A stretch of 64,000 bases of DNA from a virus. This document shows positions 1-64,000 of the stretch, piece by piece. The stretch spans positions 165,889 through 229,888 of IMG/VR virus record IMGVR_UViG_3300045988_154312; one strand, written 5' to 3'. How positions within the stretch are numbered: the first letter of the stretch is position 1; every line of letters starts with the position of its first letter. The notes beneath the pieces are model-generated. The model made no database searches. It was not told the DNA's origin and saw nothing but the letters and a program-made list of their open reading frames with translations. Made by a program: the position numbers and the translations under genes.

Positions 1-29
1 TGGTACTTTCAAAGAAAGGAGACATTTAT

Positions 30-737
30 ATGTCTAAATTTGCAAACGTTGTATGTTATTTGTTCGGCTCCAACTCTAATGGTTGGGCACAAATGTTATC
101 CGCTGTTGTAGAGGGTGTTCCTGGTGTCCGTGACACCAAACCTGTCAGAATTGAAACAGCAGGTCAATCTTATGTGGGTATGGGCTGTAATGCCGTAGCC
201 CAAATCTTGGAGTTGTTCGCCAACAAGTCCGTTAATTACGGACAGTTCACTGGTGAAGTAGTGACTAGCGACGCTGTCGCTATCCGCTGTTATTCTATCA
301 TGAAAGCTATTAAAGATGGCTTAACGCCAGCTAAAGTAGCTGACCATGTTATGAAAGAAGCGGATACAGCTGAAGACCGCGAGCAGTTTAAGCGTCTTGC
401 TATGGCAATCAAAGACTGTCAAAGCCAGGGTGTGCGTCTTCGCATTAGCCGTCTTTCCCAAGAGCACAGTTATGCTCTTGAGGTGCCAGAAGGAGTAGAA
501 CTCCAAGCTGGCGACGTGGTCAAATTTGACCGCGGTGTATCCGAAGACGGTGTCAAACTTGCGTATGGAGTGCAATCCAGCTACGCTTATGAAGTGGCTG
601 AGGTCAATGATGAGCTTAAAGCTCTCAGACCTAAAAACACTCCAAATAGCAAGCACAGAATGGCGTGCGTTAACGCCACTCTTAACTTGATTCGCGAAAT
701 CAAGGCAGAAGAGGTCTCCGCAGAAGACCTCATCTAA
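30..737 (+). CDS. hypothetical protein (clearly higher GC than the rest of the window)
   Basis: 235-aa ORF; SD-like aaggag at 16-21, 8 nt before the ATG; GC hairpin plus T-run directly downstream. Confidence 0.7.
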   Translation: MSKFANVVCYLFGSNSNGWAQMLSAVVEGVPGVRDTKPVRIETAGQSYVGMGCNAVAQILELFANKSVNYGQFTGEVVTSDAVAIRCYSIMKAIKDGLTPAKVADHVMKEADTAEDREQFKRLAMAIKDCQSQGVRLRISRLSQEHSYALEVPEGVELQAGDVVKFDRGVSEDGVKLAYGVQSSYAYEVAEVNDELKALRPKNTPNSKHRMACVNATLNLIREIKAEEVSAEDLI

Positions 738-741
738 CATT

Positions 742-768
742 GGGGGCATTTTGCCCCCTTTATTTTTA
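742..768 (+). terminator. rho-independent terminator
   Basis: gggggca-ttt-tgccccc stem followed by a T-run. Confidence 0.8.
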
Positions 769-790
769 TTAGTAAAGGAGGGAGCCCCTG

Positions 791-1279
791 ATGGCTACTT
801 TTAATATTAAGCATTCCAACCAATCTATTCTTGACTATATGAGAGAAAAGATTACGGTTGAGTATAATGGCTCTGTCGAAGATGTCGACGGAGGCATTAA
901 AGTTGAGGTTGATGACAATCACCTTAAAGACATTACGGACGCATTCAGCCGTGCGAAACGTAATGCCATGTTCTCAGGCTGGGTAAAATCTGCCACTAAG
1001 TTTGTTGGCAGACAAGCTGACACTGTGAAAGATGTCGGCATCGGTGCAGTTGGCATTAGCGCCAAAGGTATCTTTGGTGGTCTTAAAAAGACTGCTGAAG
1101 TAGCTATGGGTGCTACTGCTGTAATCGTAAACGAGGGTAAAGAAGCTTGGAAAGAAGCTTCTGTGAGCGATGAGCTCAGAAACCTCAAGAAATCCTTCGG
1201 TAGTACTGGCAATGATACAGAAGGTATCGAAATCATTAAGGAAGATACTGTAGAAAATACTGCTGGCGAAAGAGCCTAG
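791..1279 (+). CDS. hypothetical protein (higher GC, Gly/Ala-rich central part)
   Basis: 162-aa ORF; aaaggaggg SD upstream. Confidence 0.7.
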   Translation: MATFNIKHSNQSILDYMREKITVEYNGSVEDVDGGIKVEVDDNHLKDITDAFSRAKRNAMFSGWVKSATKFVGRQADTVKDVGIGAVGISAKGIFGGLKKTAEVAMGATAVIVNEGKEAWKEASVSDELRNLKKSFGSTGNDTEGIEIIKEDTVENTAGERA

Positions 1280-1477
1280 CAGTATAGACGATTGCTATTA
1301 ATCGTCGGTAAATATTAATAGCAGTTGCTCTAGTTGTCAGGGGCGAGTGTAGGTGACAACCTTATTCTAGTTATTTAGGATATTCCTAACTAGAACTGAT
1401 AAGATAACTATGAATATCCTTATTATACAGTAATTTTATGCTTTGGACTGTATAATAGAATAAAAAGCACTAGAAAT

Positions 1478-1532
1478 AGGGTTTAGTCTAGAGGAGCAGG
1501 GTTTGCTCTTCTAGGCTAAACCTTTATTTTTT
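1478..1532 (+). terminator. long-stem rho-independent terminator
   Basis: gggtttagtctagaggagca / tgctcttctaggctaaacc stem followed by tttatttttt; three smaller hairpins lie in 1290-1460. Confidence 0.7.
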
Positions 1533-1758
1533 CTTATGTTGAATATACATTTAGGTAATACTGTTGTTACAGCGTTAGCTAAATGTATATTTTTTTATAA
1601 TTCGCGAAAAGCATACCGCCTGAGTACGTATGGCGTAATTCGGGTGTCAGCTTTAGCGAAAGTCCATTTTTTTGGACACTTTTGGCAGGGGCTAATTTTT
1701 TTAGTGACTGCTTTTTTTTATCGGAACGATTACGTTTCCGATCGCCAAGAATTATTAA

Positions 1759-2555
1759 GGAGCGAGCGTCAGCGAGCGAATGTATATTTGTTTGTATATA
1801 AGCCCGAGCGAGCGAAGCGAGCGGAGGGCGTTTATTAGGTTCTCTGTGTACTCTCTTCCAAGAGAGTAGTTTTGTTTATTATTTGTATTGTAAGGCGAGC
1901 GAAGCGAGCCGTTAATATTCTTTGTTTACTTTCTTCTTAAGAAAGTAAGTATTGTATTATTTATTAGTAGTAGTTCTCTGCTATCTCTCTTGTAAAGAGA
2001 GTAGTTATGTATTATATATATTTATATATGTAGATTCTCTGTTATCTCTCTTCTCAAGAGAGTAATTAGTTATTTATATATATATGTATCATAATAGTAT
2101 TAACGCAGCGAGCGAAGCGAGCGGAGTATCTGTTATGTATAGTATATAGTTATTCCCGACGAGTGAGGAGGATACGACGAGCGAGTTGTAGTGTCCTAGC
2201 GTAAGCGACGATCATAAGAGTATATATTTATATATTATATATAGGGCGAGCGAAGCGACCGTCAGGGAGCGGAGCGAGCATAGTATTATTATATAATATA
2301 TTATAGGGAGCCTCAGCGACCGGAGTATATATATAGTCTTATAGGAGCTAGATAGGCAATAAGGATTGATAAGGATTTAGTATATCGTGATATAGTATAT
2401 CGTATTATACTATAGTAGTATATAGTCGATCCTTATTTACAGTAAGAAGGAAAAATCGGCCTTGAATTTCTGGAACCGAAGGTTTTAAAAAATTACGATA
2501 TTTTCCGCCCGGGAGTATCTGTATCATATATATAGTAGGGAGCGTTAGCGACCGA
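1759..2555. repeat. dispersed GC-rich motif copies (GCGAGCGAAGCGAGC and AGGGAGC-N-AGCGACCG) embedded in TATA-rich DNA
   Basis: Copies read at 1759-1782, 1806-1824, 1895-1910, 2105-2124, 2244-2279, about 2305-2325 and about 2537-2555. Confidence 0.7.
1840..2075 (+). repeat. four copies of a roughly 40-nt hairpin unit (TTCTyTG-N-CTCTCTT-loop-AAGAGAGTA)
   Basis: Units at 1840-1880, 1918-1960, 1974-2013, 2035-2075. Copy 2 has ctttctt/aagaaag instead of ctctctt/aagagag, a compensatory change. Confidence 0.7.
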
Positions 2556-2694
2556 TGGTATCATATATATACGTTAGTATATATTAAGTATTTTCTGCCG
2601 TCGGTATTTTGTTAAAAGAGAGACTAGTATATGTAATAATAGCCGCTTAGGATATTATGGTTTATATATAATATGTTTTTAGTTAATGTTTTTA

Positions 2695-2715
2695 CTGTAC
2701 ATATTATATGTACAG
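2695..2715. repeat. perfect 9-bp inverted repeat
   Basis: ctgtacata-tta-tatgtacag. Confidence 0.6.
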
Positions 2716-2874
2716 GTATTAAAAACTTTTAGGGTGGGATATCTTATAATAATATTGAACGTCAGTGAAATGTTATTATAGATTTAAATCTTATATTAGA
2801 TATAATTTTAATGAGAGCTATTAATGTGAAGAATAGGGAGCGCCGCGAATCTATTCAGCTATTAAAATTCTTAG

Positions 2875-2911
2875 TCGACACGATAGTATAGTATGGTAGA
2901 GATCGTGTCGA
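2875..2911. repeat. 10-bp inverted repeat
   Basis: tcgacacgat ... atcgtgtcga. Confidence 0.6.
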
Positions 2912-3592
2912 TAGGTTACGAGTGCTAACGAGTTATATGTAGAATTCGTTATTAAGAATAGTGTTATCGATGTAGCTTGCGAAGAGAAATAGTATTCTTT
3001 AGAATTCGTAACAATATATCTAATGCGTTTGTGTGTCTATCGATATATATCAAGAAAATATATACCGACGTGTGCGAATGGAGTTTACGAAGTGTGGCAC
3101 GCAATCAATTTTTATATCTCGTAACGAAGCCGTTTACGGTTCGTATTAGTATTATATATAGCGAAGCGAACAATGTAAGCGGAATGTAACTATATAATAT
3201 TTAATACGAATTATACCAAAGTATTAGAAGTTAGTAAGCGTCTAATAAGTAGGTGGTTTTTTGTTTGGGATCCGCCGTTATCTTAGTATTTCATTTACTA
3301 GCTAAGGTATTTAAAAGTCCCTTGCGTTTATTTTAGTCGAGTTATTATTTAATATATATTATATATAATAATAACGAAGAGCCATTACTGTTAAGAATGG
3401 ATAGTAGACGAAATTGGGAACGGGCCCCAATAATAGTTATTAGATTTTTAATATAATAACGTTAATGGTTCGTCGTGTACGATCCTCTGCGAGTTGTTTA
3501 TCTTCACAGCAGATTAATTACTATTAAGAGTTTGGAGCATTTTTAAAATGGGACAACATTTTGTTAGTATTCTTTGTCTATATTATATATAT

Positions 3593-3616
3593 AAAAAAAA
3601 GACCCCCATGGGGCCG
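3593..3616 (-). terminator. candidate minus-strand intrinsic terminator
   Basis: A8 run then gacccccatggggcc palindrome on +; on the minus strand this reads as hairpin plus U8. Confidence 0.5.
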
Positions 3617-3720
3617 TTATATATTGTTTTGTATCTGGAGCGGTGAAACTTCGTTTCACCGGTATATTACTCATGCTTGAGTAAGAGTTATTTAAAAAAT
3701 AAAAAAATATGTCAGAAAAT

Positions 3721-3746
3721 AAAAAAGACCCCGAAGGGCCGTTTTT
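3721..3746. terminator. candidate bidirectional terminator
   Basis: A6-gaccccgaagggcc-gttttt; the minus-strand version has a C(UUCG)G tetraloop plus a G-U pair. Confidence 0.5.
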
Positions 3747-3901
3747 ATATAATTATTTTTTTAATGTTCAGCTGTCGCTATCAATAATAAATTATTGGAA
3801 GCGGTGTAACGTAGTTACACCGGTATATTACTCACTTTAGATGCTTAGTTGTCAAAAAATAAAAAAATATTTTTTATTTAATTATATATATAGCAAACAA
3901 T

Positions 3902-3942
3902 AAAAAAAAACAGCCTTAGATTTTTATATCCAAGACTGTTTT
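3902..3942. terminator. candidate bidirectional terminator (imperfect stem)
   Basis: A9 - acagcctt ... aagactgt - tttt. Confidence 0.4.
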
Positions 3943-4098
3943 GTGTGTGTAAATTTCAGGAGCGGTGAACTGCGTTCACCGGTATATTACTCATATTAGT
4001 ATATCATTAATTAATTTTGTAAAAATAATTAAATATTCATTATTAATGCATAATTGAAAGTACGGATATTTTTAAGTAAAAAAAATACAAAAAATTAA

Positions 4099-4123
4099 AG
4101 TCAGATAATATCTGGCTTTTTTT
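4099..4123 (+). terminator. candidate plus-strand terminator
   Basis: agtcaga-taata-tctggct stem with a G-U pair valid only on +, followed by T7. Confidence 0.5.
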
Positions 4124-4745
4124 AATTTTGGTGTCGCCTGCGGTATATATAGGAAACAATAAAACATAATATACAGAATATGTATATTTATGAATACGAG
4201 CTTTTTTCAAAAGCGTTCTTCGACCATAGCTTACTCCGAAAAGTTTAAATGAAACGTCGTAAGCGTAGTAGTGACGCGGGTTTTTAATAATTTTATGTAT
4301 AAGATTATTTAGGGTTAGGAACGATCGATATAAAAATTGCTCCCTTAACAGTTCTTATTCATCTCTTATATATACTATATATATAATATAATAATATTTA
4401 TTTTTTTAAATAGTCCGCCGTCTCCTCACGAGCGCCAACACCAGTTATTTATTGCTTTATATACTATATATATAGGTAAAGCTATGGCTTTGTTCGTGCA
4501 GAAGATACGGCTCTTGGACTATAGGTGATACTGACTATACAGTATGCTCCCTTGGGGGGTGGGGGGAGTCAGTAACACTCTCAAGTTAGTTATTTTTATC
4601 TAAAAACTAATAAAAATCGTTTATGGCTATTAAAATGATCATAAGTCCGCAACACTTTAAAATCTCCCTTTAACAGCTAAAAACTAGTATTTTTTAAAAT
4701 ATCAAGTTGCTTTTATTTGCTATATTTTAGCCTATTTTCATATTA

Positions 4746-4801
4746 GATGTATTTGGTCCGATGTATTTGGTCCGATGTATTTGGTCCGATGTATTTGGTC
4801 A
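4746..4801. repeat. four tandem 14-bp iterons (GATGTATTTGGTCC x3 plus GATGTATTTGGTCA)
   Basis: Read directly; head-to-tail with no spacer. Confidence 0.95.
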
Positions 4802-5040
4802 CATAATATATTTAATTAGCGTAGCGTATTACTATATATATCATTAATCTGTTATAGCAACTTTATTAGTACTTAATAGCTGTATATAGTCATATATATA
4901 GTTTATTGTTATATTATATATATGGTTTAATATATATTATTAGTATTAAGTTATATTATATATTGCTATACTATGTATATATAATAGTATTAGTATATAT
5001 GTATTATGTTATTATATATTGTATTAAGATATATAATTAA
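4802..5040. other. extremely TA-rich tract (candidate DNA unwinding element)
   Basis: Almost pure TA/TATA-type sequence immediately after the iterons. Confidence 0.5.
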
Positions 5041-5127
5041 GAGAAACTATTAAATGGAAAGATGCGGGCGATTTTGTATATGGTATTTTATATCAAGTCG
5101 TTCACGGATCCGTATATGGATTTTTAA

Positions 5128-5316
5128 ATGTATTGTATTTTGTCGGAGGAAAATATTATTTTAATAATATCAGCAGTAATTATGTTTTTACTATATAAAT
5201 TAGGCAATAAATTATTTAAAGAGCACTATTATAACAGTCGATTAAAAACTATATATTTAATTTTATGTTTTATAATAGTATGCATATTAATTAGACTATT
5301 ATATTTATATATATAA
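5128..5316 (+). CDS. possible small membrane protein
   Basis: 62-aa hydrophobic ORF; no clear SD; lies at the edge of the non-coding region. Confidence 0.3.
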   Translation: MYCILSEENIILIISAVIMFLLYKLGNKLFKEHYYNSRLKTIYLILCFIIVCILIRLLYLYI

Positions 5317-5335
5317 GATTAATATTCTTTAGTGC

Positions 5336-5355
5336 GTGCTCCGCACCGAAATCTC
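5336..5355 (+). promoter_or_regulatory. conserved hairpin-CGAAATC motif, copy A
   Basis: gtgc-tcc-gcac cgaaatctc; same architecture as 19700 and 25628, with a compensatory stem change. Confidence 0.5.
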
Positions 5356-5398
5356 CCGTAGTCCTTTTTTGTTGTATAGGAGTTAATGAGCGTAGCGA

Positions 5399-5599
5399 AT
5401 GAATCAATATTTAGTCGATCAGATTGTCGACCATAGCGACTGGATACGGTATACGCGTCCAAGGAAGATGTGTTATTCTGACGATATAAGCAAGAAATAT
5501 GATCTAGATAATATAATCGTAGCAATTAGCGAAAGTTATTATAAATATAGTGCTGAATTATATTTACAATATTATATGTATTTAATAGTAGCAGAATAA
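5399..5599 (+). CDS. YY-tail small protein family member
   Basis: C-terminus ...SAELYLQYYMYLIVAE. Confidence 0.55.
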   Translation: MNQYLVDQIVDHSDWIRYTRPRKMCYSDDISKKYDLDNIIVAISESYYKYSAELYLQYYMYLIVAE

Positions 5600-5615
5600 A
5601 TGGAGGAAACTAATA

Positions 5616-5879
5616 ATGAAATATTTAATACAAGAAAAAGTTGTCGGCGATATTAATCTTGAAATCGAAGCTTCCGATATGGTTAAAGCTGTTAAATTAG
5701 CTAGAAAATATATCGAAGATAATTATAAAGATATTTTTATCGACTACGATTGTTTCCAAGAGAAACAAGTGTTTGGTTGTTCTGATCGAGAATTTAATAA
5801 AGACAGTAAAGAAGGATTTATTATGATTATTCGTGAAGACAAAAAAACAATGAGTCATTTTGAAATAAAAGTTAAATAA
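5616..5879 (+). CDS. hypothetical protein
   Basis: 87-aa ORF; ggagg SD upstream. Confidence 0.65.
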   Translation: MKYLIQEKVVGDINLEIEASDMVKAVKLARKYIEDNYKDIFIDYDCFQEKQVFGCSDREFNKDSKEGFIMIIREDKKTMSHFEIKVK

Positions 5880-5886
5880 AGTCGTT

Positions 5887-6090
5887 ATGAATAAGAATGA
5901 ATTAATCGATAATATTATCGATGCGGCCTGGATAATAAAAACAAAATATCCAAAATATATGCCGTCCCGAAACTTTCATATAGTCGACGTTATTACAAAA
6001 ATTACTGTATATAGTAATGGTAGTCAAGAAATTAACGGTATGATTTATTATAGCTATTATTTATTTTTAGGACATTTAGATTATGAATAA
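5887..6090 (+). CDS. YY-tail family member
   Basis: C-terminus ...GMIYYSYYLFLGHLDYE. Confidence 0.65.
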   Translation: MNKNELIDNIIDAAWIIKTKYPKYMPSRNFHIVDVITKITVYSNGSQEINGMIYYSYYLFLGHLDYE

Positions 6091-6286
6091 ATCAAAGTTT
6101 TTCAATGAATTGGTATATTATAATATCGATAAATGTAAGATAAATAAATATGAAAAATATAATGTCGTTTATAATACTGGTTATAGTATTCTTAGGAATT
6201 ATATTATTTATCGTAATGGCGACGAAAAATATAGTGCAAACATATATGTTTATTATTATCTATATTTAAGTTTAGAACATATATAA
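6083..6286 (+). CDS. YY-tail family member
   Basis: C-terminus ...YSANIYVYYYLYLSLEHI. Confidence 0.65.
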   Translation: MNKSKFFNELVYYNIDKCKINKYEKYNVVYNTGYSILRNYIIYRNGDEKYSANIYVYYYLYLSLEHI

Positions 6287-6298
6287 AGGAGGGATTAT

Positions 6299-6526
6299 AT
6301 GGAATGTTATACTATATCTAAAAGAGAAATATTTATATCAGAAGTCAGAAGAATGACATCTAACGTTATGTGCATTTCATATTTCCCCCATCGGAATATT
6401 GAGCCGGCATACTTTAATTTAATGGAAGGAATGTCTTATGACGGCGTAAAAAAAGATCCTTTATTCTTATACGATTATTATATATATTTATCTCTTCTAG
6501 AATTAGGATATTATAATGAACCATAA
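6299..6526 (+). CDS. YY-tail family member
   Basis: C-terminus ...LFLYDYYIYLSLLELGYYNEP; aggaggg SD. Confidence 0.65.
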   Translation: MECYTISKREIFISEVRRMTSNVMCISYFPHRNIEPAYFNLMEGMSYDGVKKDPLFLYDYYIYLSLLELGYYNEP

Positions 6527-6734
6527 ATTAAATAATATAGTTAGTAGAGAAAATTCAAAATTGCCTAATAAGATTTATAATAAATATATAGCAAGGCCAG
6601 ATATTCAAGGCGACTTATTAGTATATTATGATCTCGTATATGAATATGTATCTAATGGTATTGCATTATATGATTATTATATATTTTTAAATTATGTAGA
6701 ATTAGGATACGATAATGGACTGCAAAATAAATAA
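6516..6734 (+). CDS. YY-tail family member (LPxELYNKYI subfamily)
   Basis: ...LPNKIYNKYI...ALYDYYIFLNYVELGY. Confidence 0.65.
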   Translation: MNHKLNNIVSRENSKLPNKIYNKYIARPDIQGDLLVYYDLVYEYVSNGIALYDYYIFLNYVELGYDNGLQNK

Positions 6735-6909
6735 TATAATTTTTAATCATAATTTATTGTTACCTGATGAACTTTATAATAAATATATAATAAAACCAAA
6801 TTTTTATAGTCGTATGGTAGTTTATTTCGGTCTTAGATATAAATACATATCTAATTCAAAAGAACTATATGACTATTATATATATTTATCATTAACAGGA
6901 ACATTATGA
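6715..6909 (+). CDS. YY-tail family member (LPxELYNKYI subfamily)
   Basis: ...LPDELYNKYI...ELYDYYIYLSLTGTL. Confidence 0.65.
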   Translation: MDCKINNIIFNHNLLLPDELYNKYIIKPNFYSRMVVYFGLRYKYISNSKELYDYYIYLSLTGTL

Positions 6910-7115
6910 AAGAATATCATTTATCAGAAGTATTAAGAATAACTTATCTTGTATACACTAAATATAATCGTAAGTATGATATAGATCTTAATTTTTTAAT
7001 GTGTAGAAAATGAAATAATATTATCGTATATATAAATGAATATAACGATACGTATTCTGGTAACTTATATTATGATTATTATATATATTTAAGTTTAATG
7101 GATAACAGTATATGA
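6906..7115 (+). pseudogene. YY-tail family copy with an in-frame TGA at 7011-7013; close paralog of 14215..14424
   Basis: Translation MKEYHLSEVLRITYLVYTKYNRKYDIDLNFLMCRK*NNIIVYINEYNDTYSGNLYYDYYIYLSLMDNSI. The paralog has TTA (Leu) where this copy has TGA. Confidence 0.7.
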
Positions 7116-7309
7116 ATTGGAAAATGAAGTATTATCTAATAAATTTTGAATATGATATAGTGAGCAATTCATTTAGATGTAATACACAAAAATATATACT
7201 AGTTAATAATTCAAAATTTTTATATAATATAAATCTTGATGACGATACAAGGAATAGTGGATTTTATTATTATTACTATATATACTTAATGTTTATTGAC
7301 AAGAGCTAA
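7112..7309 (+). CDS. YY-tail family member
   Basis: C-terminus ...SGFYYYYYIYLMFIDKS. Confidence 0.65.
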   Translation: MNWKMKYYLINFEYDIVSNSFRCNTQKYILVNNSKFLYNINLDDDTRNSGFYYYYYIYLMFIDKS

Positions 7310-7321
7310 TAAGGAGAATAT

Positions 7322-7684
7322 ATGAAATTTGATCGATGTTTATTAAACGACAACACATATCTTTTCTTAGGCTATGATAAAGGACAAGAAGTATATTGCT
7401 TGCGAAATATTATATGCATTAGAATTAAAGGAGTTTTAATGGTCGACGCTAGTTTGTTAAGAGTAAGAAAACGCAGCGCCGATAGTTTTGATATTAAGAT
7501 GACATTACATATTAATAGTAATAATGAAGTGTATAGATCATCCTATATATCGTTAAAACATCCTAATAAAAGTATTGTTATTAGAGATGACGACAGTCAT
7601 CGTAAGGAATATATATTAGCATTAAGAAACTATATTATGGAATATAACAATATAGAACTATTAAGGAGTGAAAATATGTGTTAA
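7322..7684 (+). CDS. hypothetical protein
   Basis: 120-aa ORF; aaggag SD. Confidence 0.6.
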   Translation: MKFDRCLLNDNTYLFLGYDKGQEVYCLRNIICIRIKGVLMVDASLLRVRKRSADSFDIKMTLHINSNNEVYRSSYISLKHPNKSIVIRDDDSHRKEYILALRNYIMEYNNIELLRSENMC

Positions 7685-7998
7685 ACTTAATTTCAAAGTA
7701 TCAAGACGATATTAAAAACTTTATTATTAATAAATATAGTCTAGGTAAAAAAAAATATAATTTCGATTATTTTTGTGAATCAGTTTTTAATTTAAAAGAA
7801 CTTGATCTTTACTATAAAAATGCTTGTCATTGTAAAATTATAAAATATAGTTGGCATCATGATAAAGAAGATCCATATCCTAAAAATATTGTTATACAAT
7901 TTGAAAATAAAGAAACATTAAAAGATGTATCTCTTGATGATTTATTTTTAACAAAAAGTTCGTTAAAACAATACAATTGGTTTTTTAAAGAGAATTAA
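7678..7998 (+). CDS. hypothetical protein; paralog of 12198..12650 (WFFKE C-terminus)
   Basis: GTG start after aaggag; ...KIIKYSWHH...LFLTKSSLKQYNWFFKEN. Confidence 0.6.
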   Translation: MLNLISKYQDDIKNFIINKYSLGKKKYNFDYFCESVFNLKELDLYYKNACHCKIIKYSWHHDKEDPYPKNIVIQFENKETLKDVSLDDLFLTKSSLKQYNWFFKEN

Positions 7999-8013
7999 TA
8001 AGAAAGAACGCAC

Positions 8014-8343
8014 ATGAAACATTTATATTGTAAAGAAAAATTCGACAAAGAAAAATATGATCATATATTAAAATTAAAAGTATTAATATCTCAATGTAAT
8101 TGCGGTAGTATGCTTCTATATCTTAATAAAATAATGGTTAAATTAGAAGCAATTGAACGCATCGAGTTCGATAAAAATAATGAATATCAATTAACATTAT
8201 ATATTCATTATCAAAAAAACAATAAAGATCTTTATGAAATCATCGAAGTAAAATTTGAAGATTATGAAGAATTCGAAGAATATAAAGAAATGATCGGCGA
8301 CATTTTCTGTTATACATTTATTAACGAAGAAGCGACTTATTAA
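8014..8343 (+). CDS. hypothetical protein
   Basis: 109-aa ORF in the packed co-directional array. Confidence 0.55.
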   Translation: MKHLYCKEKFDKEKYDHILKLKVLISQCNCGSMLLYLNKIMVKLEAIERIEFDKNNEYQLTLYIHYQKNNKDLYEIIEVKFEDYEEFEEYKEMIGDIFCYTFINEEATY

Positions 8344-8354
8344 GGAGTAAAATT

Positions 8355-8669
8355 ATGGTACTAGAATTCTTAAGCGAAACCGATGCTCTTAATGCTTTTA
8401 CATTTCATGGACAAGATGTATTTAAAAGATTAAGAGAGCATCCATTATTCGTAGAAATTGAAAAAGAATATACACCGATAAAAGGCGAATCTATATTTAG
8501 TATCGGCTATGATTCTGGACTAGAAAATCGTTATGTTACACGATTTATTAAAATAAAACGATATAAGAATTATGTGCGATTAATTCCAGAAAACGATACA
8601 TATAATTGGATCGCAAAAGAATTAATCGATTTATTTATTTCCGATATGAAGTATAATGTTATTGTATAA
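8355..8669 (+). CDS. hypothetical protein
   Basis: 104-aa ORF; aaggag SD. Confidence 0.6.
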   Translation: MVLEFLSETDALNAFTFHGQDVFKRLREHPLFVEIEKEYTPIKGESIFSIGYDSGLENRYVTRFIKIKRYKNYVRLIPENDTYNWIAKELIDLFISDMKYNVIV

Positions 8670-8681
8670 GGAGTAAAAACT

Positions 8682-8891
8682 ATGAAAAATTACGACCATG
8701 TTATAAAAAACAAAATATTACCTGGCGGCAAGCTTATATCTGATTATCAGATTATGACAGGAAACGGCTTGAACGAAGTGGAGTTGGAATATATCGACGA
8801 AGTCGGTATTTTGCCAGTAGCCCCAAAAGATCAATGGATTATCCCGAAAGGCTACGTAGTTGATTTAGATGGCTGCGTTAAAAAAGCATGA
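8682..8891 (+). CDS. hypothetical protein
   Basis: 69-aa ORF; aaggag SD. Confidence 0.6.
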   Translation: MKNYDHVIKNKILPGGKLISDYQIMTGNGLNEVELEYIDEVGILPVAPKDQWIIPKGYVVDLDGCVKKA

Positions 8892-9196
8892 GAGATAAAA
8901 GTTACGCAATAGTATTTTATCACTATGATAAGAATAATAATTTTCATTACGGCGTTATTTCTTGTGAATACGGTTTTATGCGTCAATTATATTCTGCGTA
9001 TTATACATATATGACAGCTAGTATTGACTGTATGATTTCGATAATCGATGCTAACGAATTAAAGTATTTAGAAGAAATGGAACTAGCTTATGACGATCCA
9101 AATTATTATGCTAATGAAATACAAATGGCTATCGAAGAATGTAGCGTAACAGAATTGATTAAAAAATTAAATAAAAGAAGGGAAACTATACTATGA
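8888..9196 (+). CDS. hypothetical protein (internal LYSAYYTYM block resembling the YY motif)
   Basis: 102-aa ORF; ATGA start/stop overlap. Confidence 0.55.
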   Translation: MRDKSYAIVFYHYDKNNNFHYGVISCEYGFMRQLYSAYYTYMTASIDCMISIIDANELKYLEEMELAYDDPNYYANEIQMAIEECSVTELIKKLNKRRETIL

Positions 9197-9414
9197 AAAT
9201 ATTATTAGCAGGATTAATTATTGCTTTATTTACAGTATCAGCTATTGCCGCAAAAATATTAGGTATCGCAACAGTAATTGCTTTTGTATTAGCGTTAATC
9301 GGTTTATTCGATGTACAAATGAGTACGGCTATTAATTTATTATTATTAACAGTCGGCGCCGGAACTTTTGCAATTATTTTAATGGCTATCGGTAAAGTAT
9401 TAGCATTTAGATAA
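9193..9414 (+). CDS. small membrane protein (two hydrophobic helices)
   Basis: 73 aa, almost entirely hydrophobic. Confidence 0.6.
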   Translation: MKILLAGLIIALFTVSAIAAKILGIATVIAFVLALIGLFDVQMSTAINLLLLTVGAGTFAIILMAIGKVLAFR

Positions 9415-9415
9415 T

Positions 9416-9592
9416 ATGAATAAAAAACTATATCATGATATAACAAAACATATATATAGTATAAGTCTTAATAGAGATTTCGATAGATTTTTAATAGTAC
9501 TTAATCTTAATATAGATTTAACTAAAATATATGATAGCGAGATATACTATACTTTATATAAATATTATCTATATATAATGATTAAGATATAA
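9416..9592 (+). CDS. divergent short YY-tail family copy (58 aa, below the ORF-track cutoff)
   Basis: Own translation ...DSEIYYTLYKYYLYIMIKI. Confidence 0.4.
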   Translation: MNKKLYHDITKHIYSISLNRDFDRFLIVLNLNIDLTKIYDSEIYYTLYKYYLYIMIKI

Positions 9593-9602
9593 AAGGTTTT
9601 GT

Positions 9603-9800
9603 ATGAAAAATAGATTAGAACAGATCTTAGTAAATATTGAATACAATATGAGAAATGACTATTACTGCTATAGTATTATTAAAAAATATCGTATAAATAA
9701 TAATATTAGATTTAATCTTGGCGACGAAGATAGCTTTTTATTTGTCGATGAAAATTATTACTACTATTATATATATTTATGTATATTTAATATATCTTAG
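9603..9800 (+). CDS. YY-tail family member
   Basis: C-terminus ...DENYYYYYIYLCIFNIS. Confidence 0.65.
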   Translation: MKNRLEQILVNIEYNMRNDYYCYSIIKKYRINNNIRFNLGDEDSFLFVDENYYYYYIYLCIFNIS

Positions 9801-9827
9801 TATTAATATATATTTAACGAGGTGATT

Positions 9828-10442
9828 ATGAAAAGTTCAAACGATACGAGTTTAGATTACTCGTTAAAACATATGCTAAATAAAAACGACTATAAGATTG
9901 TGTATTATGGTCAACATATTATGAAAAATGACGATTGTTATTTGTATGACTATCATACAGAAATAGAGCATAAAAATAGTCCTTATCTTATTAGTATTTT
10001 TCGAGAAGGTAAGGCGTCGCGTTTTTACGAAGATAATAAAGATTATTATTTCGTAAAAATCGTAAATCAATTAAATAACGATCAAATATCTTATCAAAGA
10101 ATTAGCGAACGTTCTGAAGACGTAATTAAATATATCGTTAATAAATTATATGTTTTTAAAAATAATCAAGATATAGATTTATTAAAAGAATTTAAAGATC
10201 GATATACTAATATATTTGTTACAGAAGACAATAAAATATGTTTATTATTTGTTGCCAACAATAAATTCACAAATTTTATTATTAAATATGAAGACAAAGA
10301 ATATAAATTTATTATTTCGTTAGACGGTTGTGATAGAGCCGAAAGAACTGCTAATAATAGAATAGAATTAATTAATCGTATCGAAGAACGATTAATGGAA
10401 TTTGATGATATTACAGAAGGCATTAGGAGCGATATAAAATAA
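9828..10442 (+). CDS. hypothetical protein
   Basis: ORF track 9822..10442; the ATG at 9828 follows gaggtga. Confidence 0.6.
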   Translation: MKSSNDTSLDYSLKHMLNKNDYKIVYYGQHIMKNDDCYLYDYHTEIEHKNSPYLISIFREGKASRFYEDNKDYYFVKIVNQLNNDQISYQRISERSEDVIKYIVNKLYVFKNNQDIDLLKEFKDRYTNIFVTEDNKICLLFVANNKFTNFIIKYEDKEYKFIISLDGCDRAERTANNRIELINRIEERLMEFDDITEGIRSDIK

Positions 10443-10771
10443 TGGCTATTGAATTTAAATTTGATGAAGATATAAAGTTAATATATCAAGATTTTACGTA
10501 CGATATATTTATTGACGATCATTGCACAAAATATGAAATATATGATAGCGGAAATGCCGTAACTGGATATATTCGTTTATTTATATTAAATAAAGAAACT
10601 AATTATATTAAAATTCTTAACGATATTTTTATCGAAATTGATCGTAATAATAATTTTATCTATATAGATCGAGATAATATTAGAGATGAATTATATCTTG
10701 TCCAATTATTAGAATTGAACGAAATTAAAAAATCTATATATAACTATATCGACAATATATCAGGATATTAA
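10442..10771 (+). CDS. hypothetical protein
   Basis: 109-aa ORF; TAATG coupling. Confidence 0.55.
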   Translation: MAIEFKFDEDIKLIYQDFTYDIFIDDHCTKYEIYDSGNAVTGYIRLFILNKETNYIKILNDIFIEIDRNNNFIYIDRDNIRDELYLVQLLELNEIKKSIYNYIDNISGY

Positions 10772-10779
10772 TATGAAAA

Positions 10780-10986
10780 ATGAACGATAAAATAAGAAAA
10801 ATAATTTTTAATTATAATCTACAAATGCCTTGTGAACTTTATAATAAGTATATAATACGCTCAAATATGTATAATCGTATGATAATTTGTTTTAGTGCTA
10901 AACATAATTGTTCATCTAAAACAAAAGAATTATATGATTATTATATATTTTTAAATTGTATGGATATAATTAGACGAAATTACTAA
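10780..10986 (+). CDS. YY-tail family member (LPxELYNKYI subfamily)
   Basis: ...MPCELYNKYI...ELYDYYIFLNCMD. Confidence 0.65.
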   Translation: MNDKIRKIIFNYNLQMPCELYNKYIIRSNMYNRMIICFSAKHNCSSKTKELYDYYIFLNCMDIIRRNY

Positions 10987-11001
10987 TAAGGAGGCGATCA
11001 T

Positions 11002-11334
11002 ATGAACTTCGAATATAATAAAGAGAAATACATGTATAAAAATATTAAAGACGAATTACCATTCGATGATGATAGTTATATGTGGCGAAGTGATGAATAC
11101 GGGCTATATGGCGTTGAATTTTATCCGGTAGAAGCACCAGGATCAAACGGTAAATTAGCTCAATGCTTCGGAAAGAATTTAGCTTTAGAAAGTTATGCAT
11201 CTTACGATTCTATGTATTTAACAGAGAAATCTGCAATCGACTTCGAAATCGATAAGATTATTTTTAAAAATATCACGAATCAAAAAGAACTTAATTATAT
11301 GTATGAATTATTAATGTTAAAACAAAATGAATAG
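11002..11334 (+). CDS. hypothetical protein
   Basis: 110 aa; aaggagg SD. Confidence 0.6.
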   Translation: MNFEYNKEKYMYKNIKDELPFDDDSYMWRSDEYGLYGVEFYPVEAPGSNGKLAQCFGKNLALESYASYDSMYLTEKSAIDFEIDKIIFKNITNQKELNYMYELLMLKQNE

Positions 11335-11530
11335 TCAAAAAATAAAACTTTTAAGAAATACTTGTGAAGGCCATATTTTAAATTTGGATAATCATATATA
11401 TATAAAATATGCATTATCGACAAACATTGAAAAAGATGGACTTGACCGTATTGAATCTGACGATGTTCTTTTTATGGGTCTTAGTTTTATATATAATTAT
11501 TACATATATTTAAGTTATGTAGAATTATAA
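11327..11530 (+). CDS. YY-tail family member
   Basis: C-terminus ...LSFIYNYYIYLSYVEL. Confidence 0.65.
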   Translation: MNSQKIKLLRNTCEGHILNLDNHIYIKYALSTNIEKDGLDRIESDDVLFMGLSFIYNYYIYLSYVEL

Positions 11531-11544
11531 AAAGGATTAATAAT

Positions 11545-11874
11545 ATGTATAATAGTAATTGTTATTTAAATTTTAGGACTGATTTATTTGCCGACACTTT
11601 TTTTAACGTAATTCAAAAACATCATGACCTAGAAATTCGTTGTGAACAAGCATTATGGGTACCGTTCGATTATTTATTGTATAAGAATACTATTACAATA
11701 AAATATAAAAATCAATATAACGAAGAACTAACATTAATTCTCAATAAAGATAACGAAATAATAAAAGCAACGACCGTCGTTAAAGAAAAATATCCAGAAG
11801 ACGGCACCGATTCGTTTTATTTTATCAATGCATTTCAAGAAGTAATGTTCAACGATTATTTTTTAAAGGATTAA
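11545..11874 (+). CDS. hypothetical protein; tandem paralog of 11879..12196
   Basis: Both start with F-x-T-x-x-FA-x-x-F and end with FNDYFLKD / YNDYFIGE. Confidence 0.55.
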   Translation: MYNSNCYLNFRTDLFADTFFNVIQKHHDLEIRCEQALWVPFDYLLYKNTITIKYKNQYNEELTLILNKDNEIIKATTVVKEKYPEDGTDSFYFINAFQEVMFNDYFLKD

Positions 11875-11878
11875 TATT

Positions 11879-12196
11879 ATGTATATAAGATTTAAAACAA
11901 AAAAATTCGCTACTGAATTTATTGATGCAGTAAAAAAGAGCGCAGGAAAATCATTCTATTTTAAAGAATTCGGTACATGGGATTTTTATTATATCAACGA
12001 AAAAGAAAACGGAATCGTAATATCATATCGAAATAGAAAAACAGATTATATTATAATAATAAATATTTTTATTGATAAGTATATGAAAAATCAAATAATT
12101 TTTAATACGTACGAAGGATATGATTCTATATATACTCCGTTATTTTATAATGAATATAAACAATTATTTTATAACGATTATTTTATCGGTGAATAA
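11879..12196 (+). CDS. hypothetical protein; tandem paralog of 11545..11874
   Basis: See 11545..11874. Confidence 0.55.
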   Translation: MYIRFKTKKFATEFIDAVKKSAGKSFYFKEFGTWDFYYINEKENGIVISYRNRKTDYIIIINIFIDKYMKNQIIFNTYEGYDSIYTPLFYNEYKQLFYNDYFIGE

Positions 12197-12197
12197 A

Positions 12198-12650
12198 ATG
12201 GATGAACACATAATAGAAAATAAAAACTTTTGGGATATTATGTTTAATGAATTAGATAAGACTACCAATGAAGATTGGAAAAAATTTGTCGAAAAGCATG
12301 ACGAGGAAAGGAATAAAAAAATGGATAAACAATTATTTTTAAGATATCGAGATCATTTTGATAATCTTATCAGAGAAAAATATCTTCTCGACAACAAAAC
12401 ATATGACTTCGATAACTACGATATCGAAGATTTTGAATTTGAAAAATTAGATTTTTATTATGACGACGGCCGTGAATGTAAAATCGTAAAATACGATTGG
12501 GACGGCGAAGGAAAATGGTCTTATATTAATAACATTACAATTCGTTTTTCTAACGGCGAAATAATGGAGCACGTAAGCGGATATCATCTTTTCTTAACAG
12601 TAGAATCATTAGAAAAATATGGCTGGTTCTTTAAAGAAGACGACTATTAA
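12198..12650 (+). CDS. hypothetical protein; paralog of 7678..7998
   Basis: ATG at 12198 (MDEHIIENK...) within ORF 12120..12650; ...KIVKYDWDG...LFLTVESLEKYGWFFKEDDY. Confidence 0.6.
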   Translation: MDEHIIENKNFWDIMFNELDKTTNEDWKKFVEKHDEERNKKMDKQLFLRYRDHFDNLIREKYLLDNKTYDFDNYDIEDFEFEKLDFYYDDGRECKIVKYDWDGEGKWSYINNITIRFSNGEIMEHVSGYHLFLTVESLEKYGWFFKEDDY

Positions 12651-12664
12651 TAGTATTTTGTCAA

Positions 12665-12832
12665 ATGAACGATAAACTAATAAGAATGATAAATAAGTTT
12701 CATAGGCACCATTGTGAATCATATACTGGATATTATCGAACATATAGTATTAGATTTAATGTATCTCCTAACTATGTTAAATATATGCCCGATATATTAT
12801 TTCATTATTATGAGTATTATACTTATATATAA
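12665..12832 (+). CDS. divergent short YY-tail copy (55 aa)
   Basis: Own translation ...PDILFHYYEYYTYI. Confidence 0.35.
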   Translation: MNDKLIRMINKFHRHHCESYTGYYRTYSIRFNVSPNYVKYMPDILFHYYEYYTYI

Positions 12833-12843
12833 AGGAGAGATTT

Positions 12844-13056
12844 ATGAGATATAAAGTCGTATTTACTAAATTTAAAGGATTGAATCATTTCGAAGAAACC
12901 GAAAGTGCCAGCGACATAATCAAAGAATTCGTTAAACAAAACAATGCTTTAAAAATAAGAAATATTTTTACCGAAGATAATATTACCTTTGGTAAAGTTC
13001 AAGATCTCGATGGTTTTGATTACGGTATGATTATTATTAAAGAAGTTGCATCATGA
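12844..13056 (+). CDS. hypothetical protein
   Basis: 70 aa; aaggagag SD. Confidence 0.6.
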   Translation: MRYKVVFTKFKGLNHFEETESASDIIKEFVKQNNALKIRNIFTEDNITFGKVQDLDGFDYGMIIIKEVAS

Positions 13057-13238
13057 TTAAAATAATAAATCAAAAGTTAGTCGATGCCGTTTTTAAATAC
13101 GATGATTATGAGCCTAACGATCTTGTTCAATATTTAACGTGCGAAAATTTCGAAGAAAAATATTATACATATATGTATACTAATGGTGAATATTATTACT
13201 ATTTTTATCTATCAATAGGATTAATTTGTAATCTATAA
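13053..13238 (+). CDS. YY-tail family member
   Basis: C-terminus ...NGEYYYYFYLSIGLICNL. Confidence 0.6.
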   Translation: MIKIINQKLVDAVFKYDDYEPNDLVQYLTCENFEEKYYTYMYTNGEYYYYFYLSIGLICNL

Positions 13239-13262
13239 AAGCGAACATATATCCGCTTTTAA
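13238..13262 (+). terminator. weak candidate terminator
   Basis: aaagcg-loop-cgcttt followed by a T-run. Confidence 0.35.
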
Positions 13263-13297
13263 GAATTTATGCAGTTTAATAATAATAGCAGGATTTT

Positions 13298-13326
13298 TTG
13301 TAAAAAAAAGTATTTTATGATATAAT
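13298..13326 (+). promoter_or_regulatory. sigma70-like promoter
   Basis: TTGTAA (13298-13303), 17-nt spacer, TATAAT (13321-13326). Confidence 0.6.
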
Positions 13327-13359
13327 AAAAGGTTATGATATACTAATAAGGAGAATAAT

Positions 13360-13590
13360 ATGACTGAAAAAGAAGCAATAATTATCGAAGAAATATATTT
13401 AATAGAAAATTAATTAAAAGAAAAAACATTAGATTATTTTCTCGATAAATATTATGGCGGTAAAACCTTAGAAAAATTACAACCATTTCAACGAGAAAAA
13501 ATATTAAAATGGATGCAGTCATGTCTCGAAAACGAAGAGATGGCTCTCGATAATATTAGTAGTTGGGCTTTAGAACATGGATATTTCTAA
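13360..13590 (+). pseudogene. 77-codon reading frame interrupted by an in-frame TAA at 13411-13413
   Basis: aaggaga SD plus ATG 13360. Translation MTEKEAIIIEEIYLIEN*LKEKTLDYFLDKYYGGKTLEKLQPFQREKILKWMQSCLENEEMALDNISSWALEHGYF. Confidence 0.5.
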
Positions 13591-13593
13591 ATC

Positions 13594-13815
13594 ATGACTG
13601 ATAAATTTATAGAAAAAGTATACATTACGTTACAAATTAAAATATCGTTAGATATATTTAATCAGGATCTCGAGCGTTTTTTAATGGAAACAAATGCCAG
13701 AAAATTATATCGTATATATATTTTAACTAATAAAAATCAGAAATATGATGATTACTATGGCTATTATCTATACTTATTACTATGTACCGATACTTTATTG
13801 GAAGGAATAATATAA
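13594..13815 (+). CDS. YY-tail family member
   Basis: ...DDYYGYYLYLLLCTD. Confidence 0.6.
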   Translation: MTDKFIEKVYITLQIKISLDIFNQDLERFLMETNARKLYRIYILTNKNQKYDDYYGYYLYLLLCTDTLLEGII

Positions 13816-14015
13816 TGTATACTGATAAGCTAGTAAAATATATGTCTTTAAAAAACGATCAGTATTATAAAGACGGTAATACTAAATATCTTTCGCTTAA
13901 TAATTTAAATAATCCTAAAGCGATATTTTCATATAAAGCGTATCAGGATCAAGAAGGAATAGCATATAGTGCCAATATATACTACTGGTATTATCTATGC
14001 TTAATATTAATATGA
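13815..14015 (+). CDS. YY-tail family member
   Basis: ATG at 13815 (TAATG coupling) within ORF 13782..14015; ...YSANIYYWYYLCLILI. Confidence 0.6.
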   Translation: MYTDKLVKYMSLKNDQYYKDGNTKYLSLNNLNNPKAIFSYKAYQDQEGIAYSANIYYWYYLCLILI

Positions 14016-14218
14016 ATGGAAAAACAAATGAATTTAAGTTTTCATTAAAATTATTTGATCGTAAAATAAAAAGTAATAGCATATATATAAAATTAACACC
14101 AACAATTAATTGTCGAACAGTATATATTTTATTTATTAAAAATATAAAATATCGTAAATTATATTATTATTATATATATTATACATATTTATCATTATTA
14201 GATGTAGACACACTATGA
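14012..14218 (+). CDS. YY-tail family member
   Basis: ATG at 14012 (ATGA coupling); ...KLYYYYIYYTYLSLLDVDTL. Confidence 0.55.
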   Translation: MNGKTNEFKFSLKLFDRKIKSNSIYIKLTPTINCRTVYILFIKNIKYRKLYYYYIYYTYLSLLDVDTL

Positions 14219-14424
14219 AAGAATATCATTTATCAGAAATATTAAGGATATCTTATCTTGTATATACTAGATATAATCGTAAGTACGATATAGATCTTAA
14301 TCTTTTAATATGTAGAAAATTAAACAATACTGTCGTATATATAAATGAATATAACGACAAATATTCTGGTAACTTATATTATGATTATTATATATTTTTA
14401 TTGTTGTTAGGTAATATCGAATGA
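14215..14424 (+). CDS. YY-tail family member; intact paralog of pseudogene 6906..7115
   Basis: MKEYHLSEILRISYLVYTRYNRKYDIDLN...YSGNLYYDYYIFLLLLGNIE. Confidence 0.65.
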   Translation: MKEYHLSEILRISYLVYTRYNRKYDIDLNLLICRKLNNTVVYINEYNDKYSGNLYYDYYIFLLLLGNIE

Positions 14425-14615
14425 CTAATAAAATGATAAAAGAATTAAATATATATATGAATACAATACAGGATAGTAGGCATTTAAGTATGCGATATAT
14501 TAGAATACTTGATAATATATCGATGCTACCAACATATTTTAAATTTAATCGTGGCCCATGTCAGTATTTATCTTGGTATTTTTTATACTATTTTTATAAT
14601 CAGGAATTAAAATGA
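14421..14615 (+). CDS. divergent YY-tail family member
   Basis: ...YLSWYFLYYFYNQELK. Confidence 0.5.
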   Translation: MTNKMIKELNIYMNTIQDSRHLSMRYIRILDNISMLPTYFKFNRGPCQYLSWYFLYYFYNQELK

Positions 14616-14827
14616 TTGCGAACAATAAACTCGACGGCGTATTAGAATATTTTACAGAAGACATGTGTTATCATGACGAAATAGAGCCTGGTAGCGAACC
14701 ATTTTTAATGTTATATAATACACATGTTATTTTCGATTTAGATGACTGTCCAAATTTATATTATTACTATTATAGTTTTTATATATATGTTATGTTAATT
14801 AAGGAAGAAGGTCTATATGAAATTTAA
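14612..14827 (+). CDS. YY-tail family member
   Basis: ...NLYYYYYSFYIYVMLIKEEG. Confidence 0.6.
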   Translation: MIANNKLDGVLEYFTEDMCYHDEIEPGSEPFLMLYNTHVIFDLDDCPNLYYYYYSFYIYVMLIKEEGLYEI

Positions 14828-15029
14828 AGTATTACTATTAACAGTTCTGTTAGGTGTATCCGTATTAAGTATTAATGCATACGATTCCGATAAAAAAGAG
14901 TGTAATCAATATTTAGACTGTAAATATTATCAAAATGTGAATATTATTAACTTACATTATGAAAATGACGGAAAATCTGTTAAATTGGTACAACCTAATA
15001 ACAGTTTTCATTATAAAAAAACAAAATGA
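14817..15029 (+). CDS. small secreted protein (N-terminal signal peptide)
   Basis: MKFKVLLLTVLLGVSVLSINA|YD... Confidence 0.6.
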   Translation: MKFKVLLLTVLLGVSVLSINAYDSDKKECNQYLDCKYYQNVNIINLHYENDGKSVKLVQPNNSFHYKKTK

Positions 15030-15250
15030 TCAGCAAACAAAATAGAGCTCTGTCGATAACTTATCGAGGTATAAAATTATACGAGAATTTTAATAAATAT
15101 TCTATTGTTAATAATTTAAAAATTCACGACAAATTAACAAATATATGTGTATATAATGACAATGAACGCATGTTTAGTGCTAATATGTATTATAGTTATT
15201 ATGTTATATTACATTTAATTGACGAAAAATTTAAAAGGAGAAGGACATGA
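15026..15250 (+). CDS. YY-tail family member
   Basis: ...FSANMYYSYYVILHLIDEK. Confidence 0.6.
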   Translation: MISKQNRALSITYRGIKLYENFNKYSIVNNLKIHDKLTNICVYNDNERMFSANMYYSYYVILHLIDEKFKRRRT

Positions 15251-15714
15251 ATTGTGAGAAGAATTTGAAAATTAAGTCTTCGGGCTTAACAAAGTTGTTG
15301 CGATCTATGAATTACAATACGTCTGTCGTCGTTATTAAAACAGATTACGGTTATAAAACAACGTTAATGGCTTTACGTGACGATGGTAATTTTTTACAAT
15401 TAACAGTATGCTTAAATTATCATGGTAGCATTGTCGATACTATACATATTCGTATGAATAATACTAAGAAAGATTTAAAATACGAAGATTTTATTTATTT
15501 TAAAGCTAACGATCCGTATACTGAACGTAAGGACTTATCCGAAGCTATTGCTAATTTAATTATTAATACGAATAGAAAAGTCGATATGTTTTATACTTTT
15601 TCATTAAAAAATATTAAAACAGCCTTATTAGACCCAGTATTAATTAGACAATATTTATCTGTGCAACGACAAATGAATAGAATTACTAATACTATTAATG
15701 AAGTAAAGATTTAA
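15247..15714 (+). CDS. hypothetical protein
   Basis: 155-aa ORF; ATGA coupling. Confidence 0.6.
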   Translation: MNCEKNLKIKSSGLTKLLRSMNYNTSVVVIKTDYGYKTTLMALRDDGNFLQLTVCLNYHGSIVDTIHIRMNNTKKDLKYEDFIYFKANDPYTERKDLSEAIANLIINTNRKVDMFYTFSLKNIKTALLDPVLIRQYLSVQRQMNRITNTINEVKI

Positions 15715-15716
15715 AA

Positions 15717-15977
15717 ATGGTTTATAATATTATTAAATATAGCAGACATAATAACGATACATATGTATATATACAAAAAATGCCTGGCATTTATAATCGA
15801 AATCTAAGTTTATATTTTGCATATATATATAGTATATTCGACTTTAAGTTTCGATATAGTATTGTTAAAGATATAGATTTTCAAGCATATGTTAATTTTA
15901 GATTATTAGATGAAAGTATTAATCCTAAAAATGTCGACATCTTAAATATATTAAAGAGTAAAAATTATGAAATATAA
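15717..15977 (+). CDS. hypothetical protein; probable tandem paralog of 15967..16251
   Basis: Shared KMP...SLY[FI][AT]Y[IL] blocks. Confidence 0.5.
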   Translation: MVYNIIKYSRHNNDTYVYIQKMPGIYNRNLSLYFAYIYSIFDFKFRYSIVKDIDFQAYVNFRLLDESINPKNVDILNILKSKNYEI

Positions 15978-16251
15978 AATATTATTAAGAAAGATGCCAG
16001 TCGATGAATATGCCTATGAATTATGTTACGATGCTTTTAATAGTAATTTTAATAGTTCTTTATATATAACATATTTGTTGTTTAATATGTATCCAAAAAG
16101 TAGTGTATATTTAGTTAGCAATACAAAATTAGAGGCATTAGTGTCAATACCTACCCCTGATTATATATTTATGGAAGAGTTAGAAAAACATAATTTATTA
16201 AGTATTATAGAAAGAAATAAAGATGAATCTATTAAGCGAGACAGAATATAA
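15967..16251 (+). CDS. hypothetical protein; probable tandem paralog of 15717..15977
   Basis: See 15717..15977. Confidence 0.5.
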   Translation: MKYKILLRKMPVDEYAYELCYDAFNSNFNSSLYITYLLFNMYPKSSVYLVSNTKLEALVSIPTPDYIFMEELEKHNLLSIIERNKDESIKRDRI

Positions 16252-16588
16252 ATTAAAAGAGCTTGGCCTCACATTAGACGATATTCAGTTTGTGATGTGT
16301 ACGGAATCTGAATACGGTAGCGACTTTATTTTTATGAACAAAGATACGTTTATTGGAAAGGCTACCCTCGTTAATTACGATAATGGATATGGATCTCAAG
16401 AGATTAAAAATAACTTAACAATTTATACTAAGACTCATATCATTTATCGATTTGAATACGACGGAGCAGAATGCTGGAAATATATTCCGACAATTACTGG
16501 CCTTGACGAATTCTTACAGGATGAAAAAAACTGGAAAGAATTTAAGCTTGAATCAAAGGATTATTATGAAAAACAAATTCCGTTCTAG
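16223..16588 (+). CDS. hypothetical protein
   Basis: 121-aa ORF. Confidence 0.6.
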   Translation: MNLLSETEYKLKELGLTLDDIQFVMCTESEYGSDFIFMNKDTFIGKATLVNYDNGYGSQEIKNNLTIYTKTHIIYRFEYDGAECWKYIPTITGLDEFLQDEKNWKEFKLESKDYYEKQIPF

Positions 16589-16718
16589 AATTAATAAATG
16601 GATTAAAACTAAAATCTCATCAGTATTGCTTCCATATTATACATGGATAGTATTTGAAAAGCAGGAAAAAATTGGTGAAAAAAATTTAAATTATACCACA
16701 TTTATTTCTTTTTCTTAG
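16566..16718 (+). CDS. small hypothetical protein (50 aa)
   Basis: ATG at 16566 after aaagga, within alternative-frame ORF 16452..16718. Confidence 0.35.
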   Translation: MKNKFRSRINKWIKTKISSVLLPYYTWIVFEKQEKIGEKNLNYTTFISFS

Positions 16719-16779
16719 AAAAATATTTATAATTATAATAAAGAAGAGAAATAATTGTGGATTTTTTTATAGGAAAAAT

Positions 16780-17082
16780 ATGAGTGAAACATATATAATT
16801 TCGTCATATGCAAAAAATGATAGGGATCGATTATGTCGGTTTAAAACATATAAAGCTGATAATATGTTCGTTCGAGCATACCATCTAGCATATTATGTAT
16901 ATATTAGTTATGCGTATGAGAAATATCGTATTTGTATATATCCAGAAGGAACGATAGGCAATCGATACGATATAACGTTCGAGCAGATTGCTGAAATGTA
17001 CGATATTGTTCATTGTATTAAAAATAAAGAGTATAGCAAAAAAATGAATTCTAAAAAACGTAAGTGGTTGAAAATATTTTAG
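16780..17082 (+). CDS. hypothetical protein (internal AYHLAYYVYISYAY block)
   Basis: 100-aa ORF after a short intergenic gap. Confidence 0.55.
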   Translation: MSETYIISSYAKNDRDRLCRFKTYKADNMFVRAYHLAYYVYISYAYEKYRICIYPEGTIGNRYDITFEQIAEMYDIVHCIKNKEYSKKMNSKKRKWLKIF

Positions 17083-17092
17083 GAGGTATTTA

Positions 17093-17395
17093 ATGGGTTA
17101 TACGTTAAAACATAGTATTGAAAAAACTGCCAAAATTATTAATAATCTTGATATTAATCAGTTTAATGGCGATCGTCAAAACTATTATATTGAGTCAGTA
17201 GAGTTTGTTAACGAAGGTATATTCCCATCAATTCGTTTTATTATTAGAAATGACCAGACTGGTGCAATTGATAAACGTTGCGGTATGTTGCGCAAAATTC
17301 CGAATAGTAACGAAGTCGAATATCGTGACGGAACAGTTAAAATGTATGACGGTATCATCTGGACATTTTTAAAAGAAGCAGGTATAACATTATGA
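17093..17395 (+). CDS. hypothetical protein
   Basis: 100 aa; aggagg SD. Confidence 0.65.
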   Translation: MGYTLKHSIEKTAKIINNLDINQFNGDRQNYYIESVEFVNEGIFPSIRFIIRNDQTGAIDKRCGMLRKIPNSNEVEYRDGTVKMYDGIIWTFLKEAGITL

Positions 17396-17586
17396 ATCAT
17401 AAAAATTATTATGATATCTGTGATTCAGCTCAAAAAATTTATGATAATAATCCTGCATTTTTTCCAGGAAATAATATTAAGAATGATGCAAAAACTAAAA
17501 TGAGAGAATTCAATGTTATTGGTGACGAATTTAATGCTTTATTCTACTATGAATATATTATGTATTTAATCGGAAAAAATTTATAA
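17392..17586 (+). CDS. YY-tail family member
   Basis: ...FNALFYYEYIMYLIGKNL. Confidence 0.6.
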   Translation: MNHKNYYDICDSAQKIYDNNPAFFPGNNIKNDAKTKMREFNVIGDEFNALFYYEYIMYLIGKNL

Positions 17587-18038
17587 TGTTTAAAACTCAA
17601 AAAGAATTAGTTGAAAATTTATTTTATGTAGGATATAATCCTAAGCTTATTCTATGTAATTTGAAACAAGATCGTATTATTAGGATTGCTTCAAAAAGTG
17701 AAAGCATGTCGAGCCCTAAAAACGGCATATGTATTATTGAATTTAAACTAAAAGATCATCGTTTAATACATCATACAGGTTATAATTTAAATTATACGAG
17801 GACTCCGATCGTTAATTTTATTATCGATGTAAAAAATAAAAAAATTAAAGAAATAGAATTTAAATATCGAGCAGCAAATAATTCCGGCTATATAAAAAAT
17901 TTTTCGAGTATCGATAATATTAATTATTTGTTCGATAAAAATCTATTAATTTATCATGATTATATTGTCGGATTTCTATTTGTAAATTATGTTAAGAAAA
18001 CTGTTAAAAATCTTAGTAAAAACTACGAGGAGGAATAA
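17586..18038 (+). CDS. hypothetical protein
   Basis: 150-aa ORF. Confidence 0.6.
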   Translation: MFKTQKELVENLFYVGYNPKLILCNLKQDRIIRIASKSESMSSPKNGICIIEFKLKDHRLIHHTGYNLNYTRTPIVNFIIDVKNKKIKEIEFKYRAANNSGYIKNFSSIDNINYLFDKNLLIYHDYIVGFLFVNYVKKTVKNLSKNYEEE

Positions 18039-18040
18039 AT

Positions 18041-18103
18041 ATGTTTAAGAAATTCATGAATGAATTGCGTTGGTATATTGAAGAACTATTAAAGGAAATT
18101 TAA
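18041..18103 (+). CDS. micro-ORF (20 aa, MFKKFMNELRWYIEELLKEI)
   Basis: Strong gaggagg SD 6-7 nt upstream; exactly fills the gap between neighbouring genes. Confidence 0.35.
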   Translation: MFKKFMNELRWYIEELLKEI

Positions 18104-18104
18104 T

Positions 18105-18323
18105 ATGAAATATCGATTAATATTTAACAAATTAAAAATCGAAATAGTATGTGACTGTAATGATTTAACAAAGACAATCGATACTGTTATTATGAATCAT
18201 AATAAATATGTTAAAAACAATCACGAATTGAATTATCAAATATATGGCAATGGTCATGGTAGTAATGTCGAAATATATTATAATGGCACATTACTCGAGA
18301 TTGTTGAAGTATCAAAAGCATGA
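18105..18323 (+). CDS. hypothetical protein
   Basis: 72-aa ORF. Confidence 0.55.
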   Translation: MKYRLIFNKLKIEIVCDCNDLTKTIDTVIMNHNKYVKNNHELNYQIYGNGHGSNVEIYYNGTLLEIVEVSKA

Positions 18324-18715
18324 TTAACTGGTTTAAATTATTATATTCGATTAATCATTATAGTCCGATGGTTCGTATTAAATCATCTACTAAAGATTAT
18401 TCAACTATTTATTATTTATTAAGAATAGATGATGAACCATTATATTTTACATTTTTTAACAGTTCCGATACCATTGATTTTCAAGTCATGTTTTTTACAT
18501 ATAATATTCGTAGAAATATTCGTGAATATTCTATTACGTTAGCTGCTTTTCAGAATAATGGAAAAATGCATCAAGTATATACTATAGATAATCATTTATT
18601 GTATAATATAATTAATAAAAGTATGTGTAAGCATTTAATATATTATATGTACTTAGAAACTGATAAAGCTCGACAATTAATTGACGAAATATTAGAGGAA
18701 TATAAAGATGAATGA
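18320..18715 (+). CDS. hypothetical protein
   Basis: 131-aa ORF; ATGA coupling. Confidence 0.6.
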   Translation: MINWFKLLYSINHYSPMVRIKSSTKDYSTIYYLLRIDDEPLYFTFFNSSDTIDFQVMFFTYNIRRNIREYSITLAAFQNNGKMHQVYTIDNHLLYNIINKSMCKHLIYYMYLETDKARQLIDEILEEYKDE

Positions 18716-18896
18716 TTTTGGAAAAGTGTTATCGACATATTTTATGTATGATAACAATATCGAAAATAAAAGCCCGACTGATCTTTGTATTGATCTATAT
18801 AATATAAAACAAGAATTAGATGCGATCGAAGATGAAAGAACAGTCCGCGAATATTTAAAATTAGCAAAGCTATTAAGAAAAATAGGGCAGCTATGA
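18708..18896 (+). CDS. hypothetical protein
   Basis: 62-aa ORF. Confidence 0.5.
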   Translation: MNDFGKVLSTYFMYDNNIENKSPTDLCIDLYNIKQELDAIEDERTVREYLKLAKLLRKIGQL

Positions 18897-19282
18897 AGTG
18901 GGACAAATTTATAAAAGAATATAACGATTTAACTGAGTATTTATATAATTATTGGCTTTTTAAAGGTAAAGAAAATAAAAAATTAAATTTATTTTTATTT
19001 CAGCATCCGCTTAAAATTAATTATATTAAATATTATTATTCATATGAAATTGCTCAAAATCAAATTAATTTTCAAATTAGTGTAAAACAATCTGGAAAAT
19101 CAGTCGATTGTTTTAATCTATTTTTTAATGAAAAAAATAATATTCGATATGCATTAAGAGAAAATGATTTTTTTAATCGACAATCATTATCTAATATAAA
19201 CGTCCATAAAACTATATTTTTATGGACGTATTTTTTAATGCTTTCAAAAGTTGCTGAATATGAAATAGGAGAATGTTTATGA
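18893..19282 (+). CDS. hypothetical protein
   Basis: 129-aa ORF; ATGA coupling. Confidence 0.6.
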   Translation: MKWDKFIKEYNDLTEYLYNYWLFKGKENKKLNLFLFQHPLKINYIKYYYSYEIAQNQINFQISVKQSGKSVDCFNLFFNEKNNIRYALRENDFFNRQSLSNINVHKTIFLWTYFLMLSKVAEYEIGECL

Positions 19283-19650
19283 CTTTATTCGATAAATCAA
19301 ACGCAATTGCTTCCATTCTAGAACGTCATAAAAGTCTTAATATTTTAGATGACATTACTGATATGGAAATTTATAATCAAGACTTTAAAATTTATTTTTT
19401 AGTCGCTAAAACTATGCTAGGATTAAATAATGAATTACCAGAAGTACTATATTTTAGTATTGAAGATGGTGACGATGTAGTATACTTCGATTTATTCGTC
19501 GAAAAAGATAAAGACGAAGATTATGATCCTGTCTTTATTACGACTGAAACAGAAGATAATATTATAAACTATAACAATTCTTTAGAAGTATTATTCCCAG
19601 CTTTAATAGAATTAGCATATTATAAATTAAAGGAACGAATGTTTAATTAA
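19273..19650 (+). CDS. hypothetical acidic protein
   Basis: 125-aa ORF. Confidence 0.6.
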   Translation: MFMTLFDKSNAIASILERHKSLNILDDITDMEIYNQDFKIYFLVAKTMLGLNNELPEVLYFSIEDGDDVVYFDLFVEKDKDEDYDPVFITTETEDNIINYNNSLEVLFPALIELAYYKLKERMFN

Positions 19651-19699
19651 TAAGTTAAGCTAGGGCTGTCACTAATTTACCACCATTTACTTTACGGTT

Positions 19700-19720
19700 G
19701 GGCTCCGCCCCGAAATCTCT
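19700..19720 (+). promoter_or_regulatory. conserved hairpin-CGAAATC motif, copy B
   Basis: gggc-tcc-gccc cgaaatctct, in one of the few intergenic gaps. Confidence 0.5.
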
Positions 19721-19765
19721 TCACACGTTTTCTAATGTGGTTTAGTTAGACGAAAGGAATATATT

Positions 19766-20119
19766 ATGCAACAGGTAACATTTGAATCTAAAGAACAAGC
19801 TAAAGAGTTTTTTATTGCTTTGGGTGAAAATCTTAAAGCCAGTCAAAACAAAATTTTTGAATTTAGTGGTCAACAATGGAACTTCGATAAAACTCCAGAA
19901 GTAACACCTAATATTATTAATGCTGTATTAGTATCTGAAAACAACGTACTATATGTAACAGCTAATTTAAGTAATGATACAGTATATTCCGATATTGATT
20001 TAGAAGATAATATCTCTGGATTTAGTTATAATCAATTACAAAAATCTGTATTATTGTCTAATTTAGTATATATTATATTAGAAGATTATACTCAATTTAT
20101 GTTCTGTAAAAATGAATAA
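19766..20119 (+). CDS. hypothetical protein
   Basis: 117-aa ORF; gaaagga SD. Confidence 0.6.
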   Translation: MQQVTFESKEQAKEFFIALGENLKASQNKIFEFSGQQWNFDKTPEVTPNIINAVLVSENNVLYVTANLSNDTVYSDIDLEDNISGFSYNQLQKSVLLSNLVYIILEDYTQFMFCKNE

Positions 20120-20495
20120 TAAAACCAGTTCTAGATTACTTAGTGCAATGTTTTTTAACGTGAGCTTTTTCCAATCGAGAATACCAGCATTAATAATAGG
20201 TGACCGACGTTTTAAAATCGATTTTGATGTTGACGATGGATCTAATATTATTGTACGAACATACGATGATTTTTTTAACGAACAAGTTATATTTTTTAGT
20301 ACGAGGTTAATGGCTGTCGAATCGATGACTCAGCTCTCGACAAAAGAAGAAGATGCATTATTTTCTGGTTTAATACATCGTACGGTTATCCCGAAAAAAT
20401 TATATTCAGAATTCGATACGTACAGAATATTAAAACAATTTAATTTATACGTGCAGTATATAATATTTTCATTTAACTATATGCACTGGAGGTGA
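20112..20495 (+). CDS. hypothetical protein
   Basis: 127-aa ORF. Confidence 0.55.
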   Translation: MNNKTSSRLLSAMFFNVSFFQSRIPALIIGDRRFKIDFDVDDGSNIIVRTYDDFFNEQVIFFSTRLMAVESMTQLSTKEEDALFSGLIHRTVIPKKLYSEFDTYRILKQFNLYVQYIIFSFNYMHWR

Positions 20496-20499
20496 TAGT

Positions 20500-20784
20500 A
20501 TGATTCAATTAGGTTTTGGATCTGATAAAGAAACAAAAGATGTATATAATAATTTAAAAAAATTAATTGAAAAAAATATGTTCCCAGAATATGCTATTAC
20601 AAATTTCGAAGAAAATAAGGCATGTGATTCTTTTTCATTTACGATTGAATACGACGAAGAATGTATATATTCATATACTATATGGTACGAAGCCGGTATC
20701 TTATATATCGAACCAGAAAAAGAAGATTACGGCACGGAAGATATTGCATTTATTTTATATCCGATTGCCGAAATGTTATTGTAG
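20500..20784 (+). CDS. hypothetical protein
   Basis: 94-aa ORF; ggaggtg SD. Confidence 0.6.
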   Translation: MIQLGFGSDKETKDVYNNLKKLIEKNMFPEYAITNFEENKACDSFSFTIEYDEECIYSYTIWYEAGILYIEPEKEDYGTEDIAFILYPIAEMLL

Positions 20785-20798
20785 AAAGGTCGACGTAT

Positions 20799-20891
20799 AT
20801 GTTAGCATTATTATTAGCCATATTTTTAATGGTATATTTAGCATTAGCTATTGGAGGAACATTAGCTGGCTGGGACGAGAAAGAAAAATAA
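20799..20891 (+). CDS. 30-aa hydrophobic peptide (MLALLLAIFLMVYLALAIGGTLAGWDEKEK)
   Basis: Internal ATG of alternative-frame ORF 20661..20891; begins just after the stop of 20500..20784. Confidence 0.4.
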   Translation: MLALLLAIFLMVYLALAIGGTLAGWDEKEK

Positions 20892-20892
20892 T

Positions 20893-21126
20893 ATGGATCA
20901 GTTCTATATAGATTTTGCATCATTAATAATATTCATAATAATATTTTTAATGTTTATATTAATTATATATCTTTTACATACTACATATAGAATATATAAA
21001 ACAAAAAAAGTATTAGATTCATTTGACTATACACTTAAGATGTATTATCGAATGTTTTTTAAATTTTGGACAATATCAATATTATTTTTCGTATGTGGCA
21101 TAATCATTAAGAGTATATTAGAATAA
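20893..21126 (+). CDS. small membrane protein
   Basis: 77 aa with two hydrophobic segments. Confidence 0.6.
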   Translation: MDQFYIDFASLIIFIIIFLMFILIIYLLHTTYRIYKTKKVLDSFDYTLKMYYRMFFKFWTISILFFVCGIIIKSILE

Positions 21127-21437
21127 TGTATTTAAAAGATCTAATAAATTGTGTAAACAATTGTAAGATAAATGATGAAAAAAATATATATCTATTAAAG
21201 AATGAAAGATTTCAAATATTTATGCTTATTTCTATTGTAGATAGTAGTTTACGATTTTCAATATATGATCTTCATTCGTCAAACACAACTGTTTTAGAAC
21301 TAGAAGCACAAAATAAACATAGTTTGCATGAATGGCATGGATATACTGTATGGTTAGAAGATTTTAAAAAGAAACTACCTAATATGTGTACATACTTAGC
21401 ATATTTGTATGTTTTTAATATAAACAAAAATGAATAG
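21126..21437 (+). CDS. hypothetical protein
   Basis: 103-aa ORF. Confidence 0.55.
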   Translation: MYLKDLINCVNNCKINDEKNIYLLKNERFQIFMLISIVDSSLRFSIYDLHSSNTTVLELEAQNKHSLHEWHGYTVWLEDFKKKLPNMCTYLAYLYVFNINKNE

Positions 21438-22074
21438 AATAAAAATAGAAGATAAAATATTTTTTAAGCGGTTCGAAGTATTTCGAAGTAGTAATCGTAA
21501 TCGTATTACGATGAGGCGACGAAAATATAAAATTCATCAATATTATACGACCGAAGGATCTCGATACGAAGTATTAGATCGAAACGAAGTTTGTATCGGA
21601 GTTTTTAAAATCGACGAAGTCGAACAGTTTATGTATTCTGTCGATTTAAGCGAAGAAGATTTGCTATTAATTATTAAAGGTATAGAAAATGTTATTTATT
21701 CATATCGTATTCCGTTAAAGTACGATGGCTATTCGTCTTTAGCATATATTGAAGAAGCTGTTAATCAGTTACAATTTAATAATGTTATTGTTATCGGAGA
21801 TCATAAAGTAGCATTTGAATTAAATCGAGTTAACGACACTATCGGAGAAATTAGAATCGAAGCTAGAACTACTAATATCGATATGTATAATATGCAGATG
21901 ATATTACAGTATCAGTTCTACGATAATTGCATGCATATATTTTGGTATAAAACATTAGTAAAAAGCAAAGAAAAAACATATAAGATATACTATAAATTCT
22001 TAATAGCTTTATGTAGCTTAATACAATATCAATACATTAATTGTATATTAAGCGTAGAAAGAATTCCGTTTTGA
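21430..22074 (+). CDS. hypothetical protein
   Basis: 214-aa ORF. Confidence 0.6.
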   Translation: MNRIKIEDKIFFKRFEVFRSSNRNRITMRRRKYKIHQYYTTEGSRYEVLDRNEVCIGVFKIDEVEQFMYSVDLSEEDLLLIIKGIENVIYSYRIPLKYDGYSSLAYIEEAVNQLQFNNVIVIGDHKVAFELNRVNDTIGEIRIEARTTNIDMYNMQMILQYQFYDNCMHIFWYKTLVKSKEKTYKIYYKFLIALCSLIQYQYINCILSVERIPF

Positions 22075-22081
22075 GGTAAAT

Positions 22082-22381
22082 ATGGATACATATATTAGAA
22101 TTACAGACTGGGCAATATGCCAGCATTTTGAAATGTTAATTAATACTCATCGAACAACTGGTAAGTTTACTATCGAAGACTTAGACAATGTATCGTGTGA
22201 AATTGCATATGACAATGCATATCATCGATTACATATATTAATCGACGAAGATAATTATTTTATTAGCGCAATATATGATGCTAATGTAAAAACATTATAT
22301 TGGAATGTTGAAAATAATATTTCGTTTGACGATTTTGAAAAAGTATTACAGGGAGCTCAATATGTTAACCCTGTCGCTTGA
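22082..22381 (+). CDS. hypothetical protein
   Basis: 99-aa ORF. Confidence 0.6.
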   Translation: MDTYIRITDWAICQHFEMLINTHRTTGKFTIEDLDNVSCEIAYDNAYHRLHILIDEDNYFISAIYDANVKTLYWNVENNISFDDFEKVLQGAQYVNPVA

Positions 22382-22583
22382 AACACTTGAATATATAAAA
22401 ATATTTTTAGATATAATTTTAGGAGCGTTGTTAGGCGCAGGTATACATTTTTTACTTACAAAATATGTCGATAAAATATATAACGTATATAATGAAGACG
22501 GCGATATTAAATTATTGTTAACAGTATTGCCATCGACTATTATCGTATTAATGCTATGGAGTATTATTGTATGGATGAGATGA
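22362..22583 (+). CDS. small membrane protein
   Basis: ATG at 22362 after agggagc, within ORF 22305..22583; two hydrophobic helices. Confidence 0.5.
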   Translation: MLTLSLETLEYIKIFLDIILGALLGAGIHFLLTKYVDKIYNVYNEDGDIKLLLTVLPSTIIVLMLWSIIVWMR

Positions 22584-22858
22584 AATTACAATTAGAAGTA
22601 TTATATAAAATCTTAACATTAGATTTTCATAAATTCTATCGTCGGCAAAAAGGATCGTATGACCTAACTATTAAAAAAATAAGTGATGCTGCTCTCGTTA
22701 CGGTTGACTGGAACGAAAACAAAGATTTCGTTAAATTCCAGATTTACTGGAATTCAGAAGAAAGACACGTAAACTTTAGTTTTAATTTCGATACGAATAA
22801 AACAGATGCATTACTTATCGTAAAAGATTTGTTGCGAGGCAATGAAGATAATGATTGA
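22556..22858 (+). CDS. hypothetical protein
   Basis: 100-aa ORF; start uncertain. Confidence 0.55.
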   Translation: MEYYCMDEMKLQLEVLYKILTLDFHKFYRRQKGSYDLTIKKISDAALVTVDWNENKDFVKFQIYWNSEERHVNFSFNFDTNKTDALLIVKDLLRGNEDND

Positions 22859-22875
22859 TATAAGGAGGTATTTTT

Positions 22876-23160
22876 ATGGGAATGATTAACGAAATTACTA
22901 ATAAATTAATTGGCGTTAAAGGCCGTATTGCATTTGAACACAAAGGATATATTGTTTATATCGATAATTCTCGTAAGAAAGAAGTCGATAGCGGCGATAT
23001 TCAGATCTTTAAAGATCGCGAACAAGTATACGATTATTCTATCGCATATCCTTGTAAAGAATGTAAATCTAAAGGTATTTACAACAATAAAAAAGATAAA
23101 TTTATTAATAATATCGATCTAGAAAAACTGTACGAGATTATTATGACAACGGATTTATAA
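22876..23160 (+). CDS. hypothetical protein
   Basis: 94 aa; aaggagg SD. Confidence 0.6.
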   Translation: MGMINEITNKLIGVKGRIAFEHKGYIVYIDNSRKKEVDSGDIQIFKDREQVYDYSIAYPCKECKSKGIYNNKKDKFINNIDLEKLYEIIMTTDL

Positions 23161-23161
23161 C

Positions 23162-23809
23162 ATGATTTTTCTAAAAGATAAATATCGAATTGTTCTAGAT
23201 AAAAGAAACGTAACATCAATTATCGTTACGGCATTAACTGTGCTATTTTTTGTGTTTTGTGATCTTAATTATGCTACCGATAATGAAAAACTGGTATTAT
23301 ATCAAACGCCGATATTAATTATCGTCGTAAGTATTATTACAATCGATATGTTACCTAGTAAAGTTAATCCATTTCATGCTGATAGTTTAATATTAAGTAG
23401 AATTGATGAAAAACAAGCTGATAAAGTATTCGAAATATTTAAAAATACTTTCGATTTTATAATACATGAAATATTCTATTCTCCACATGAAATGCATTTA
23501 GAAATTGAGAATATTTCGATCGGTCAATTAAAAGATATAACATTATCAATTAATGCTAGATACGTAATGGATACAGGCATTAGAACTATACTTATTGATA
23601 TAGCGATATATAAATTAGATAAAAATAATTCTTTAGTGTCTTTTTTTATACCATTGTCATCTAATGTTCCTAAATCTATTAATGAAATGCGAATTTCTAA
23701 AAATTTAGCACAATGGACAGATATTATTATATTTACTAAAACAATAGAATATTATTTATTAAATCATCAATATAACGGAGCTATTAAAAATGAAAAAAGA
23801 AGAATTTAG
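23162..23809 (+). CDS. hypothetical protein with N-terminal transmembrane segments
   Basis: 215-aa ORF. Confidence 0.6.
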   Translation: MIFLKDKYRIVLDKRNVTSIIVTALTVLFFVFCDLNYATDNEKLVLYQTPILIIVVSIITIDMLPSKVNPFHADSLILSRIDEKQADKVFEIFKNTFDFIIHEIFYSPHEMHLEIENISIGQLKDITLSINARYVMDTGIRTILIDIAIYKLDKNNSLVSFFIPLSSNVPKSINEMRISKNLAQWTDIIIFTKTIEYYLLNHQYNGAIKNEKRRI

Positions 23810-24194
23810 ACAATTATGTTGGCTATTTCGACTATTTTTAATAGCTATCGATATTGAAAATTATCAATCAAAAGATTTTAAAATCGGCGAATTTAAATAT
23901 GCTCTTAGATTAACAGCTGTCGAACATATTCTTCATATCGAGTTGTTAAAGAAAAATAATCCGATCGTTGCTTCGTTATCAGGTGTTGATTATTTTCCGC
24001 AGGAATCGTTAAGTTTTAATTTTAGAACGAACGATATATTAAACGATTATTTCGAATTATTCTTTGACGGTAGTAAAGTAATTGAAGAAAATCTTAATAT
24101 ACTGTATAATATATCATATAATATATGTAATCCTGTAGAAATAATGAAAGGACTAGTTAATAACAATGGTCGGAAGAATAAAATTTACTGGTAA
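23790..24194 (+). CDS. hypothetical protein
   Basis: 134-aa ORF. Confidence 0.55.
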   Translation: MKKEEFRQLCWLFRLFLIAIDIENYQSKDFKIGEFKYALRLTAVEHILHIELLKKNNPIVASLSGVDYFPQESLSFNFRTNDILNDYFELFFDGSKVIEENLNILYNISYNICNPVEIMKGLVNNNGRKNKIYW

Positions 24195-24480
24195 GCTAAG
24201 TGCTATTAATAGAATTAATAATGAATTATTGAATAAAGATATGTTCGCAGGCAATTGTATCGTTAAAGAAAAAATTCGTTGCGATAATATTTTAATGCTA
24301 ACAATCGAAACTGATTACGATATTAATTCTGCATATTTAGTTTCATTAAGCGATACATATCATGTGAATATCGAATATAGTATTAGCAATCATGTCGATC
24401 ATATAAAACATAGTGGTATTATTGTATTCGAACATAATAAAGCTGAAATCGTAGAAGAAAAGAAATTTACATATGAATAA
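24166..24480 (+). CDS. hypothetical protein
   Basis: 104-aa ORF. Confidence 0.55.
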   Translation: MVGRIKFTGKLSAINRINNELLNKDMFAGNCIVKEKIRCDNILMLTIETDYDINSAYLVSLSDTYHVNIEYSISNHVDHIKHSGIIVFEHNKAEIVEEKKFTYE

Positions 24481-24931
24481 AAAATTAAATCGAAAAGTAT
24501 TTTTCTCGATCAAACATAATATGTTAATGAATTCATTTTGTCGAGACTATAAGTTTAAAAACTTTGAAATTTCGGCTTATAAGACAAACATAAGATTGTT
24601 TAATAAAGAAACCAAATTGTTAAAAATTGCTAATAGTTGTAAAACGTTAGAAACGTTAGTTAATACATACGAAGAATTAAGACAAGTCGGTATGATTATA
24701 TGGCTATTAGGCTTTTACGCATTTCAATTAGATAAAGATTTAGATGTTAAAAAACATTTTAAACTATTCGAAGAAATCGAAAAAGTAACATTAACACAAC
24801 CATTAAACTTAAGTCCAGACGATATTCAGATCCGTCAGTTAAGAGAGTCGTTAGAACAAGCAGCCAATAGAATTAATGCACAAATAAATTTTTGGTCGAA
24901 TATACTTCCCGAAAGGAATGGTGGTCGATGA
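24473..24931 (+). CDS. hypothetical protein
   Basis: 152-aa ORF. Confidence 0.6.
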   Translation: MNKKLNRKVFFSIKHNMLMNSFCRDYKFKNFEISAYKTNIRLFNKETKLLKIANSCKTLETLVNTYEELRQVGMIIWLLGFYAFQLDKDLDVKKHFKLFEEIEKVTLTQPLNLSPDDIQIRQLRESLEQAANRINAQINFWSNILPERNGGR

Positions 24932-25605
24932 ACGGAAGTTTACGTAATTTATTTAAACGTCATCGTCAAAACTTTAATCCAGAAAGTTTATTACGCGATC
25001 TAAAAAAAGATCAGAATAAAAAAAATCTGGTCGATAAAATTAAAGAAATGGAGGAAACTAGGAAAGCAGAAGTGTTAGAACCTGAACGAAACAACTATCC
25101 TCAGTGTAAGGTCGATTTGGTCGCACAAGTACAAAAAGAAATCGAAGAAGAAAATACTCCGAATGAACCGGCGGACGATATTCAAGAAATTTCAGTACAT
25201 GCTGATTGTCCGACCGTATCGTTAGATAATTGGACGACAGAAGAACTTGTGCGATCGATTCAAAAAGGTAAAGAAGCCGCTAAACATATCTTACAAAATT
25301 ATGAGTTCTGGAATAGTATGGTCAAAGAATGCGATCAGGCATTAGGCGATTTGCGTCATTTCGCAGAATTCTACGACGATGCGACACAAGAAGAAATTAA
25401 TAAAGTATATACCTTAATGACAGAGTACAGTCGTAAACGTCGTGTATATAAAGACCGTGTCGAAATCTTTAAAGACATGTTTGCTGGCAAAACTAGATTT
25501 GAAAATATCTATGCACCAGTTAATCAAATGTCTAATAAATTTAATAAGATGAATATTGAGCGTCAGTATTCTCCACGGATACTTAAGGACTTGTTCGAGC
25601 GTTAG
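24928..25605 (+). CDS. hypothetical protein
   Basis: ATG at 24928 (ATGA coupling) within ORF 24892..25605. Confidence 0.6.
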   Translation: MNGSLRNLFKRHRQNFNPESLLRDLKKDQNKKNLVDKIKEMEETRKAEVLEPERNNYPQCKVDLVAQVQKEIEEENTPNEPADDIQEISVHADCPTVSLDNWTTEELVRSIQKGKEAAKHILQNYEFWNSMVKECDQALGDLRHFAEFYDDATQEEINKVYTLMTEYSRKRRVYKDRVEIFKDMFAGKTRFENIYAPVNQMSNKFNKMNIERQYSPRILKDLFER

Positions 25606-25627
25606 TCACGTTCTACATTATCCTTCT

Positions 25628-25648
25628 GGGGCTCCGCCCCGAAATCAC
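25628..25648 (+). promoter_or_regulatory. conserved hairpin-CGAAATC motif, copy C
   Basis: ggggc-tcc-gcccc gaaatcac. Confidence 0.5.
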
Positions 25649-25663
25649 TTTTGTGTTCTTTAC

Positions 25664-25695
25664 AAGAAGCTAGGTTTAACTAGCTTCTTTTTTTG
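25664..25695 (+). terminator. rho-independent terminator
   Basis: aagaagctag-gtttaa-ctagcttctt plus a T-run. Confidence 0.75.
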
Positions 25696-25700
25696 TATAT

Positions 25701-26054
25701 ATGGATAGTTACGATAGAATAATAAAACGATTAATATCGGCAAAAATCCCTAAGAGATTCCGAGATATCCGTGAATATCTTATTGACGATAAAGATTTTA
25801 AATATAAACATACGTCGATCACATTATTCGATCGGGATTGGAGAATTTCAGGATACGTGCCGAATACTTTTGTCGTAACTGATTTTTCAGCAAATCATAC
25901 GATGAATCATTATATCGATTATAATACAAAACGATATTTAATTCATAAGCATTGTAAAGTATTTGATAGCCGAAAAGAAGTTACGAATGAGGAAGCATAT
26001 AAAGCTAAAATTCTATTATTGTGGTTAGTATATTTTTATTATACGGGGTATTAA
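25701..26054 (+). CDS. hypothetical protein
   Basis: 117-aa ORF. Confidence 0.6.
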   Translation: MDSYDRIIKRLISAKIPKRFRDIREYLIDDKDFKYKHTSITLFDRDWRISGYVPNTFVVTDFSANHTMNHYIDYNTKRYLIHKHCKVFDSRKEVTNEEAYKAKILLLWLVYFYYTGY

Positions 26055-26056
26055 AA

Positions 26057-26422
26057 ATGAAATACTATCTTGAAGTCGAGAGTGATATTCATCACCCAAC
26101 AGCAAAAGAAATTGCCGAAATTATCGGCATATATAATATAAGTAATCAGCCTCACGCTATGTTCGTACGAGCATATCTAGGACGTAGTACATTACAGTAT
26201 TTAGGACGTAACGGTATGGTTCAAGTATTTAATAATTACTCAGCTATATTAGCATTAGCTAACGACATGTATGAATATTGTAAGCGTGAAGGTATTAACG
26301 AAGTGTATTATAGTTTAGATGACGGACGCGGATATAATTTAAAATTATTTAAGGGCCGTATTCGTACAGCTATTAATAGATTGGAAAATATGTGTAAGGG
26401 AATGATAGAAAATGAAAAATAA
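26057..26422 (+). CDS. hypothetical protein
   Basis: ATG at 26057 (MKYYLEVESD...) within ORF 26021..26422. Confidence 0.6.
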   Translation: MKYYLEVESDIHHPTAKEIAEIIGIYNISNQPHAMFVRAYLGRSTLQYLGRNGMVQVFNNYSAILALANDMYEYCKREGINEVYYSLDDGRGYNLKLFKGRIRTAINRLENMCKGMIENEK

Positions 26423-26678
26423 TAACCAAGCAGAAATCTGCCGCAAAATTGGAATCATTATCGGCAGTTTATTGAATATTTGTGTAACGTTAATATTAGC
26501 ATTAGTTAAAGCTGTATCTTCTGAAGCTAAAAATGTATCGAAAGGATTCGACGAGGCTGAAGAAGTAACATCTGAAGATATTAAATCTGTCGAAATTAAA
26601 AATGAAGTCAACGATATCGATGCCGAAATCGAACGTTTAATGGCATTGAAACAAGCTAAAGAATCTAATAACAATTAA
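26412..26678 (+). CDS. small membrane-anchored protein
   Basis: 88 aa; one hydrophobic helix then an acidic tail. Confidence 0.55.
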   Translation: MKNNNQAEICRKIGIIIGSLLNICVTLILALVKAVSSEAKNVSKGFDEAEEVTSEDIKSVEIKNEVNDIDAEIERLMALKQAKESNNN

Positions 26679-26680
26679 TT

Positions 26681-27394
26681 ATGGCTTATATATCAATTGG
26701 CAAAGAAGAAAGAATTATTTTATCGACGATATATGAATTTGTAGCACAATATCCAGCATTAAAATATGATTATATTTTGTCCCCTGATCCTAATCGTACT
26801 CATATTAGAATCGAAAAAATTTTCGTATTAGAAGATACAATTACTGTGCATATAGAATATAGAACTATAAACAATAAAGAAATAATAGCATTTGAATTAA
26901 ACTTAAATACTAATACTGTTAATTTTGATAACGATGCAGATCGTGAATTTATTAGAGATATTATGTTTTTACCAAGTGTCGTGAATTATAAATTCATCGA
27001 GACATATAAAAGTAAAGATTTGTCGACTTTTGCTAATAATTTAAGAGAATGCTATTTTTTAAGAATAAGTAAAGGTTATGATCTTTGGTATAAATTTTTG
27101 TTTATATTTTCTGATATGTTTAGCGATATAAACGATGGTGCGCTTTTTAGTATTGATACTATGTTTTTAGCAGAAGAATCAGCTATTAGATTTTTAAAAA
27201 ACGGATCGATTTGTATCGTAGATAGTAATCAAACAAATAAATATAATAAAAATATTAGATTTTTGCCATTATATTTAATGGAATATTTAATTCAGGGGTA
27301 TTATTTAGATGCAGTACAAATTCAAAGCGATATCGAAGAATTTCGACGACAATCAGAAGAAAATGTTAATAACTGGATCGCTGTTAATGGATAA
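26681..27394 (+). CDS. hypothetical protein
   Basis: 237-aa ORF. Confidence 0.65.
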   Translation: MAYISIGKEERIILSTIYEFVAQYPALKYDYILSPDPNRTHIRIEKIFVLEDTITVHIEYRTINNKEIIAFELNLNTNTVNFDNDADREFIRDIMFLPSVVNYKFIETYKSKDLSTFANNLRECYFLRISKGYDLWYKFLFIFSDMFSDINDGALFSIDTMFLAEESAIRFLKNGSICIVDSNQTNKYNKNIRFLPLYLMEYLIQGYYLDAVQIQSDIEEFRRQSEENVNNWIAVNG

Positions 27395-27695
27395 TAATGA
27401 ATATTTCATTAATAGTATTCCGGTCGATCCAAAAACAATTGGTCAATCGACTGGACTAAGGGATAAACATGATCAAGAAATATTTATTAACGATATCATT
27501 CATTTTAAAGCAAACTATGGTAGTTATTTACTAGAATTAGCTACGGCAACTGTAGGATTTGATAAACTAAATGGTAGATTAGCTGTTAAAATGAATGATA
27601 ATATATTGGCGTTATGCGATATGAATTATTCGGATGTTGAGTACGAAGTGCTCGGAAACATATGGGAAGGAAAAATAGATGGACAGAAACTTTAA
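27387..27695 (+). CDS. YopX-like domain protein (tandem paralog 1)
   Basis: ...IGQSTGLRDKHDQEIFINDIIHF...YEVLGNIWE, resembling the YopX TGLkDknGkeIyegDi pattern. Confidence 0.5.
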   Translation: MDNNEYFINSIPVDPKTIGQSTGLRDKHDQEIFINDIIHFKANYGSYLLELATATVGFDKLNGRLAVKMNDNILALCDMNYSDVEYEVLGNIWEGKIDGQKL

Positions 27696-28062
27696 AGCAA
27701 GATGTCTGAAAGACAGATCTTGGAAAACTGGTTTTTATTTAATTAAGAAAAAAGAACCATGTATTAAAGATATTAAAAATGTATGGCCAGTACACGAACA
27801 AACGATTTGTCAAAGTACTGGCTATTTAGATTGTAATAAGAAAGAAATCTTTATCGACGATCTAATTAAGTTTAGTGCAGAATTAAACAGCGAAAAAATT
27901 GAATTCGAAGAAATTCAAGTATTATTTGATCCGGTGTATGCTAAATTAGTATTATTTGCTGGCGATCATTCTTATGATTTTGTCGATCCTAATTATAAAA
28001 ATCCTCGATACGAAGTTGTCGGAAATATTTGGGATAAAGTTGCATTGGCAAAGAAGAAGTAA
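27679..28062 (+). CDS. YopX-like domain protein (tandem paralog 2)
   Basis: ...ICQSTGYLDCNKKEIFIDDLIKF...YEVVGNIWD. Confidence 0.5.
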   Translation: MDRNFKARCLKDRSWKTGFYLIKKKEPCIKDIKNVWPVHEQTICQSTGYLDCNKKEIFIDDLIKFSAELNSEKIEFEEIQVLFDPVYAKLVLFAGDHSYDFVDPNYKNPRYEVVGNIWDKVALAKKK

Positions 28063-28106
28063 TATAATAGGTGTACAAGCTTGTTTTTTTAAAAGAAGGT
28101 ATACCT

Positions 28107-28457
28107 ATGAATTATCACAAACTTTTAGAAGACTGTGACTTTATTAAGGTAAAGCAAACAGTCGAAATCCGTCCTCATGACGAAAACAAAGGCTTTTTTG
28201 AATATGTAAATCATATTTTTAAAAGTGTAAATAACGGTCATCGTTATGGACCTGCTGTTAAGACTAATATCTTAACGATATATAATCGTGGCAATTATAT
28301 TGCTTGCGAGATGGGCGATCAACGTATCGACATCCGTCGAAATAAGATCGTTATTTATGTCCCTGGTTTAAAAGCTAGTAACGAAGAAACATATAGAAAA
28401 TATGCTGTATGTAATATCGGCGTATTAAGCTATATTTACAATTGTAAAAAATACTAG
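28107..28457 (+). CDS. hypothetical protein (possibly exon 1 of a split gene)
   Basis: ATG at 28107 within ORF 28071..28457; followed by a structured non-coding segment. Confidence 0.55.
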   Translation: MNYHKLLEDCDFIKVKQTVEIRPHDENKGFFEYVNHIFKSVNNGHRYGPAVKTNILTIYNRGNYIACEMGDQRIDIRRNKIVIYVPGLKASNEETYRKYAVCNIGVLSYIYNCKKY

Positions 28458-28845
28458 CTTTTAAATAATAATTGCGGTATTGAAACGAAAGCTAAGTCGT
28501 AAGATATGCCAACGTTTACTGAAGGTTATATGTAATAATATAGTCAAGTGCCCAATGGATTGAAACTCATAAGAGAATATAATATCCTAAAAGACCGCAA
28601 CTTTCATTAGTAACAATACTAGCGTGGAAGAAGTAGTGGGCTACCATATCAAAAGATATGGATTAATTAATCCTAGTATAACATGCTAGGCCTAAGACAT
28701 AGGATGCAAGGTATGAGATAGCCTAGACATAGCGTTAATCTTAGGAGAGCCGTCAGCGAAATGTTGCCGGACATTGAAGAATTCGTCGATAATATATTGA
28801 CGAACGTTAGAAGACTCGTTAGCAAAAAAGCTAACGACCATTAAG
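28458..28845 (+). ncRNA. candidate structured RNA or degenerate group I intron-like element
   Basis: aattgcgg (28470-28477) is complementary to ccgcaa (28595-28600), like P4 P/Q elements; aagatatgg / gagatagcc S-like blocks; multiple hairpins; no long ORF. Confidence 0.35.
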
Positions 28846-28884
28846 AGAGCGATCATCAATAGCTAAGATGGTCGCTCTTTTTTA
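28846..28884 (+). terminator. rho-independent terminator
   Basis: agagcgatca / tggtcgctct 10-bp stem (one G-U) plus T6. Confidence 0.8.
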
Positions 28885-28901
28885 TTTTAGGAGACTAAGT
28901 A

Positions 28902-29108
28902 ATGAACTACGAAACATTAGTAACGATCGGCGTAATTTCTTTAGGATTATTAGCTACGATTTGTTTCGTCGTATATCAAGTATTTGAAACACGACGTATG
29001 CGTATTCAATATGATAATGGATATACTGAAGCTGAAATTAAAGAAATTTTACATGCCGAAATTGATCCGCTATTAAATATTAATAAAGGAAAAGCTAATA
29101 CAAAATGA
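28902..29108 (+). CDS. small membrane protein
   Basis: 68 aa; N-terminal TM helix; aggagac SD. Confidence 0.6.
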   Translation: MNYETLVTIGVISLGLLATICFVVYQVFETRRMRIQYDNGYTEAEIKEILHAEIDPLLNINKGKANTK

Positions 29109-29467
29109 AATATTGTATAGAAGATAATTACAACGATTTATTAAATTTATTCTTTGGAATACAAAAAAAACAAGCTGCTGGTACAGTATATATGTTATTG
29201 CAAAATGAATTATATATTATCGATACAGAATTAATTGCTTGTAGCGACAAAATTTTAATTAATTTTAAAGTATCAGAAGATCAAAAAAAGAAAACTGAAA
29301 ATTTTAAAACATATGTTTGTATATTATCAAAATCCAATTTTGATAACGGTGTCTTTAAAATCAATATTGAAAATAATGAAGATACCAGTGTCGAATTAGA
29401 AATTATTCAATTATTAACTGAAAAATTGTATGGTCATAATACAATTAGGGATGCGAAAGGATTTTAG
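29105..29467 (+). CDS. hypothetical protein
   Basis: 120-aa ORF; ATGA coupling. Confidence 0.6.
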   Translation: MKYCIEDNYNDLLNLFFGIQKKQAAGTVYMLLQNELYIIDTELIACSDKILINFKVSEDQKKKTENFKTYVCILSKSNFDNGVFKINIENNEDTSVELEIIQLLTEKLYGHNTIRDAKGF

Positions 29468-29468
29468 T

Positions 29469-29861
29469 ATGAAAATCGACATTAACGATAATTTTAAATG
29501 GCTTTTAGAAAGTTTGTTAAACGAAGGTTATGACGGATTTTTCATCGATGATATGTACGGTGCTATATTCACTAAGAATGGTAAAGTTACAAGTATCGAT
29601 ACTTCTAATTTTATCACGAGTAATTTTTACAAAGCTTGTTCTGATTTAGAAGAAAACATTGAATATAGTATTAAAGATTTTATCGAAGGAAAGCTTGATG
29701 ATAAGAATTTTAAATTTGGCGATAAAGTTATCATTAGACTTAACTGTGAAGAATTTAACGGTATTTTTATTAGAAAAAGCAATAAAAGTAATGTCGTTGC
29801 TACTGAAGAATCTAAAGGCTTATTATTAATTAGTAATAAAAATATTAGAAAAGCTGATTAA
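29469..29861 (+). CDS. hypothetical protein
   Basis: ATG at 29469 within ORF 29430..29861. Confidence 0.6.
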   Translation: MKIDINDNFKWLLESLLNEGYDGFFIDDMYGAIFTKNGKVTSIDTSNFITSNFYKACSDLEENIEYSIKDFIEGKLDDKNFKFGDKVIIRLNCEEFNGIFIRKSNKSNVVATEESKGLLLISNKNIRKAD

Positions 29862-29884
29862 TTTTTAATTAATAAGGTGAAAAA

Positions 29885-30397
29885 ATGATCGACTTAAATA
29901 AATTAAAAAAATGTATCGATTTAGATAATCCAAATAAAGCTTTAGAATATTTAGAGAATAATATAACTAAACATGAATTATACATGTATATTGTTAATAA
30001 AATCATCGATCAAAAAAATAATGATTGTGTTTGTATTCCGATGCCTACAGTCTATAATTTATTTATGTCTTATATTCAGGATAAGTGTAATGAACCTTAT
30101 AAATTATTAGAAGAAGTCATTGAAGAAAAACCATTAATCGATGTTAAATTATCTAATAATTTAAAAAATCTTCGTTTGAAAAATCTAGATGATTTTAGAA
30201 AAAAATTTATCGGAACAGAAGATGAACATAGATGGATTATTGATTTTACTAGATATATTATATATATTAATAAAGGCAAAGCAAAACATATTTATATATT
30301 AAGTCCTTTTTATTCTAAAAAAGAAGACAATATATATGGCATGTTTGTTTATAACGTTAATTTTATCGATAATTTTAAATTCGTAGATGAACGATAA
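29885..30397 (+). CDS. hypothetical protein, tandem paralog A
   Basis: Aligns along its full length with 30413..30988 (LKKxIDxxxPxKAxxYL...YIVNKIIDQK...PMPTxYNLFMS[YF]IQD...). Confidence 0.65.
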   Translation: MIDLNKLKKCIDLDNPNKALEYLENNITKHELYMYIVNKIIDQKNNDCVCIPMPTVYNLFMSYIQDKCNEPYKLLEEVIEEKPLIDVKLSNNLKNLRLKNLDDFRKKFIGTEDEHRWIIDFTRYIIYINKGKAKHIYILSPFYSKKEDNIYGMFVYNVNFIDNFKFVDER

Positions 30398-30412
30398 TTA
30401 AAAGGTGAAAAA

Positions 30413-30988
30413 ATGAAAGAATTTAAATTAGAAGAACTTAAAAAAGCTATCGATCCTAAAGATCCGAAGAAAGCTATTAAATATTTAGGCGAAACGATTA
30501 CACGTGAGCAAATGTATACATATATCGTTAATAAAATTATCGATCAAAAAGATAACGAATGTGTATTTTTACCAATGCCTACGATGTATAATTTATTTAT
30601 GTCATTCATTCAAGATATGTGTGACGAACCATACAAACTATTAAGTGATATCATTCAGGAGAAACCAACGTTAGAGATTAAAAAGCTCAAAGAGCTTGAA
30701 ATTAAAGAAGTCGAAACTGTTGGTCCTGTTGCTAAATATTTGCTTAATAAGTTTAATCTTGAAGATTATGATGACTTTAGAAAAAAATATATCGATACAG
30801 ATTTCGAATATCGTTGGTGGCCATTATTCGTAAAATATATTTTAGAAAAGAATAATGGTAAGGCTAAGAAATTTGAATTATTAAGCCCGTTTTATGCTCC
30901 GAAAAATAGTACGAGCGATTATGACCTTTTTGCTCCTGAAGATTTCGAAGTAATCGATGATTATAAGTTCGTAAATGAAAGGGAATAA
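30413..30988 (+). CDS. hypothetical protein, tandem paralog B
   Basis: See 29885..30397. Confidence 0.65.
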   Translation: MKEFKLEELKKAIDPKDPKKAIKYLGETITREQMYTYIVNKIIDQKDNECVFLPMPTMYNLFMSFIQDMCDEPYKLLSDIIQEKPTLEIKKLKELEIKEVETVGPVAKYLLNKFNLEDYDDFRKKYIDTDFEYRWWPLFVKYILEKNNGKAKKFELLSPFYAPKNSTSDYDLFAPEDFEVIDDYKFVNERE

Positions 30989-31099
30989 TGCGTTTAGTAT
31001 ATAATAATAGAGTCTATCACATGGTCTATCTAACAGATGCCGTATTAAAAGATGGCACCTATTAAAATGCAAAAGAGCACTCGTGATTTTAATCGTGAG

Positions 31100-31600
31100 A
31101 TAAATTTTGCAAGCTAGTAGGGGTGTTGGGAAACTAGCACCTAGCGGCGGTTTTTACCCGTCCAACAAAGACACTGAATTGCTGGAAACTCCTAAAGCTT
31201 GAATAGCTACTGCGTGATATCTTTTTAAGATATGAGCGTAAATGCAGCGAAAGCAGAAAAAATATTCAAGATGGTATATGGTTAAATCCTAAGTGCTATA
31301 ATAATGGACAATCAGCAGCCAAGCCCGCAAGGGAAGGTTCAACGACTAGACCTCGTGAGGGTCGTACACTATAAGCGTTTGATAGTGGAAGTGGTGTCGC
31401 CTAAGTTGTATGTTATTACGATATGGATAAGATATAGTCTGTGCTCATGTGAAAGCATGAGGTGCACGTAATGGTGCCGGTCAGAAGTAGCGATTTTGAT
31501 TGAACAATCATCCTCTCAAAGAAGTATTCTTCGGTTTTATATATTGAAATTAAACACTAAATTTGGTAATATAATAGTATATATCTATTATTATTACGAA
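31100..31600 (+). ncRNA. group I intron ribozyme core of the IStron
   Basis: P/Q/R/S-like conserved elements at about 31176, 31310, 31337 and 31429; the same blocks occur in the recA intron. Confidence 0.65.
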
Positions 31601-31614
31601 AGGAGGTGTGCCTC

Positions 31615-32706
31615 ATGAATAAAAGTTTTAAAATTAGAATTTATCCTAACCAAGAACAACAAATATTAATTAATAAAACATTTGGTTGTATTCGATATGT
31701 TTATAATTATATGCTGAATCTTAAACAAAAAGCATATAATATATTTGAACTTAAAATAAATTTTGTAAAAACATCTAGTATTCTTACAAGACTTAAACAA
31801 CGTAAATCTTGGCTTTGCGAAGTTGATGCTGTTGCTTTACAGCAATGTTTAAGAGATTTAGATGCTGCATATACTAAATTTTTTAATGGCTCAGGATATC
31901 CTAATTTTAAATCTAAACGAGGTAAAAACTCCTATCGTACTAATGGTAAAACTATAACTTTAGATCAAAATAATAAAAAAATTAAAATCCCTAAAGTTGG
32001 TTGGATTAAATTTAGAGATAAAACTAATTTTATTGGTTTAATTAAGATTAATAATATTACTATTTCTAAATCTTCTAGCGGAAAATATTTCGCTAGTATT
32101 TTAGCCGAAGTCGATATTACAGCTTTTGCGAAAACCAAGAAAAGCTGTGGTGTCGACTTAGGGTTAAAAGATTTTTGTATTTTGAACAATGGAACTAAAT
32201 TTGAAAATCCAAAATTTTTAGTGCGTAACGAACGACGGCTCAGATTATTACAAAAATCTTTAAGTCGTAAAGTATATGGCTCTAAGAATTATGAAAAGGC
32301 CAGAATTAAATTGGCTAAATTTCATGAATATATAGCTAACTGTCGTAAAGATTATTTGCATAAAATATCATTATTTTTAGTTAAGAACTACGATATTATT
32401 TGTGCCGAAACTTTACAAGTTAAAAATATGCTTAAGAATCGCAAACTAGCTAAAGCCATTAGCGATGTTAGTTGGTATGAATTTTGTCGACAATTAGAAT
32501 ATAAATGCTTGTGGTATGATAAGAAATTTGTACAAATTAATACATATTTTGCATCATCACAACTATGTTCTAATTGTGGATTTAAAAATTCTGACGTTAA
32601 AAATCTCGATGTCCGTGAATGGACTTGCCCAGAATGTGGACAACATCACGATCGAGATATTAACGCAGCAACTAATATTTTAAATCAAGGATTAACTTTA
32701 ATATAA
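31615..32706 (+). CDS. tnpB: TnpB (IS200/IS605-family RNA-guided RuvC nuclease)
   Basis: aggagg SD; OrfB_IS605 N-terminus (FKIRIYPNQEQ); RuvC residues in GVDLG, AETL and DRDINAA; zinc ribbon CSNCG...CPECG. Confidence 0.9.
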   Translation: MNKSFKIRIYPNQEQQILINKTFGCIRYVYNYMLNLKQKAYNIFELKINFVKTSSILTRLKQRKSWLCEVDAVALQQCLRDLDAAYTKFFNGSGYPNFKSKRGKNSYRTNGKTITLDQNNKKIKIPKVGWIKFRDKTNFIGLIKINNITISKSSSGKYFASILAEVDITAFAKTKKSCGVDLGLKDFCILNNGTKFENPKFLVRNERRLRLLQKSLSRKVYGSKNYEKARIKLAKFHEYIANCRKDYLHKISLFLVKNYDIICAETLQVKNMLKNRKLAKAISDVSWYEFCRQLEYKCLWYDKKFVQINTYFASSQLCSNCGFKNSDVKNLDVREWTCPECGQHHDRDINAATNILNQGLTLI

Positions 32707-32858
32707 TTTCAATATATAGAACCGTGGGACTCACGGGGATAGCCTACTGTCTTAGTATAAGACGTGCGTAATAAGCATAAGCTTATTATAAACGCAACTA
32801 TTGGGTAGGAACCTCGTCACTTTTAGTGATGAGAGGATGTCAGGTTAGTGAAGGACTG
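32690..32858 (+). ncRNA. omega-RNA (reRNA)-like right end of the IStron
   Basis: Hairpins ccgtg-ggact-cacgg, taataagc-ataa-gcttatta and cctcgtcac...gtgatgagagg (G-U pairs valid only on +), overlapping and following the tnpB stop. Confidence 0.55.
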
Positions 32859-33021
32859 TGTGAAGACGGTAAATCTTATATTATTAATTGGGAGGATAAA
32901 GATTTTGATATAGAATATCCTAGTTCAATTTCTTTAGCATAAACTGAGTAATATATAATTGCCAGTACTGTTAAAATATACATAAGTGTGCTGGTTTTTT
33001 AGTATAACGAAAGGAAACAGC

Positions 33022-33267
33022 ATGAGCGCATCCTTTGTAATATCGATTGTCCAGCTACTCATGTTGATGGGTACTTTCATACTTTGTATAGCTTCTATAT
33101 TAATAGTAGCTGGAATATTCGATCTTCTTTGTTCTAAAGAAGAAATACGTAAAAAAGAAATTAACACACAATTAACATGGAGCATCGTCGCATTTTTAGC
33201 AACGTTGTTCTTTATTTATATTTTGTTCGATATGCAACATTTAATCGAAATAAATATAATACCTTAA
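33022..33267 (+). CDS. small two-TM membrane protein (holin-like topology)
   Basis: ATG at 33022 after gaaagga, within ORF 32986..33267. Confidence 0.5.
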   Translation: MSASFVISIVQLLMLMGTFILCIASILIVAGIFDLLCSKEEIRKKEINTQLTWSIVAFLATLFFIYILFDMQHLIEINIIP

Positions 33268-33431
33268 TTTCTATATGGATCGTATCGGTAAAACTATCGA
33301 TTGTAATTTCAAATTAGTGTTTTTTAGCCTTGGAGATGGTTGAATTTCGCTAATTTTCATGTCGCCATACGATTTGTTATTTAATATAATAGCAATAAGA
33401 AGACGAAACAGAAAGTTAGGAGATCAAACAT

Positions 33432-33749
33432 ATGAAGATTTTAAAAACTGTATTTTTTGCTTTTACGTTATTATTAGGTATTGCTTGCATACCTAATGCT
33501 AACGCTACTGAATTAACTGCGTATACGCATACAGGTAGCGTAATGGCTAACGGTGAATGGCCATACGAGGGTGCAGTTGCTAGTAACGATTATGCCCTTG
33601 GTACAATTTTAAATATTAACGGCTACAACTATGTAGTTGCAGATCGAATGGCACCTGGTATTCATGGAGTTATTGATATCTTCATGAATGACTATGATAG
33701 AGCTATTAAATTCGGTCGACAATACGGCGAAGTCTACGTCGTAGCGTAA
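33432..33749 (+). CDS. secreted 3D-domain (MltA/RlpA-like double-psi beta-barrel) protein
   Basis: Signal peptide; LTAYTHTGSVMANGEWPYEGAVASN...VVADRMAPGIHGVIDIFM...AIKFG matches the 3D-domain pattern. Confidence 0.6.
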   Translation: MKILKTVFFAFTLLLGIACIPNANATELTAYTHTGSVMANGEWPYEGAVASNDYALGTILNINGYNYVVADRMAPGIHGVIDIFMNDYDRAIKFGRQYGEVYVVA

Positions 33750-33892
33750 TCATAATCGATCCATTTTACGTATTACTCTCCCGTTAAAGTACTGGATACT
33801 ATCCAGCACATGTATATTTTAATATATTTACATATAACGTTACTATTCTCTCGTCATAGTAACTATTAATAAATAAGGATAGGCGTCTTATT

Positions 33893-34408
33893 ATGAATAA
33901 TTTATTAAAAGATTTGTCGGCATTTGGATATGCCAGAGCTCTCGGACTTCGGACGAGATTTTTAAGTCGTGAATTTTGGACATCTTTTGTATTTACTATT
34001 ATATTTTTAGCTAATATGCTATTGTTCGATCATTGTAATAATATGACAATGTTTCATTTAATAGTATTATCTTTACCATATTTAATCGTATTATTTGTGT
34101 TAAATGCAATTTATCATAATACGGTTATGTATTTACTAGGTAAAGTAAAACGTGTCGACGAAGAAAATGAATTGTATTTAGCTAGTATTGCTGGCTATGC
34201 TATTTTAAATAATATTATGAATGCCATTGGCATTATTTTTAGTATGACCGGATTATTTTATTATTCCGGCTTTGATCAAGGGATTTTAATGAATCCTATT
34301 CTGTTTGTGTTCATTGTATTCCTTGTGATTTTTAACACATATATCTGTTTAGCCAATATGGTAAACGGATTTAAAATATATTTAATTACACGAAATCAAG
34401 AGGAGTAA
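33893..34408 (+). CDS. polytopic membrane protein
   Basis: 171 aa with 4-5 hydrophobic helices. Confidence 0.6.
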   Translation: MNNLLKDLSAFGYARALGLRTRFLSREFWTSFVFTIIFLANMLLFDHCNNMTMFHLIVLSLPYLIVLFVLNAIYHNTVMYLLGKVKRVDEENELYLASIAGYAILNNIMNAIGIIFSMTGLFYYSGFDQGILMNPILFVFIVFLVIFNTYICLANMVNGFKIYLITRNQEE

Positions 34409-34410
34409 TT

Positions 34411-34812
34411 ATGCCTATTCTATGGAAAACTACAAAATCTAATAAGACAAGTACATATAAAGGATATGTACCAATACCATCGACAATCGATGAACCATCA
34501 TTTGCTGAAAAATGGAAACGATGGCGAACTGGAGATCCTGCTAAGTTTTTGACATATAAAGATTTACAAGAATTAGTTTTATATTGCTATAATAAAAATC
34601 TTAGCGTAACGACGACAGAATTAGAATTAGTTTTCCATGATAAGCATATTTATGACAAAGAAACGGCAATTAAATATATTAATGAACACATGAATGAGTT
34701 CGGCTATATCGATGAATATAGCGGACGAGTTATACATCCTGGTCAAGGAGGTAATAATACAGGAACTAATAATAGCAATAATAATTGCTGTTGTTGCTGT
34801 AAAAAACCATAA
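34411..34812 (+). CDS. hypothetical protein with an Asn-rich, penta-cysteine C-terminus
   Basis: ...GGNNTGTNNSNNNCCCCCKKP. Confidence 0.6.
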   Translation: MPILWKTTKSNKTSTYKGYVPIPSTIDEPSFAEKWKRWRTGDPAKFLTYKDLQELVLYCYNKNLSVTTTELELVFHDKHIYDKETAIKYINEHMNEFGYIDEYSGRVIHPGQGGNNTGTNNSNNNCCCCCKKP

Positions 34813-35183
34813 TGGACATACATAAAATATATATCGATATTTTAACTAGTTATAATATATTAACAGTCTTTAAAGGCGATGTCGACAAGGAAGACTTAAA
34901 AATTATTATTAGCTTATTTTTATTAAGCTATACAAATCTTAGTATTATTAATCGAGATCGCAGTCTTAAAAAAGACGAAAAAGTCGAGAATTTCTTTAAT
35001 GCTATCGATAAAATTATCGACAAACGATTCGTTAAAGATATCCTAGATAAAGAAACATTAGAATCTATCATATTAGATTTTAATAAACGTATTAAATATA
35101 TGAAAGAACATGGACTCGATATCGAAGTCTATGAAGAAATGAAGACGCCTGGCGTCGATTCGATTAAATATATTATCGAATAA
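34812..35183 (+). CDS. hypothetical protein
   Basis: 123-aa ORF. Confidence 0.6.
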   Translation: MDIHKIYIDILTSYNILTVFKGDVDKEDLKIIISLFLLSYTNLSIINRDRSLKKDEKVENFFNAIDKIIDKRFVKDILDKETLESIILDFNKRIKYMKEHGLDIEVYEEMKTPGVDSIKYIIE

Positions 35184-35187
35184 GTTA

Positions 35188-35227
35188 AGCTCCCCACGAT
35201 AAACTTATCGTAAAGGGAGCTTTTTTA
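35188..35227 (+). terminator. rho-independent terminator
   Basis: agctccc ... gggagct plus T6. Confidence 0.8.
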
Positions 35228-35239
35228 ATTGGAGGTATA

Positions 35240-35581
35240 ATGCGAAATATAGATTTAATTCGTAACTATAACAAAATCCAAGATATTGTCGCTATCTTTA
35301 ATAGCATTAAAGTAAGTCGTCGAGCAGTATTCGGTGAAGAAATTATGAAAAAACAAACTATTAATGTCGAATTAGGCAAATTGTTTGTTAAACATAAAGT
35401 ACTTGACGATTATCCTGTCTTTAAAATTCTTGTAAAATTACTTGTCGCATGCTATAATAACCCAGAAGAAACAAACATCTCTGAGCTTAAGATTACAAAC
35501 GATCTTACAGACGATGAAATTAAAGAAATTTACGATAGCTTAGAAGAACAAATTAAAGAAAATCCAGGTATTTTCGCATGA
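35240..35581 (+). CDS. hypothetical protein
   Basis: 113-aa ORF; ggaggt SD. Confidence 0.6.
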   Translation: MRNIDLIRNYNKIQDIVAIFNSIKVSRRAVFGEEIMKKQTINVELGKLFVKHKVLDDYPVFKILVKLLVACYNNPEETNISELKITNDLTDDEIKEIYDSLEEQIKENPGIFA

Positions 35582-35874
35582 ATTTAACTGTAAATCAGAT
35601 CTTGAGTTTAGACGATCCTGAAGAGTATATTCGTGGTCTATTCGTTCGACTATGTATTATTAACTATCGTATAAAACAAAAAGGATTGACTAAAGAAGAC
35701 CAATACGAAGTCATGCAATTAATCGAAAGTATCGCTAATACGGTCGGATACAAAGAAGAAATTCTTAATAAGTGTATCGATATTTTTAGCGTTACGATGA
35801 ATATGCATCATGACTTCTATTTATCTTGGGACTTGGTCGATGAATATTTGAAGGACAAAGTAAAATTATTATGA
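35578..35874 (+). CDS. hypothetical protein
   Basis: 98-aa ORF; ATGA coupling. Confidence 0.6.
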   Translation: MNLTVNQILSLDDPEEYIRGLFVRLCIINYRIKQKGLTKEDQYEVMQLIESIANTVGYKEEILNKCIDIFSVTMNMHHDFYLSWDLVDEYLKDKVKLL

Positions 35875-36302
35875 TTTTTATAAAGGAAAATGTTCTGAAA
35901 CATGTCGACAAAATGGTCGAAGATTTAAACTTTCCAGAACAAATCGGAAGTTTACAAGAATTAAAAGAAATTATTACGCAGGCAATTAATTATAGTACAA
36001 GTAAAGATCGATCAGAACAATTGTATTTTAGCCTAAATGAAAAACGATTAATTCTATCGATTGATGAGCAGAATTTAGGCACATTCTATTCGGAAGAAGC
36101 AGATATGCCAATTATCTGGACAGAAATCGAAGATTTTGTACCGTCGCCACATGAAGACGATCAATATACTTATGTAAGTACAGTATACGAGACTATTATC
36201 ATTAGTGATAAATTAAAGCCATTGATTGTTGGCCTATTTTTAGATATTAGTTCAGTGTTACCAGTTAATTATATTAGGAGTTTTAAATATGAATGTAAAT
36301 AA
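35871..36302 (+). CDS. hypothetical protein
   Basis: 143-aa ORF; ATGA coupling. Confidence 0.6.
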   Translation: MIFIKENVLKHVDKMVEDLNFPEQIGSLQELKEIITQAINYSTSKDRSEQLYFSLNEKRLILSIDEQNLGTFYSEEADMPIIWTEIEDFVPSPHEDDQYTYVSTVYETIIISDKLKPLIVGLFLDISSVLPVNYIRSFKYECK

Positions 36303-36765
36303 AGCTATTAAAGAAATTAATAATGCACTGACTAATACGGTCGTCGAGATTTATGGAGACAGCGGATCTGGAAAAAGTTATATTGCAGATAAAGTTGCCG
36401 AAACAAAAGATTTTGCTTTGCTAATCGATAGTCTTATGCAACGTACAGAAGGTCAGTATTATATTATTCAATCCAACAAATTGGAAGATGCCGAAGAATT
36501 AATTAAAGATTTTGACTTAATTGTTATCGATGACTTCTTCCAATTGGCTGGTGATCCTAGGAGCAATATTTACAAATTACAAGAATGGGTTTATAATAAT
36601 AGAAAGTTGTCAATTATTTTAATTAATCAGATTCGTGCAAATTTTAATGAACGACGTCCAGAAAAATTTGTTCCGTATGCTGATTATTTATTACAACGTT
36701 ACGCCGATCGGAGATTCTATACAGAATTCAAAAATGGCGAATATGTAATTACTCAAGTTAAATGA
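36289..36765 (+). CDS. small P-loop NTPase (core-only RecA/Sak4-like, AAA_24-type)
   Basis: Walker A GDSGSGKS; Walker B-like LIVIDDF. Confidence 0.5.
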   Translation: MNVNKAIKEINNALTNTVVEIYGDSGSGKSYIADKVAETKDFALLIDSLMQRTEGQYYIIQSNKLEDAEELIKDFDLIVIDDFFQLAGDPRSNIYKLQEWVYNNRKLSIILINQIRANFNERRPEKFVPYADYLLQRYADRRFYTEFKNGEYVITQVK

Positions 36766-36774
36766 GGTGAACCT

Positions 36775-37371
36775 ATGATTATTGTAATTTCTGGCCCGAG
36801 TGGTAGTGGCAAAAGTACGCTTGCCGGCTTATTCGAAGTTAAAGGTTTTAAACGTATCGTAACCTCGACTAATCGCGATCGTCGATTAAACGATCCAGAA
36901 GGTCAATATTATTTCGTTCCGAAAGAAGAATGGAACGACGACGATTATATTTGTGTTACTAATTATGGTGGCAATAAATATGGTATTGATAAAGGTTATT
37001 TCGACGAGATTAATAAAGACTTAAATTATATTGTCGTATTAGACGAGCCAGGTCTTAAAGAACTAAAAGAATATTATGACAATGTATATGGTTTTTATTT
37101 AAATGTTGTCGAAAAGACTTGTCGTGAACGCATGGCTCAACGTGGTGATGCTGCTGACAATATCGAGAAAAGAATTGCTTATGATAAAGAGCATGATCGT
37201 TTTAATTATTTAATTGACGACGACGATTTATACGATCAAGCATTCTTTGGCGAAGAACATCCGTCAGTTATCATGCGTCAGATCATGGATTATTTTAATA
37301 ATAATCCAGATAGCGAAGAAACGATCGACGAAGGCGAAGAAATTCTTGCTATGCTACATAAACAAAAATAA
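36775..37371 (+). CDS. gmk: guanylate kinase-like protein
   Basis: ISGPSGSGKSTL ... TSTNRDRR..PEGQYYFV..EEW ... YG ... RGD..DNIEKRI. Confidence 0.7.
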   Translation: MIIVISGPSGSGKSTLAGLFEVKGFKRIVTSTNRDRRLNDPEGQYYFVPKEEWNDDDYICVTNYGGNKYGIDKGYFDEINKDLNYIVVLDEPGLKELKEYYDNVYGFYLNVVEKTCRERMAQRGDAADNIEKRIAYDKEHDRFNYLIDDDDLYDQAFFGEEHPSVIMRQIMDYFNNNPDSEETIDEGEEILAMLHKQK

Positions 37372-37382
37372 ATAATATATAA

Positions 37383-37407
37383 AGCCCCTTTTATAGGGGC
37401 TATTTTT
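37383..37407 (+). terminator. rho-independent terminator
   Basis: agcccct-tttat-aggggct plus a T-run. Confidence 0.8.
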
Positions 37408-37420
37408 AATGGAGGAAGTA

Positions 37421-38137
37421 ATGGCATATTCTGATAAAATCGAACAGGCTGCTGTAATTTTATTTGATAAACGTGATGATCGTAATAAATTAAGCCTGCG
37501 TATTCGTGACCTATGTAATATGGATTGGTCAACCGAAACATTTACGTCATTCTCTGCTATGTGTGCTATCGAAATGTCTAAAAAGCATTATTGGGCTAAA
37601 GATTGGTCTAATATGAATTCATTGCATATGGCACGTATTTGGTGTATTCTAAATGCCGACGGTGCTACGTTAAGAGAACGTATCGATAATGCTGGCTTTA
37701 CAGGCCAAAAAATTAACGAGATGATTATCGAAGGTGGCGGGACATTACGAAAACAAAAATTTGATATAACTATTCGTAATAGTGAATGCTTTAATAGTAC
37801 TGAAATTAAATTATTAGAAGCTATTAATAGTAGAACTAAAAATAAACGTTTAGCGTCGATGCGTGAAAAGATCACGCCAGAACATCGTGAATTGGCTACG
37901 AAGCATCGTTTAGAAACTCATCAGTATGCTAAACATAAGGAAATTGCAAACAAAACTTTAAAAGAAGCAGTTAAAACTGTTAAAGAAATTAAGAAGCCAG
38001 CTCCACGATATGTTACATATAAATGTATCGTTATCGATAGTAAAAAAAGTAAATTTGATAATATTGTCAATGCAATAAAATTAATTTTGAGTGGTAATTT
38101 TAAGGAAGTAAAGGAAGAAGTCCGTGAGTGTAATTAA
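37421..38137 (+). CDS. hypothetical protein
   Basis: ATG at 37421 preceded by ggagga, within ORF 37409..38137. Confidence 0.6.
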   Translation: MAYSDKIEQAAVILFDKRDDRNKLSLRIRDLCNMDWSTETFTSFSAMCAIEMSKKHYWAKDWSNMNSLHMARIWCILNADGATLRERIDNAGFTGQKINEMIIEGGGTLRKQKFDITIRNSECFNSTEIKLLEAINSRTKNKRLASMREKITPEHRELATKHRLETHQYAKHKEIANKTLKEAVKTVKEIKKPAPRYVTYKCIVIDSKKSKFDNIVNAIKLILSGNFKEVKEEVRECN

Positions 38138-38693
38138 AGATAATGACGGTGTTCGCATCGGTATTTTTGATAAAATGCTCGAAGAACGAGTATTATTTAT
38201 CGTCGGAGAGATTAATGACGAGTTAGCAAATTCTATCGTTGCCCATTTGTTATATCTTAATAGTAAAGATAGCCGTAAACCAATTACATTGTATATTAAT
38301 AGTCCTGGCGGTGTGATTACTTCCGGATTCGCTATCTATGATACGATGAAATTAGTTAAAGCACCAGTTCATACTATCGGTTATGGTATGTGTGCTAGTA
38401 TGGCTAGTTTTCTATTAAGTATGGGTGATAAACGTAGTGTATTGCCTAATACATGTGTAATGATTCATCAACCATTGGGTGGCGCACAAGGTCAACAGAC
38501 CGAAATCGAAATCACATATAAACGTATCACATCTCTTCGTGAGAAATTTGAAAAGATGTATGCCGAAAAATCTAACGGCAAATCTTCTTATAAGCAAATT
38601 CACGAAGCTTGTGAACGTGATAATTATCTCGATGCTAAAGAAGCACTAGATATGGGTTTAGTCGATGAAATTATCGGAGGTGAAGACGAATAA
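38124..38693 (+). CDS. clpP: ATP-dependent Clp protease proteolytic subunit ClpP
   Basis: GTG start; INSPGGVITSGFAIYDTM, GMCASMASFLL (Ser) and VMIHQPLGG (His) motifs. Confidence 0.9.
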   Translation: MSVIKDNDGVRIGIFDKMLEERVLFIVGEINDELANSIVAHLLYLNSKDSRKPITLYINSPGGVITSGFAIYDTMKLVKAPVHTIGYGMCASMASFLLSMGDKRSVLPNTCVMIHQPLGGAQGQQTEIEITYKRITSLREKFEKMYAEKSNGKSSYKQIHEACERDNYLDAKEALDMGLVDEIIGGEDE

Positions 38694-39988
38694 TGAAATG
38701 TTCATTTTGTGGTAAAGACATCAACGATAATGAAAATAATCGAGTGACCTTTAGTTCTTCTGTAGACGAAAATATTTTCATCTGCCAAGATTGCGTTGAA
38801 AATATGAGTATTCAGTTGGTCGAAGATAATCCAGATTTAAATTTTGGTGTTAACTTGGAAGAAGATTTTGGTCTCGAAGATACACCAAAACCAAAGGTTA
38901 AAAAATCTAAATTATTACCTTCACAAATTAAAGAATATTTAGACGAAAGTGTAATTAATCAAGATTATGCTAAGAAAATTTTAAGTGTAGCTGTAGCTAA
39001 TCATACTAAGCTATTAGAATATAATGCACTTAAAAAAGAAAAAACTGGTATCGATGTAGAGAAATCGAACCTTTTACTTTTGGGCAAAACGGGATCGGGT
39101 AAGACATGGATAATTAAACAAATTTCTAAATATTTAAAACGTCCTTGTGTTATTGCCGACGCGAGTAGCCTTACAAAAAGCGGATTCGTGGGGGAAGATG
39201 TAAATAGCATAATTGCAAAATTATACAGAGAAGCTGGCGAAGACGTTTCGAAGACTGAACAAGGAATTGTGTACATCGATGAAATCGATAAGATTGCTGC
39301 TCGAGATCCTGAAAACGCAGGTGCTCAAGGTAGTGATATCGGTGGTCGAGATGTGCAATATGAATTATTAAAACTTGTTGAAGGTGGCAAGGTTGCTATT
39401 AAAACAGGTGGTATGTTAGGTCAAGGTTCGACAGTCGAAATCGATACGACAAATATTCTATTTATTTGTGGCGGTGCCTTTACCGGTATTGAAAAAAAGA
39501 TTGCCGAACGTTTAAATAAGTCGATCGATAACGGTTTCGGCTTTACAAATGTAAAGTCCGAAAACGAAATTCAAGATGAAATCACTTACAACGGTTTAAT
39601 CGATAATATCTTGCCAGAAGATTTAAGTAACTTCGGTATTATTCCAGAGTTATTGGGTCGATTACCAGTGATTTGTCCGTTAAAAGAATTAAGTATCGAA
39701 GATTTAGAAAATATTTTAACACAACCTAAGCATGCTATCTTTAAACAATTAAAAGAATTAGTAAGCATGTATGGTGTCGAATTAGAATTTGATGACGATA
39801 CGATTCATACGATTGCTAAATTAGCTTATGAACGTAAAACTGGTGCTCGTGCACTACGAAGTGTATGTGAAGCATTAGTCGACGATAAGATTTTCGAGAT
39901 CACTCCGAAGACTAAGAAAATTAAAATTACTAAGGAAGATGTCGAAAAGAAATTTGAATTTTATCTAAAGAAGGAGGAAAATGAATAG
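38693..39988 (+). CDS. clpX: ClpX ATPase/unfoldase
   Basis: N-terminal CSFCGK...CQDC zinc finger; Walker A LLLGKTGSGKT; Walker B IVYIDEIDK; GRLPV and ARALR motifs. Confidence 0.9.
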   Translation: MKCSFCGKDINDNENNRVTFSSSVDENIFICQDCVENMSIQLVEDNPDLNFGVNLEEDFGLEDTPKPKVKKSKLLPSQIKEYLDESVINQDYAKKILSVAVANHTKLLEYNALKKEKTGIDVEKSNLLLLGKTGSGKTWIIKQISKYLKRPCVIADASSLTKSGFVGEDVNSIIAKLYREAGEDVSKTEQGIVYIDEIDKIAARDPENAGAQGSDIGGRDVQYELLKLVEGGKVAIKTGGMLGQGSTVEIDTTNILFICGGAFTGIEKKIAERLNKSIDNGFGFTNVKSENEIQDEITYNGLIDNILPEDLSNFGIIPELLGRLPVICPLKELSIEDLENILTQPKHAIFKQLKELVSMYGVELEFDDDTIHTIAKLAYERKTGARALRSVCEALVDDKIFEITPKTKKIKITKEDVEKKFEFYLKKEENE

Positions 39989-40843
39989 ATGTACGATTTA
40001 GTATCTATCATCGAAGCAGCATTAATTACAGCAGCTGATAAGATGGCTAATAATATCGATAAATTAAATGTCGATGAGATTAGACTGCTTCATGAAATGT
40101 ATATTGCCGGTACTATCGAAAAACTTCAACAAAAGCTTGTTGCCGAAAATAATCAGGAACCAGCAGTTGAAAAAGAAACTAAAGAAACTGTATCGGAAAT
40201 CATAACGGCTAACAAAGAAGTTAAAGAAGAAAAACCTAAAGCTAAGCGTGGTCGTCCTAAATCAAAAGCTAAAGAAGAAGACGTGCCTGTAACAGATTTC
40301 GAAGGTAATGTATTGCCTCCAGAAAAATTAGCTAAAGGTAGCGAAGATAAAGTTCATGATGAAGAACCAGCTTTCGTACCCAGTAAAGCAGAAGTTAAAC
40401 CTGAAGTTGTTGTCGAAGAAACTTCTGCAACTGAAGAAGCAACAAAACCTTTAGAGTTTAACGAAGCTCAATTAGATTGTTATGTGTCTGAATTTAAACG
40501 TGAAGAAACATTTGAATCTAATCCAGAAGCAAAAGCTAAACTTACGCCTCAACGTAAGAAAATTAATGCTTTCGTAAAAGAAGCCGAAGGCAATAAGGCA
40601 TTATTACGTAAATATTTTGACGAGATCTTAGACGACGCCGACAAAGGTATGTCGTTTAAAGAAATTACGCCTTTCTATGTCGATAATTTAGCGCATTATT
40701 TAACGTTGCGTGAAGAATTAGCACGTTATAACGAAGATCAAATTGTCGAAAAGATGAAAGAAATTTCTGGCGGAGTGTTGCACGATATCTCTCAATTGAA
40801 TCGCTATAATATCGAAGCCATTTTAACAGTTCTTAAAGCATAA
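39989..40843 (+). CDS. hypothetical Lys/Glu-rich protein with an AT-hook-like KRGRPK
   Basis: 284-aa ORF; KPKAKRGRPKSKAKEE. Confidence 0.6.
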   Translation: MYDLVSIIEAALITAADKMANNIDKLNVDEIRLLHEMYIAGTIEKLQQKLVAENNQEPAVEKETKETVSEIITANKEVKEEKPKAKRGRPKSKAKEEDVPVTDFEGNVLPPEKLAKGSEDKVHDEEPAFVPSKAEVKPEVVVEETSATEEATKPLEFNEAQLDCYVSEFKREETFESNPEAKAKLTPQRKKINAFVKEAEGNKALLRKYFDEILDDADKGMSFKEITPFYVDNLAHYLTLREELARYNEDQIVEKMKEISGGVLHDISQLNRYNIEAILTVLKA

Positions 40844-40898
40844 TATATGCTTAAGATATATTTTAAATAATTTTATTTAAGAAAAGGAGACAATTAAC

Positions 40899-41333
40899 AT
40901 GTCTATGAACAAATTGATTTTACAAGGTCGTATTCCTGCAAGCGAAAAATTCCGTTTTGACGTTCGTTTCGGCGATGGCGAAAATGAACGTTCTTTTGCT
41001 AATTTTCAAATGTCTGTACGCCGTAATTGGAAACCAAAAGACGAACAATATTATCCTGAAGATATCTTTAATGTAGTAGCTTATGGTCCTAATGCTGACA
41101 TTATTGGTAAACACGTAAAACGTGGCGAAGAATTTTTGATTGCTTGTCATTTACAAAATAGAACATACGAAGACAAAAATGGTAATACTGTTTATACTAA
41201 TGATATTATTGTCGACGAATTCTATTTTGAAGATCATCGTTCTGGTGGTAATAGCCAATCTAATTTCGATAATTTTGACGATGCACCAGCTAATAACACA
41301 ACAGACGATGACGACGACGTTCTCGACATCTAA
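40899..41333 (+). CDS. ssb: single-stranded DNA-binding protein
   Basis: OB-fold SSB pattern; acidic tail DDDDDVLDI; aaggag SD. Confidence 0.85.
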   Translation: MSMNKLILQGRIPASEKFRFDVRFGDGENERSFANFQMSVRRNWKPKDEQYYPEDIFNVVAYGPNADIIGKHVKRGEEFLIACHLQNRTYEDKNGNTVYTNDIIVDEFYFEDHRSGGNSQSNFDNFDDAPANNTTDDDDDVLDI

Positions 41334-41362
41334 TTGTTAAATTAGCCATCGTATGGTATAAT
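41334..41362 (+). promoter_or_regulatory. sigma70-like promoter with an extended -10
   Basis: TTGTTA, 17-nt spacer, (TGg)TATAAT; followed by hairpin agtggg...cccact plus a T-run at about 41366-41398. Confidence 0.5.
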
Positions 41363-41420
41363 TGTAGTGGGTATACATATTGTGTGCCCACTATTTTTAT
41401 TATATTTACGAGGTGTGCTT

Positions 41421-41801
41421 ATGGATCAATTAGAGCATATTGATTCCCAGATTCAAGACTGGGAAAAGTTTTTTAAATTAGATAATGAACTTAGAAGTAA
41501 CTTAAATCAAATTTCAGAATATGTCGGAGAAAAACTTGCTAAAGGCAAATTTGGCGAACCTATTCAGGTCGAATTCGACGACAAAATATTCCAGTTTGTA
41601 TTTAGAGTTGGTACTTCTGGTTTACGTGGTCGTGTCGATTCTTATATTGCTAATAGTAAATTATTAGTAAAACCTAGAGGCTTTAAAGCACAAGTCGATT
41701 TTAACCAAGACGTATCATTAGCCGAGACGATTGGCGAAACGGCTCGAGGTATTTTGTATCGTTATTATGATTTGATCGACGACGAAGATCACGTATATTA
41801 G
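41421..41801 (+). CDS. hypothetical protein
   Basis: ATG at 41421 after gaggtg, within ORF 41367..41801. Confidence 0.6.
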   Translation: MDQLEHIDSQIQDWEKFFKLDNELRSNLNQISEYVGEKLAKGKFGEPIQVEFDDKIFQFVFRVGTSGLRGRVDSYIANSKLLVKPRGFKAQVDFNQDVSLAETIGETARGILYRYYDLIDDEDHVY

Positions 41802-41809
41802 GTGTTTAT

Positions 41810-42748
41810 ATGTTTAAAAATATGATTTGCGGTCTACGTAATTATCTTAAGAATACTTATAATAATAACGTCGACGCACAATATTTAAGTATTTTAACTA
41901 ATATTATTGCTAATGGTACTCGCAAAGAAAACCGTACAGGTACTGCTGCGTATAGTATTCCGCATCAGCGTATGTCTTTTGATTTATCAAAAGAATTCCC
42001 GCTGCTGACAAGTAAATTTGTCGGTCTTAAAACAGCGACGAAAGAAATGTTATGGATTTGGCAAGATAAATCTAACGACGTTAATTTATTAAATAAGAAA
42101 TACGGCGTTAAGATATGGGACGAATGGAAACGTACTGACGGTACTATCGGTAAGGCATATGGTTATCAGTTAGCAAAACAATATAAGTATTTTGACGTCG
42201 ATGCTGAAAATGCTTTTAAACTTAAAAAAGAAGGCAAAATTAGTGATTATCGTGTCGGTAAAAATGGCGAAATCTATATGGATCAGGTCGATAAATTAAT
42301 TTACGATTTACATTATAATCGCGATAGTCGACGTATGGTCGTTAGTTTGTGGAATGTCGAAGATCTTAACGATATGGCATTACAACCATGTGCATTTTTA
42401 ACCGAATGGAATGTTACCGATGGTAAATTACATTGTCTACTCAATCTCAGATCGAGCGACTGGTGCATTGGGAGCCCCTATAATATAGCACAATATGCAA
42501 TGTTAGTATTGGTATTAGCTAAAACTAGTGGATTAAAACCTGGTAAGTTTACCGTTATGATTAACGACTGTCACGTGTATGAGAATCATCTAAAAGGTGC
42601 TGTTCAGCAATTAGCTAATAAGACATATGCATTACCAAAAGTAACATTAAAAGAAGGCTTCGACAGTTTTTATGAATTCGATGCTGACTGTTTTGAAGTT
42701 AAAAATTATAAACATAGTGGCAAAATCGAATTTGAGGTTGCCGTATGA
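41810..42748 (+). CDS. thyA: thymidylate synthase (ThyA type)
   Basis: NRTGT, FPLLTSK, EMLWIW, RRMVVSLWN and LQPCAF (catalytic Cys) motifs. Confidence 0.9.
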   Translation: MFKNMICGLRNYLKNTYNNNVDAQYLSILTNIIANGTRKENRTGTAAYSIPHQRMSFDLSKEFPLLTSKFVGLKTATKEMLWIWQDKSNDVNLLNKKYGVKIWDEWKRTDGTIGKAYGYQLAKQYKYFDVDAENAFKLKKEGKISDYRVGKNGEIYMDQVDKLIYDLHYNRDSRRMVVSLWNVEDLNDMALQPCAFLTEWNVTDGKLHCLLNLRSSDWCIGSPYNIAQYAMLVLVLAKTSGLKPGKFTVMINDCHVYENHLKGAVQQLANKTYALPKVTLKEGFDSFYEFDADCFEVKNYKHSGKIEFEVAV

Positions 42749-43221
42749 TTAATATAATCGTTTGTAAAAATAACTTCGATTATATCGGTAAAGATAATAA
42801 AATGTTATATCACATCCCAAAGGATTTAGCATTTTTTAAACGAAAAACCGTTAACCATGTAATTATAATGGGCAGAAAAACATTTGAAAGTTTACCTGGT
42901 TTATTACCTAACCGTGAACATTGGGTTATTACCAGAGATCCGAGTTTTAACAAAGCTCGTTCATTTAATAGTATCGATGACGTTCTAGAGGCCATCGATC
43001 AAAATGTAGACTATTATATTATTGGTGGCGGTGAAATATATAAACAATTTATGCCATATGCCGATTCTTTATATATAACAGAAGTCGATGATTTTAAAGT
43101 AGGCGACGTTAGATTTCCGTCGATCGACATGACAAAATGGCATTTATCTGTTTCGCGTATCGATATCGATGAAAAATCTAACTTAACTCTACAATTTAAG
43201 AAATATTTACGAAAGGGCTAA
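42745..43221 (+). CDS. folA: dihydrofolate reductase
   Basis: IIMGRKTFESLP ... IIGGGEIYKQF ... LYITEV; ATGA coupling to thyA. Confidence 0.85.
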   Translation: MINIIVCKNNFDYIGKDNKMLYHIPKDLAFFKRKTVNHVIIMGRKTFESLPGLLPNREHWVITRDPSFNKARSFNSIDDVLEAIDQNVDYYIIGGGEIYKQFMPYADSLYITEVDDFKVGDVRFPSIDMTKWHLSVSRIDIDEKSNLTLQFKKYLRKG

Positions 43222-43226
43222 ACCTT

Positions 43227-43811
43227 GTGAATAATTTCATTAATATTGCCGGAACGTTATGTGATATAAAAAAATCACATACCGAACGTTCTGGCCAAGA
43301 TATATATTCTGCTAATGTTAGCATGAATATTGAAAAGAAACATATTAAAGTACCTGTTCAATTTAAAGATAATGTTAAACAGGTCTATAATTTAAAAGAA
43401 GATTCACACGTAAATCTTTACGGTGAATTGCGAACAAAAAATCTTAAACAAGATAATGACAAAAGTAAATTAAGCGTATTTGCTTTTATTACACAAGGTA
43501 ATCGGCAAGTTAATAATTATAACGAAGTTGTATTAACTGGTTTTATTTGTAAAAAGAGTAAAATTATCAATAAAAAAAGTCATAATATCTGTAGCGTGAT
43601 CATTGCTGTTAAACGTAATAACGATACGGTTCATGATTTTATTCCTTGTGTCGGTCATAACTTAAATGCTAATCTATTTCGAGATATGAAGTTACGAACT
43701 AATATTAAAGTTATCGGTAAATTTGTTAATCGAGAATATTACGATCATAAAGAACAATGTACGAAAACGACTTACGAAGTTCTCGTAAAAGATATTCAGG
43801 TGTTACCATGA
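43227..43811 (+). CDS. hypothetical protein (possibly OB-fold/SSB-like)
   Basis: GTG start; 194 aa; the fold assignment is speculative. Confidence 0.45.
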   Translation: MNNFINIAGTLCDIKKSHTERSGQDIYSANVSMNIEKKHIKVPVQFKDNVKQVYNLKEDSHVNLYGELRTKNLKQDNDKSKLSVFAFITQGNRQVNNYNEVVLTGFICKKSKIINKKSHNICSVIIAVKRNNDTVHDFIPCVGHNLNANLFRDMKLRTNIKVIGKFVNREYYDHKEQCTKTTYEVLVKDIQVLP

Positions 43812-44557
43812 TCAATCTTCGTAAACCGATCGTACGATTCGAAAAAGATTCGTTATATCGTATAACAAAAGAACCCGATACATATCTTAAAATAGAAAAT
43901 CGTGTATATTATTTCTATACAAGATTAAATAATTATCTTAACTACAATATACATATGAAATACTTAGTCGTTACTAAGCAAGGTTGGTATAAAGTAATTA
44001 GTGGTGAGATGCTCGATATTAAACGAAAACAAAAAATCATCACTTTGTCTAATAATGATGATGAAATTGTGGCAATCGAACCATTATACTCCAATTTATT
44101 CTACGTTGTTACGACTCATAACAAAATTCTTCTTATCGATATCGAGTTCAAACCGATGAACTTACGCACAACACGTGAAAGTGCCGGTAAAAAGAATCTT
44201 GTTAAACTAAGCAACGGCGAAGAAATTAAGCTAGTCCTTAATCGTTTCTACGAACAGGAACTTAATAGCTTGCTTATTATTAACGATCGTGGAGAAATTA
44301 AAGTTATTGACGATGCCCCGCATAGAAGAAAAGGTAATTTGCCAAAACCTATCTCCAAAGATATCCCTATTAAACTTATCGTTCCTTTAAATAAATTAAA
44401 CAATTCGATTATCGGTATCGATAATTATATATATTTATTAAATGAATATGATTTTAAAGATTACGTTAAAAAATATAACGGAATGTTTAAAAAGTATCCT
44501 AAATTTAAAGGAAAAGTATTTACGAACTATGAGCTCGTTAAAGGTGTAACATATTAA
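43808..44557 (+). CDS. hypothetical protein
   Basis: ATG at 43808 (ATGA coupling) within ORF 43757..44557. Confidence 0.6.
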   Translation: MINLRKPIVRFEKDSLYRITKEPDTYLKIENRVYYFYTRLNNYLNYNIHMKYLVVTKQGWYKVISGEMLDIKRKQKIITLSNNDDEIVAIEPLYSNLFYVVTTHNKILLIDIEFKPMNLRTTRESAGKKNLVKLSNGEEIKLVLNRFYEQELNSLLIINDRGEIKVIDDAPHRRKGNLPKPISKDIPIKLIVPLNKLNNSIIGIDNYIYLLNEYDFKDYVKKYNGMFKKYPKFKGKVFTNYELVKGVTY

Positions 44558-44850
44558 TGGACACAACACATTTAGAAACTTCTTTAGCCTCATATGTCGG
44601 TATGTTCTCTCAAACATTACAAGGAACAAATACCGAAAAGAATCAAGCAATTATTAGTACTTTTTTAAAAGTAATTAATAATTTAATGATTGCTGAAGAC
44701 GTACAAAAAGATGTTGCTATTAAACCTATTATTATGTTAGTATTAGAATACTTAGTAGATTATAATAATTTACTTGCTAAAAATGGCAAAGCCGACCAAG
44801 ATGTAGCTACGGCAATTAAAGTACTTAATACTATTTCTAACAGACAATAG
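44557..44850 (+). CDS. hypothetical protein
   Basis: 97-aa ORF. Confidence 0.6.
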   Translation: MDTTHLETSLASYVGMFSQTLQGTNTEKNQAIISTFLKVINNLMIAEDVQKDVAIKPIIMLVLEYLVDYNNLLAKNGKADQDVATAIKVLNTISNRQ

Positions 44851-44859
44851 GAGGTTTAT

Positions 44860-45123
44860 ATGGCAAGAAAAAAAGCAGAAACTATTATCGAAGACAAAGC
44901 CAAAGTAACTGATATCGAACGTAAAAAACGTATCGAACTCGTAATGGCAAATCTTCGCAAAAAAAACGATGGTATTATTGTCGGAAAGCTCAGTGATCCT
45001 GAAGTAAAAGAACAGCTTCACTTTGAATTTATTCCGACACCATCGATTAATTTTAATTCTGCGACTGGCGGAGGTATTCCTAAAGGAAATGTTTGTATTA
45101 TCGCCGGTGCAGAAGATTCGGGT
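44860..45123 (+). CDS. recA: RecA recombinase, exon 1 (ends inside Walker A, ...GAEDSG)
   Basis: aggagg SD; ...GGGIPKGNVCIIAGAEDSG, after which the frame runs into non-RecA sequence and a stop. Confidence 0.8.
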
Positions 45124-45336
45124 AAAATATTTGCCCCTACAATTAGTGATAATTGTATGCAAATTCTGTGATATGCTGGAAAGCCCTATGAGGTAATCAG
45201 CAGGCAGCTTAATCGCGCCCCAACGACTATCCGTAAGGAGTACGCTACAGAAGTAGCGGAAGCGCAGAACATCTTAATTAAGATGATGATATAGTCTACT
45301 CCCCTAATAAATATCGGGAAACCGAGGGTATGAAGG
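45124..45336 (+). ncRNA. ORF-less group I intron (213 nt) in recA
   Basis: P1 pairing gggu/gccc with U-G at the 5-prime splice site; Q/R/S-like blocks taatcagcaggc, ccaacgactatc and gatatagtct; last nt is G; both splice sites are in phase 0. Confidence 0.75.
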
Positions 45337-46248
45337 AAAACAAGTTTAATTCTTGAAACAATCGGTAAGATGCACCGTGAAAACTCAGAAGGTCATTTTG
45401 CTTTATGGCTTGAAAGCGAAGCATCACTAAACTTAGATTATATGGTAAATCAGTTTGGTATCGATCCAGAACGATTTTTCTTTATTCAGTTCGATCGAAA
45501 CCATTCGGCCGAACAATGTTTAGATCAAGCTGAATCATTATTGCAAACTGGCGTATTCGATTTATTCTGTATCAATACATTAAAAGCATTAATTCCAGAA
45601 TCTGAAATGAATAAATCGATGGAACAAATTAATGTTGGTGCCGCTGCGCGAATGAATAGTCGGGCAATGGGTAAATTCGTACCGTTGATTAAACAATATA
45701 AAACGGCAATGGTATTAATCCAACATTTAACGACTAACATCGGTGGTTTTAGTATGTATGGCGACAATTTAATTTTAGCTGGCGGTCGTGCTATTCGTAC
45801 GGCTAGCATACTAACTGTCGAAATGCGTAAAGCTAGTATATTGGATACTGATCCTATCGGTAAAGAAGACGGTATTAAAATTAATTGTAAGATTACTAAA
45901 AACCATTGTATTCCGAGAGAATTCCCGTATCGTAAATTTACGTATTATGCAATCTTTGGTGAAGGCATCGAACAAATTCTTAGTACACTCGATGAATTAA
46001 TCGATATGGGTATTATTCATAAAGCTGGTGCTTGGATGCAACAGCTTGATCCAGAGACTGGAGAGATTGTCGACAAATGGAATGGCCGTAATGCCTTTAG
46101 AGAAGACATGAAAGCCAATCCTGATAAACTTGAAAAGCTTAAATCTTTAGTTCACGGTACCTTCGAAACTCTTAGCGAAGAAGAGGTTGTCGAAATTAAA
46201 GAACAAGAAAAATTAGCCGAAGAAGCTGAAGAGGCTACTAATGGCTAA
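45337..46248 (+). CDS. recA: RecA recombinase, exon 2 (starts KTSLILE...)
   Basis: Junction restores GAEDSGKTS; downstream blocks typical of RecA (VGAAARMNSRAMGKF, MVLIQHLT, LAGGRAI, KNH, FGEGI, KAGAW). Confidence 0.85.
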   Translation, partial: KTSLILETIGKMHRENSEGHFALWLESEASLNLDYMVNQFGIDPERFFFIQFDRNHSAEQCLDQAESLLQTGVFDLFCINTLKALIPESEMNKSMEQINVGAAARMNSRAMGKFVPLIKQYKTAMVLIQHLTTNIGGFSMYGDNLILAGGRAIRTASILTVEMRKASILDTDPIGKEDGIKINCKITKNHCIPREFPYRKFTYYAIFGEGIEQILSTLDELIDMGIIHKAGAWMQQLDPETGEIVDKWNGRNAFREDMKANPDKLEKLKSLVHGTFETLSEEEVVEIKEQEKLAEEAEEATNG

Positions 46249-46864
46249 TTGTTTATTCGGAGATGAGTGGTATACATGTCTTACCGTTACGGGAAATAAA
46301 TGTACAGAATGTATTAAACATGACTCTGAACTAAGTAAGAAAAAATTAAAACAAACTAAATTTAAAGCCCGTCCGGATAAACGGATGGGCTCTAAATTTG
46401 AGTTGAAGAATCATAATGCTAACGAAGCTTTAGTTAACGATGTCGTTAATAGAATGACTCCTAATAGTGGAGCGGGCAAGATTAAAGGCGATCAAGAAAT
46501 TAAAGGTATTATTAGCGTTAGCGAAGAATTAAAAACTCAAGTAGCTGAAAAGGCTCGCGGAAAGAAAACATTTACGATCCATAAAGAATGGCTCGATAAA
46601 TTAAAGCGAGAATCTCAGGATCGAGAATTTTACTACTTGAAATTTTGTTTTCACGAAAGTGAAGACGATGTATTTGTCGTCGTCGATCAAGAAATCATTA
46701 TGTCTATGATTAAGACTATGATCGAAGACAGGAGAAAGGCTAATAATGCTGATCATCTAATACGATTAGCTAATCTCGAACGAGATAAAGCTATAGCCGA
46801 AAATAATCTATTAAGAGCCGAGAAGGCACTGTTGGAGGAAAAGATAAATGAGCCTACTGAATGA
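46241..46864 (+). CDS. possible PD-(D/E)xK nuclease / Hjc-like Holliday junction resolvase
   Basis: N-terminal Cys cluster; G-x-x-FE ... SGAGKIKGDQEI ... SEELK pattern. Confidence 0.35.
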   Translation: MANCLFGDEWYTCLTVTGNKCTECIKHDSELSKKKLKQTKFKARPDKRMGSKFELKNHNANEALVNDVVNRMTPNSGAGKIKGDQEIKGIISVSEELKTQVAEKARGKKTFTIHKEWLDKLKRESQDREFYYLKFCFHESEDDVFVVVDQEIIMSMIKTMIEDRRKANNADHLIRLANLERDKAIAENNLLRAEKALLEEKINEPTE

Positions 46865-47471
46865 AGCTCGTAGTAAACATGCCGAACGTATCTGGAACGA
46901 ATATTTAGAAAATTACAAACAATATCCTGTTCCAGAATATGTAAAGCAAGATTTATTACTACCTATTAACTCAGAGCCTGAAAAGCGTAGCGATATTATA
47001 ATTATTAAAGATCCGTATCCAGAAAGTACATCTGTATTTGATAGAGATCATGTATATGCTTCAGTGTTTAAAGTATTAAATAAGAATATTCCGATTAAAG
47101 GTAATACTGTTATCGATTGCTTGCCATATACTCCGTTCGTTACGATCGGAGATAAAATTAAATATCGTGCGCCAAATCTTGAAGAGCAAAAGATTGCACG
47201 ACAATATTTATACGAACTAATCGATTGCGTTAACCCTAAGTTGATTATCTTATTCGGGAATATTTCTTTACATATGTTTAAAGAAGATAGTACTATTTTA
47301 AAAGATAGAGGTACGGCTTTTACTAATATGGGTCATTTATTCTTCCCAATGTATAGTGTTAACTATATTAAAAAATTAGAAGGAGAGATGAAGAAAGAAG
47401 CCGAATCTATTCTAATTAAAGATATCGAAACGTGTAGTGCACTATATAAAACAATTATGGAGGAAAAATAA
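46848..47471 (+). CDS. uracil-DNA glycosylase superfamily-like protein (divergent)
   Basis: ...RAPNLEEQKIARQYLYELIDCVNPKLIILFGNISLHMF resembles the family 4/5 UDG core; canonical motifs are not intact. Confidence 0.35.
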   Translation: MSLLNEARSKHAERIWNEYLENYKQYPVPEYVKQDLLLPINSEPEKRSDIIIIKDPYPESTSVFDRDHVYASVFKVLNKNIPIKGNTVIDCLPYTPFVTIGDKIKYRAPNLEEQKIARQYLYELIDCVNPKLIILFGNISLHMFKEDSTILKDRGTAFTNMGHLFFPMYSVNYIKKLEGEMKKEAESILIKDIETCSALYKTIMEEK

Positions 47472-48163
47472 TGCCGTTAGATAAAGATTTTGATCTATTT
47501 GATGAAATCGAAGATCAGGAAGTACCTGGTCTAGATACTGAACTTAAAGAAGAATCTAAACTAGATCTTATTACAGATGAAGATACTGTTACTATTAAAG
47601 AAGAAGTAACAGAAGAAATTAACGAAGAAACTGTTAAGGAAGATGAAGTTGTCGAAGACAACGAACCAATTAAGAAAATTAAAACGACAGGTGAAACATT
47701 TAATCGTATCAGTGATTTTATTGTCAATCCTGTAGCTGACGATGAATGGGAACGCTTTAAAAACGATACCTTGATTAAAATGTCTGGTATTCAAATTAAA
47801 GAAAACATTCCGCCTAACGTTATTTTACATGTAGCAGCTGATTTGGATAGCATGTATAGTTCTATCTACGATAAATATATGGAGACAAAAACTGGCTTAG
47901 AAAATTTTACGAATAAAGAAGACGGTATTTTAGCCGTTATTAAGGCAACGAATGCTAAAGGTTCTAACGAAACAGAACGTAAGGCTAATGGCGTTGCTGC
48001 AGCTGAAAAATATAAAATCGATAAGACAACTGTTAATTTATTTCATTTGATTGCAGAAACACGTAGTCGTTTGAATTTCTTGCAAGGAATTATTGACCAA
48101 GTTCGTTTTAAGAAAGATTTATTAGTGACAGCATCTGCTGCAATTAAGGTATTAAATAAGTAG
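47471..48163 (+). CDS. hypothetical protein with an acidic N-terminal half
   Basis: 230-aa ORF; ATAATG coupling. Confidence 0.6.
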   Translation: MPLDKDFDLFDEIEDQEVPGLDTELKEESKLDLITDEDTVTIKEEVTEEINEETVKEDEVVEDNEPIKKIKTTGETFNRISDFIVNPVADDEWERFKNDTLIKMSGIQIKENIPPNVILHVAADLDSMYSSIYDKYMETKTGLENFTNKEDGILAVIKATNAKGSNETERKANGVAAAEKYKIDKTTVNLFHLIAETRSRLNFLQGIIDQVRFKKDLLVTASAAIKVLNK

Positions 48164-48230
48164 ACAAATAGCTTCTTTTATGATATTATAATTGTATAAA
48201 CAATGTAATTATTATAAAGGAGCATTTTCT

Positions 48231-48860
48231 ATGTTAACATTAAAAGAAATTTTTCAAACAAGAAATATCAGTCAAGACTTTTTTAAGTCTAATAAGTATG
48301 TGAATCAAGGCGCATCATATTTAAGTATTGATGACGTTACTATGATTCTTAATGAGTTGTTTAATGGCAACTGGTCTTTTGAAGTAGTACGTACTTGGTC
48401 AGAAACATATCTCGCTTATAATCAAGAAAAATCTGATAATAAGACAGAAGACACATATTTCTATGCCCACGGTCGTTTAACTATTAATACATTAAACGAA
48501 GACGGATCTCCTTTACAAATTATTAAAGAAGATATTGGCAGTAATTGTGTTCGTAAGTCTGATAAAAATAATAGAATGGATTATTCTAGCGGATATAAAT
48601 CTGCCGTAAGTAGTGCTTTAAAAGGCTGTGCTGCCAACTTAAATATTGCTGTATTTAAAGATGATAATTTCGACAATATTAAAGAATTTATTAATAAGAA
48701 AAAACTTAAAGCATATAAAGCTCAGGATGGAAAATGTTTTAGTGATATTGTTACTAAGTTTGCAGAAAATAATAATATTAGTCCAAAAGAAGCTTTAAGT
48801 GATCGTAAATTCTTAAATATGTTAGTATTATACATCGAAAGAGAAAGTGGCGAACAATAA
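48231..48860 (+). CDS. Rad52/Sak-type single-strand annealing protein
   Basis: ATG at 48231 after aaaggagc; ...ASYLSIDDVTMILNELFNGNWSFEV ... YKSAVSSALKGCAANLNIAV. Confidence 0.6.
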   Translation: MLTLKEIFQTRNISQDFFKSNKYVNQGASYLSIDDVTMILNELFNGNWSFEVVRTWSETYLAYNQEKSDNKTEDTYFYAHGRLTINTLNEDGSPLQIIKEDIGSNCVRKSDKNNRMDYSSGYKSAVSSALKGCAANLNIAVFKDDNFDNIKEFINKKKLKAYKAQDGKCFSDIVTKFAENNNISPKEALSDRKFLNMLVLYIERESGEQ

Positions 48861-49051
48861 TGATTATTTCAGATCCAGAGGATAAAGTATATTTTAAATG
48901 TCCTCGATGCGGGAATCGACGATTCGAAAAGGTCGAGTTATTTGAGTTCAAAATGTTCCCACGACAAAATGAATATACTGCATTAAAAGATGCGGATGTT
49001 TATCGTTGTCATAACTGTAAACATATCGTAACGAAAGATCAAGTCCGTTAA
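48860..49051 (+). CDS. small zinc-ribbon protein
   Basis: CPRCGN ... CHNCKH. Confidence 0.6.
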   Translation: MIISDPEDKVYFKCPRCGNRRFEKVELFEFKMFPRQNEYTALKDADVYRCHNCKHIVTKDQVR

Positions 49052-49068
49052 GGGCTTGGTCTTTTTTT
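49036..49068 (+). terminator. rho-independent terminator overlapping a stop codon
   Basis: agatcaag ... cttggtct (one G-U) plus T7. Confidence 0.7.
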
Positions 49069-49087
49069 ATTAGTATAGGAGACAACA

Positions 49088-49702
49088 ATGTTAATTAATT
49101 TGTACGATTATCGAATTAACATTAGAACGGCTGGCCCATCGATGCACGATAATTTGCGAAGTGAATTATACTTTGCGGGTTGTCAACGTGCTATGAATGG
49201 TACACCATGTAAGGGTTGTTTTAACTATGATCTATGGCAAAGTGATGTCGGCAGCATGATCGATCACAAATTAATAGTTCTTAAGTTAAACGACATGGGA
49301 TCTGTTAAGAGTGTTACGATTGTCGGTGGTGAACCTACTGATCAAATCGATGGCTTAGTTGAATTATGTAAAGAATTAAAAGCTAACGGCTATCATATTA
49401 TCGTAATCACATGGAAGTCGTTAGAAGATATTTGGAAATTTGACGATGTCGATAAATATATCGAGTTATTCTATAACATCGATATGTTAGTCGATGGCGT
49501 ATACGATGAACATCAACGTATCTATGATGATACCGAAACAGTTCCGTTATATAGTTTTGTCGGTAGTTCTAATCAATTAATTCATGACTTCAGTAAGTAT
49601 ATTGAAGGTCATAAAGTTTTTAAATCATATCGCATCACAAAAGATATTATCGATATGAAAATTCGTGAAGATGGAGGGGCTGAATTTGTCCGACGTAATT
49701 AA
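49088..49702 (+). CDS. nrdG: anaerobic ribonucleotide reductase activating protein-like radical SAM enzyme
   Basis: FAGCQRAMNGTPCKGCFN cluster, VTIVGGEPT, LVDGVYD ... VGSSNQLIHDF (NrdG C-terminal signature). Confidence 0.7.
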   Translation: MLINLYDYRINIRTAGPSMHDNLRSELYFAGCQRAMNGTPCKGCFNYDLWQSDVGSMIDHKLIVLKLNDMGSVKSVTIVGGEPTDQIDGLVELCKELKANGYHIIVITWKSLEDIWKFDDVDKYIELFYNIDMLVDGVYDEHQRIYDDTETVPLYSFVGSSNQLIHDFSKYIEGHKVFKSYRITKDIIDMKIREDGGAEFVRRN

Positions 49703-50162
49703 TATTAAAGAAACATTAATTAATACATCATTAATTTTAGATCAAGATAAAAAGAACTTTTCTATTAAATACGATCTTAATATCGATGAAGACGATGCTG
49801 TATTAAATTTTAGCATTACTAGTGCTGATAATAAACAAACGATTACTGAACATTTAGATTGGGATGAAGATGTTATCCCGATGCTAAGTAAATGTATTAA
49901 AGGTAAATGTTCGTTAACAGAATTAAAACAATATAACGATTATGTTAAAACATTAGTCGCTGAAAAATTTACGTTAGATTTTCTTAATGGTTTCGTCGAT
50001 ACTCTCGAAATATTCTATCAAGAAGTATGTAAAATTAGCGATAGAACTATTGCTGCTAAACTTAATAGTGGTTTTACCGAAACTATTAAGACAATGGATA
50101 TTTTTATTACTCAAATGAATGAATATCTCGAAGAAGATAGAAAAATTAGTTTGAGTGCTTAA
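49665..50162 (+). CDS. hypothetical protein (start uncertain)
   Basis: 165-aa ORF overlapping the nrdG end; a later TTG after ggagggg is possible. Confidence 0.5.
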   Translation: MKMEGLNLSDVINIKETLINTSLILDQDKKNFSIKYDLNIDEDDAVLNFSITSADNKQTITEHLDWDEDVIPMLSKCIKGKCSLTELKQYNDYVKTLVAEKFTLDFLNGFVDTLEIFYQEVCKISDRTIAAKLNSGFTETIKTMDIFITQMNEYLEEDRKISLSA

Positions 50163-50187
50163 TTTTAATTAACAAAAGGAAGTAAAA

Positions 50188-51264
50188 ATGGATAATCTTA
50201 AATTAATTAACATGGGTAAAGGTAACGGCTATCGCCCTGTCGTATGGATTAAATCTTTAGAACGCGAACGTGCGATGTCTTATGTATTTAATCTTATCGA
50301 CGAAGATAATCGTAGTTTAGGTTCTTCTGATTTAGAAGATTGTTTCGCAGAAACAGAATCTAAAAAAGTATTGGTATTATCTCCCGAAAGATTTTTAGGA
50401 GAGTTTAATCTTAATTCTTTAAAAAATAAAAAAGAGCGTTCTTTCGACTATAACGAAGATATTAAAGTAATCGATACGCTTAAAAATAAACAACAAATTC
50501 GTAATGCATTAATGGCATTAGAAGCATTAAAAGAAAATGAATTAAAAGGTTTGCCTGCATTATTTATCGAGCCAAATTTATTGTTTACGAATGAAACATA
50601 TTTGTATTTGTTTAGTAATATGATTAATTTTAAAGCCGATGGTTCTGCTATTTATGTCGTATCAACAGTAAGTCCTAATGAAAAGATTAAGAACTTATGC
50701 TACGAAATTGATCTCGATGCTCTTACGCTAAAAGAAATCAAACGTTATTTAAATAAATATGAATGTGAAGACATCGATAAATGTGCCGAAGCTTTGTTAG
50801 GTCTTACGTATATTCAAATGTTACAAACTATTGAATATGTAGCTGATAATAAGACTATTAACGAAGCTGAAATTCATAAATTTAAATCTGAAAACTTCGA
50901 TACAAGTATGCTCGAAGTAAGTCATCCTACTATGTCTGTCGACGATATGGGTGGCTATAAAGATTTTAAAGATTATGTAAAAACATTACCAATGTTCTAT
51001 ACAAAAGAAGCACGCGAAAAGCATATTAAATCTCCTAAAGGTTTTATTGCGTTTGGTGTGCCAGGTTGCTCTAAAACTGTATCGGCAAGTATTATTGCAA
51101 ATACATTAAATGTTCCGTTAGTTAATATTAATTTGAGTAAAATTATGCAAGGCTTTGTTGGTGCTTCTGAAGCTAATATGGAACAAGCACTTAACCAAGT
51201 AAAACAGTTAAAATACTGTGTCTTGTTGCTTGACGAAGCGGAAAAGCTCTTTGGCGGTTATTAT
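50188..51264 (+). CDS. AAA+ ATPase, exon 1 (through Walker B, ...LLLDEAEKLFGGYY)
   Basis: Walker A GVPGCSKT; Walker B LLLDEAE; stop codon immediately after the proposed 5-prime splice site. Confidence 0.75.
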
Positions 51265-52772
51265 TAAGAGTTTGCAAATACCTTTTTTATCCTGTAATAT
51301 ATAGTTAAATACTAGTTATTTACAGGAGTTTAACATGGAAAACAATAAAAATAAATGGATATTCTATACATGTAAAAATTGTAGCTCGGAATTTAAACGT
51401 ATGAGATGCGACGTTAATTTTCGAAAAAAGAAAAATCCAGACTTTGAACCATTATTTTGTTCAAAAAAATGCATGCATGAATTTGCTCATAAAAACATTG
51501 TATATCATGACTACATCTGTCTTGAATGTGGAAATATGTTTCAAAAAAGTGAGCGAGAAATTAAAAATGCTAATAAAAAAAATCAGCCTATAAAATTCTG
51601 TTCTCGAGAATGTAAAGATAAACATTGGGGACGTAATCAGTTAAATGTAAAATGTGATTGCTGTGGGAAAGATTTTAAGGTACAACGAAAATTTAAAAAC
51701 AAAAAACATTATTTTTGTTCTTCTAATTGTTGTAAAAAATTTAATGAAGATAATAATCTTCGAGGAACAACTATTGATTTAATTTGTAAAAAATGCGGAA
51801 AGACTTTTACAGTTACAAATAGTTATCTTAAAAAACAATTAAAAAGAAAACAAAATGTAGTATATTGTTCATTAGAATGTAAAAATTCTGATCATGAAAA
51901 TTTTAAAAAAAAATATGATTACAAATTAGAAAGTTTAAAATGTGATTATTGTGGCAAAAGAATAGAAAAAGGTTTAAATCGATTAAAAGATTATTTTCTT
52001 GGTAAAAATAAACACATTTATTGTTCTAATGAATGTGCCACTTTGGCAAAGAAAAAACAAATCGAAGTTTCTTGTGACTATTGTCATAAAAAATATACTA
52101 TAAATGAATATCGTTTTAAAAACAATAATAAAAATTTTTGTTGTTTAGAGCATAAGAAAGCATTTGTTCAAAAAGAAAAAGAAACGTATGCAGAAATATC
52201 GCATTATTTAAGAACATCTAAAAAATATAATACATGGAGGCTTTCATGTATGGAACGAGATAATTTTAAATGTGTAGAATGTCATGAAGATTCTAACTTA
52301 ATTGTTCATCATATTAATGAATTATATAATATTGTAAAAAAATATAATTTTATTTTAGATGACATATTAAATAGTTTTGAATTTAATGACATAAATAATG
52401 GTATGACATTATGTAAAGAATGTCATAATAAAAAACATCCATGGTTAAAAGATGAAAAAGGAAGATTTGTAAATAGCATAGCCGCGTCATTATCAACAGA
52501 TTCAGAAGATAATGACTAGCTTTGGGGAAAAAATCTGGAAGGCTAAGTTGTATTAATATACAATATGCTAATCAGAGGTGAAGGTTTAATAAAATTAAAC
52601 CAGCCGCAACGCGTAGTAGGTGAAAAGATATAATCCTACCAAGAGGCCCCAACCCTATGAATCTTTTATAAAGGTGAAAAGGTACGCTAAACTGGATCGG
52701 AAAAGACCGATCGATGAAAATGAAGGAAACTTCCAGAGCTGTATGTAAAAATATACAGGATAATAACATATG
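51265..52772 (+). mobile_element. group I intron carrying an HNH endonuclease ORF, interrupting the AAA+ ATPase
   Basis: P1 candidate: exon tattat pairs with gtaata (about 51293-51298) with U-G; Q/R/S-like blocks aatcagagg, cgcaacgcgtagta and aagatataatcc at 52570-52660; intron ends in G at 52772; both exons in phase 0. Confidence 0.65.
51335..52519 (+). CDS. HNH homing endonuclease with six tandem zinc-ribbon/FCS-like modules
   Basis: Six repeats of C-x2-C...[FY]C[SC]-x2-[CH]; C-terminal CVECH...HHIN...CKECHNKKH. Confidence 0.8.
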   Translation: MENNKNKWIFYTCKNCSSEFKRMRCDVNFRKKKNPDFEPLFCSKKCMHEFAHKNIVYHDYICLECGNMFQKSEREIKNANKKNQPIKFCSRECKDKHWGRNQLNVKCDCCGKDFKVQRKFKNKKHYFCSSNCCKKFNEDNNLRGTTIDLICKKCGKTFTVTNSYLKKQLKRKQNVVYCSLECKNSDHENFKKKYDYKLESLKCDYCGKRIEKGLNRLKDYFLGKNKHIYCSNECATLAKKKQIEVSCDYCHKKYTINEYRFKNNNKNFCCLEHKKAFVQKEKETYAEISHYLRTSKKYNTWRLSCMERDNFKCVECHEDSNLIVHHINELYNIVKKYNFILDDILNSFEFNDINNGMTLCKECHNKKHPWLKDEKGRFVNSIAASLSTDSEDND

Positions 52773-53339
52773 TATGCAAGTTCTAATAGTACTGATGGAG
52801 GCACTTTGTCTCGTGTAATGAGTCGTTTGTTAACATTCTTGCACGAAAATGAAAATACACTTACTATCTTTACTAGTAACGATATTACGAAGTTACCTCC
52901 AGAACTATTACGTGCTGGACGTATCGACAGTCAATGGTATTTCCCAGTACCTAATAAGAAAGAAGCTCGTGAAATCTTAGATATCTATTTAGCAAAATAT
53001 GATATTAAAGTAACGCCAGCTATGATGAAACATTTAATGTCTGGTATCGATAAATTTACTGGTGCTGAAATCGAACAAACTGTAATTAATTTACAACGTG
53101 TATTGTTCTTAAATCAAACAGAAACATTGACTAAGAAATTAATCGAAGAAGCATTAAGTACTATCGTACCAGTTACACGTAGCTCTACCGATGCAATTCG
53201 TATGCTCGAAGAACATGCTCGTCGCTTTGCTGTGTATGCATCTAAACCAGAAACTGATCTTATTAATGATAATGAAGACGAAGATTATTCTGTGTTTCAA
53301 GACGACGAAGAAGACGAAGCAGTAAGTATGTTTAAATAA
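52773..53339 (+). CDS. AAA+ ATPase, exon 2 (sensor/arginine-finger region and lid)
   Basis: ...IFTSNDITKLPPELLRAGRIDSQWYFPVPNKKEAREIL, the typical AAA second region of homology. Confidence 0.75.
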   Translation, partial: YASSNSTDGGTLSRVMSRLLTFLHENENTLTIFTSNDITKLPPELLRAGRIDSQWYFPVPNKKEAREILDIYLAKYDIKVTPAMMKHLMSGIDKFTGAEIEQTVINLQRVLFLNQTETLTKKLIEEALSTIVPVTRSSTDAIRMLEEHARRFAVYASKPETDLINDNEDEDYSVFQDDEEDEAVSMFK

Positions 53340-53355
53340 GGAATTAGATTAATAA

Positions 53356-53727
53356 ATGGCAATTATTAAGTTTAATGCTAATGCAAATGCTAAAAAAGAA
53401 TCTAATTCTGAAAAAGCTAAAGCATTAGCAAAACAATTAAATGAAAAAGCTGATAAGAAATTGAAGGAGGAGGCACAGATTCTCATTCGAGATATCAATG
53501 TCTGCCTTCAATCTCTTCAAGCTTTCGAAGCATTAACAGAAGATGTATTTCCCGTAAGTGAAGTATTAGCCGACACATTATCGACTATTACACGAGTTAT
53601 TATTGACTCTAAGGGGAATACATTCTATAATGATAGTAAGGCAGTCGAACTTCGTCAAAAAGCGAAAAAAGGCTATATTAAACGAACTTTTCCTAAAGAA
53701 TATAAGTTCGTTAAAGATAATATCTAG
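53356..53727 (+). CDS. hypothetical protein
   Basis: 123-aa ORF. Confidence 0.6.
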   Translation: MAIIKFNANANAKKESNSEKAKALAKQLNEKADKKLKEEAQILIRDINVCLQSLQAFEALTEDVFPVSEVLADTLSTITRVIIDSKGNTFYNDSKAVELRQKAKKGYIKRTFPKEYKFVKDNI

Positions 53728-53735
53728 GTAATATA

Positions 53736-53760
53736 TAATTACGATACCGTAATTATTTTT
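53736..53760 (+). terminator. rho-independent terminator
   Basis: taattacg-atac-cgtaatta plus T5. Confidence 0.65.
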
Positions 53761-53805
53761 ACAATATATACGTATATTTTATTTTAAAACAGGAGGACAA
53801 TTATT

Positions 53806-54213
53806 ATGTCTAAATACGTACGTCAACAAATCGAAACTTTATCTGATGTGGATCAATCCGTTTTCATGCAAATGATGCAAGACGATCGTTTTGAAAAAGG
53901 CTTTACAGTCGACTTCGACGATAAACGCCTTGCTGACAATTACTATGGCGTAACAGTACCAAGAGATCAACGTGATGTTGATTGCACTGTTCGCATCAAT
54001 GGTAAAACTCAAGTCGGTCTTGTATTCAAAGAAGATGGTAAACTTGAAATCCGTGGCGATTTCTGGGGCACTAGCATGTCTTTGAAAACTTTGTCCGAAC
54101 AATTGGGTATGTTGTATCAAGCATATAACTTTGCTTATCAATTGGACGCTATGAATTTCATGGGTCAAATCGAACAAACTCAAGATTATATCGAACTTAC
54201 TTATACTCGATAA
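53806..54213 (+). CDS. DUF1257-like protein
   Basis: 135 aa; aggagga SD; pattern and genomic pairing with a DUF2997-like gene and an AAA ATPase. Confidence 0.45.
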   Translation: MSKYVRQQIETLSDVDQSVFMQMMQDDRFEKGFTVDFDDKRLADNYYGVTVPRDQRDVDCTVRINGKTQVGLVFKEDGKLEIRGDFWGTSMSLKTLSEQLGMLYQAYNFAYQLDAMNFMGQIEQTQDYIELTYTR

Positions 54214-54224
54214 TATAAATAATA

Positions 54225-54252
54225 AGGGGTCGTTTTTCGGCCCCTTTTATTT
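54225..54252 (+). terminator. rho-independent terminator
   Basis: aggggtcg-ttttt-cggcccct plus a T-run. Confidence 0.8.
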
Positions 54253-54287
54253 ATTTTTTTAGTTAATCAGAAAAGGAAGATTTAAAA

Positions 54288-54476
54288 ATGCAAGAAATTA
54301 AAATTCGTATTACAAAAGACGGTCAAGTTACATATGAAACTCAAGGTTTCCAAGGTCAATCTTGTGAACAAATCGTTCAACAAGTAATGGTATCCAATGG
54401 TAAAGTTGAAGAAGATACTAATAAACCAGAATACTATGATAGTGTACCTGAATTTATTAATAACATTGGTAACTAA
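54288..54476 (+). CDS. DUF2997-like small protein
   Basis: IKIRITKDGQVTYETQGFQGQSCEQ...GKV....KPEYY pattern. Confidence 0.55.
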   Translation: MQEIKIRITKDGQVTYETQGFQGQSCEQIVQQVMVSNGKVEEDTNKPEYYDSVPEFINNIGN

Positions 54477-54490
54477 TAAATAAGAAAAAT

Positions 54491-54517
54491 AAGTCGGCAG
54501 TTAATTCTGTCGACTTT
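54491..54517 (+). terminator. rho-independent terminator
   Basis: agtcggcag ... ctgtcgact (one G-U) plus a T-run. Confidence 0.75.
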
Positions 54518-54591
54518 TATTATATCTAATTATTTAGGCGTATAGCCTGTTCTTAATTGTTATATGTATTATATATGAAAGGAGAGGCTAT

Positions 54592-56560
54592 ATGTCTAAG
54601 TTATTAGAAGGTCTAAATGAACAACAATTGCCTGTAGCAAAACGCATTAACGGAAAATTTATCGTTAATGCTAGTGCCAGGCAGTGGTAAGACTGCAACT
54701 ATCGTTACTCGTACTGCTTATATGATCGAACAAGGTATCGATCCTGCCAATATTTTAATGTTTACATTTACTCGTAAAGCAGCACTTGAAATGAAAGAAC
54801 GCATGATTGCTAAAATCGGTGCAATTGCTAAACCAGTTACAGTATGTACATATCATTCTTTCAGTTCTATGTTATTAAGAAAATTTTCCTATCTTATTGG
54901 ATATGAAAATAACTTCACAGTATGTGATGCTGACGAGAGTGAAAAAATCATTAAAGATATTTGTGGTTCTAATATTAAATTAAAAGACGTTGCGATCATT
55001 ATGATCGGTCAATGGAAAACACAAGGTTTAACATATACTGAAGCTAAGCAAGATAAAGAAATCCAAGCTAATTTTACATTAGCTGCCGATGTCTATGAGA
55101 AATACCAACGTAAATTAGAATCCGAAAACATGATGGATTTTAATGATCTAACTATGTTAGCTGCTCGTATTTTGAATAACTATACAGAAGTGCAACAATA
55201 CGTTTGGAATAAATATAAATACGTTATCGTCGACGAAGCCCAAGATAGCGCGGTTTCTAACTGGTATTTCATTAACAAGATTGCTGAAGGCAATGAAAAC
55301 TTATGCATGGTTATGGATAATAATCAAAGTATTTATGCATTCCGTGGTGCTGAAATTGATTTCATCTGTAAGCAAATTGTCGACGGTGGTTTCGATCAAT
55401 ACGTGTTAGAGCAAAATTATCGCTCTACTAGCAATATTGTTAATGCAAGTAATGCCGTTGTCGATAATAATCCAGCTATTATTAAAAAAGAAGCTTTTAG
55501 TAAACAAGATGCTGGTACTAAAATTTACGTTAAGCAAGTTAATGATCAAACTGCTGAATCTGAATATGTCGTAAGAAGTATTCATGCCGCAGTTAAAGGC
55601 GGTCTTAACTATAAAGATATTTGTATTTTAGCTAGAACTAAACGTCAATTTGAAATTTTTGAAAAAACTTTTTTAAAATGTGCAATTCCTTATACATTAG
55701 TAAGTGGTTTACCATTTTGTAATCGTAAAGAAATTAAAGATATTCTAGCTGTATTAAGATTGCTGTTAAATAATAAAGATGAAGAAGCATTAAAACGTAT
55801 TATTAATATTCCTAAATGTGGTATTGGCGATGCATCCTTTAATAAATTAATGTTAGAATGTGGTGAATCTAGCGTTATTGAAAAAGCTAAGAAAAATGTA
55901 ATGCTATTAAAAGGCAAGGCTAAAAAAGGCGCCGAAACATTCTTGAAAAAGTTTGGTAGAGTCGTAAAATTTGCTCAAGAAAATGTCGAACCAGCATTAA
56001 TTATCGAATATTATTTAAATGAATTTGATTATAAAAATTATTTGATCGAGTCCTATCGCTCTGAAGAAGACAAAGAAAAAAATGACGAAGACAAAACTCA
56101 AAACGAAGCTTGGACTCGTCAAAAGAATGTCGATGAGTTAATTCATATTGCGGAAGAATATGATTGTGTAAGCGATCTATTAGAATCGACATTAGGTTTC
56201 GACGAGGAATCTGTCGAAGAAGAAGAACGTGATGCTGTTAGCCTTATGACTATTCATGCATCTAAAGGTCTTGAATTCGATATGGTATTTATCGTTGGCG
56301 GTAATGAAGGATTATTCCCTCACCAAAATTCTTTAAACGACATTGCTCAGATTCAAGAAGAACGTCGTCTATGGTATGTAGCTATGACTCGAGCTAAAAG
56401 CATTCTAAGCATTTCTTACTTCAATTTATATAAACAATTTGGTCAAACTAAAGTATTAAAAGGTAGTCGCTTTATCGAAGAGATTCCGTCTGAATTTAAA
56501 AAAGAAAGTTTAATGGAATCTAAAAAAGTTAAAGTTGAGAATATTGATAATTTATTTTAA
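54592..56560 (+). CDS. uvrD: UvrD/PcrA-type superfamily 1 helicase; reading frame broken by a +1 shift at about 54670-54678
   Basis: aaaggagagg SD plus ATG 54592 encodes MSKLLEGLNEQQLPVAKRINGKFIVNAS (Q motif) and stops at 54688-54690. The +1 frame continues PGSGKTATIVTR...; DEAQD, QNYRS, TIHASKGLEF and VAMTRAK motifs follow. Confidence 0.8.
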
Positions 56561-56613
56561 TTTTAATGGTAATATATTAGTACGGTTAAGATTTAAATAA
56601 AAGGATATTCTCT

Positions 56614-57240
56614 ATGCAATTTTTAAAATTATTATTTGAAATGCTGAAAGAATTTTATACTAAGCATAAGATAATATGCTGGGCTATATTAGCAATTATT
56701 ATTATGATAGTAACTAATTTATTTCAGTATTTTGTCGATCAAAAAAAATATGAGGATTGGGATCGTAAACATCATGTAACTAGTTACAGTTTTGAAGATC
56801 AAAAGCATATGTCTTATAATGATAAATTAACTTTTGATAATATGCGAAGAGAGCTAATAAATAAGAGAAGCACTCCGGTCATTCAAGAAGTAGTTAAAAC
56901 TCAATATGTATATGGTCAAGAACCTCAAACTGTATTTAAAGAAGTCCAATACGTTGCTCGTGGCGGTGAATCTAATATTATTAGTCAAAAAACACAAGAA
57001 GCGATTCGTGGCAAAGCCGACGAAACTAAAATTATCGAAGAAGAAAAAAGTGTCGACGTATATAAGATTAATCACGAGAAAAAGTTTAAATTAAAAGTCG
57101 GAGCTACTTATCTAGACGGTAAAGGTTATATGAACTATGGCGTTCAATATAAGCGTATCGAAGGCATTGTTCATACTAAAGATATGAATCCAAGTCATAT
57201 CGATGGCGGTACAGTAATGTGGACGGCATATCAACGATGA
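56614..57240 (+). CDS. membrane-anchored protein
   Basis: 208 aa; one N-terminal TM helix. Confidence 0.6.
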   Translation: MQFLKLLFEMLKEFYTKHKIICWAILAIIIMIVTNLFQYFVDQKKYEDWDRKHHVTSYSFEDQKHMSYNDKLTFDNMRRELINKRSTPVIQEVVKTQYVYGQEPQTVFKEVQYVARGGESNIISQKTQEAIRGKADETKIIEEEKSVDVYKINHEKKFKLKVGATYLDGKGYMNYGVQYKRIEGIVHTKDMNPSHIDGGTVMWTAYQR

Positions 57241-57545
57241 TGTGTCAGAAACTAATAAGCCCTAATGAATTATTAAACCAGTATATTAAAGAAACTGGCA
57301 TGACGACTAAAGAATGGGCTACGATATTAGATATTCCTTATAGAAAATTAAAATTAATAAGAATCGGCGCAGAGGATGTCGATCTTACATTACTAACTAA
57401 ATTAAGTATGGCTACTAAAACTTCATATCGTATATGGAGCGACTGTTTTTGGACACATAAAGCTTATGTATATAGCCAGGCAATATTAGATAAATTTCCG
57501 ACAAAGTTTAAGAAAACTATTAACAAATTAATAGGATATGAATAG
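57237..57545 (+). CDS. possible HTH DNA-binding protein
   Basis: ATG at 57237 (ATGA coupling); MTTKEWATILDIPYRKLKLIRIG is HTH-like. Confidence 0.45.
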   Translation: MMCQKLISPNELLNQYIKETGMTTKEWATILDIPYRKLKLIRIGAEDVDLTLLTKLSMATKTSYRIWSDCFWTHKAYVYSQAILDKFPTKFKKTINKLIGYE

Positions 57546-57572
57546 ACGGTCTCATTGAGGCCGTCTTTTTTT
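57544..57572 (+). terminator. rho-independent terminator
   Basis: agacggtctc-att-gaggccgtct plus T8. Confidence 0.8.
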
Positions 57573-57594
57573 ATTATATAAAGGAATAAAAAAA

Positions 57595-59814
57595 ATGAGA
57601 GATTTAATTATTATGCGAGGCTGTCCGGGTTGTGGTAAAAGTACAGCTATCGAAGAATCTGGTCTTAAAAATTATGTATTAAGTCCAGACGATATTCGAT
57701 TAATGTTACGTGCCCCAGAAGTAAACGAAGACGGCGAATATCGCATTAGTCAACAAGATAATGCGTTAGTATTTCAAATATTGGATACGATGCTCGTTAA
57801 TCGTATGAAAAACGGTTCACCAACGATTATCGATGCGACTCATTGTAGTTCTGGTAAATGGCATACAAAACAAATTAATCGATATCGTGATCTTGCTAAA
57901 GAATATAAATATCGATTATTCTATTGGGAACCAGAACGTGAAGATGTCGAAGTGTATGTCGAACGAAATAAATATCGTGACGAATTAAATCGTGTTCCGG
58001 AAAACGTAATTCGTAATATGTATCATAATTGGGAAACAATTAATTTGTCTAAAGATTTTACAAAATTAGATACATTAGCATTTCGTGATGATTTTAGTAA
58101 TCTAATAAAAGACATGGCTGATACATATGATCAAGTTATTATTGTCGGCGATGTTCATGGCTGTAATACAGTATTACATGAATTAATTAATCAATACGAT
58201 ATCAAAAACGAAAAGAATTTGTATATTTTCGTCGGTGATTATTTTGATCGTGGTATCGAAAACTTAGAAGTATTAGATACGTTGTTCGATATTGCCGAAC
58301 AAAAGAATGTAATTCTATTGGAAGGTAATCATGAGTTACATTGGGTTGATTGGGCATTCGATCGCGATGAAAATCGTAATGACAATGGCATGATTCGTTT
58401 TAAAGAAACGACATTAAAACAATGGCAAACAAAATATATTAGCGAAAAAGATCTTAAAAAACAATTAAGAATTTTATATCGTAAAATGTTACCAGCTTAT
58501 TTCTTTAAATTCTTGAATAAAGAATATATCGTAACGCATGCCGGATTAGGTTGTTTGCCAAGACAAAATATGGCTGCATGGCAATATATTAATGGCCATG
58601 GTGGTTACGAATTCGAAGTAACACAAGCTTATGAATCTCGCGCAAATTATACTAATTATCCAATTCAAGTATTTGGTCATCGTAGAGCATTAACATCGAA
58701 ACATTCTATTGCTTTAGAAGGTCAAGTTGAATTCGGTGGATTCTTAAAATATTTTGTAATTAATAAAGATGGTCATGAAGTCTATCAAATTAAAAACGAA
58801 GTATATAACAAAGATTATCTAAAAACAGAAAATGAATTATCTAAATATTTTAAAGGCACTTATATTGCGACATTAGATGAAGAAGTTAATGCTATTGCTA
58901 ATAGTCGTCATATTATTGCTAAAAAATTACCAGATAATTTAATGAGTTTAAATTTTAATAAAGGCGTATTTTATCATGCTATCTGGAATGACTTAACAAT
59001 TAAAGCTAGAGGATTGTTCGTCGATCAAATTACAGGAGCTGTTAAGGCAAGGAGTTATAATAAATTCTTTAATTTTGGCGAACGTGGAGACGAACAAGAA
59101 GAATTTGATAATTTAGTGTATCCTGTTCATATTTCTCGAAAAGAAAATGGCTTCTTAGGCATTATTTCTTGGGATGAAGAACATCAAAAAATTATTTTTG
59201 CAAGTAAATCGACAACACAAGGTAATTTTGTTCCGATGATTAAAGATATTTGGGATTGTTGTTTAGAACACAATCGAAACTTAATAATTGATCTATGTAA
59301 AAAATATAGTGCAAGTGCTGTATTTGAAGTATGTCATCCTAGTGATAACACACATATGGTCGATTACGAAGGTAAAAAACATTTATTCTTATTAGATTTT
59401 ATCCCGAATCAATTACATCTCGATGGTATTAATGTCGATATTCAATTTTCTGATAAACTTTGTAAAGAATTTATTAATAGCTATAAACCAGAAAAAAATA
59501 GCCTTATGGCTTGTACTTTAAATGTTAAAGCTAGTTCTCGTGATCAATTAGAGCATTATATTAAAAGTATTTTTATGGCTGAACCAAAGACAGAAGGTTT
59601 TGTTATTACAGATACTACTGGTAAAATGTATAAACAGAAATTCCCGTATTATTTAGTTTGGAAACGTCGTCGTTACTATTTAGATTGTATTAAAAATAAT
59701 AGAGAATTGCCTGATGCTTTAACAGAAGAAGATTTAGACTTTATTAATTTTATTAGAGATAAGAATTTCAATACAATTATCGGAGCTAGAAAAGCATATT
59801 TAGAAAGGAAATAA
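57595..59814 (+). CDS. Pnkp-like trifunctional RNA repair enzyme (5-prime kinase / calcineurin-type phosphoesterase / RNA-ligase-type adenylyltransferase)
   Basis: P-loop GCPGCGKST; phosphoesterase GDVHGC, GDYFDRG, GNHE, THAG; ligase motifs I RKENGF, III AVFEVC, IV TEGFVITD, V MYKQKF. Confidence 0.8.
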   Translation: MRDLIIMRGCPGCGKSTAIEESGLKNYVLSPDDIRLMLRAPEVNEDGEYRISQQDNALVFQILDTMLVNRMKNGSPTIIDATHCSSGKWHTKQINRYRDLAKEYKYRLFYWEPEREDVEVYVERNKYRDELNRVPENVIRNMYHNWETINLSKDFTKLDTLAFRDDFSNLIKDMADTYDQVIIVGDVHGCNTVLHELINQYDIKNEKNLYIFVGDYFDRGIENLEVLDTLFDIAEQKNVILLEGNHELHWVDWAFDRDENRNDNGMIRFKETTLKQWQTKYISEKDLKKQLRILYRKMLPAYFFKFLNKEYIVTHAGLGCLPRQNMAAWQYINGHGGYEFEVTQAYESRANYTNYPIQVFGHRRALTSKHSIALEGQVEFGGFLKYFVINKDGHEVYQIKNEVYNKDYLKTENELSKYFKGTYIATLDEEVNAIANSRHIIAKKLPDNLMSLNFNKGVFYHAIWNDLTIKARGLFVDQITGAVKARSYNKFFNFGERGDEQEEFDNLVYPVHISRKENGFLGIISWDEEHQKIIFASKSTTQGNFVPMIKDIWDCCLEHNRNLIIDLCKKYSASAVFEVCHPSDNTHMVDYEGKKHLFLLDFIPNQLHLDGINVDIQFSDKLCKEFINSYKPEKNSLMACTLNVKASSRDQLEHYIKSIFMAEPKTEGFVITDTTGKMYKQKFPYYLVWKRRRYYLDCIKNNRELPDALTEEDLDFINFIRDKNFNTIIGARKAYLERK

Positions 59815-59816
59815 TC

Positions 59817-60308
59817 ATGCCAAATTGGGTCGAAGGTATCATTAAATTTCGTGGCAAATATAACGATTTAAAAAGATTTTTAGAAGAAGAATTAATTGAA
59901 GTCGATATGGATTTCACACAAGATCCACCAGTATCCATTATTAGTAATAATGTTACGACTGATGAATATGGTGACGTTCAAGGCATCAGTCAAAGTAACA
60001 CATGGTTTAAAACATTTCGTCGTGCATATATTGATACAGAATGGTCATGTTCTATTCATGAAACAGAAGATGATGATAAAGATAAATTTTTCTGTGCTAA
60101 TGTAAAAAGTGCATGGGATTTACCGATCGATGAAATAGTAGAAGTAGCTAATTTATATCATATCGATGTTAAAGGATATATGTTTGAATCCGGCATGTGT
60201 TTTGAACGAGATTTTGAAGTCGATCGCAATGGTAATATTATTAAAAATTTAGATATTAAACATGATGATTATGATTGGGATTCTATTAATCCGTTATTAG
60301 GTGGTTAG
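59817..60308 (+). CDS. hypothetical protein (MPNW... N-terminus, DUF1281/Api92-like?)
   Basis: 163-aa ORF; family assignment from memory of the MPNW start only. Confidence 0.5.
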   Translation: MPNWVEGIIKFRGKYNDLKRFLEEELIEVDMDFTQDPPVSIISNNVTTDEYGDVQGISQSNTWFKTFRRAYIDTEWSCSIHETEDDDKDKFFCANVKSAWDLPIDEIVEVANLYHIDVKGYMFESGMCFERDFEVDRNGNIIKNLDIKHDDYDWDSINPLLGG

Positions 60309-60309
60309 T

Positions 60310-60594
60310 ATGGAAAATGTAGAAATTACTATTAATGATGATGGCACTAAAACTGTACATATGTATTTTGCTATTATTCAAAATAAAGGCGAAGATTGGT
60401 CATATTGTGAAATTAATTTCGATGTTAATAACAAAGAAATTTCTGACGGAGCATTAGATGAAATTAATAATTTTTACATGGACTTCTTCCTTGAAAAATC
60501 AAAAGTTCATGATGCTAGATTATGTACTAAAGAAGAATATTTAACTTCTTGTGACGAAACTAAATATGATTGTCAACATTGGGAAGTTAAATAA
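60310..60594 (+). CDS. hypothetical protein
   Basis: ATG at 60310 within ORF 60301..60594. Confidence 0.55.
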   Translation: MENVEITINDDGTKTVHMYFAIIQNKGEDWSYCEINFDVNNKEISDGALDEINNFYMDFFLEKSKVHDARLCTKEEYLTSCDETKYDCQHWEVK

Positions 60595-60893
60595 TGGAAG
60601 TCTATTATGATACTAAGCTAAAGAAAAAATGGATTAAAATCCTCGATACGTTTATATATAAATATAAAAATAGTTGTAATTTAGATATTCTTATATGTGA
60701 AACTAATAAGAAGAATATATATGGCGAAACTATATTTGATGACAAATCGGCATTGATTAAAATTAATTTTAATGCCGGCGATATCGAGGATACTTTTATT
60801 CATGAATTAGCACATTGTATTAGTAAAGAACGATCACATAAATTAATATGGCGTCGTTGCTATAGGAGACTAAATAAAATTGATAATGGATAA
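60594..60893 (+). CDS. possible SprT-like zinc metallopeptidase
   Basis: HELAH ... H motif (FIHELAHCISKERSHKLIW). Confidence 0.4.
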   Translation: MEVYYDTKLKKKWIKILDTFIYKYKNSCNLDILICETNKKNIYGETIFDDKSALIKINFNAGDIEDTFIHELAHCISKERSHKLIWRRCYRRLNKIDNG

Positions 60894-61110
60894 GGTTACA
60901 GGACTTTTTTCTGGATGTTTGATCATTCTTTTCTTTGCAGTATTGTTTTCATTATTTTATAGCCTTACTTTAAACAAAAGTGGAATTATTTTTAAATATT
61001 TAAATAAAACATTTTTAGTATTAACAGTGGTTCCAGCTATCTTCTTAATATTAGTAGCTATATACTTATTAATTTTTGCAATAGTTAAAACAACCATGTT
61101 TTTGTTGTAG
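60886..61110 (+). CDS. small membrane protein
   Basis: Two hydrophobic helices; ATG at 60886 within ORF 60880..61110. Confidence 0.55.
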   Translation: MDKVTGLFSGCLIILFFAVLFSLFYSLTLNKSGIIFKYLNKTFLVLTVVPAIFLILVAIYLLIFAIVKTTMFLL

Positions 61111-61119
61111 GAGGTGCAT

Positions 61120-61533
61120 ATGGGGAATAGGGCAGTTATTACGTGGAAAAAAGATCCGAGCATTCACGATAATAAATCGTTAGGTATTTATGTTCATTGG
61201 AATGGTGGCCTTGATAGCATAACAGCATTTTTAGAATATTGTAAGCGATCTGGATTTAGAGAACCAGATTACGACGATTATGGTTATGCTCGGCTCGTTC
61301 AAGTTATTTGCAATTATTTATCTGACCGTGACGGGTTAAGTGTCGGTATTGATACGTTAGATAAACTTGATCTTGAAGGCGATAACGGTACGTATATTTG
61401 TAAAGGTTGGAAAATTGTCGATCGTAAATATGCTCCGAGCAAGAATATTGAATTCTGCGATCGCGATTATATCGAGAATATGATCGAAGCAATCGATGAA
61501 TCAATGCCAGAAGACATGAAAATTTTAAAGTAG
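61120..61533 (+). CDS. hypothetical protein
   Basis: aggagg SD 5 nt before the ATG at 61120. Confidence 0.6.
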   Translation: MGNRAVITWKKDPSIHDNKSLGIYVHWNGGLDSITAFLEYCKRSGFREPDYDDYGYARLVQVICNYLSDRDGLSVGIDTLDKLDLEGDNGTYICKGWKIVDRKYAPSKNIEFCDRDYIENMIEAIDESMPEDMKILK

Positions 61534-61541
61534 GTGAATAT

Positions 61542-62327
61542 ATGAAAGGCTATGAATTTATGTCTTACCTGGATATTAAAGCAGATCTAAGAGCTGGTAA
61601 ATGTAAAAAAGTTAAAGGATTTTACGTATATCCAGATAAGATTGTTAATTATACCGATCATTATGGCTTTCGTGTCGTAAAAGGAACGTACGATGCTAGT
61701 CGAGGATATGTCGTAACAGCTCCTAAAACATTAGTACGTTATGCTACGGCACGTTTGAAAGCTGAAGCATTTTTAACGATTGAACCTTGCGAACGATTCT
61801 TTGTCGATTTTAAAGATGGCGATTCTAGAAATGATCATTTAGATAATTTAAAAGTTAGAACTATTAAGAAGAAATTCTGTAAGATTTGTGGTAAAAAAAT
61901 GAAATACAATGCACAGCATGATCATTGTTTAGCATGTCGTATGAAAGATAATAATCTACAAAAAGCTTCAGAAAGAGAATTAACTAGACGTAAAGAATTA
62001 TTTAAAGATATCGATATCGATGCATTTGATGATAAAAGAAAAGAACGCATTAAAATGTATTTAGAAGGCTGGACACTTAATGCAATTGCTAAAAAATTTA
62101 ATATTTCTCGTCAAGCAATTAATCAATTAATTAAAAATACGACCAGTAAAGATCGTAAGATTAAAACATTACGACGTAAAATTACTAAAGTTGAAAAAGA
62201 AATCAAGTATTTGAATACACAGCTTGAAAAATATCAATCAAAAGTTAATCGATGTCAAGAAGAAATTGATGCTAAACAAAAATATTATGAATCTTTATTA
62301 GAAAATAGCGATCTAACTGTTGACTAA
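61542..62327 (+). CDS. free-standing HNH (HNH_3-type) endonuclease with a C-terminal HTH
   Basis: FVDFKDGDSRNDHLDNLKV; zinc knuckle CKICGK...CLAC; LNAIAKKFNISRQAINQLI. Confidence 0.55.
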   Translation: MKGYEFMSYLDIKADLRAGKCKKVKGFYVYPDKIVNYTDHYGFRVVKGTYDASRGYVVTAPKTLVRYATARLKAEAFLTIEPCERFFVDFKDGDSRNDHLDNLKVRTIKKKFCKICGKKMKYNAQHDHCLACRMKDNNLQKASERELTRRKELFKDIDIDAFDDKRKERIKMYLEGWTLNAIAKKFNISRQAINQLIKNTTSKDRKIKTLRRKITKVEKEIKYLNTQLEKYQSKVNRCQEEIDAKQKYYESLLENSDLTVD

Positions 62328-62393
62328 TAATTTCTAATAGTGTATATTAATTGTAGATTAAATAAATGTTTTGTTTTTAAGAGGTACTTAATA

Positions 62394-62672
62394 ATGAATA
62401 AAAAAGAACTTGCTACTAAACTCGTAGAAAAAGAATTGGTTTCTACAAAAACAGCTGCCGAAGCTATTGTTAACGAAGTATTTGCTACTATCATTGAAGA
62501 AGTTAAAAAAGGCGAAAAAGTTGCGATTGCTGGCTTCGGTTCCTTTGAAAAAGGTGAACGTGCTGCTCGTGAAGGTCATAACCCTGCGACTGGTGAAAAA
62601 ATTCATATTGCAGCATCTAATACTTTTAAATTTAAAGTATCTAAAACAGTTAAAGATGCATTGAATGCATAA
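62394..62672 (+). CDS. hup: HU-family DNA-binding protein
   Basis: MNKKELATKLVEK...VAIAGFGSFEKGERAAREGHNPATGEKIHIAASNTFKFKVSK. Confidence 0.9.
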   Translation: MNKKELATKLVEKELVSTKTAAEAIVNEVFATIIEEVKKGEKVAIAGFGSFEKGERAAREGHNPATGEKIHIAASNTFKFKVSKTVKDALNA

Positions 62673-62686
62673 TTAAATAATTAACT

Positions 62687-62713
62687 AGCGGTATCGTAAG
62701 ATACCGCTTTTTT
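62687..62713 (+). terminator. rho-independent terminator
   Basis: agcggtatc-gtaa-gataccgct plus T6. Confidence 0.85.
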
Positions 62714-62727
62714 AATGGAGTAATAAG

Positions 62728-62973
62728 ATGTATGATTTTGTATTAAATTTTACTAAGATCAGTTATGCTAAAGAATTTGAAAAACGATTAAAAGCATCTG
62801 AATATAGTAAATATTTTAATGGCTATGATGATGTCGCTTCGATTTTATTAAGCGGCGAAGCAGCCGATATTAAAGATTTTTGGAACACAGTCATTAAAAT
62901 TATTGATGAATGTGTCAATAGCATCGAAACATTAGATCAAAATAGTCGAGAATTTTATTCTTTAACATTTTAA
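62728..62973 (+). CDS. hypothetical protein
   Basis: 81-aa ORF; ggagt SD-like. Confidence 0.55.
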   Translation: MYDFVLNFTKISYAKEFEKRLKASEYSKYFNGYDDVASILLSGEAADIKDFWNTVIKIIDECVNSIETLDQNSREFYSLTF

Positions 62974-62988
62974 TTATTATGAAAAAAA

Positions 62989-63016
62989 TTCCAGTATACT
63001 ATACTTGTGGTAAAAT
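62989..63016 (+). promoter_or_regulatory. sigma70-like promoter with an extended -10, upstream of the adhesin gene
   Basis: TTCCAG, 16-nt spacer, (TGg)TAAAAT. Confidence 0.45.
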
Positions 63017-63087
63017 ACAAAGCAGGTTTATCAAACCTATAAAAATTAAACAAAAAACAAAACCAATTTTGATTAAAAAGGAAAAAT

Positions 63088-64000
63088 ATGATGAATAAAA
63101 AAACAATCTTAACAACTTTTGTATTGACAGCAGTAACAGCATCTACATTTGCAGCCGGTTTAGACAATACTGTAAATCCTACAGCAGCACATTATGGTGC
63201 TGAAGCTTATGGTTATACTAATACAATTACTGAAACAGGTAGGTCTGCATTTGCAGTTGGTTATAACAATACTGTAAGTGCTAATAATGCATTAGTTTAT
63301 GGTATTGGAAACAAAGCAGAAGGTATTAATAGTTTAGTTGGTGGCGAATACTCAAAAGCTACCGGCAGAAATTCTGTTGCAATCGGTTCTCATGCTGAAG
63401 CATTACAAGATAATACATTTGCTATTGGATCTCAAGCTCGCACTGCTGCAGATAATACTGTAGCTATTGGTAATGGGGCATATGCTGAAAATGAAAATGC
63501 ATTAGCATTTGGTAGTTCAGTAAATGCTACTGGCAAAAATTCTATTGTTATTGGTATGAATGCAAAAGCTATTGCAAATGATAGTATTGCTTTAGGAGCT
63601 AATTCTATTGCTAATATTAATGCTGGTAAAGATGGTTATGGTTCAAATAATAATATATCGGCTACTTGGAAATCCACGGCATCTGCTGTGTCCATTGGTG
63701 ATGTAGCGAATGGCGTAACGCGTCAAATTACATCCGTTGCAGCTGGTACAAATGATACTGATGCAGTGAATGTGGCACAACTTAAAGAAGTGGATAATAA
63801 AATTAATAATATTGGCAATATTTCTATTGCTCAAGCTAATCATTATGCAGACCAACAAGTAAATAAAGGCGTTGCCAAAGCATCTGCTCTTGCTGGTCTT
63901 AAATTCTTAGATTACAATCCTAAAGATAAGTGGTCCTTCGCGGCCAGTGTAGGCCATTACCGTAATGCTAATGCAGTTGCCGTAGGCGCTGCATACCAAC
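63088..64000 (+). CDS. YadA-like trimeric autotransporter adhesin (3-prime end truncated by the window; absent from the ORF track because no stop is reached)
   Basis: Own translation: signal peptide MMNKKTILTTFVLTAVTASTFA; head repeats (NSVAIGSHAEA, TFAIGSQART, TVAIGNGAYA, ALAFGSSVNA, SIVIGMNAKA, SIALGANSIA); neck ...RQITSVAAGTNDTDAVNVAQLK; anchor ...ALAGLKFLDYNP..WSFAASVGHYRNANAVAVGAAYQ. Confidence 0.85.
   Translation, partial: MMNKKTILTTFVLTAVTASTFAAGLDNTVNPTAAHYGAEAYGYTNTITETGRSAFAVGYNNTVSANNALVYGIGNKAEGINSLVGGEYSKATGRNSVAIGSHAEALQDNTFAIGSQARTAADNTVAIGNGAYAENENALAFGSSVNATGKNSIVIGMNAKAIANDSIALGANSIANINAGKDGYGSNNNISATWKSTASAVSIGDVANGVTRQITSVAAGTNDTDAVNVAQLKEVDNKINNIGNISIAQANHYADQQVNKGVAKASALAGLKFLDYNPKDKWSFAASVGHYRNANAVAVGAAYQ

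Follow-up and report, generated by a model that had tools for sequence, protein, structure and literature searches.

Large eukaryotic DNA viruses carry multigene families such as the ASFV MGFs and the poxvirus host-range families, and cassette recombination at anchor sequences occurs in Neisseria pilE/pilS, in Borrelia vls and at the "boundary sequences" of mosaic lambdoid phages. The host-takeover module of Bacillus phage SPO1 is composed of about 26 small early genes with products that bind single host targets, for example ClpCP or HU (PMC6873191, PMC8892312). Recombination between short homologies alters the copy number of phage counter-defense genes, at dmd-tifA in T4 (PMC9391042) and in T6, where the amplification is driven by SegB (PMC13096335). 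Accordion dynamics in large viruses have been reviewed, with the poxvirus K3L accordion as cited there (PMC13359090).

The window analyzed here, a 64-kb stretch from an uncultivated ~230 kb human-oral phage with about twenty diverged copies of a ~65-residue protein, contains a previously undescribed, lineage-restricted multigene family. Like the SPO1 module, the array is a dense block of same-strand small ORFs without database homologs, placed upstream of replication genes and beside non-coding or terminal DNA in a large phage of the Firmicute type. The SPO1 genes, however, do not form a single paralogous family, no similarity in sequence or fold between them and the present family was found, and early timing, sigma-A promoters and a terminal-redundancy location are features of the SPO1 module that would be at most putative for this phage. 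As in the K3L, dmd-tifA and SegB accordions, the copy number of accessory genes changes via short homologies and array length scales with copy number, a pattern fitting arms-race logic. Accordions are recent, near-identical tandem repeats of counter-defense genes selected for dosage and use fortuitous microhomology, whereas this family is old and diverged, the homology in question is a conserved coding motif in every unit, and a defense role is only a candidate. The ASFV and poxvirus families share with it the lineage-specific paralog arrays near variable regions, copies gained and lost from strain to strain and a presumed host-interaction role, but these viruses belong to another realm, the proteins here are much smaller and not homologous, and the junctions here map to a definable tract within the genes. 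A short conserved sequence beside variable segments is a substrate for homologous exchange as in pilE/pilS, vls and the lambdoid boundaries; unlike pilE/pilS and vls, the array has no division into expression site and silent cassettes.

The features of the array are collected in Table 1. All 21 ORFs counted in the sequence-only reading are present, each beginning where that reading had put it and each encoding 55-75 amino acids, and its two named subfamilies (LPxELYNKYI type and MKEYHLSE type) are real. The window holds 20 solid members, one doubtful member (14421) and one pseudogene (6906). Thirteen + strand ORFs, none of them outside 5887-15250, contain the strict motif YxYY[hydrophobic]xL, which is absent from all other ORFs on either strand of the 64 kb. 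All-versus-all phmmer comparison gives 15 pairs at E<1e-3 compared with 0 in 10 shuffled sets, and leave-one-out HMMs place 18 of the 21 held-out members above all ~1,370 shuffled decoys. In leave-one-orthogroup-out profile-profile comparison P is <=5e-4 for 20 of 21 members and 0.11-0.85 for unrelated neighbor genes. The proposal of a family beyond AT-rich composition thus stands for these 20, joined at the profile level, and not securely for 14421, where the weak link (P~0.01) involves an alignment of the N-terminal 16 columns only. The longer ORFs at 8888, 15717, 15967 and 16780, thought to carry a similar block, are not demonstrably related, with profile P values (0.04-0.26) in the control range. 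The mean column identity of the family is ~25%.

Table 1. Members of the family and associated sequence elements in the window
Feature	Position	Strand	Details
Member, subfamily B, 66 aa	5399..5599	+	motif YLQYYMYL 5561-5584; hhalign P=1.2e-6; dN/dS 0.19-0.24
Member, subfamily B, 67 aa	5887..6090	+	motif 6046-6069; leave-one-out E=2.5e-8; P=3.9e-7
Member, subfamily B, 67 aa	6083..6286	+	motif 6245-6268; P=1.5e-6
Member, linked to subfamily A, 75 aa	6299..6526	+	motif 6467-6490; P=2.1e-6
Member, subfamily A (LPxxxYNKYI type), 72 aa	6516..6734	+	motif 6666-6689; P=6.6e-6
Member, subfamily A, 64 aa	6715..6909	+	motif 6865-6888; left boundary of 6906 duplication
Pseudogene and recombinant chimera	6906..7115	+	TGA 7011-7013; crossover within motif tract 7068-7091
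Member, subfamily C, 65 aa	7112..7309	+	motif YYYYYIYL 7265-7288; P=1.1e-6; dN/dS 0.14-0.28
Member, profile-level link only, 58 aa	9416..9592	+	motif 9554-9577; P=1.5e-5; leave-one-out 13.2 bits, above all decoys
Member, subfamily C, 65 aa, resolved chimera	9603..9800	+	motif 9756-9779
Member, subfamily A, 68 aa	10780..10986	+	motif 10930-10953; P=2.2e-6
Member, linked to subfamily A, 67 aa	11327..11530	+	motif 11489-11512; P=4.5e-4
Member, 55 aa	12665..12832	+	motif 12806-12829, reaches C terminus; P=5e-4; leave-one-out 14.0 bits, above all decoys
Member, profile-level link only, 61 aa	13053..13238	+	motif 13194-13217; P=8.6e-6; single-sequence leave-one-out marginal
Member, subfamily C, 73 aa	13594..13815	+	motif 13753-13776; dN/dS 0.10-0.22
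Member, subfamily B, 66 aa from ATG 13815	13815..14015	+	motif 13980-14003; P=8e-6
Member, 68 aa from ATG 14012	14012..14218	+	motif 14168-14191; P=1.8e-4
Member, subfamily B (MKEYHLSE type), 69 aa	14215..14424	+	motif YYDYYIFL 14377-14400; 6906 donor type; modeled protein
Doubtful member, 64 aa	14421..14615	+	tail YFLYYFYN without closing Leu; P~0.01; below top decoys
Member, profile-level link only, 71 aa	14612..14827	+	motif 14768-14791; P=3.9e-6; dN/dS 0.08-0.09
Member, subfamily B, 74 aa	15026..15250	+	motif 15188-15211; P=1.3e-7
Member, subfamily B, outlying copy, 64 aa	17392..17586	+	motif 17545-17568; P=2.9e-5
16-nt GC-rich element GCTCCGCACCGAAATC	5338..5353	+	head of the transcription unit of the array
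Extended -10 sigma-A-like promoter candidate TTGTAA-17-TGATATAAT	13298..13326	+	consensus match

The conserved positions are hydrophobic residues of the N-terminal helix, K27-Y28-x4-N33 and Y57-Y58-x-Y60-Y61-h62-Y63-L64. Asn-33 is present in 172 and Tyr-28 in 149 of 183 unique sequences, and the N-terminal halves, described as variable, are therefore not simply so, with Lys-27, Tyr-28 and Asn-33 conserved. The AlphaFold model of the 14215 protein (pLDDT 82.3, pTM 0.65) shows a small α/β domain with the predicted order helix, short helices, β-hairpin and helix, the tyrosine motif lying within the C-terminal helix (residues 53-66). The same topology is predicted for the 6715 protein of subfamily A (pLDDT 69), and for three relatives there are independently built models in BFVD, which match with TM values of 0.61-0.70; a PDB search with the predicted structure found no analogous fold among solved structures. 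The conserved residues would form the structural core, with the surface free to vary. The C-terminal helix is hydrophobic or aromatic round almost its whole circumference, which is difficult to bury in a 65-residue monomer, so the helix may contribute to oligomerization or partner binding rather than to a simple core.

The family evolves as protein under purifying selection, the outcome of the synonymous versus non-synonymous comparison being constraint at the protein level, and its description as an unnamed paralogous family is supported. The pooled omega is 0.29 (CI 0.23-0.37) and 0.32 (CI 0.25-0.40), compared with 0.23 for neighbor genes and 0.68-1.0 for shifted frames, and the per-gene dN/dS medians are 0.23 and 0.33 compared with 0.23 and 0.21 for neighbors. 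Values for the family are a little above those of the neighbors and a few close pairs are near 1 (0.78 for 10780 and 1.0, at a dS of 0.055, for 14215). The doubtful 14421 does evolve as coding sequence (dN/dS 0.19-0.45).

The genes follow one another head to tail between the large non-coding region and the replication genes, the stop codon of one often overlapping the start codon of the next, and form one or two polycistronic units headed by the conserved 16-nt element. As the sequence-only reading had it, this early-gene-like ORFan block lies downstream of a large non-coding stretch (~3.8 kb). The GCTCCGCACCGAAATC element has 3 copies compared with 0 expected, the others at 19702-19717 and 25631-25646; in 21 related loci it is present on the + strand with perfect conservation, and in most of these one copy precedes the first family gene by ~45-75 nt. 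The element may act as a promoter or regulatory site. The sigma-A-like candidate sits in the sole large true gap inside the array. A Shine-Dalgarno (SD)-like motif precedes 8 of 21 members compared with 63 of 107 other genes, so translation of the members may depend on coupling. The genome carries its own sigma-like factor and ClpP/ATPase.

The family has zero matches in Pfam, PHROG, NCBIfam, PADLOC and the PDB, and an exhaustive HMMER search confines it to one clade of 210-236 kb phages. The helicase of the phage is only ~35% identical to those of Firmicute phages. The relatives have 9-21 copies each in units of 9.0-14.4 kb, with array length scaling with copy number (r=0.87 across related loci that are not phylogenetically independent, several being near-duplicates). 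There are at least 41 orthogroups, of which only 3 are universal and 25 are found in no more than 25% of loci. Within any one genome each orthogroup is represented at most once, and the sole recent duplicate is already a pseudogene. This copy, 6906, is interrupted as proposed, by a single TGA at codon 36; TGA ends 30 of the 131 genes in the genome and is thus a genuine stop.

The ~24-27-nt TA-rich motif tract is the longest DNA identity common to otherwise diverged paralogs, and its consensus GAYTATTATATATWTTTA has 11 matches compared with 1.06 expected, all on the + strand. In-register exact identity of at least 12 nt is found for 11 paralog pairs at the motif and for 1 at Asn-33. Four chimeras are fully resolved among rearrangements between relatives. 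The body of 6906 is 91% nucleotide-identical to 14215, which has TTA in place of the TGA, and its tail and the sequence after it belong to the resident gene of relatives L003 and L004; 9603 combines the body of L003_4190 with the tail and downstream sequence of L003_4393. Comparisons with 9 relatives place a junction at the 13594 gene. Pairs anchored at the motif are discordant in 70 cases and concordant in 255, compared with 4 and 325 when anchored at the Asn-33 codon. Left-type breaks all occur before the stop codon (58/58), 45 of them within 6 nt of the motif end, and 11 of 12 right-type breaks lie no more than 3 nt from where the motif starts. Fast, indel-rich evolution of unconstrained tails could explain some of the breakpoints near the motif. 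Unequal or ectopic recombination recurrently crosses over at the tract, yielding chimeras with the body of one gene and the tail of another and deleting, inserting or swapping the genes lying between, which accounts for the range of 9-21 copies and for the pool of at least 41 orthogroups from which they come. As the exchanged tails are short (0-14 residues), the main outcome is a change in gene content and not new protein variants. The suggestion of a recombination site holds as a mechanism of family evolution; recombination as the reason for conservation of the tract goes beyond the evidence.

A phage-internal role, with the members as oligomerizing adaptors or chaperones, transcription-timing regulators or superinfection-exclusion factors using a tyrosine-helix zipper, is possible but unlikely. 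The all-round hydrophobic helix suggests an interface, the sigma-like factor and ClpP/ATPase are encoded in the same genome, and known anti-defense proteins show no similarity to the family. Such machinery, however, is usually single-copy and conserved, whereas universal orthogroups number only 3 of 41 and relatives differ more than 2-fold in copy number, and the pI range of 4.1-9.7 argues for many different partners. We regard it as improbable that similarity of the motif is kept mainly by recombination or gene conversion in an array of dispensable, self-propagating cassettes, even with the clustering of junctions on the motif, the extreme turnover with few universal orthogroups, the pseudogene copy and the slightly relaxed omega. 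Purifying selection extends along the whole protein and to non-recombining orthogroups, the motif is conserved as amino acids with normal synonymous variation and several codons at positions 62 and 64, K-Y-x4-N, which no junction lies near, is also conserved, and exact in-register identity through the motif has a median of only 6 nt for the window paralogs, unlike the product of homogenization.

Action of the conserved element in DNA or RNA, as a -10/UP promoter element, an RNA-processing site or a translational signal, has very little probability. The tract does resemble a -10 box just upstream of the next start codon, its consensus is strongly over-represented and found on the + strand only, and there is some enrichment, relative to background, of ATA at position 62 and of TTA at position 64. 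The distance from the motif end to the next ATG is nevertheless 5-48 nt, with two cases of 223 and 376 nt, many ATGA or TAATG overlaps leave no room for a transcription start and SD sequence, promoter-like sites are not enriched (160 compared with 156.6 expected), and good extended -10 promoters sit in true intergenic gaps instead. The reading frame of the motif never changes, the nucleotides of positions 59 and 62 vary with the residue class kept, and tyrosine third positions vary at the background rate: TAC makes up 10.0% of motif tyrosine codons, 8.5% of other family tyrosine codons and 12.2% in non-family genes, and 13 of 61 motif tyrosine columns are synonymously polymorphic compared with 12 of 55 others. 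The promoter or UP-element alternative is consequently rejected, as spacing to the next ATG is not fixed and synonymous sites have no extra constraint. Chance likeness of Tyr/Ile/Leu/Asn-rich short ORFs, some perhaps not genes, in a genome of 25% GC has a negligible probability despite the regional GC of 22-27%, the frequency of tyrosine in neighbor genes (7.7%) and the longer ORFs that are compositional look-alikes only, and is refuted by the shuffle and decoy controls, minus-strand ORFs (no profile match in 27 sources, the window and 26 loci), the frame control (ortholog omega ~0.3 compared with 0.68-1.0 in other frames) and the conserved, non-aromatic Asn-33, with structure models confident and mutually consistent.

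The best explanation overall, which we consider reasonably probable, is an undescribed family with recombination at the motif tract and an early, host-directed binder role. A host-takeover or anti-defense reading fits the position, small size, diversified surfaces (pI 4.1-9.7) and very high turnover of the repertoire, with "early" and "host-directed" drawn from position and analogy alone. As no orthogroup is doubled within a genome and the recent duplicate is a pseudogene, selection appears to favor diversity of the repertoire and not dosage. The family is probably a repertoire of host-directed binder proteins, probably expressed early, in which each paralog probably binds a different host, host-defense or competitor target.

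All 21 ORFs that the sequence-only reading had grouped into a family of ~65-amino acid proteins with a tyrosine-rich C-terminal tail (named here by start coordinate, 5399 to 17392) were located as described, together with the interrupted copy 6906, and their similarity exceeds that attributable to AT-rich composition when judged against shuffled sets, decoys and unrelated neighbouring genes. The strict motif YxYY[hydrophobic]xL is present in 13 plus-strand ORFs, all within 5887-15250, and in no other ORF on either strand of the 64 kb. An all-versus-all phmmer comparison yields 15 pairs at E < 1e-3 where ten shuffled sets yield none, two robust subfamilies emerge from jackhmmer with 0 of ~1,370 decoys picked up, and 18 of the 21 members outscore every decoy in a leave-one-out HMM analysis. 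When the profile of each member's orthologues is compared with a profile of all other members, P is ≤5e-4 for 20 of the 21 (most being 1e-5 to 1e-7), whereas unrelated neighbour genes give P = 0.11-0.85. Membership of the remaining ORF, 14421, is doubtful (P ~0.01), and for the longer ORFs 8888, 15717, 15967 and 16780, proposed to carry a similar block internally, kinship to the family is not demonstrable (P = 0.04-0.26); the original observation is largely correct, with 14421 and these four longer ORFs being its unsupported parts.

Related loci were collected from relative phages using the conserved neighbouring gene 11002 as the query; an IMG/VR search with the 14215 protein alone found no relative. 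The 183 unique members gathered from the window and 26 loci (27 sources) show that the signature is not confined to the tail, as the N-terminal helix has conserved hydrophobic positions and is followed by K27-Y28-x4-N33, with Asn-33 present in 172 of the 183 sequences, and by the tail signature Y57-Y58-x-Y60-Y61-[ILMV]62-Y63-L64. The minus-strand ORFs of all 27 sources gave no match to the family profile. Tyrosine makes up 15.0% of family residues compared with 7.7% in neighbouring genes, and the pI ranges from 4.1 to 9.7. For window orthologues compared with two diverged relatives (loci L003 and L004), the median dN/dS per gene is 0.23 and 0.33 for the family and 0.23 and 0.21 for the neighbours, with a pooled omega of 0.29 (bootstrap CI 0.23-0.37) and 0.32 (0.25-0.40) for the family and 0.23 for the neighbours. 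Shifted-frame readings of the same alignments give omega values of 0.68-1.0, and both comparisons bear out purifying selection on the amino acid sequence.

The statement that this is no named family also holds, with searches of Pfam (best E = 0.022, for one of the 21 members only), PHROGs (every E ≥ 0.04), PADLOC and NCBIfam (single chance-level matches only) and PDB sequence profiles (0 matches at E ≤ 1) all lacking a significant match, and with nothing from Rfam within the family region. Word-indexed searching of 5.8 billion proteins gave 23 matches. The 11 obtained by scanning 1.84 billion representatives exhaustively with HMMER come only from the same phage clade. The matches from both searches are all 64-84 amino acids long, and the contigs examined carry them in the same syntenic arrays. 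Taken with the selection analysis, these results show that the protein family is real and new, restricted to one lineage and subject to purifying selection.

The AlphaFold2 model of the 14215 product, calculated from a 40-sequence alignment (pLDDT 82.3, pTM 0.65), is composed of a helix (residues 3-19), short helices, a β-hairpin (40-51) and a helix carrying the Tyr motif (53-66). The product of 6715, from a different subfamily, shares this topology in a less confident model (pLDDT 69). The models show the Tyr motif as part of the predicted C-terminal helix, which may act as an interface because it is hydrophobic on nearly all faces. It is likely that the conserved residues form a scaffold on which the surfaces have diversified. 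A Foldseek search of the PDB gave no match (best E 8.9), for which reason a winged-helix reading was dropped. In BFVD the only meaningful Foldseek matches are three uncharacterised proteins of ~65-73 amino acids from one uncultivated myovirus (TM 0.61-0.70, identity 25-36%), which look like independently modelled family members. A tail-anchored or transmembrane reading was dropped on sequence grounds, the hydrophobic run being about 12 residues compared with a criterion of ~18 or more uninterrupted, and position 59 being usually Ser, His, Asp, Glu or Asn; the neighbouring gene 9193-9414 provides an example of a true membrane protein in the same genome.

As an alternative to protein-level conservation, it had been proposed that the TA-rich codons of the tail act in the DNA, as a recombination site or as a promoter. 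The recombination half of this proposal is supported as an evolutionary mechanism, with the junctions of relatives mapping to the motif tract (the ~24-27 nt that encode the Tyr block). The 6906 copy has 91% nucleotide identity to the non-adjacent 14215 from the start through to the motif; left of the motif it is 14215-like and right of it the sequence is that of the resident gene of L003 and L004, with the switch point lying within the shared tract TATATTATrATTATTATATATwTTTA. It carries a one-step TTA-to-TGA nonsense change and is a pseudogene; read-through of the TGA by stop-codon recoding was rejected because TGA ends 30 of 131 genes. Four chimeras joining the body of one gene to the tail of another were resolved, 6906 included. 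Window member 9603 is composed of the L003_4190 body (locus and gene start) joined to the tail of the adjacent paralogue L003_4393 and the sequence downstream of it, L023_1592 of the L012_8034 body with the L012_8688 tail, and L013_494 of the L007_5617 body with the L007_5823 tail.

A systematic junction test relied solely on gapped scoring calibrated against shuffles, ungapped breakpoint scoring being confounded by tail indels and a first gapped scoring being too permissive. Anchored on the motif, 70 gene-context pairs are discordant, with similarity on one side and unrelated sequence on the other, and 255 are concordant, compared with 4 discordant and 325 concordant pairs when anchored on the Asn-33 codon. 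Where similarity is lost downstream, the break precedes either stop codon in 58/58 pairs and lies ≤6 nt from the motif end in 45/58; where it is lost upstream, the break lies ≤3 nt from the motif start in 11/12. Inspection of the breakpoint list gives at least 12 distinct recombination events (cluster-based event counts are threshold-sensitive and are not primary evidence). The motif is also the longest in-register identity between diverged paralogues, with runs of ≥12 nt in 11 window pairs at the motif compared with 1 at Asn-33 and a median of only 6 nt, and paralogue identity at the motif falls in the range of the short homologies driving T4 rearrangements (PMC9391042). These results show that array rearrangements preferentially have their junctions in the motif tract.

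A 16-nt GC-rich element, GCTCCGCMCCGAAATC, heads both the gene block containing the family (the unit) and the next unit, and complete units could thus be delimited in 15 loci, representing about 10 distinct configurations. These hold between 9 and 21 family copies, the window having the maximum, and unit length (9.0-14.4 kb) correlates with copy number (r = 0.87). At 60% identity the family members of the 15 loci form 41 orthogroups, of which 3 are universal and 25 are confined to ≤25% of loci, and no orthogroup occurs twice in one unit. The sole recent duplicate is the pseudogene 6906, which is not next to 14215. The array has an old, diverse repertoire shaped by birth-and-death and re-assortment and is not the product of recent dosage amplification.

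The promoter half of the DNA-level proposal is rejected. The distance from the motif end to the next ATG varies from 5 to 48 nt, many junctions between successive genes being ATGA or TAATG overlaps, and promoter-like sites are not enriched (160 found, 156.6 expected), a sigma-70 scan being uninformative in DNA of 25% GC. Convincing extended -10 sites, such as 13298-13326, are placed in the few true gaps. There is no additional synonymous constraint, as TAC accounts for 10.0% of Tyr codons in the motif, 8.5% in the rest of the family and 12.2% in non-family genes, and invariant Tyr columns within orthogroups show synonymous polymorphism in 13/61 cases in the motif and 12/55 elsewhere. By these codon-level measures the motif is without constraint beyond the protein code, illustrating for annotation that a conserved, promoter-like TA-rich tract can be purely protein-constrained yet shape genome architecture.

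The window is AT-rich (GC content 22-27% over the region), and the plus strand carries all large ORFs of the window, whose features are collected in the table.

Features of the window surrounding and within the family array
Feature	Coordinates	Strand	Remarks
Two higher-GC genes	end at 1279		
Repeat-rich non-coding stretch	after 1279 to about 5.1 kb		
Scattered GC-rich GCGAGCGAAGCGA(GC) repeats	1740-2330 (at 1808, 1895, 2108, 2246)		TATATA-rich DNA and short inverted repeats (CTCTCTTCCAAGAGAG, for example) lie between them
Rfam RF03053 "OTKONC RNA" (sRNA) match	3401-3571	+	Full length; 138.5 bits, just below the 141.4-bit gathering score; E = 5.8e-22
Three ~35-nt repeat units, form GGAGCGGTGAA...CACCGGTATATTACTCA	3637-3673, ~3797-3834, 3959-3993 (within 3600-3995)		
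Terminator-like hairpins	3601-3615, 3727-3740, 3907-3942	-	One adjoining each ~35-nt unit
GATGTATTTGGTCC x4 in tandem	4746-4801		Just upstream of putative early block; resembles iterons or a protein-binding array
ORFan block	about 5.1-36 kb		No Pfam or PHROG match (transposase listed separately)
16-nt GC-rich element GCTCCGCMCCGAAATC	5338-5353, 19702-19717, 25631-25646	+	3 copies, 0 expected
Extended -10 promoter candidate, then strong SD, then 17-codon mini-ORF MTEKEAIIIEEIYLIEN	13298-13413 (mini-ORF from 13360)		Only large gap within array
Paralogue pairs outside the Tyr family	11545-12196; 27309-28062; 29885-30988; 7678-7998 and 12120-12650		In ORFan block
IS605/TnpB-like transposase	31606-32706		PHROG 506, E = 1e-129
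Transposase flanks	30989-31614, 32707-33021		Long, GC-rich, structured-looking
Nucleotide-metabolism and replication genes	from 36 kb onward		Guanylate kinase, ClpP and ATPase, thymidylate synthase, radical-SAM activase, UvsX-like recombinase, helicase, RNA ligase/PNK, sigma-like protein
ClpP protease, phage-encoded	in 38124-39988		Pfam E = 2.6e-62; 431-aa AAA-type ATPase directly downstream
~80-nt segment similar to other phage DNA	45254-45340 (gap 45172-45369)		GC-rich, structured-looking; just upstream of UvsX-like ORF

The GCTCCGCMCCGAAATC element is perfectly conserved in 21 related loci, always on the plus strand and always within an intergenic gap heading a gene block. Two copies can fold into a hairpin of 5-bp stem and 3-nt loop (GGGGC-TCC-GCCCC). 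The element is not sigma-A-like and may be a phage-specific promoter or a site for a regulator. The mini-ORF in the array gap may be a leader peptide or regulatory ORF. The OTKONC RNA, located in the non-coding stretch preceding the array, may be a phage-borne RNA of the same clade, since no mention of it was found in the literature searched. The 1740-2330 region may be an origin, a pac site or a terminal region, and it is where several metagenome contigs break; contig ends vary in position in or close to the array and the non-coding stretch.

A 229,885-bp human oral metagenome contig and several relatives of 210-236 kb match the window. Among 50,697 phage records, megablast with the region as query detected no close cultured phage. 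The helicase is ~35% identical to helicases from Firmicute phages, Bacillus jumbo phages among them; matches to the IS605-like transposase are only 30-57% identical, scattered over phyla and uninformative on the host. In L003 a resolvase and an OrfB_IS605 gene are inserted within the family array. Two proteins of the ORFan block have a common C-terminal KYxW...FLT.SL..Y.WFFKE domain, and the other paralogue pairs of this block indicate that gene duplication is common there beyond the Tyr family. Farther downstream, ClpP and the adjacent ATPase look like a phage-borne Clp-like proteolytic system. The ~80-nt segment upstream of the UvsX-like ORF is 85-90% identical to mostly unannotated Herelleviridae and SPbeta-like phage DNA and gave no match in tRNA and Rfam searches. 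The UvsX-like ORF matches only the middle of its profile, and the segment may be an intron remnant or part of a split gene.

Multigene families of large eukaryotic viruses are close analogues of the array, having neither sequence nor fold likeness to the Tyr family. The same applies to the host-takeover module of SPO1 (PMC6873191, PMC8892312) and to counter-defence accordions (PMC9391042, PMC13096335; reviewed in PMC13359090). As in a genomic accordion or birth-and-death array, copy number varies between close relatives and scales with array length, and rearrangement junctions fall at short shared homologies, here the motif tract; unlike a strict dosage accordion, the family is without recent near-identical tandem amplification. 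PHROG searches gave no homology to known takeover proteins, and the exhaustive HMMER scan returned only the same phage clade. The host-takeover or anti-defence role first suggested from gene position is plausible by analogy with these systems, in which case the proteins would probably be expressed early and bind host or defence components, with one target per paralogue, and selection would favour diversity of the repertoire. A more speculative reading, to which we assign a low probability, is that the Tyr-helix codon tract is a selected dual-use module, serving as fold core and as a recombination anchor in each unit, and that the array is a self-diversifying cassette system. If so, co-infection could allow relatives to re-assort rapidly a pan-repertoire of binders that target the host or its defences, making the array the phage equivalent of antigenic-variation cassettes and distinct from dosage accordions.

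The birth-and-death array itself ranks among the larger paralogue expansions known from phages, with a pan-repertoire of at least 41 orthogroups on one confidently predicted fold without a solved analogue. It provides a natural record of array evolution, with a defined intragenic tract to which the junctions can be assigned, and ties the short-homology amplification observed in the laboratory in T4 and T6 to the long-term evolution of wild human-associated phages. Large early-ORFan blocks of large phages are the source of the new host-takeover and anti-defence proteins now being found, and the family offers a prioritised set of candidates, in which universal and rare orthogroups can be directly compared in binding or anti-defence screens.

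Follow-up and report, generated by a model that had tools for sequence, protein, structure and literature searches.

The 64,000-nt stretch of phage DNA analysed here, termed the window, carries an insertion of 1,781 nt on the + strand (31063–32843), whose ends we set by comparison with empty sites in related phages. We identify this element with high confidence as a non-autonomous group A IStron, i.e. an IS200/IS605-type transposon combined with a group I intron, inserted in sense orientation and in phase at codons 14/15 of a small conserved phage gene. Its modules follow each other in the order group I ribozyme, tnpB and omega-RNA-like 3' end. The initial annotation had proposed an IStron-like chimera of these three parts at 31085–32858; the chimera was borne out, as every IStron hallmark that we tested was present, and the boundaries had to be moved, by 22 nt outwards at the left end and by 15 nt inwards at the right end. 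The insertion site and the ends of the element are made up of the following features:

31063–32843, + strand: whole IStron; the transposon left end is the predicted 5' splice site and the right end the predicted 3' splice site
31021–31062, + strand: exon 1 of a 46-codon open reading frame (MVYLTDAVLKDGTY); its last bases, CCTAT (31058–31062), serve as target/TAM-like motif and also provide P1 with its 5'-exon strand
32844–32942, + strand: exon 2 of the 46-codon open reading frame (VSEGLCEDGKSYIINWEDKDFDIEYPSSISLA), with the stop codon at 32940–32942
31080–31099, + strand: subterminal hairpin CTCGTGATTTTAATCGTGAG of the left end, from which it is 17 nt away; candidate binding site of TnpA (Y1), judged from its sequence
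31502–31507, + strand: GAACAA motif, which marks the intron/IS junction in published IStrons (PMC4227781)
32840–32843, + strand: TCAG 3' terminus, in which G32843 is the terminal G of the intron; TCAG is published for group A IStrons (PMC13565253)

Four related phage contigs (L009, L014, L016 and L020) contain the empty site, ...CTAT followed directly by GTTAGTGAAGG..., where the sequences corresponding to window positions 30700–31062 and 32844–33300 are contiguous and join exactly at 31062/32844. Neither part is present at these empty sites, and intron and tnpB thus represent one joint insertion, not the independent insertions that would have told against the initial annotation. Joining 31021–31062 to 32844–32942 yields an open frame of the same length as the uninterrupted homologues in these four contigs and in L012, from which it differs by 4–6 synonymous versus 1–2 non-synonymous codons. 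The site is thus polymorphic among related phages, being either occupied or empty, and the empty alleles share CTAT and GTTAGTGAAGG before diverging at positions 12–13, or 12 and 15, of the predicted guide. For annotation, the lesson is that gene callers overlook a small open reading frame split in this way.

The insertion point lies directly 3' of CCTAT, a T-rich pentanucleotide ending in T, and the right end ...GGATGTCAG, terminating in TCAG, is kept in 32 of 35 copies of the element, after which unrelated flanks begin. These DNA boundaries match the splice-site needs of a group I intron, as the 5' exon closes with a U that pairs with a G in the internal guide sequence (IGS) and the element itself with a G; the ends therefore carry features of an IS200/IS605 element and of a group I intron alike. 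At the DNA level, the boundaries coincide with the predicted splice sites and removal of the element restores the host sequence. Furthermore, the left-end hairpin and the right-end hairpin CTCGTCACTTTTAGTGATGAG (32812–32836) are alike and lie on one strand, which is what IS200/IS605 ends should show; both ends have a subterminal hairpin as putative TnpA binding site. Further group A features of the element itself are the GAACAA motif, which lies past P9.2, and the AU-rich inverted repeat flanking the open reading frame.

Scanning a 2.3-kb region against Rfam yielded a match to the group I intron model RF00028 at 31075–31461 (+ strand) with 74.6 bits, compared to a gathering score of 50, an E value of 1.6e-18 and coverage of the full model (1–253 of 253). 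Two scans of the whole window, in gathering and E-value modes, lost this match to speed filters. Since the small-region scan recovers the intron, these misses are filter artefacts rather than absence, and whole-contig Rfam scans may overlook such introns. The ribozyme and its helices comprise:

31075–31461, + strand: core of the group I ribozyme, from P2 through P9; P lies at 31177–31188, Q at 31310–31320, R at 31335–31349 and S at 31429–31440
31115–31121, + strand: IGS UAGUAGG, pairing with CCUAU/UA (31058–31064); the splice-site wobble of P1 is U31062-G31117
31509–31518, + strand: segment A (CATCCTCTCA), complementary to A' (32830–32839) at 10 of 10 positions
32830–32839, + strand: segment A' (TGAGAGGATG), by its coordinates shared between the A:A' helix (splicing fold) and the terminal hairpin of the omega-RNA or right-end DNA hairpin
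31530–31552, + strand: segment B, 5' arm of the AU-rich inverted repeat enclosing the tnpB open reading frame; its partner is 32704–32726
32704–32726, + strand: segment B', 3' arm of the inverted repeat, overlapping the first omega-RNA stem (32722–32726)

The textbook P, Q, R and S elements noted initially were all located, and each of the core blocks occurs only once in the window (AATTGCTGGAAA at 31177, AATCAGCAGC at 31310, GTTCAACGACTA at 31337 and AAGATATAGTC at 31429). The core is 70–78% identical to introns of Staphylococcus (Twort-like), Listeria and Clostridium phages. Subclass IA2, with P7.1/P7.2 and an extended P9, is the one expected of group A IStrons; in the window copy, hairpins are present after P9. 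The P1 duplex has a calculated energy of −8.0 kcal/mol and forms also in the minimum-energy fold of a construct lacking the open reading frame. Across the copies, the IGS covaries with the target in 19 of 19 cases, pairing CTAT with GUAG (n = 7), TTAT with GUAA (n = 3) and YGAT with GUCC (n = 9).

Two long-range helices, A:A' and B:B', bracket the tnpB and omega-RNA domain, with the 3' splice site located at the transposon right end, 1.3 kb past the ribozyme core. The A:A' duplex (−16.9 kcal/mol) shows C-G/U-G/U-A exchanges among copies at 31509, 31513 and 31515, and as modelled this helix would carry the 3' splice site to the ribozyme; the competing terminal hairpin of A' amounts to −11.7 kcal/mol. 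The B:B' duplex spans 21 nt with 95% complementarity (−27.5 kcal/mol), and 20–23 of its 23 positions are paired in 25 of 30 copies, where it is mostly invariant and therefore displays little covariation. It matches the inverted-repeat stem reported for IStrons (PMC4227781).

Two ordinary group I introns that the initial annotation had placed nearby were not reproduced by profile or sensitive Rfam scans. An nhmmer profile of the intron family gave 31064–31519 as its sole match in the whole window, and sensitive Rfam scans of 43000–54700 returned no intron; regions 1–30800 and 54700–64000 were covered by nhmmer and by the insensitive whole-window Rfam scans only. Mismatch-tolerant matches to the core motifs elsewhere in the window were at chance level and were not taken as introns.

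The protein-coding and 3' modules consist of the following features:

31544–31572, + strand: promoter-like site TTGAAA-17-TAATAT with TG upstream, ahead of tnpB; putative, from a consensus scan
31615–32706, + strand: tnpB, 363 aa, intact with an ATG start; ribosome-binding site AGGAGG 8 nt upstream
32722–32843, + strand: omega-RNA-like scaffold, with stem 32722–26/32732–36, long-range stem 32743–47/32805–09, internal hairpins, terminal hairpin 32812–32836 and tail AUGUCAG
32844–32863, + strand: predicted guide part of the omega-RNA (GTTAGTGAAGGACTGTGTGA), assigned because it adjoins the right end on its 3' side; exon 2 begins with the same bases

The encoded TnpB contains the Pfam domains HTH_OrfB_IS605, OrfB_IS605 and Cas12f1-like_TNB and aligns end to end with ISDra2 TnpB (8bf8/8exa/8h1j; E 1.1e-98). 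The alignment retains the RuvC D/E/D residues and the zinc ribbon, as GVDLG, ICAETL, HDRDINAA and CSNCG...CPECG align with the ISDra2 TnpB motifs, confirming the intact TnpB read from the sequence at the outset. Judged by sequence comparison, tnpB is under purifying selection, with dN/dS values of 0.13–0.33 against 22 relatives and 23 of 23 reading frames intact. The same position as the promoter-like site reads TTGAAA-17-TATAAT in L002 and other copies; promoter-like matches are equally frequent in shuffled sequence. In agreement with the earlier observation of a missing tnpA, tblastn with TnpA sequences found no homologue in the element or in the whole 64-kb window.

The 137 nt past the tnpB stop codon fold well (z = −3.9), and the 3' hairpins with + strand-specific G-U pairs described initially are confirmed by this value as well as by covariation. 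In an alignment of the scaffold from 30 copies, 8 pairs changed on both sides and 91% of cells were paired, a result reached by 0 of 500 shuffles and compared to 29–52% in slid controls. For the terminal hairpin, the single-sequence and alignment folds are one register apart, and the supported pairs are the outer CCUC/GAGG only. A structured scaffold thus extends from the 3' end of tnpB to the right end, as in OMEGA systems, with a predicted guide in the flank.

Among 35 copies we counted at least 29 distinct 3' flanks and hence at least 29 different insertion sites, with target motifs of NYTAT or NYGAT. These relatives at many different sites in related phages fit the early suggestion that the element spreads within phage genomes. 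All 28 of the 28 evaluated copies are co-oriented with the flanking genes, which could stem from an insertion strand bias of IS200/IS605 elements instead of selection for splicing. Most relatives, like the window copy, are devoid of tnpA, and several retain tnpB without the ribozyme part (L002–5, L008, L009, L013, L018, L020 and L030). A sibling element, L016:6200–8394, splits in frame the homologue of the window gene 36289–36765 and carries a Y1 TnpA (L016:6716–7150; Y1_Tnp, 132.7 bits). The same TnpA was found in 12 contigs of the lineage at at least 6 sites, and 5 of those contigs also hold window-type copies; the Y1 transposase characteristic of group A IStrons is therefore present in the family through these siblings and absent from the window copy.

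Within this one phage lineage the family is very diverse, forming more than 120 clusters at 90% identity. Copies diverge by dS of ~0.5–0.9, giving no sign of very recent transposition. The host phage is without close cultured relative, its helicase being ~35% identical at best, and none of 50,697 phage records was matched by megablast with the element or with a 10-kb part of the window. The nearest bacterial TnpB relatives in a scan of 185,579 species genomes were at most ~50% identical, in a search that needs exact peptide words and so lends no support to a confinement of the family to phages.

In the mechanism we propose, the ribozyme core would fold on a read-through transcript of the phage gene, with the exon end CCUAU pairing with the IGS in P1, B:B' shutting off the open reading frame and A:A' placing the ...UCAG terminus at the core. 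Splicing would then remove the element in full and restore the 46-codon open reading frame, with a predicted ligated junction of ACCTAT followed by GTTAGTGAAG. Alternatively, the 3' part may fold as an omega-RNA with the first ~16–20 nt of exon 2 as guide, perhaps on transcripts that start at the conserved internal promoter-like site and do not contain the ribozyme core. Since A' and B' share bases with omega-RNA stems, and scaffold and guide are parted by splicing, the two fates would be mutually exclusive. TnpB and omega-RNA would cut the empty allele, CTAT followed by GTTAGTGAAGG (predicted target CTAT-GTTAGTGAAGGACTGT), be it one left by excision or one carried by a co-infecting phage, and recombinational repair of the cut would copy the element back. 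Use of TnpB and its guide against competing DNA, as also put forward initially, is possible. Moves to new YTAT/YGAT sites would need Y1 TnpA in trans, which sibling autonomous IStrons of the lineage encode; cross-mobilisation of the window copy, located at CTAT, is an assumption, because TnpA was encountered only in copies with the YGAT type of target.

Possibly, though we consider it rather doubtful, the element no longer transposes and persists as a group I intron with TnpB and guide RNA as its 'homing endonuclease', spreading only by cutting of the intron-less allele and repair. The prevalence of copies without tnpA, an intact tnpB under purifying selection even in these, and a site that is occupied or empty among related phages would all suit such a mode, which a review puts forward for TnpA-less IStrons as untested (PMC13565253). 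However, the at least 29 insertion sites require transposition at some time, and TnpA-bearing siblings reside in the same phage lineage. This alternative moreover concerns the present mode of spread and not the identity of the element, and it overlaps with the identification as a non-autonomous group A IStron.

It is improbable that the element is an inactive relic or a domesticated TnpB, its insertion inactivating, or tolerated in, a dispensable small gene. The copies are old, as judged by their dS, and the relatives that kept tnpB after loss of the ribozyme show that it is retainable without the intron; yet every module is intact in the window copy, including a full ribozyme, a P1 fitting its own exon, conserved ends and a covarying omega-RNA, and sense orientation is universal among the evaluated copies. 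Two separate events, with a tnpB insertion sequence landing in or next to a pre-existing free-standing group I intron, are most improbable: such introns are common in large Firmicutes phages and the core resembles those of Staphylococcus, Listeria and Clostridium phages, but neither part is present at the empty sites, the composite recurs with an identical junction (GAACAA, A and B) at many unrelated sites, the 3' splice site lies at the transposon end far beyond the core, and no ribozyme-only genome at 31062/32844 was seen among five homologous sites.

Building on the group A IStron identification, we tentatively suggest, as a broader reading that may well prove wrong, that the family radiated in one lineage of ~230-kb human-associated phages into forms that are autonomous, lack TnpA or lack the ribozyme and that occupy dozens of sites. 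TnpA-less copies would be kept and spread by TnpB-guided homing between co-infecting phages, amounting to RNA-guided intron homing, and targets would have switched from YGAT to CTAT/TTAT with matching IGS changes, presumably with shifts in TnpA site recognition and TnpB TAM preference as well.

Group A IStrons include CdISt1 of Clostridioides difficile, FnISt1/2, LbISt1, CcISt1 and others (Tourasse et al. 2014, PMC4227781). The window element shares with them the 5' group I ribozyme, the IS200/IS605 part after P9.2 with its GAACAA motif, the AU-rich inverted repeat round the open reading frame, the TCAG 3' end and the insertion 3' of a T-rich pentanucleotide ending in T, mostly intragenic and in sense. 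Like their TnpA-less members, it is missing ORF A and keeps ORF B at a size of ~1.76–1.86 kb. Unlike them, it is housed in an uncultured ~230-kb phage lineage instead of a bacterial chromosome, and its target is CCTAT/YTAT compared to the published TTGAT, ATTAT and TTTAT (PMC13565253).

Group B (IS607-type) IStrons comprise CbISt3/CbISt4 of the C. botulinum phages c-st and D-1873 and CboIStron (Zedaveinyte et al. 2023; Mortman & Sternberg 2026). Both groups follow the same logic of three functions, intron, TnpB/omega-RNA and transposase, and some group B members are likewise phage-borne. In group B, as predicted for the window element, the 3' splice site at the scaffold/guide junction renders splicing and guide RNA formation mutually exclusive, and folding for splicing competes with a terminal stem-loop in the guide RNA. 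We rejected an assignment to group B, since these elements encode a serine TnpA, insert at targets containing GG (TGGG), terminate in CGG and follow a 5' exon whose last base is G, whereas the window element lies at CCTAT, follows an exon ending in U, terminates in TCAG and has siblings with a Y1-type transposase. ISDra2 (IS200/IS605) resembles it in the full-length TnpB alignment, the retained D/E/D residues and zinc ribbon and the guide directly 3' of the right end, but has no ribozyme and no splicing. A sibling subfamily uses a (T)TGAT-like target, the TAM of ISDra2, while the window copy resides at CTAT and not at TTGAT.

As in phage group I introns that harbour genes for homing endonucleases (T4 td/nrdB/sunY, Twort, phage K), a nuclease reading frame occupies a peripheral loop of an intron in a phage gene, and a presence/absence polymorphism is expected from cleavage of empty alleles in co-infection. 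Unlike in these introns, the nuclease is TnpB, which would be guided by RNA and reprogrammed by each new flank, and the transposon ends mean that the element is not bound to one homing site. Phage co-infection is the classic arena of intron homing. IStrons as such are known, and their three-way logic of transposase, RNA-guided nuclease and ribozyme has already been dissected for a Clostridium element. To our knowledge, the group A IStrons catalogued to date come from bacterial chromosomes, and the named phage IStrons are of the IS607 type only. The novelty lies in the setting, a large uncultured phage lineage in which many diverged copies vary in the presence of TnpA and of the ribozyme, and in which sister genomes have occupied and empty alleles of one site. 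This material could be used to probe whether TnpB-guided homing spreads TnpA-less IStrons, an idea so far unproven, and the covariation of target and IGS offers a natural series in which one short DNA motif may be read by ribozyme, transposase and nuclease at once.

Relatives of the window TnpB were collected by a scan of IMG/VR, yielding 58 numbered loci. In four of these (L009, L014, L016 and L020), the counterpart of window 30700-31062 runs uninterrupted into that of 32844-33300, the joint reading ...GG(T/C)AT(C/T)TAT directly followed by GTTAGTGAAGG... upon comparison with the window. As the flanks are contiguous in all four relatives, the unit 31063..32843 was inserted as one, with ribozyme and tnpB arriving together. 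This comparison with phages lacking the insertion, proposed in the initial annotation, thereby defines the ends: the IStron-like chimera is present at the annotated locus, and its ends shift from 31085-32858 to those below.

The insertion and the gene it interrupts
31063..32843, + strand, whole IStron, 1,781 nt; ends from four empty sites
31021 (ATG) to 32940-32942 (TAA), + strand, interrupted ORF, 46 codons with the flanks joined

The element splits the 46-codon ORF, which was missed by automatic gene calling in the contig annotation, between codons 14 and 15. Its differences to five uninterrupted homologues are mainly synonymous (4-6 synonymous and 1-2 non-synonymous codons), which shows that the gene is real. 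Immediately upstream lie tandem paralogous genes (29885-30397, 170 aa; 30413-30988, 191 aa) with similar N-terminal halves and a common C-terminal ...FKFV(D/N)ER motif, for which no match was found in Pfam or PHROG. In the related phage L012 (about 3450-5225, then 5226-5285), an IStron follows GTTTAT just ahead of the ATG of the small ORF, 60 nt upstream of the position occupied in the window, so that this short stretch has received two independent insertions.

The Rfam group I intron model matched 31075-31461 (+) over its entire length with 74.6 bits (gathering score 50), and the four core blocks quoted initially start at 31177, 31310, 31337 and 31429, each occurring once in the window, bearing out the proposed group I core. 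Two Rfam scans of the entire window gave no intron, the match being recovered in a 2.3-kb scan; this miss is a filter effect, as the intron's long peripheral insertions seem to defeat the Rfam speed filters, and calls for caution in other windows too. The 5' flank terminates in U and the element in G (...GAUGUCAG). P1 pairs CCUAU/UA (31058-31064; slash, left end) with UAGUAGG (31115-31121), where U31062 faces G31117 as the predicted canonical P1 wobble. Comparison of the internal guide sequence with its target in 19 ribozyme-bearing copies revealed covariation in 19/19: CTAT with GUAG (n=7), TTAT with GUAA (n=3) and YGAT with GUCC (n=9).

The two ordinary group I introns initially reported nearby were not found, either with a family profile over the window or by Rfam scans of 43000-54700. 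At 50188-52519, an ATPase-like ORF (50188-51267) precedes a 394-aa HNH endonuclease ORF (51335-52519) that may be a free-standing homing endonuclease, and an Rfam scan of the region detected no group I intron around it. The window further contains a full-length OTKONC RNA match (RF03053; 3401-3571, +; 138.5 bits, E 5.8e-22), just below the gathering score of 141.4 and surrounded by a stretch poor in long ORFs, as well as a ClpP-like protease adjoining a ClpX-like AAA ATPase (38124-39988), a thymidylate synthase (41810-42748) and a 739-aa polynucleotide kinase/phosphatase-RNA ligase fusion (57595-59814).

Internal features of the IStron
31080-31099, + strand, left-end imperfect hairpin, 17 nt inside the left end
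31502-31507, + strand, GAACAA motif after the P9 hairpins
31509-31518 / 32830-32839, + strand, A:A', 10/10 positions complementary, duplex -16.9 kcal/mol
31530-31552 / 32704-32726, + strand, B:B', 21 nt at 95%, duplex -27.5 kcal/mol
31615 (ATG) to 32704-32706 (stop), + strand, tnpB, 363 codons; Pfam HTH_OrfB_IS605, OrfB_IS605, Cas12f1-like_TNB
32722-26 / 32732-36, + strand, first stem of the 3' RNA (30-copy alignment)
32743-47 / 32805-09, + strand, long-range stem (30-copy alignment)
32812-15 / 32833-36, + strand, base of the terminal hairpin (30-copy alignment)
32812-32836, + strand, right-end imperfect hairpin, 7 nt inside the right end

A full-length alignment of the window TnpB to ISDra2 TnpB, a protein of solved structure (E 1.1e-98), shows conservation of the RuvC D/E/D motifs (GVDLG, ICAETL, HDRDINAA) and two CxxC pairs, in agreement with the intact RuvC residues and zinc ribbon noted initially. 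In IStrons, a GAACAA-type motif past P9.2 marks where the IS part begins, and the ORFs lie within an AU-rich inverted repeat (Tourasse et al. 2014, PMC4227781); likewise, the window element has its own GAACAA after the P9 hairpins and an inverted repeat around tnpB. The complementary segments A:A' vary between copies by C-G/U-G/U-A exchanges, B:B' is kept in 25/30 copies, mostly invariant, and both, like P1, form in the minimum-energy structure predicted for a construct without the ORF.

By coordinates, A' and B' overlap the omega-RNA-like stems. Aligning 30 copies from the tnpB end to the right end showed eight pairs with changes in both partners and pairing in 91% of cells, values reached by 0/500 shuffles; slid controls were 29-52% paired. 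Many variants are G-U, which assigns the structure to the + strand RNA, in line with the initial suggestion for the 3' hairpins. Splicing at G32843 would also cut this scaffold off from its presumed guide, which starts at 32844. For CboIStron (IS607-type), a conflict between splicing and guide-RNA formation was demonstrated experimentally, and the anatomy of the window element suggests a similar one. At 32855-32856, the occupied allele has GGACTG; all five alleles without insertion at this site (L009, L012, L014, L016, L020) have GGC and then TTG, TTA or CTA, without any change to the encoded amino acids. The predicted guide mismatches these alleles at positions 12-13 or 12 and 15; possible causes are chance, co-conversion and avoidance of cleavage.

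The right end ...GGATGTCAG is kept in 32/35 copies, with unrelated sequence beyond (at least 29 different flanks). IS200/IS605 ends, as in IS608 and ISDra2, carry hairpins near both ends on the same strand. The left- and right-end hairpins of the element resemble each other, also on the same strand, and in this layout would represent putative TnpA sites. Consistent with the initial annotation, no TnpA is encoded by the element or elsewhere in the 64-kb window. L016 harbors a second, autonomous 2.2-kb IStron (about 6200-8394) with a Y1 tnpA between ribozyme and tnpB (144 aa; Pfam Y1_Tnp, 132.7 bits). It follows TCGAT and splits in frame a homologue of the P-loop ATPase-like gene 36289-36765, uninterrupted in the window. 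Twelve viral contigs carry the same TnpA (91-100% identity), at no fewer than six different sites, and window-type copies are present on five of them too. Every copy observed with a TnpA belongs to the YGAT type, and the window copy to the CTAT type.

Identical TnpB is present on nine contigs, the longest of 229,922 bp (ENA ZHAN15-1_SAMEA2738065 scaffold_8), and there are more than 120 clusters with ≥82% identity, whose contigs very frequently measure 215-237 kb; no close relative of the window was found among 50,697 deposited phage genomes. The tnpB gene was intact in 23/23 ORFs examined (dN/dS 0.13-0.33 and dS about 0.5-0.9 versus the window copy), 28/28 evaluated copies were co-oriented with the flanking genes, and several contigs among the matches listed carried two or three copies. 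Most of the ribozyme is missing in L002-5, L008, L009, L013, L018, L020 and L030. In L009, L018 and L020, a ribozyme-less tnpB lies just past the homologue of window ORF 33432-33749, with slightly differing junctions, unlike window 33750-33892, which has no insertion; the L009 copy, which starts inside the promoter-like region, apparently took the place of about 15 nt. The unannotated 113-kb phage record CP067352.1 (Clostridioides phage ES-S-0173-01) contains DNA resembling this element's ribozyme core and its tnpB, in the same order (63349-64986; about 69% identity), probably another phage-borne IStron.

Group A (IS200/IS605-type) IStrons insert after TTGAT/ATTAT/TTTAT and terminate in TCAG (2026 review, PMC13565253). 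The window element shows every sequence-level group A feature tested and lacks those of group B (IS607-type), which agrees with its initial reading as intron, TnpB and omega-RNA-like end and supports, at the sequence level, a group A IStron with corrected ends. IStrons are already known as a kind, and the window element adds a member; what makes it of note is that it resides in a phage, that its family is large and diverse, that the site is polymorphic (occupied or empty) and that target and guide covary. The initial suggestion that its TnpB acts against competing DNA gained no support from the analysis, although such action may possibly take the form of homing into co-infecting phages.
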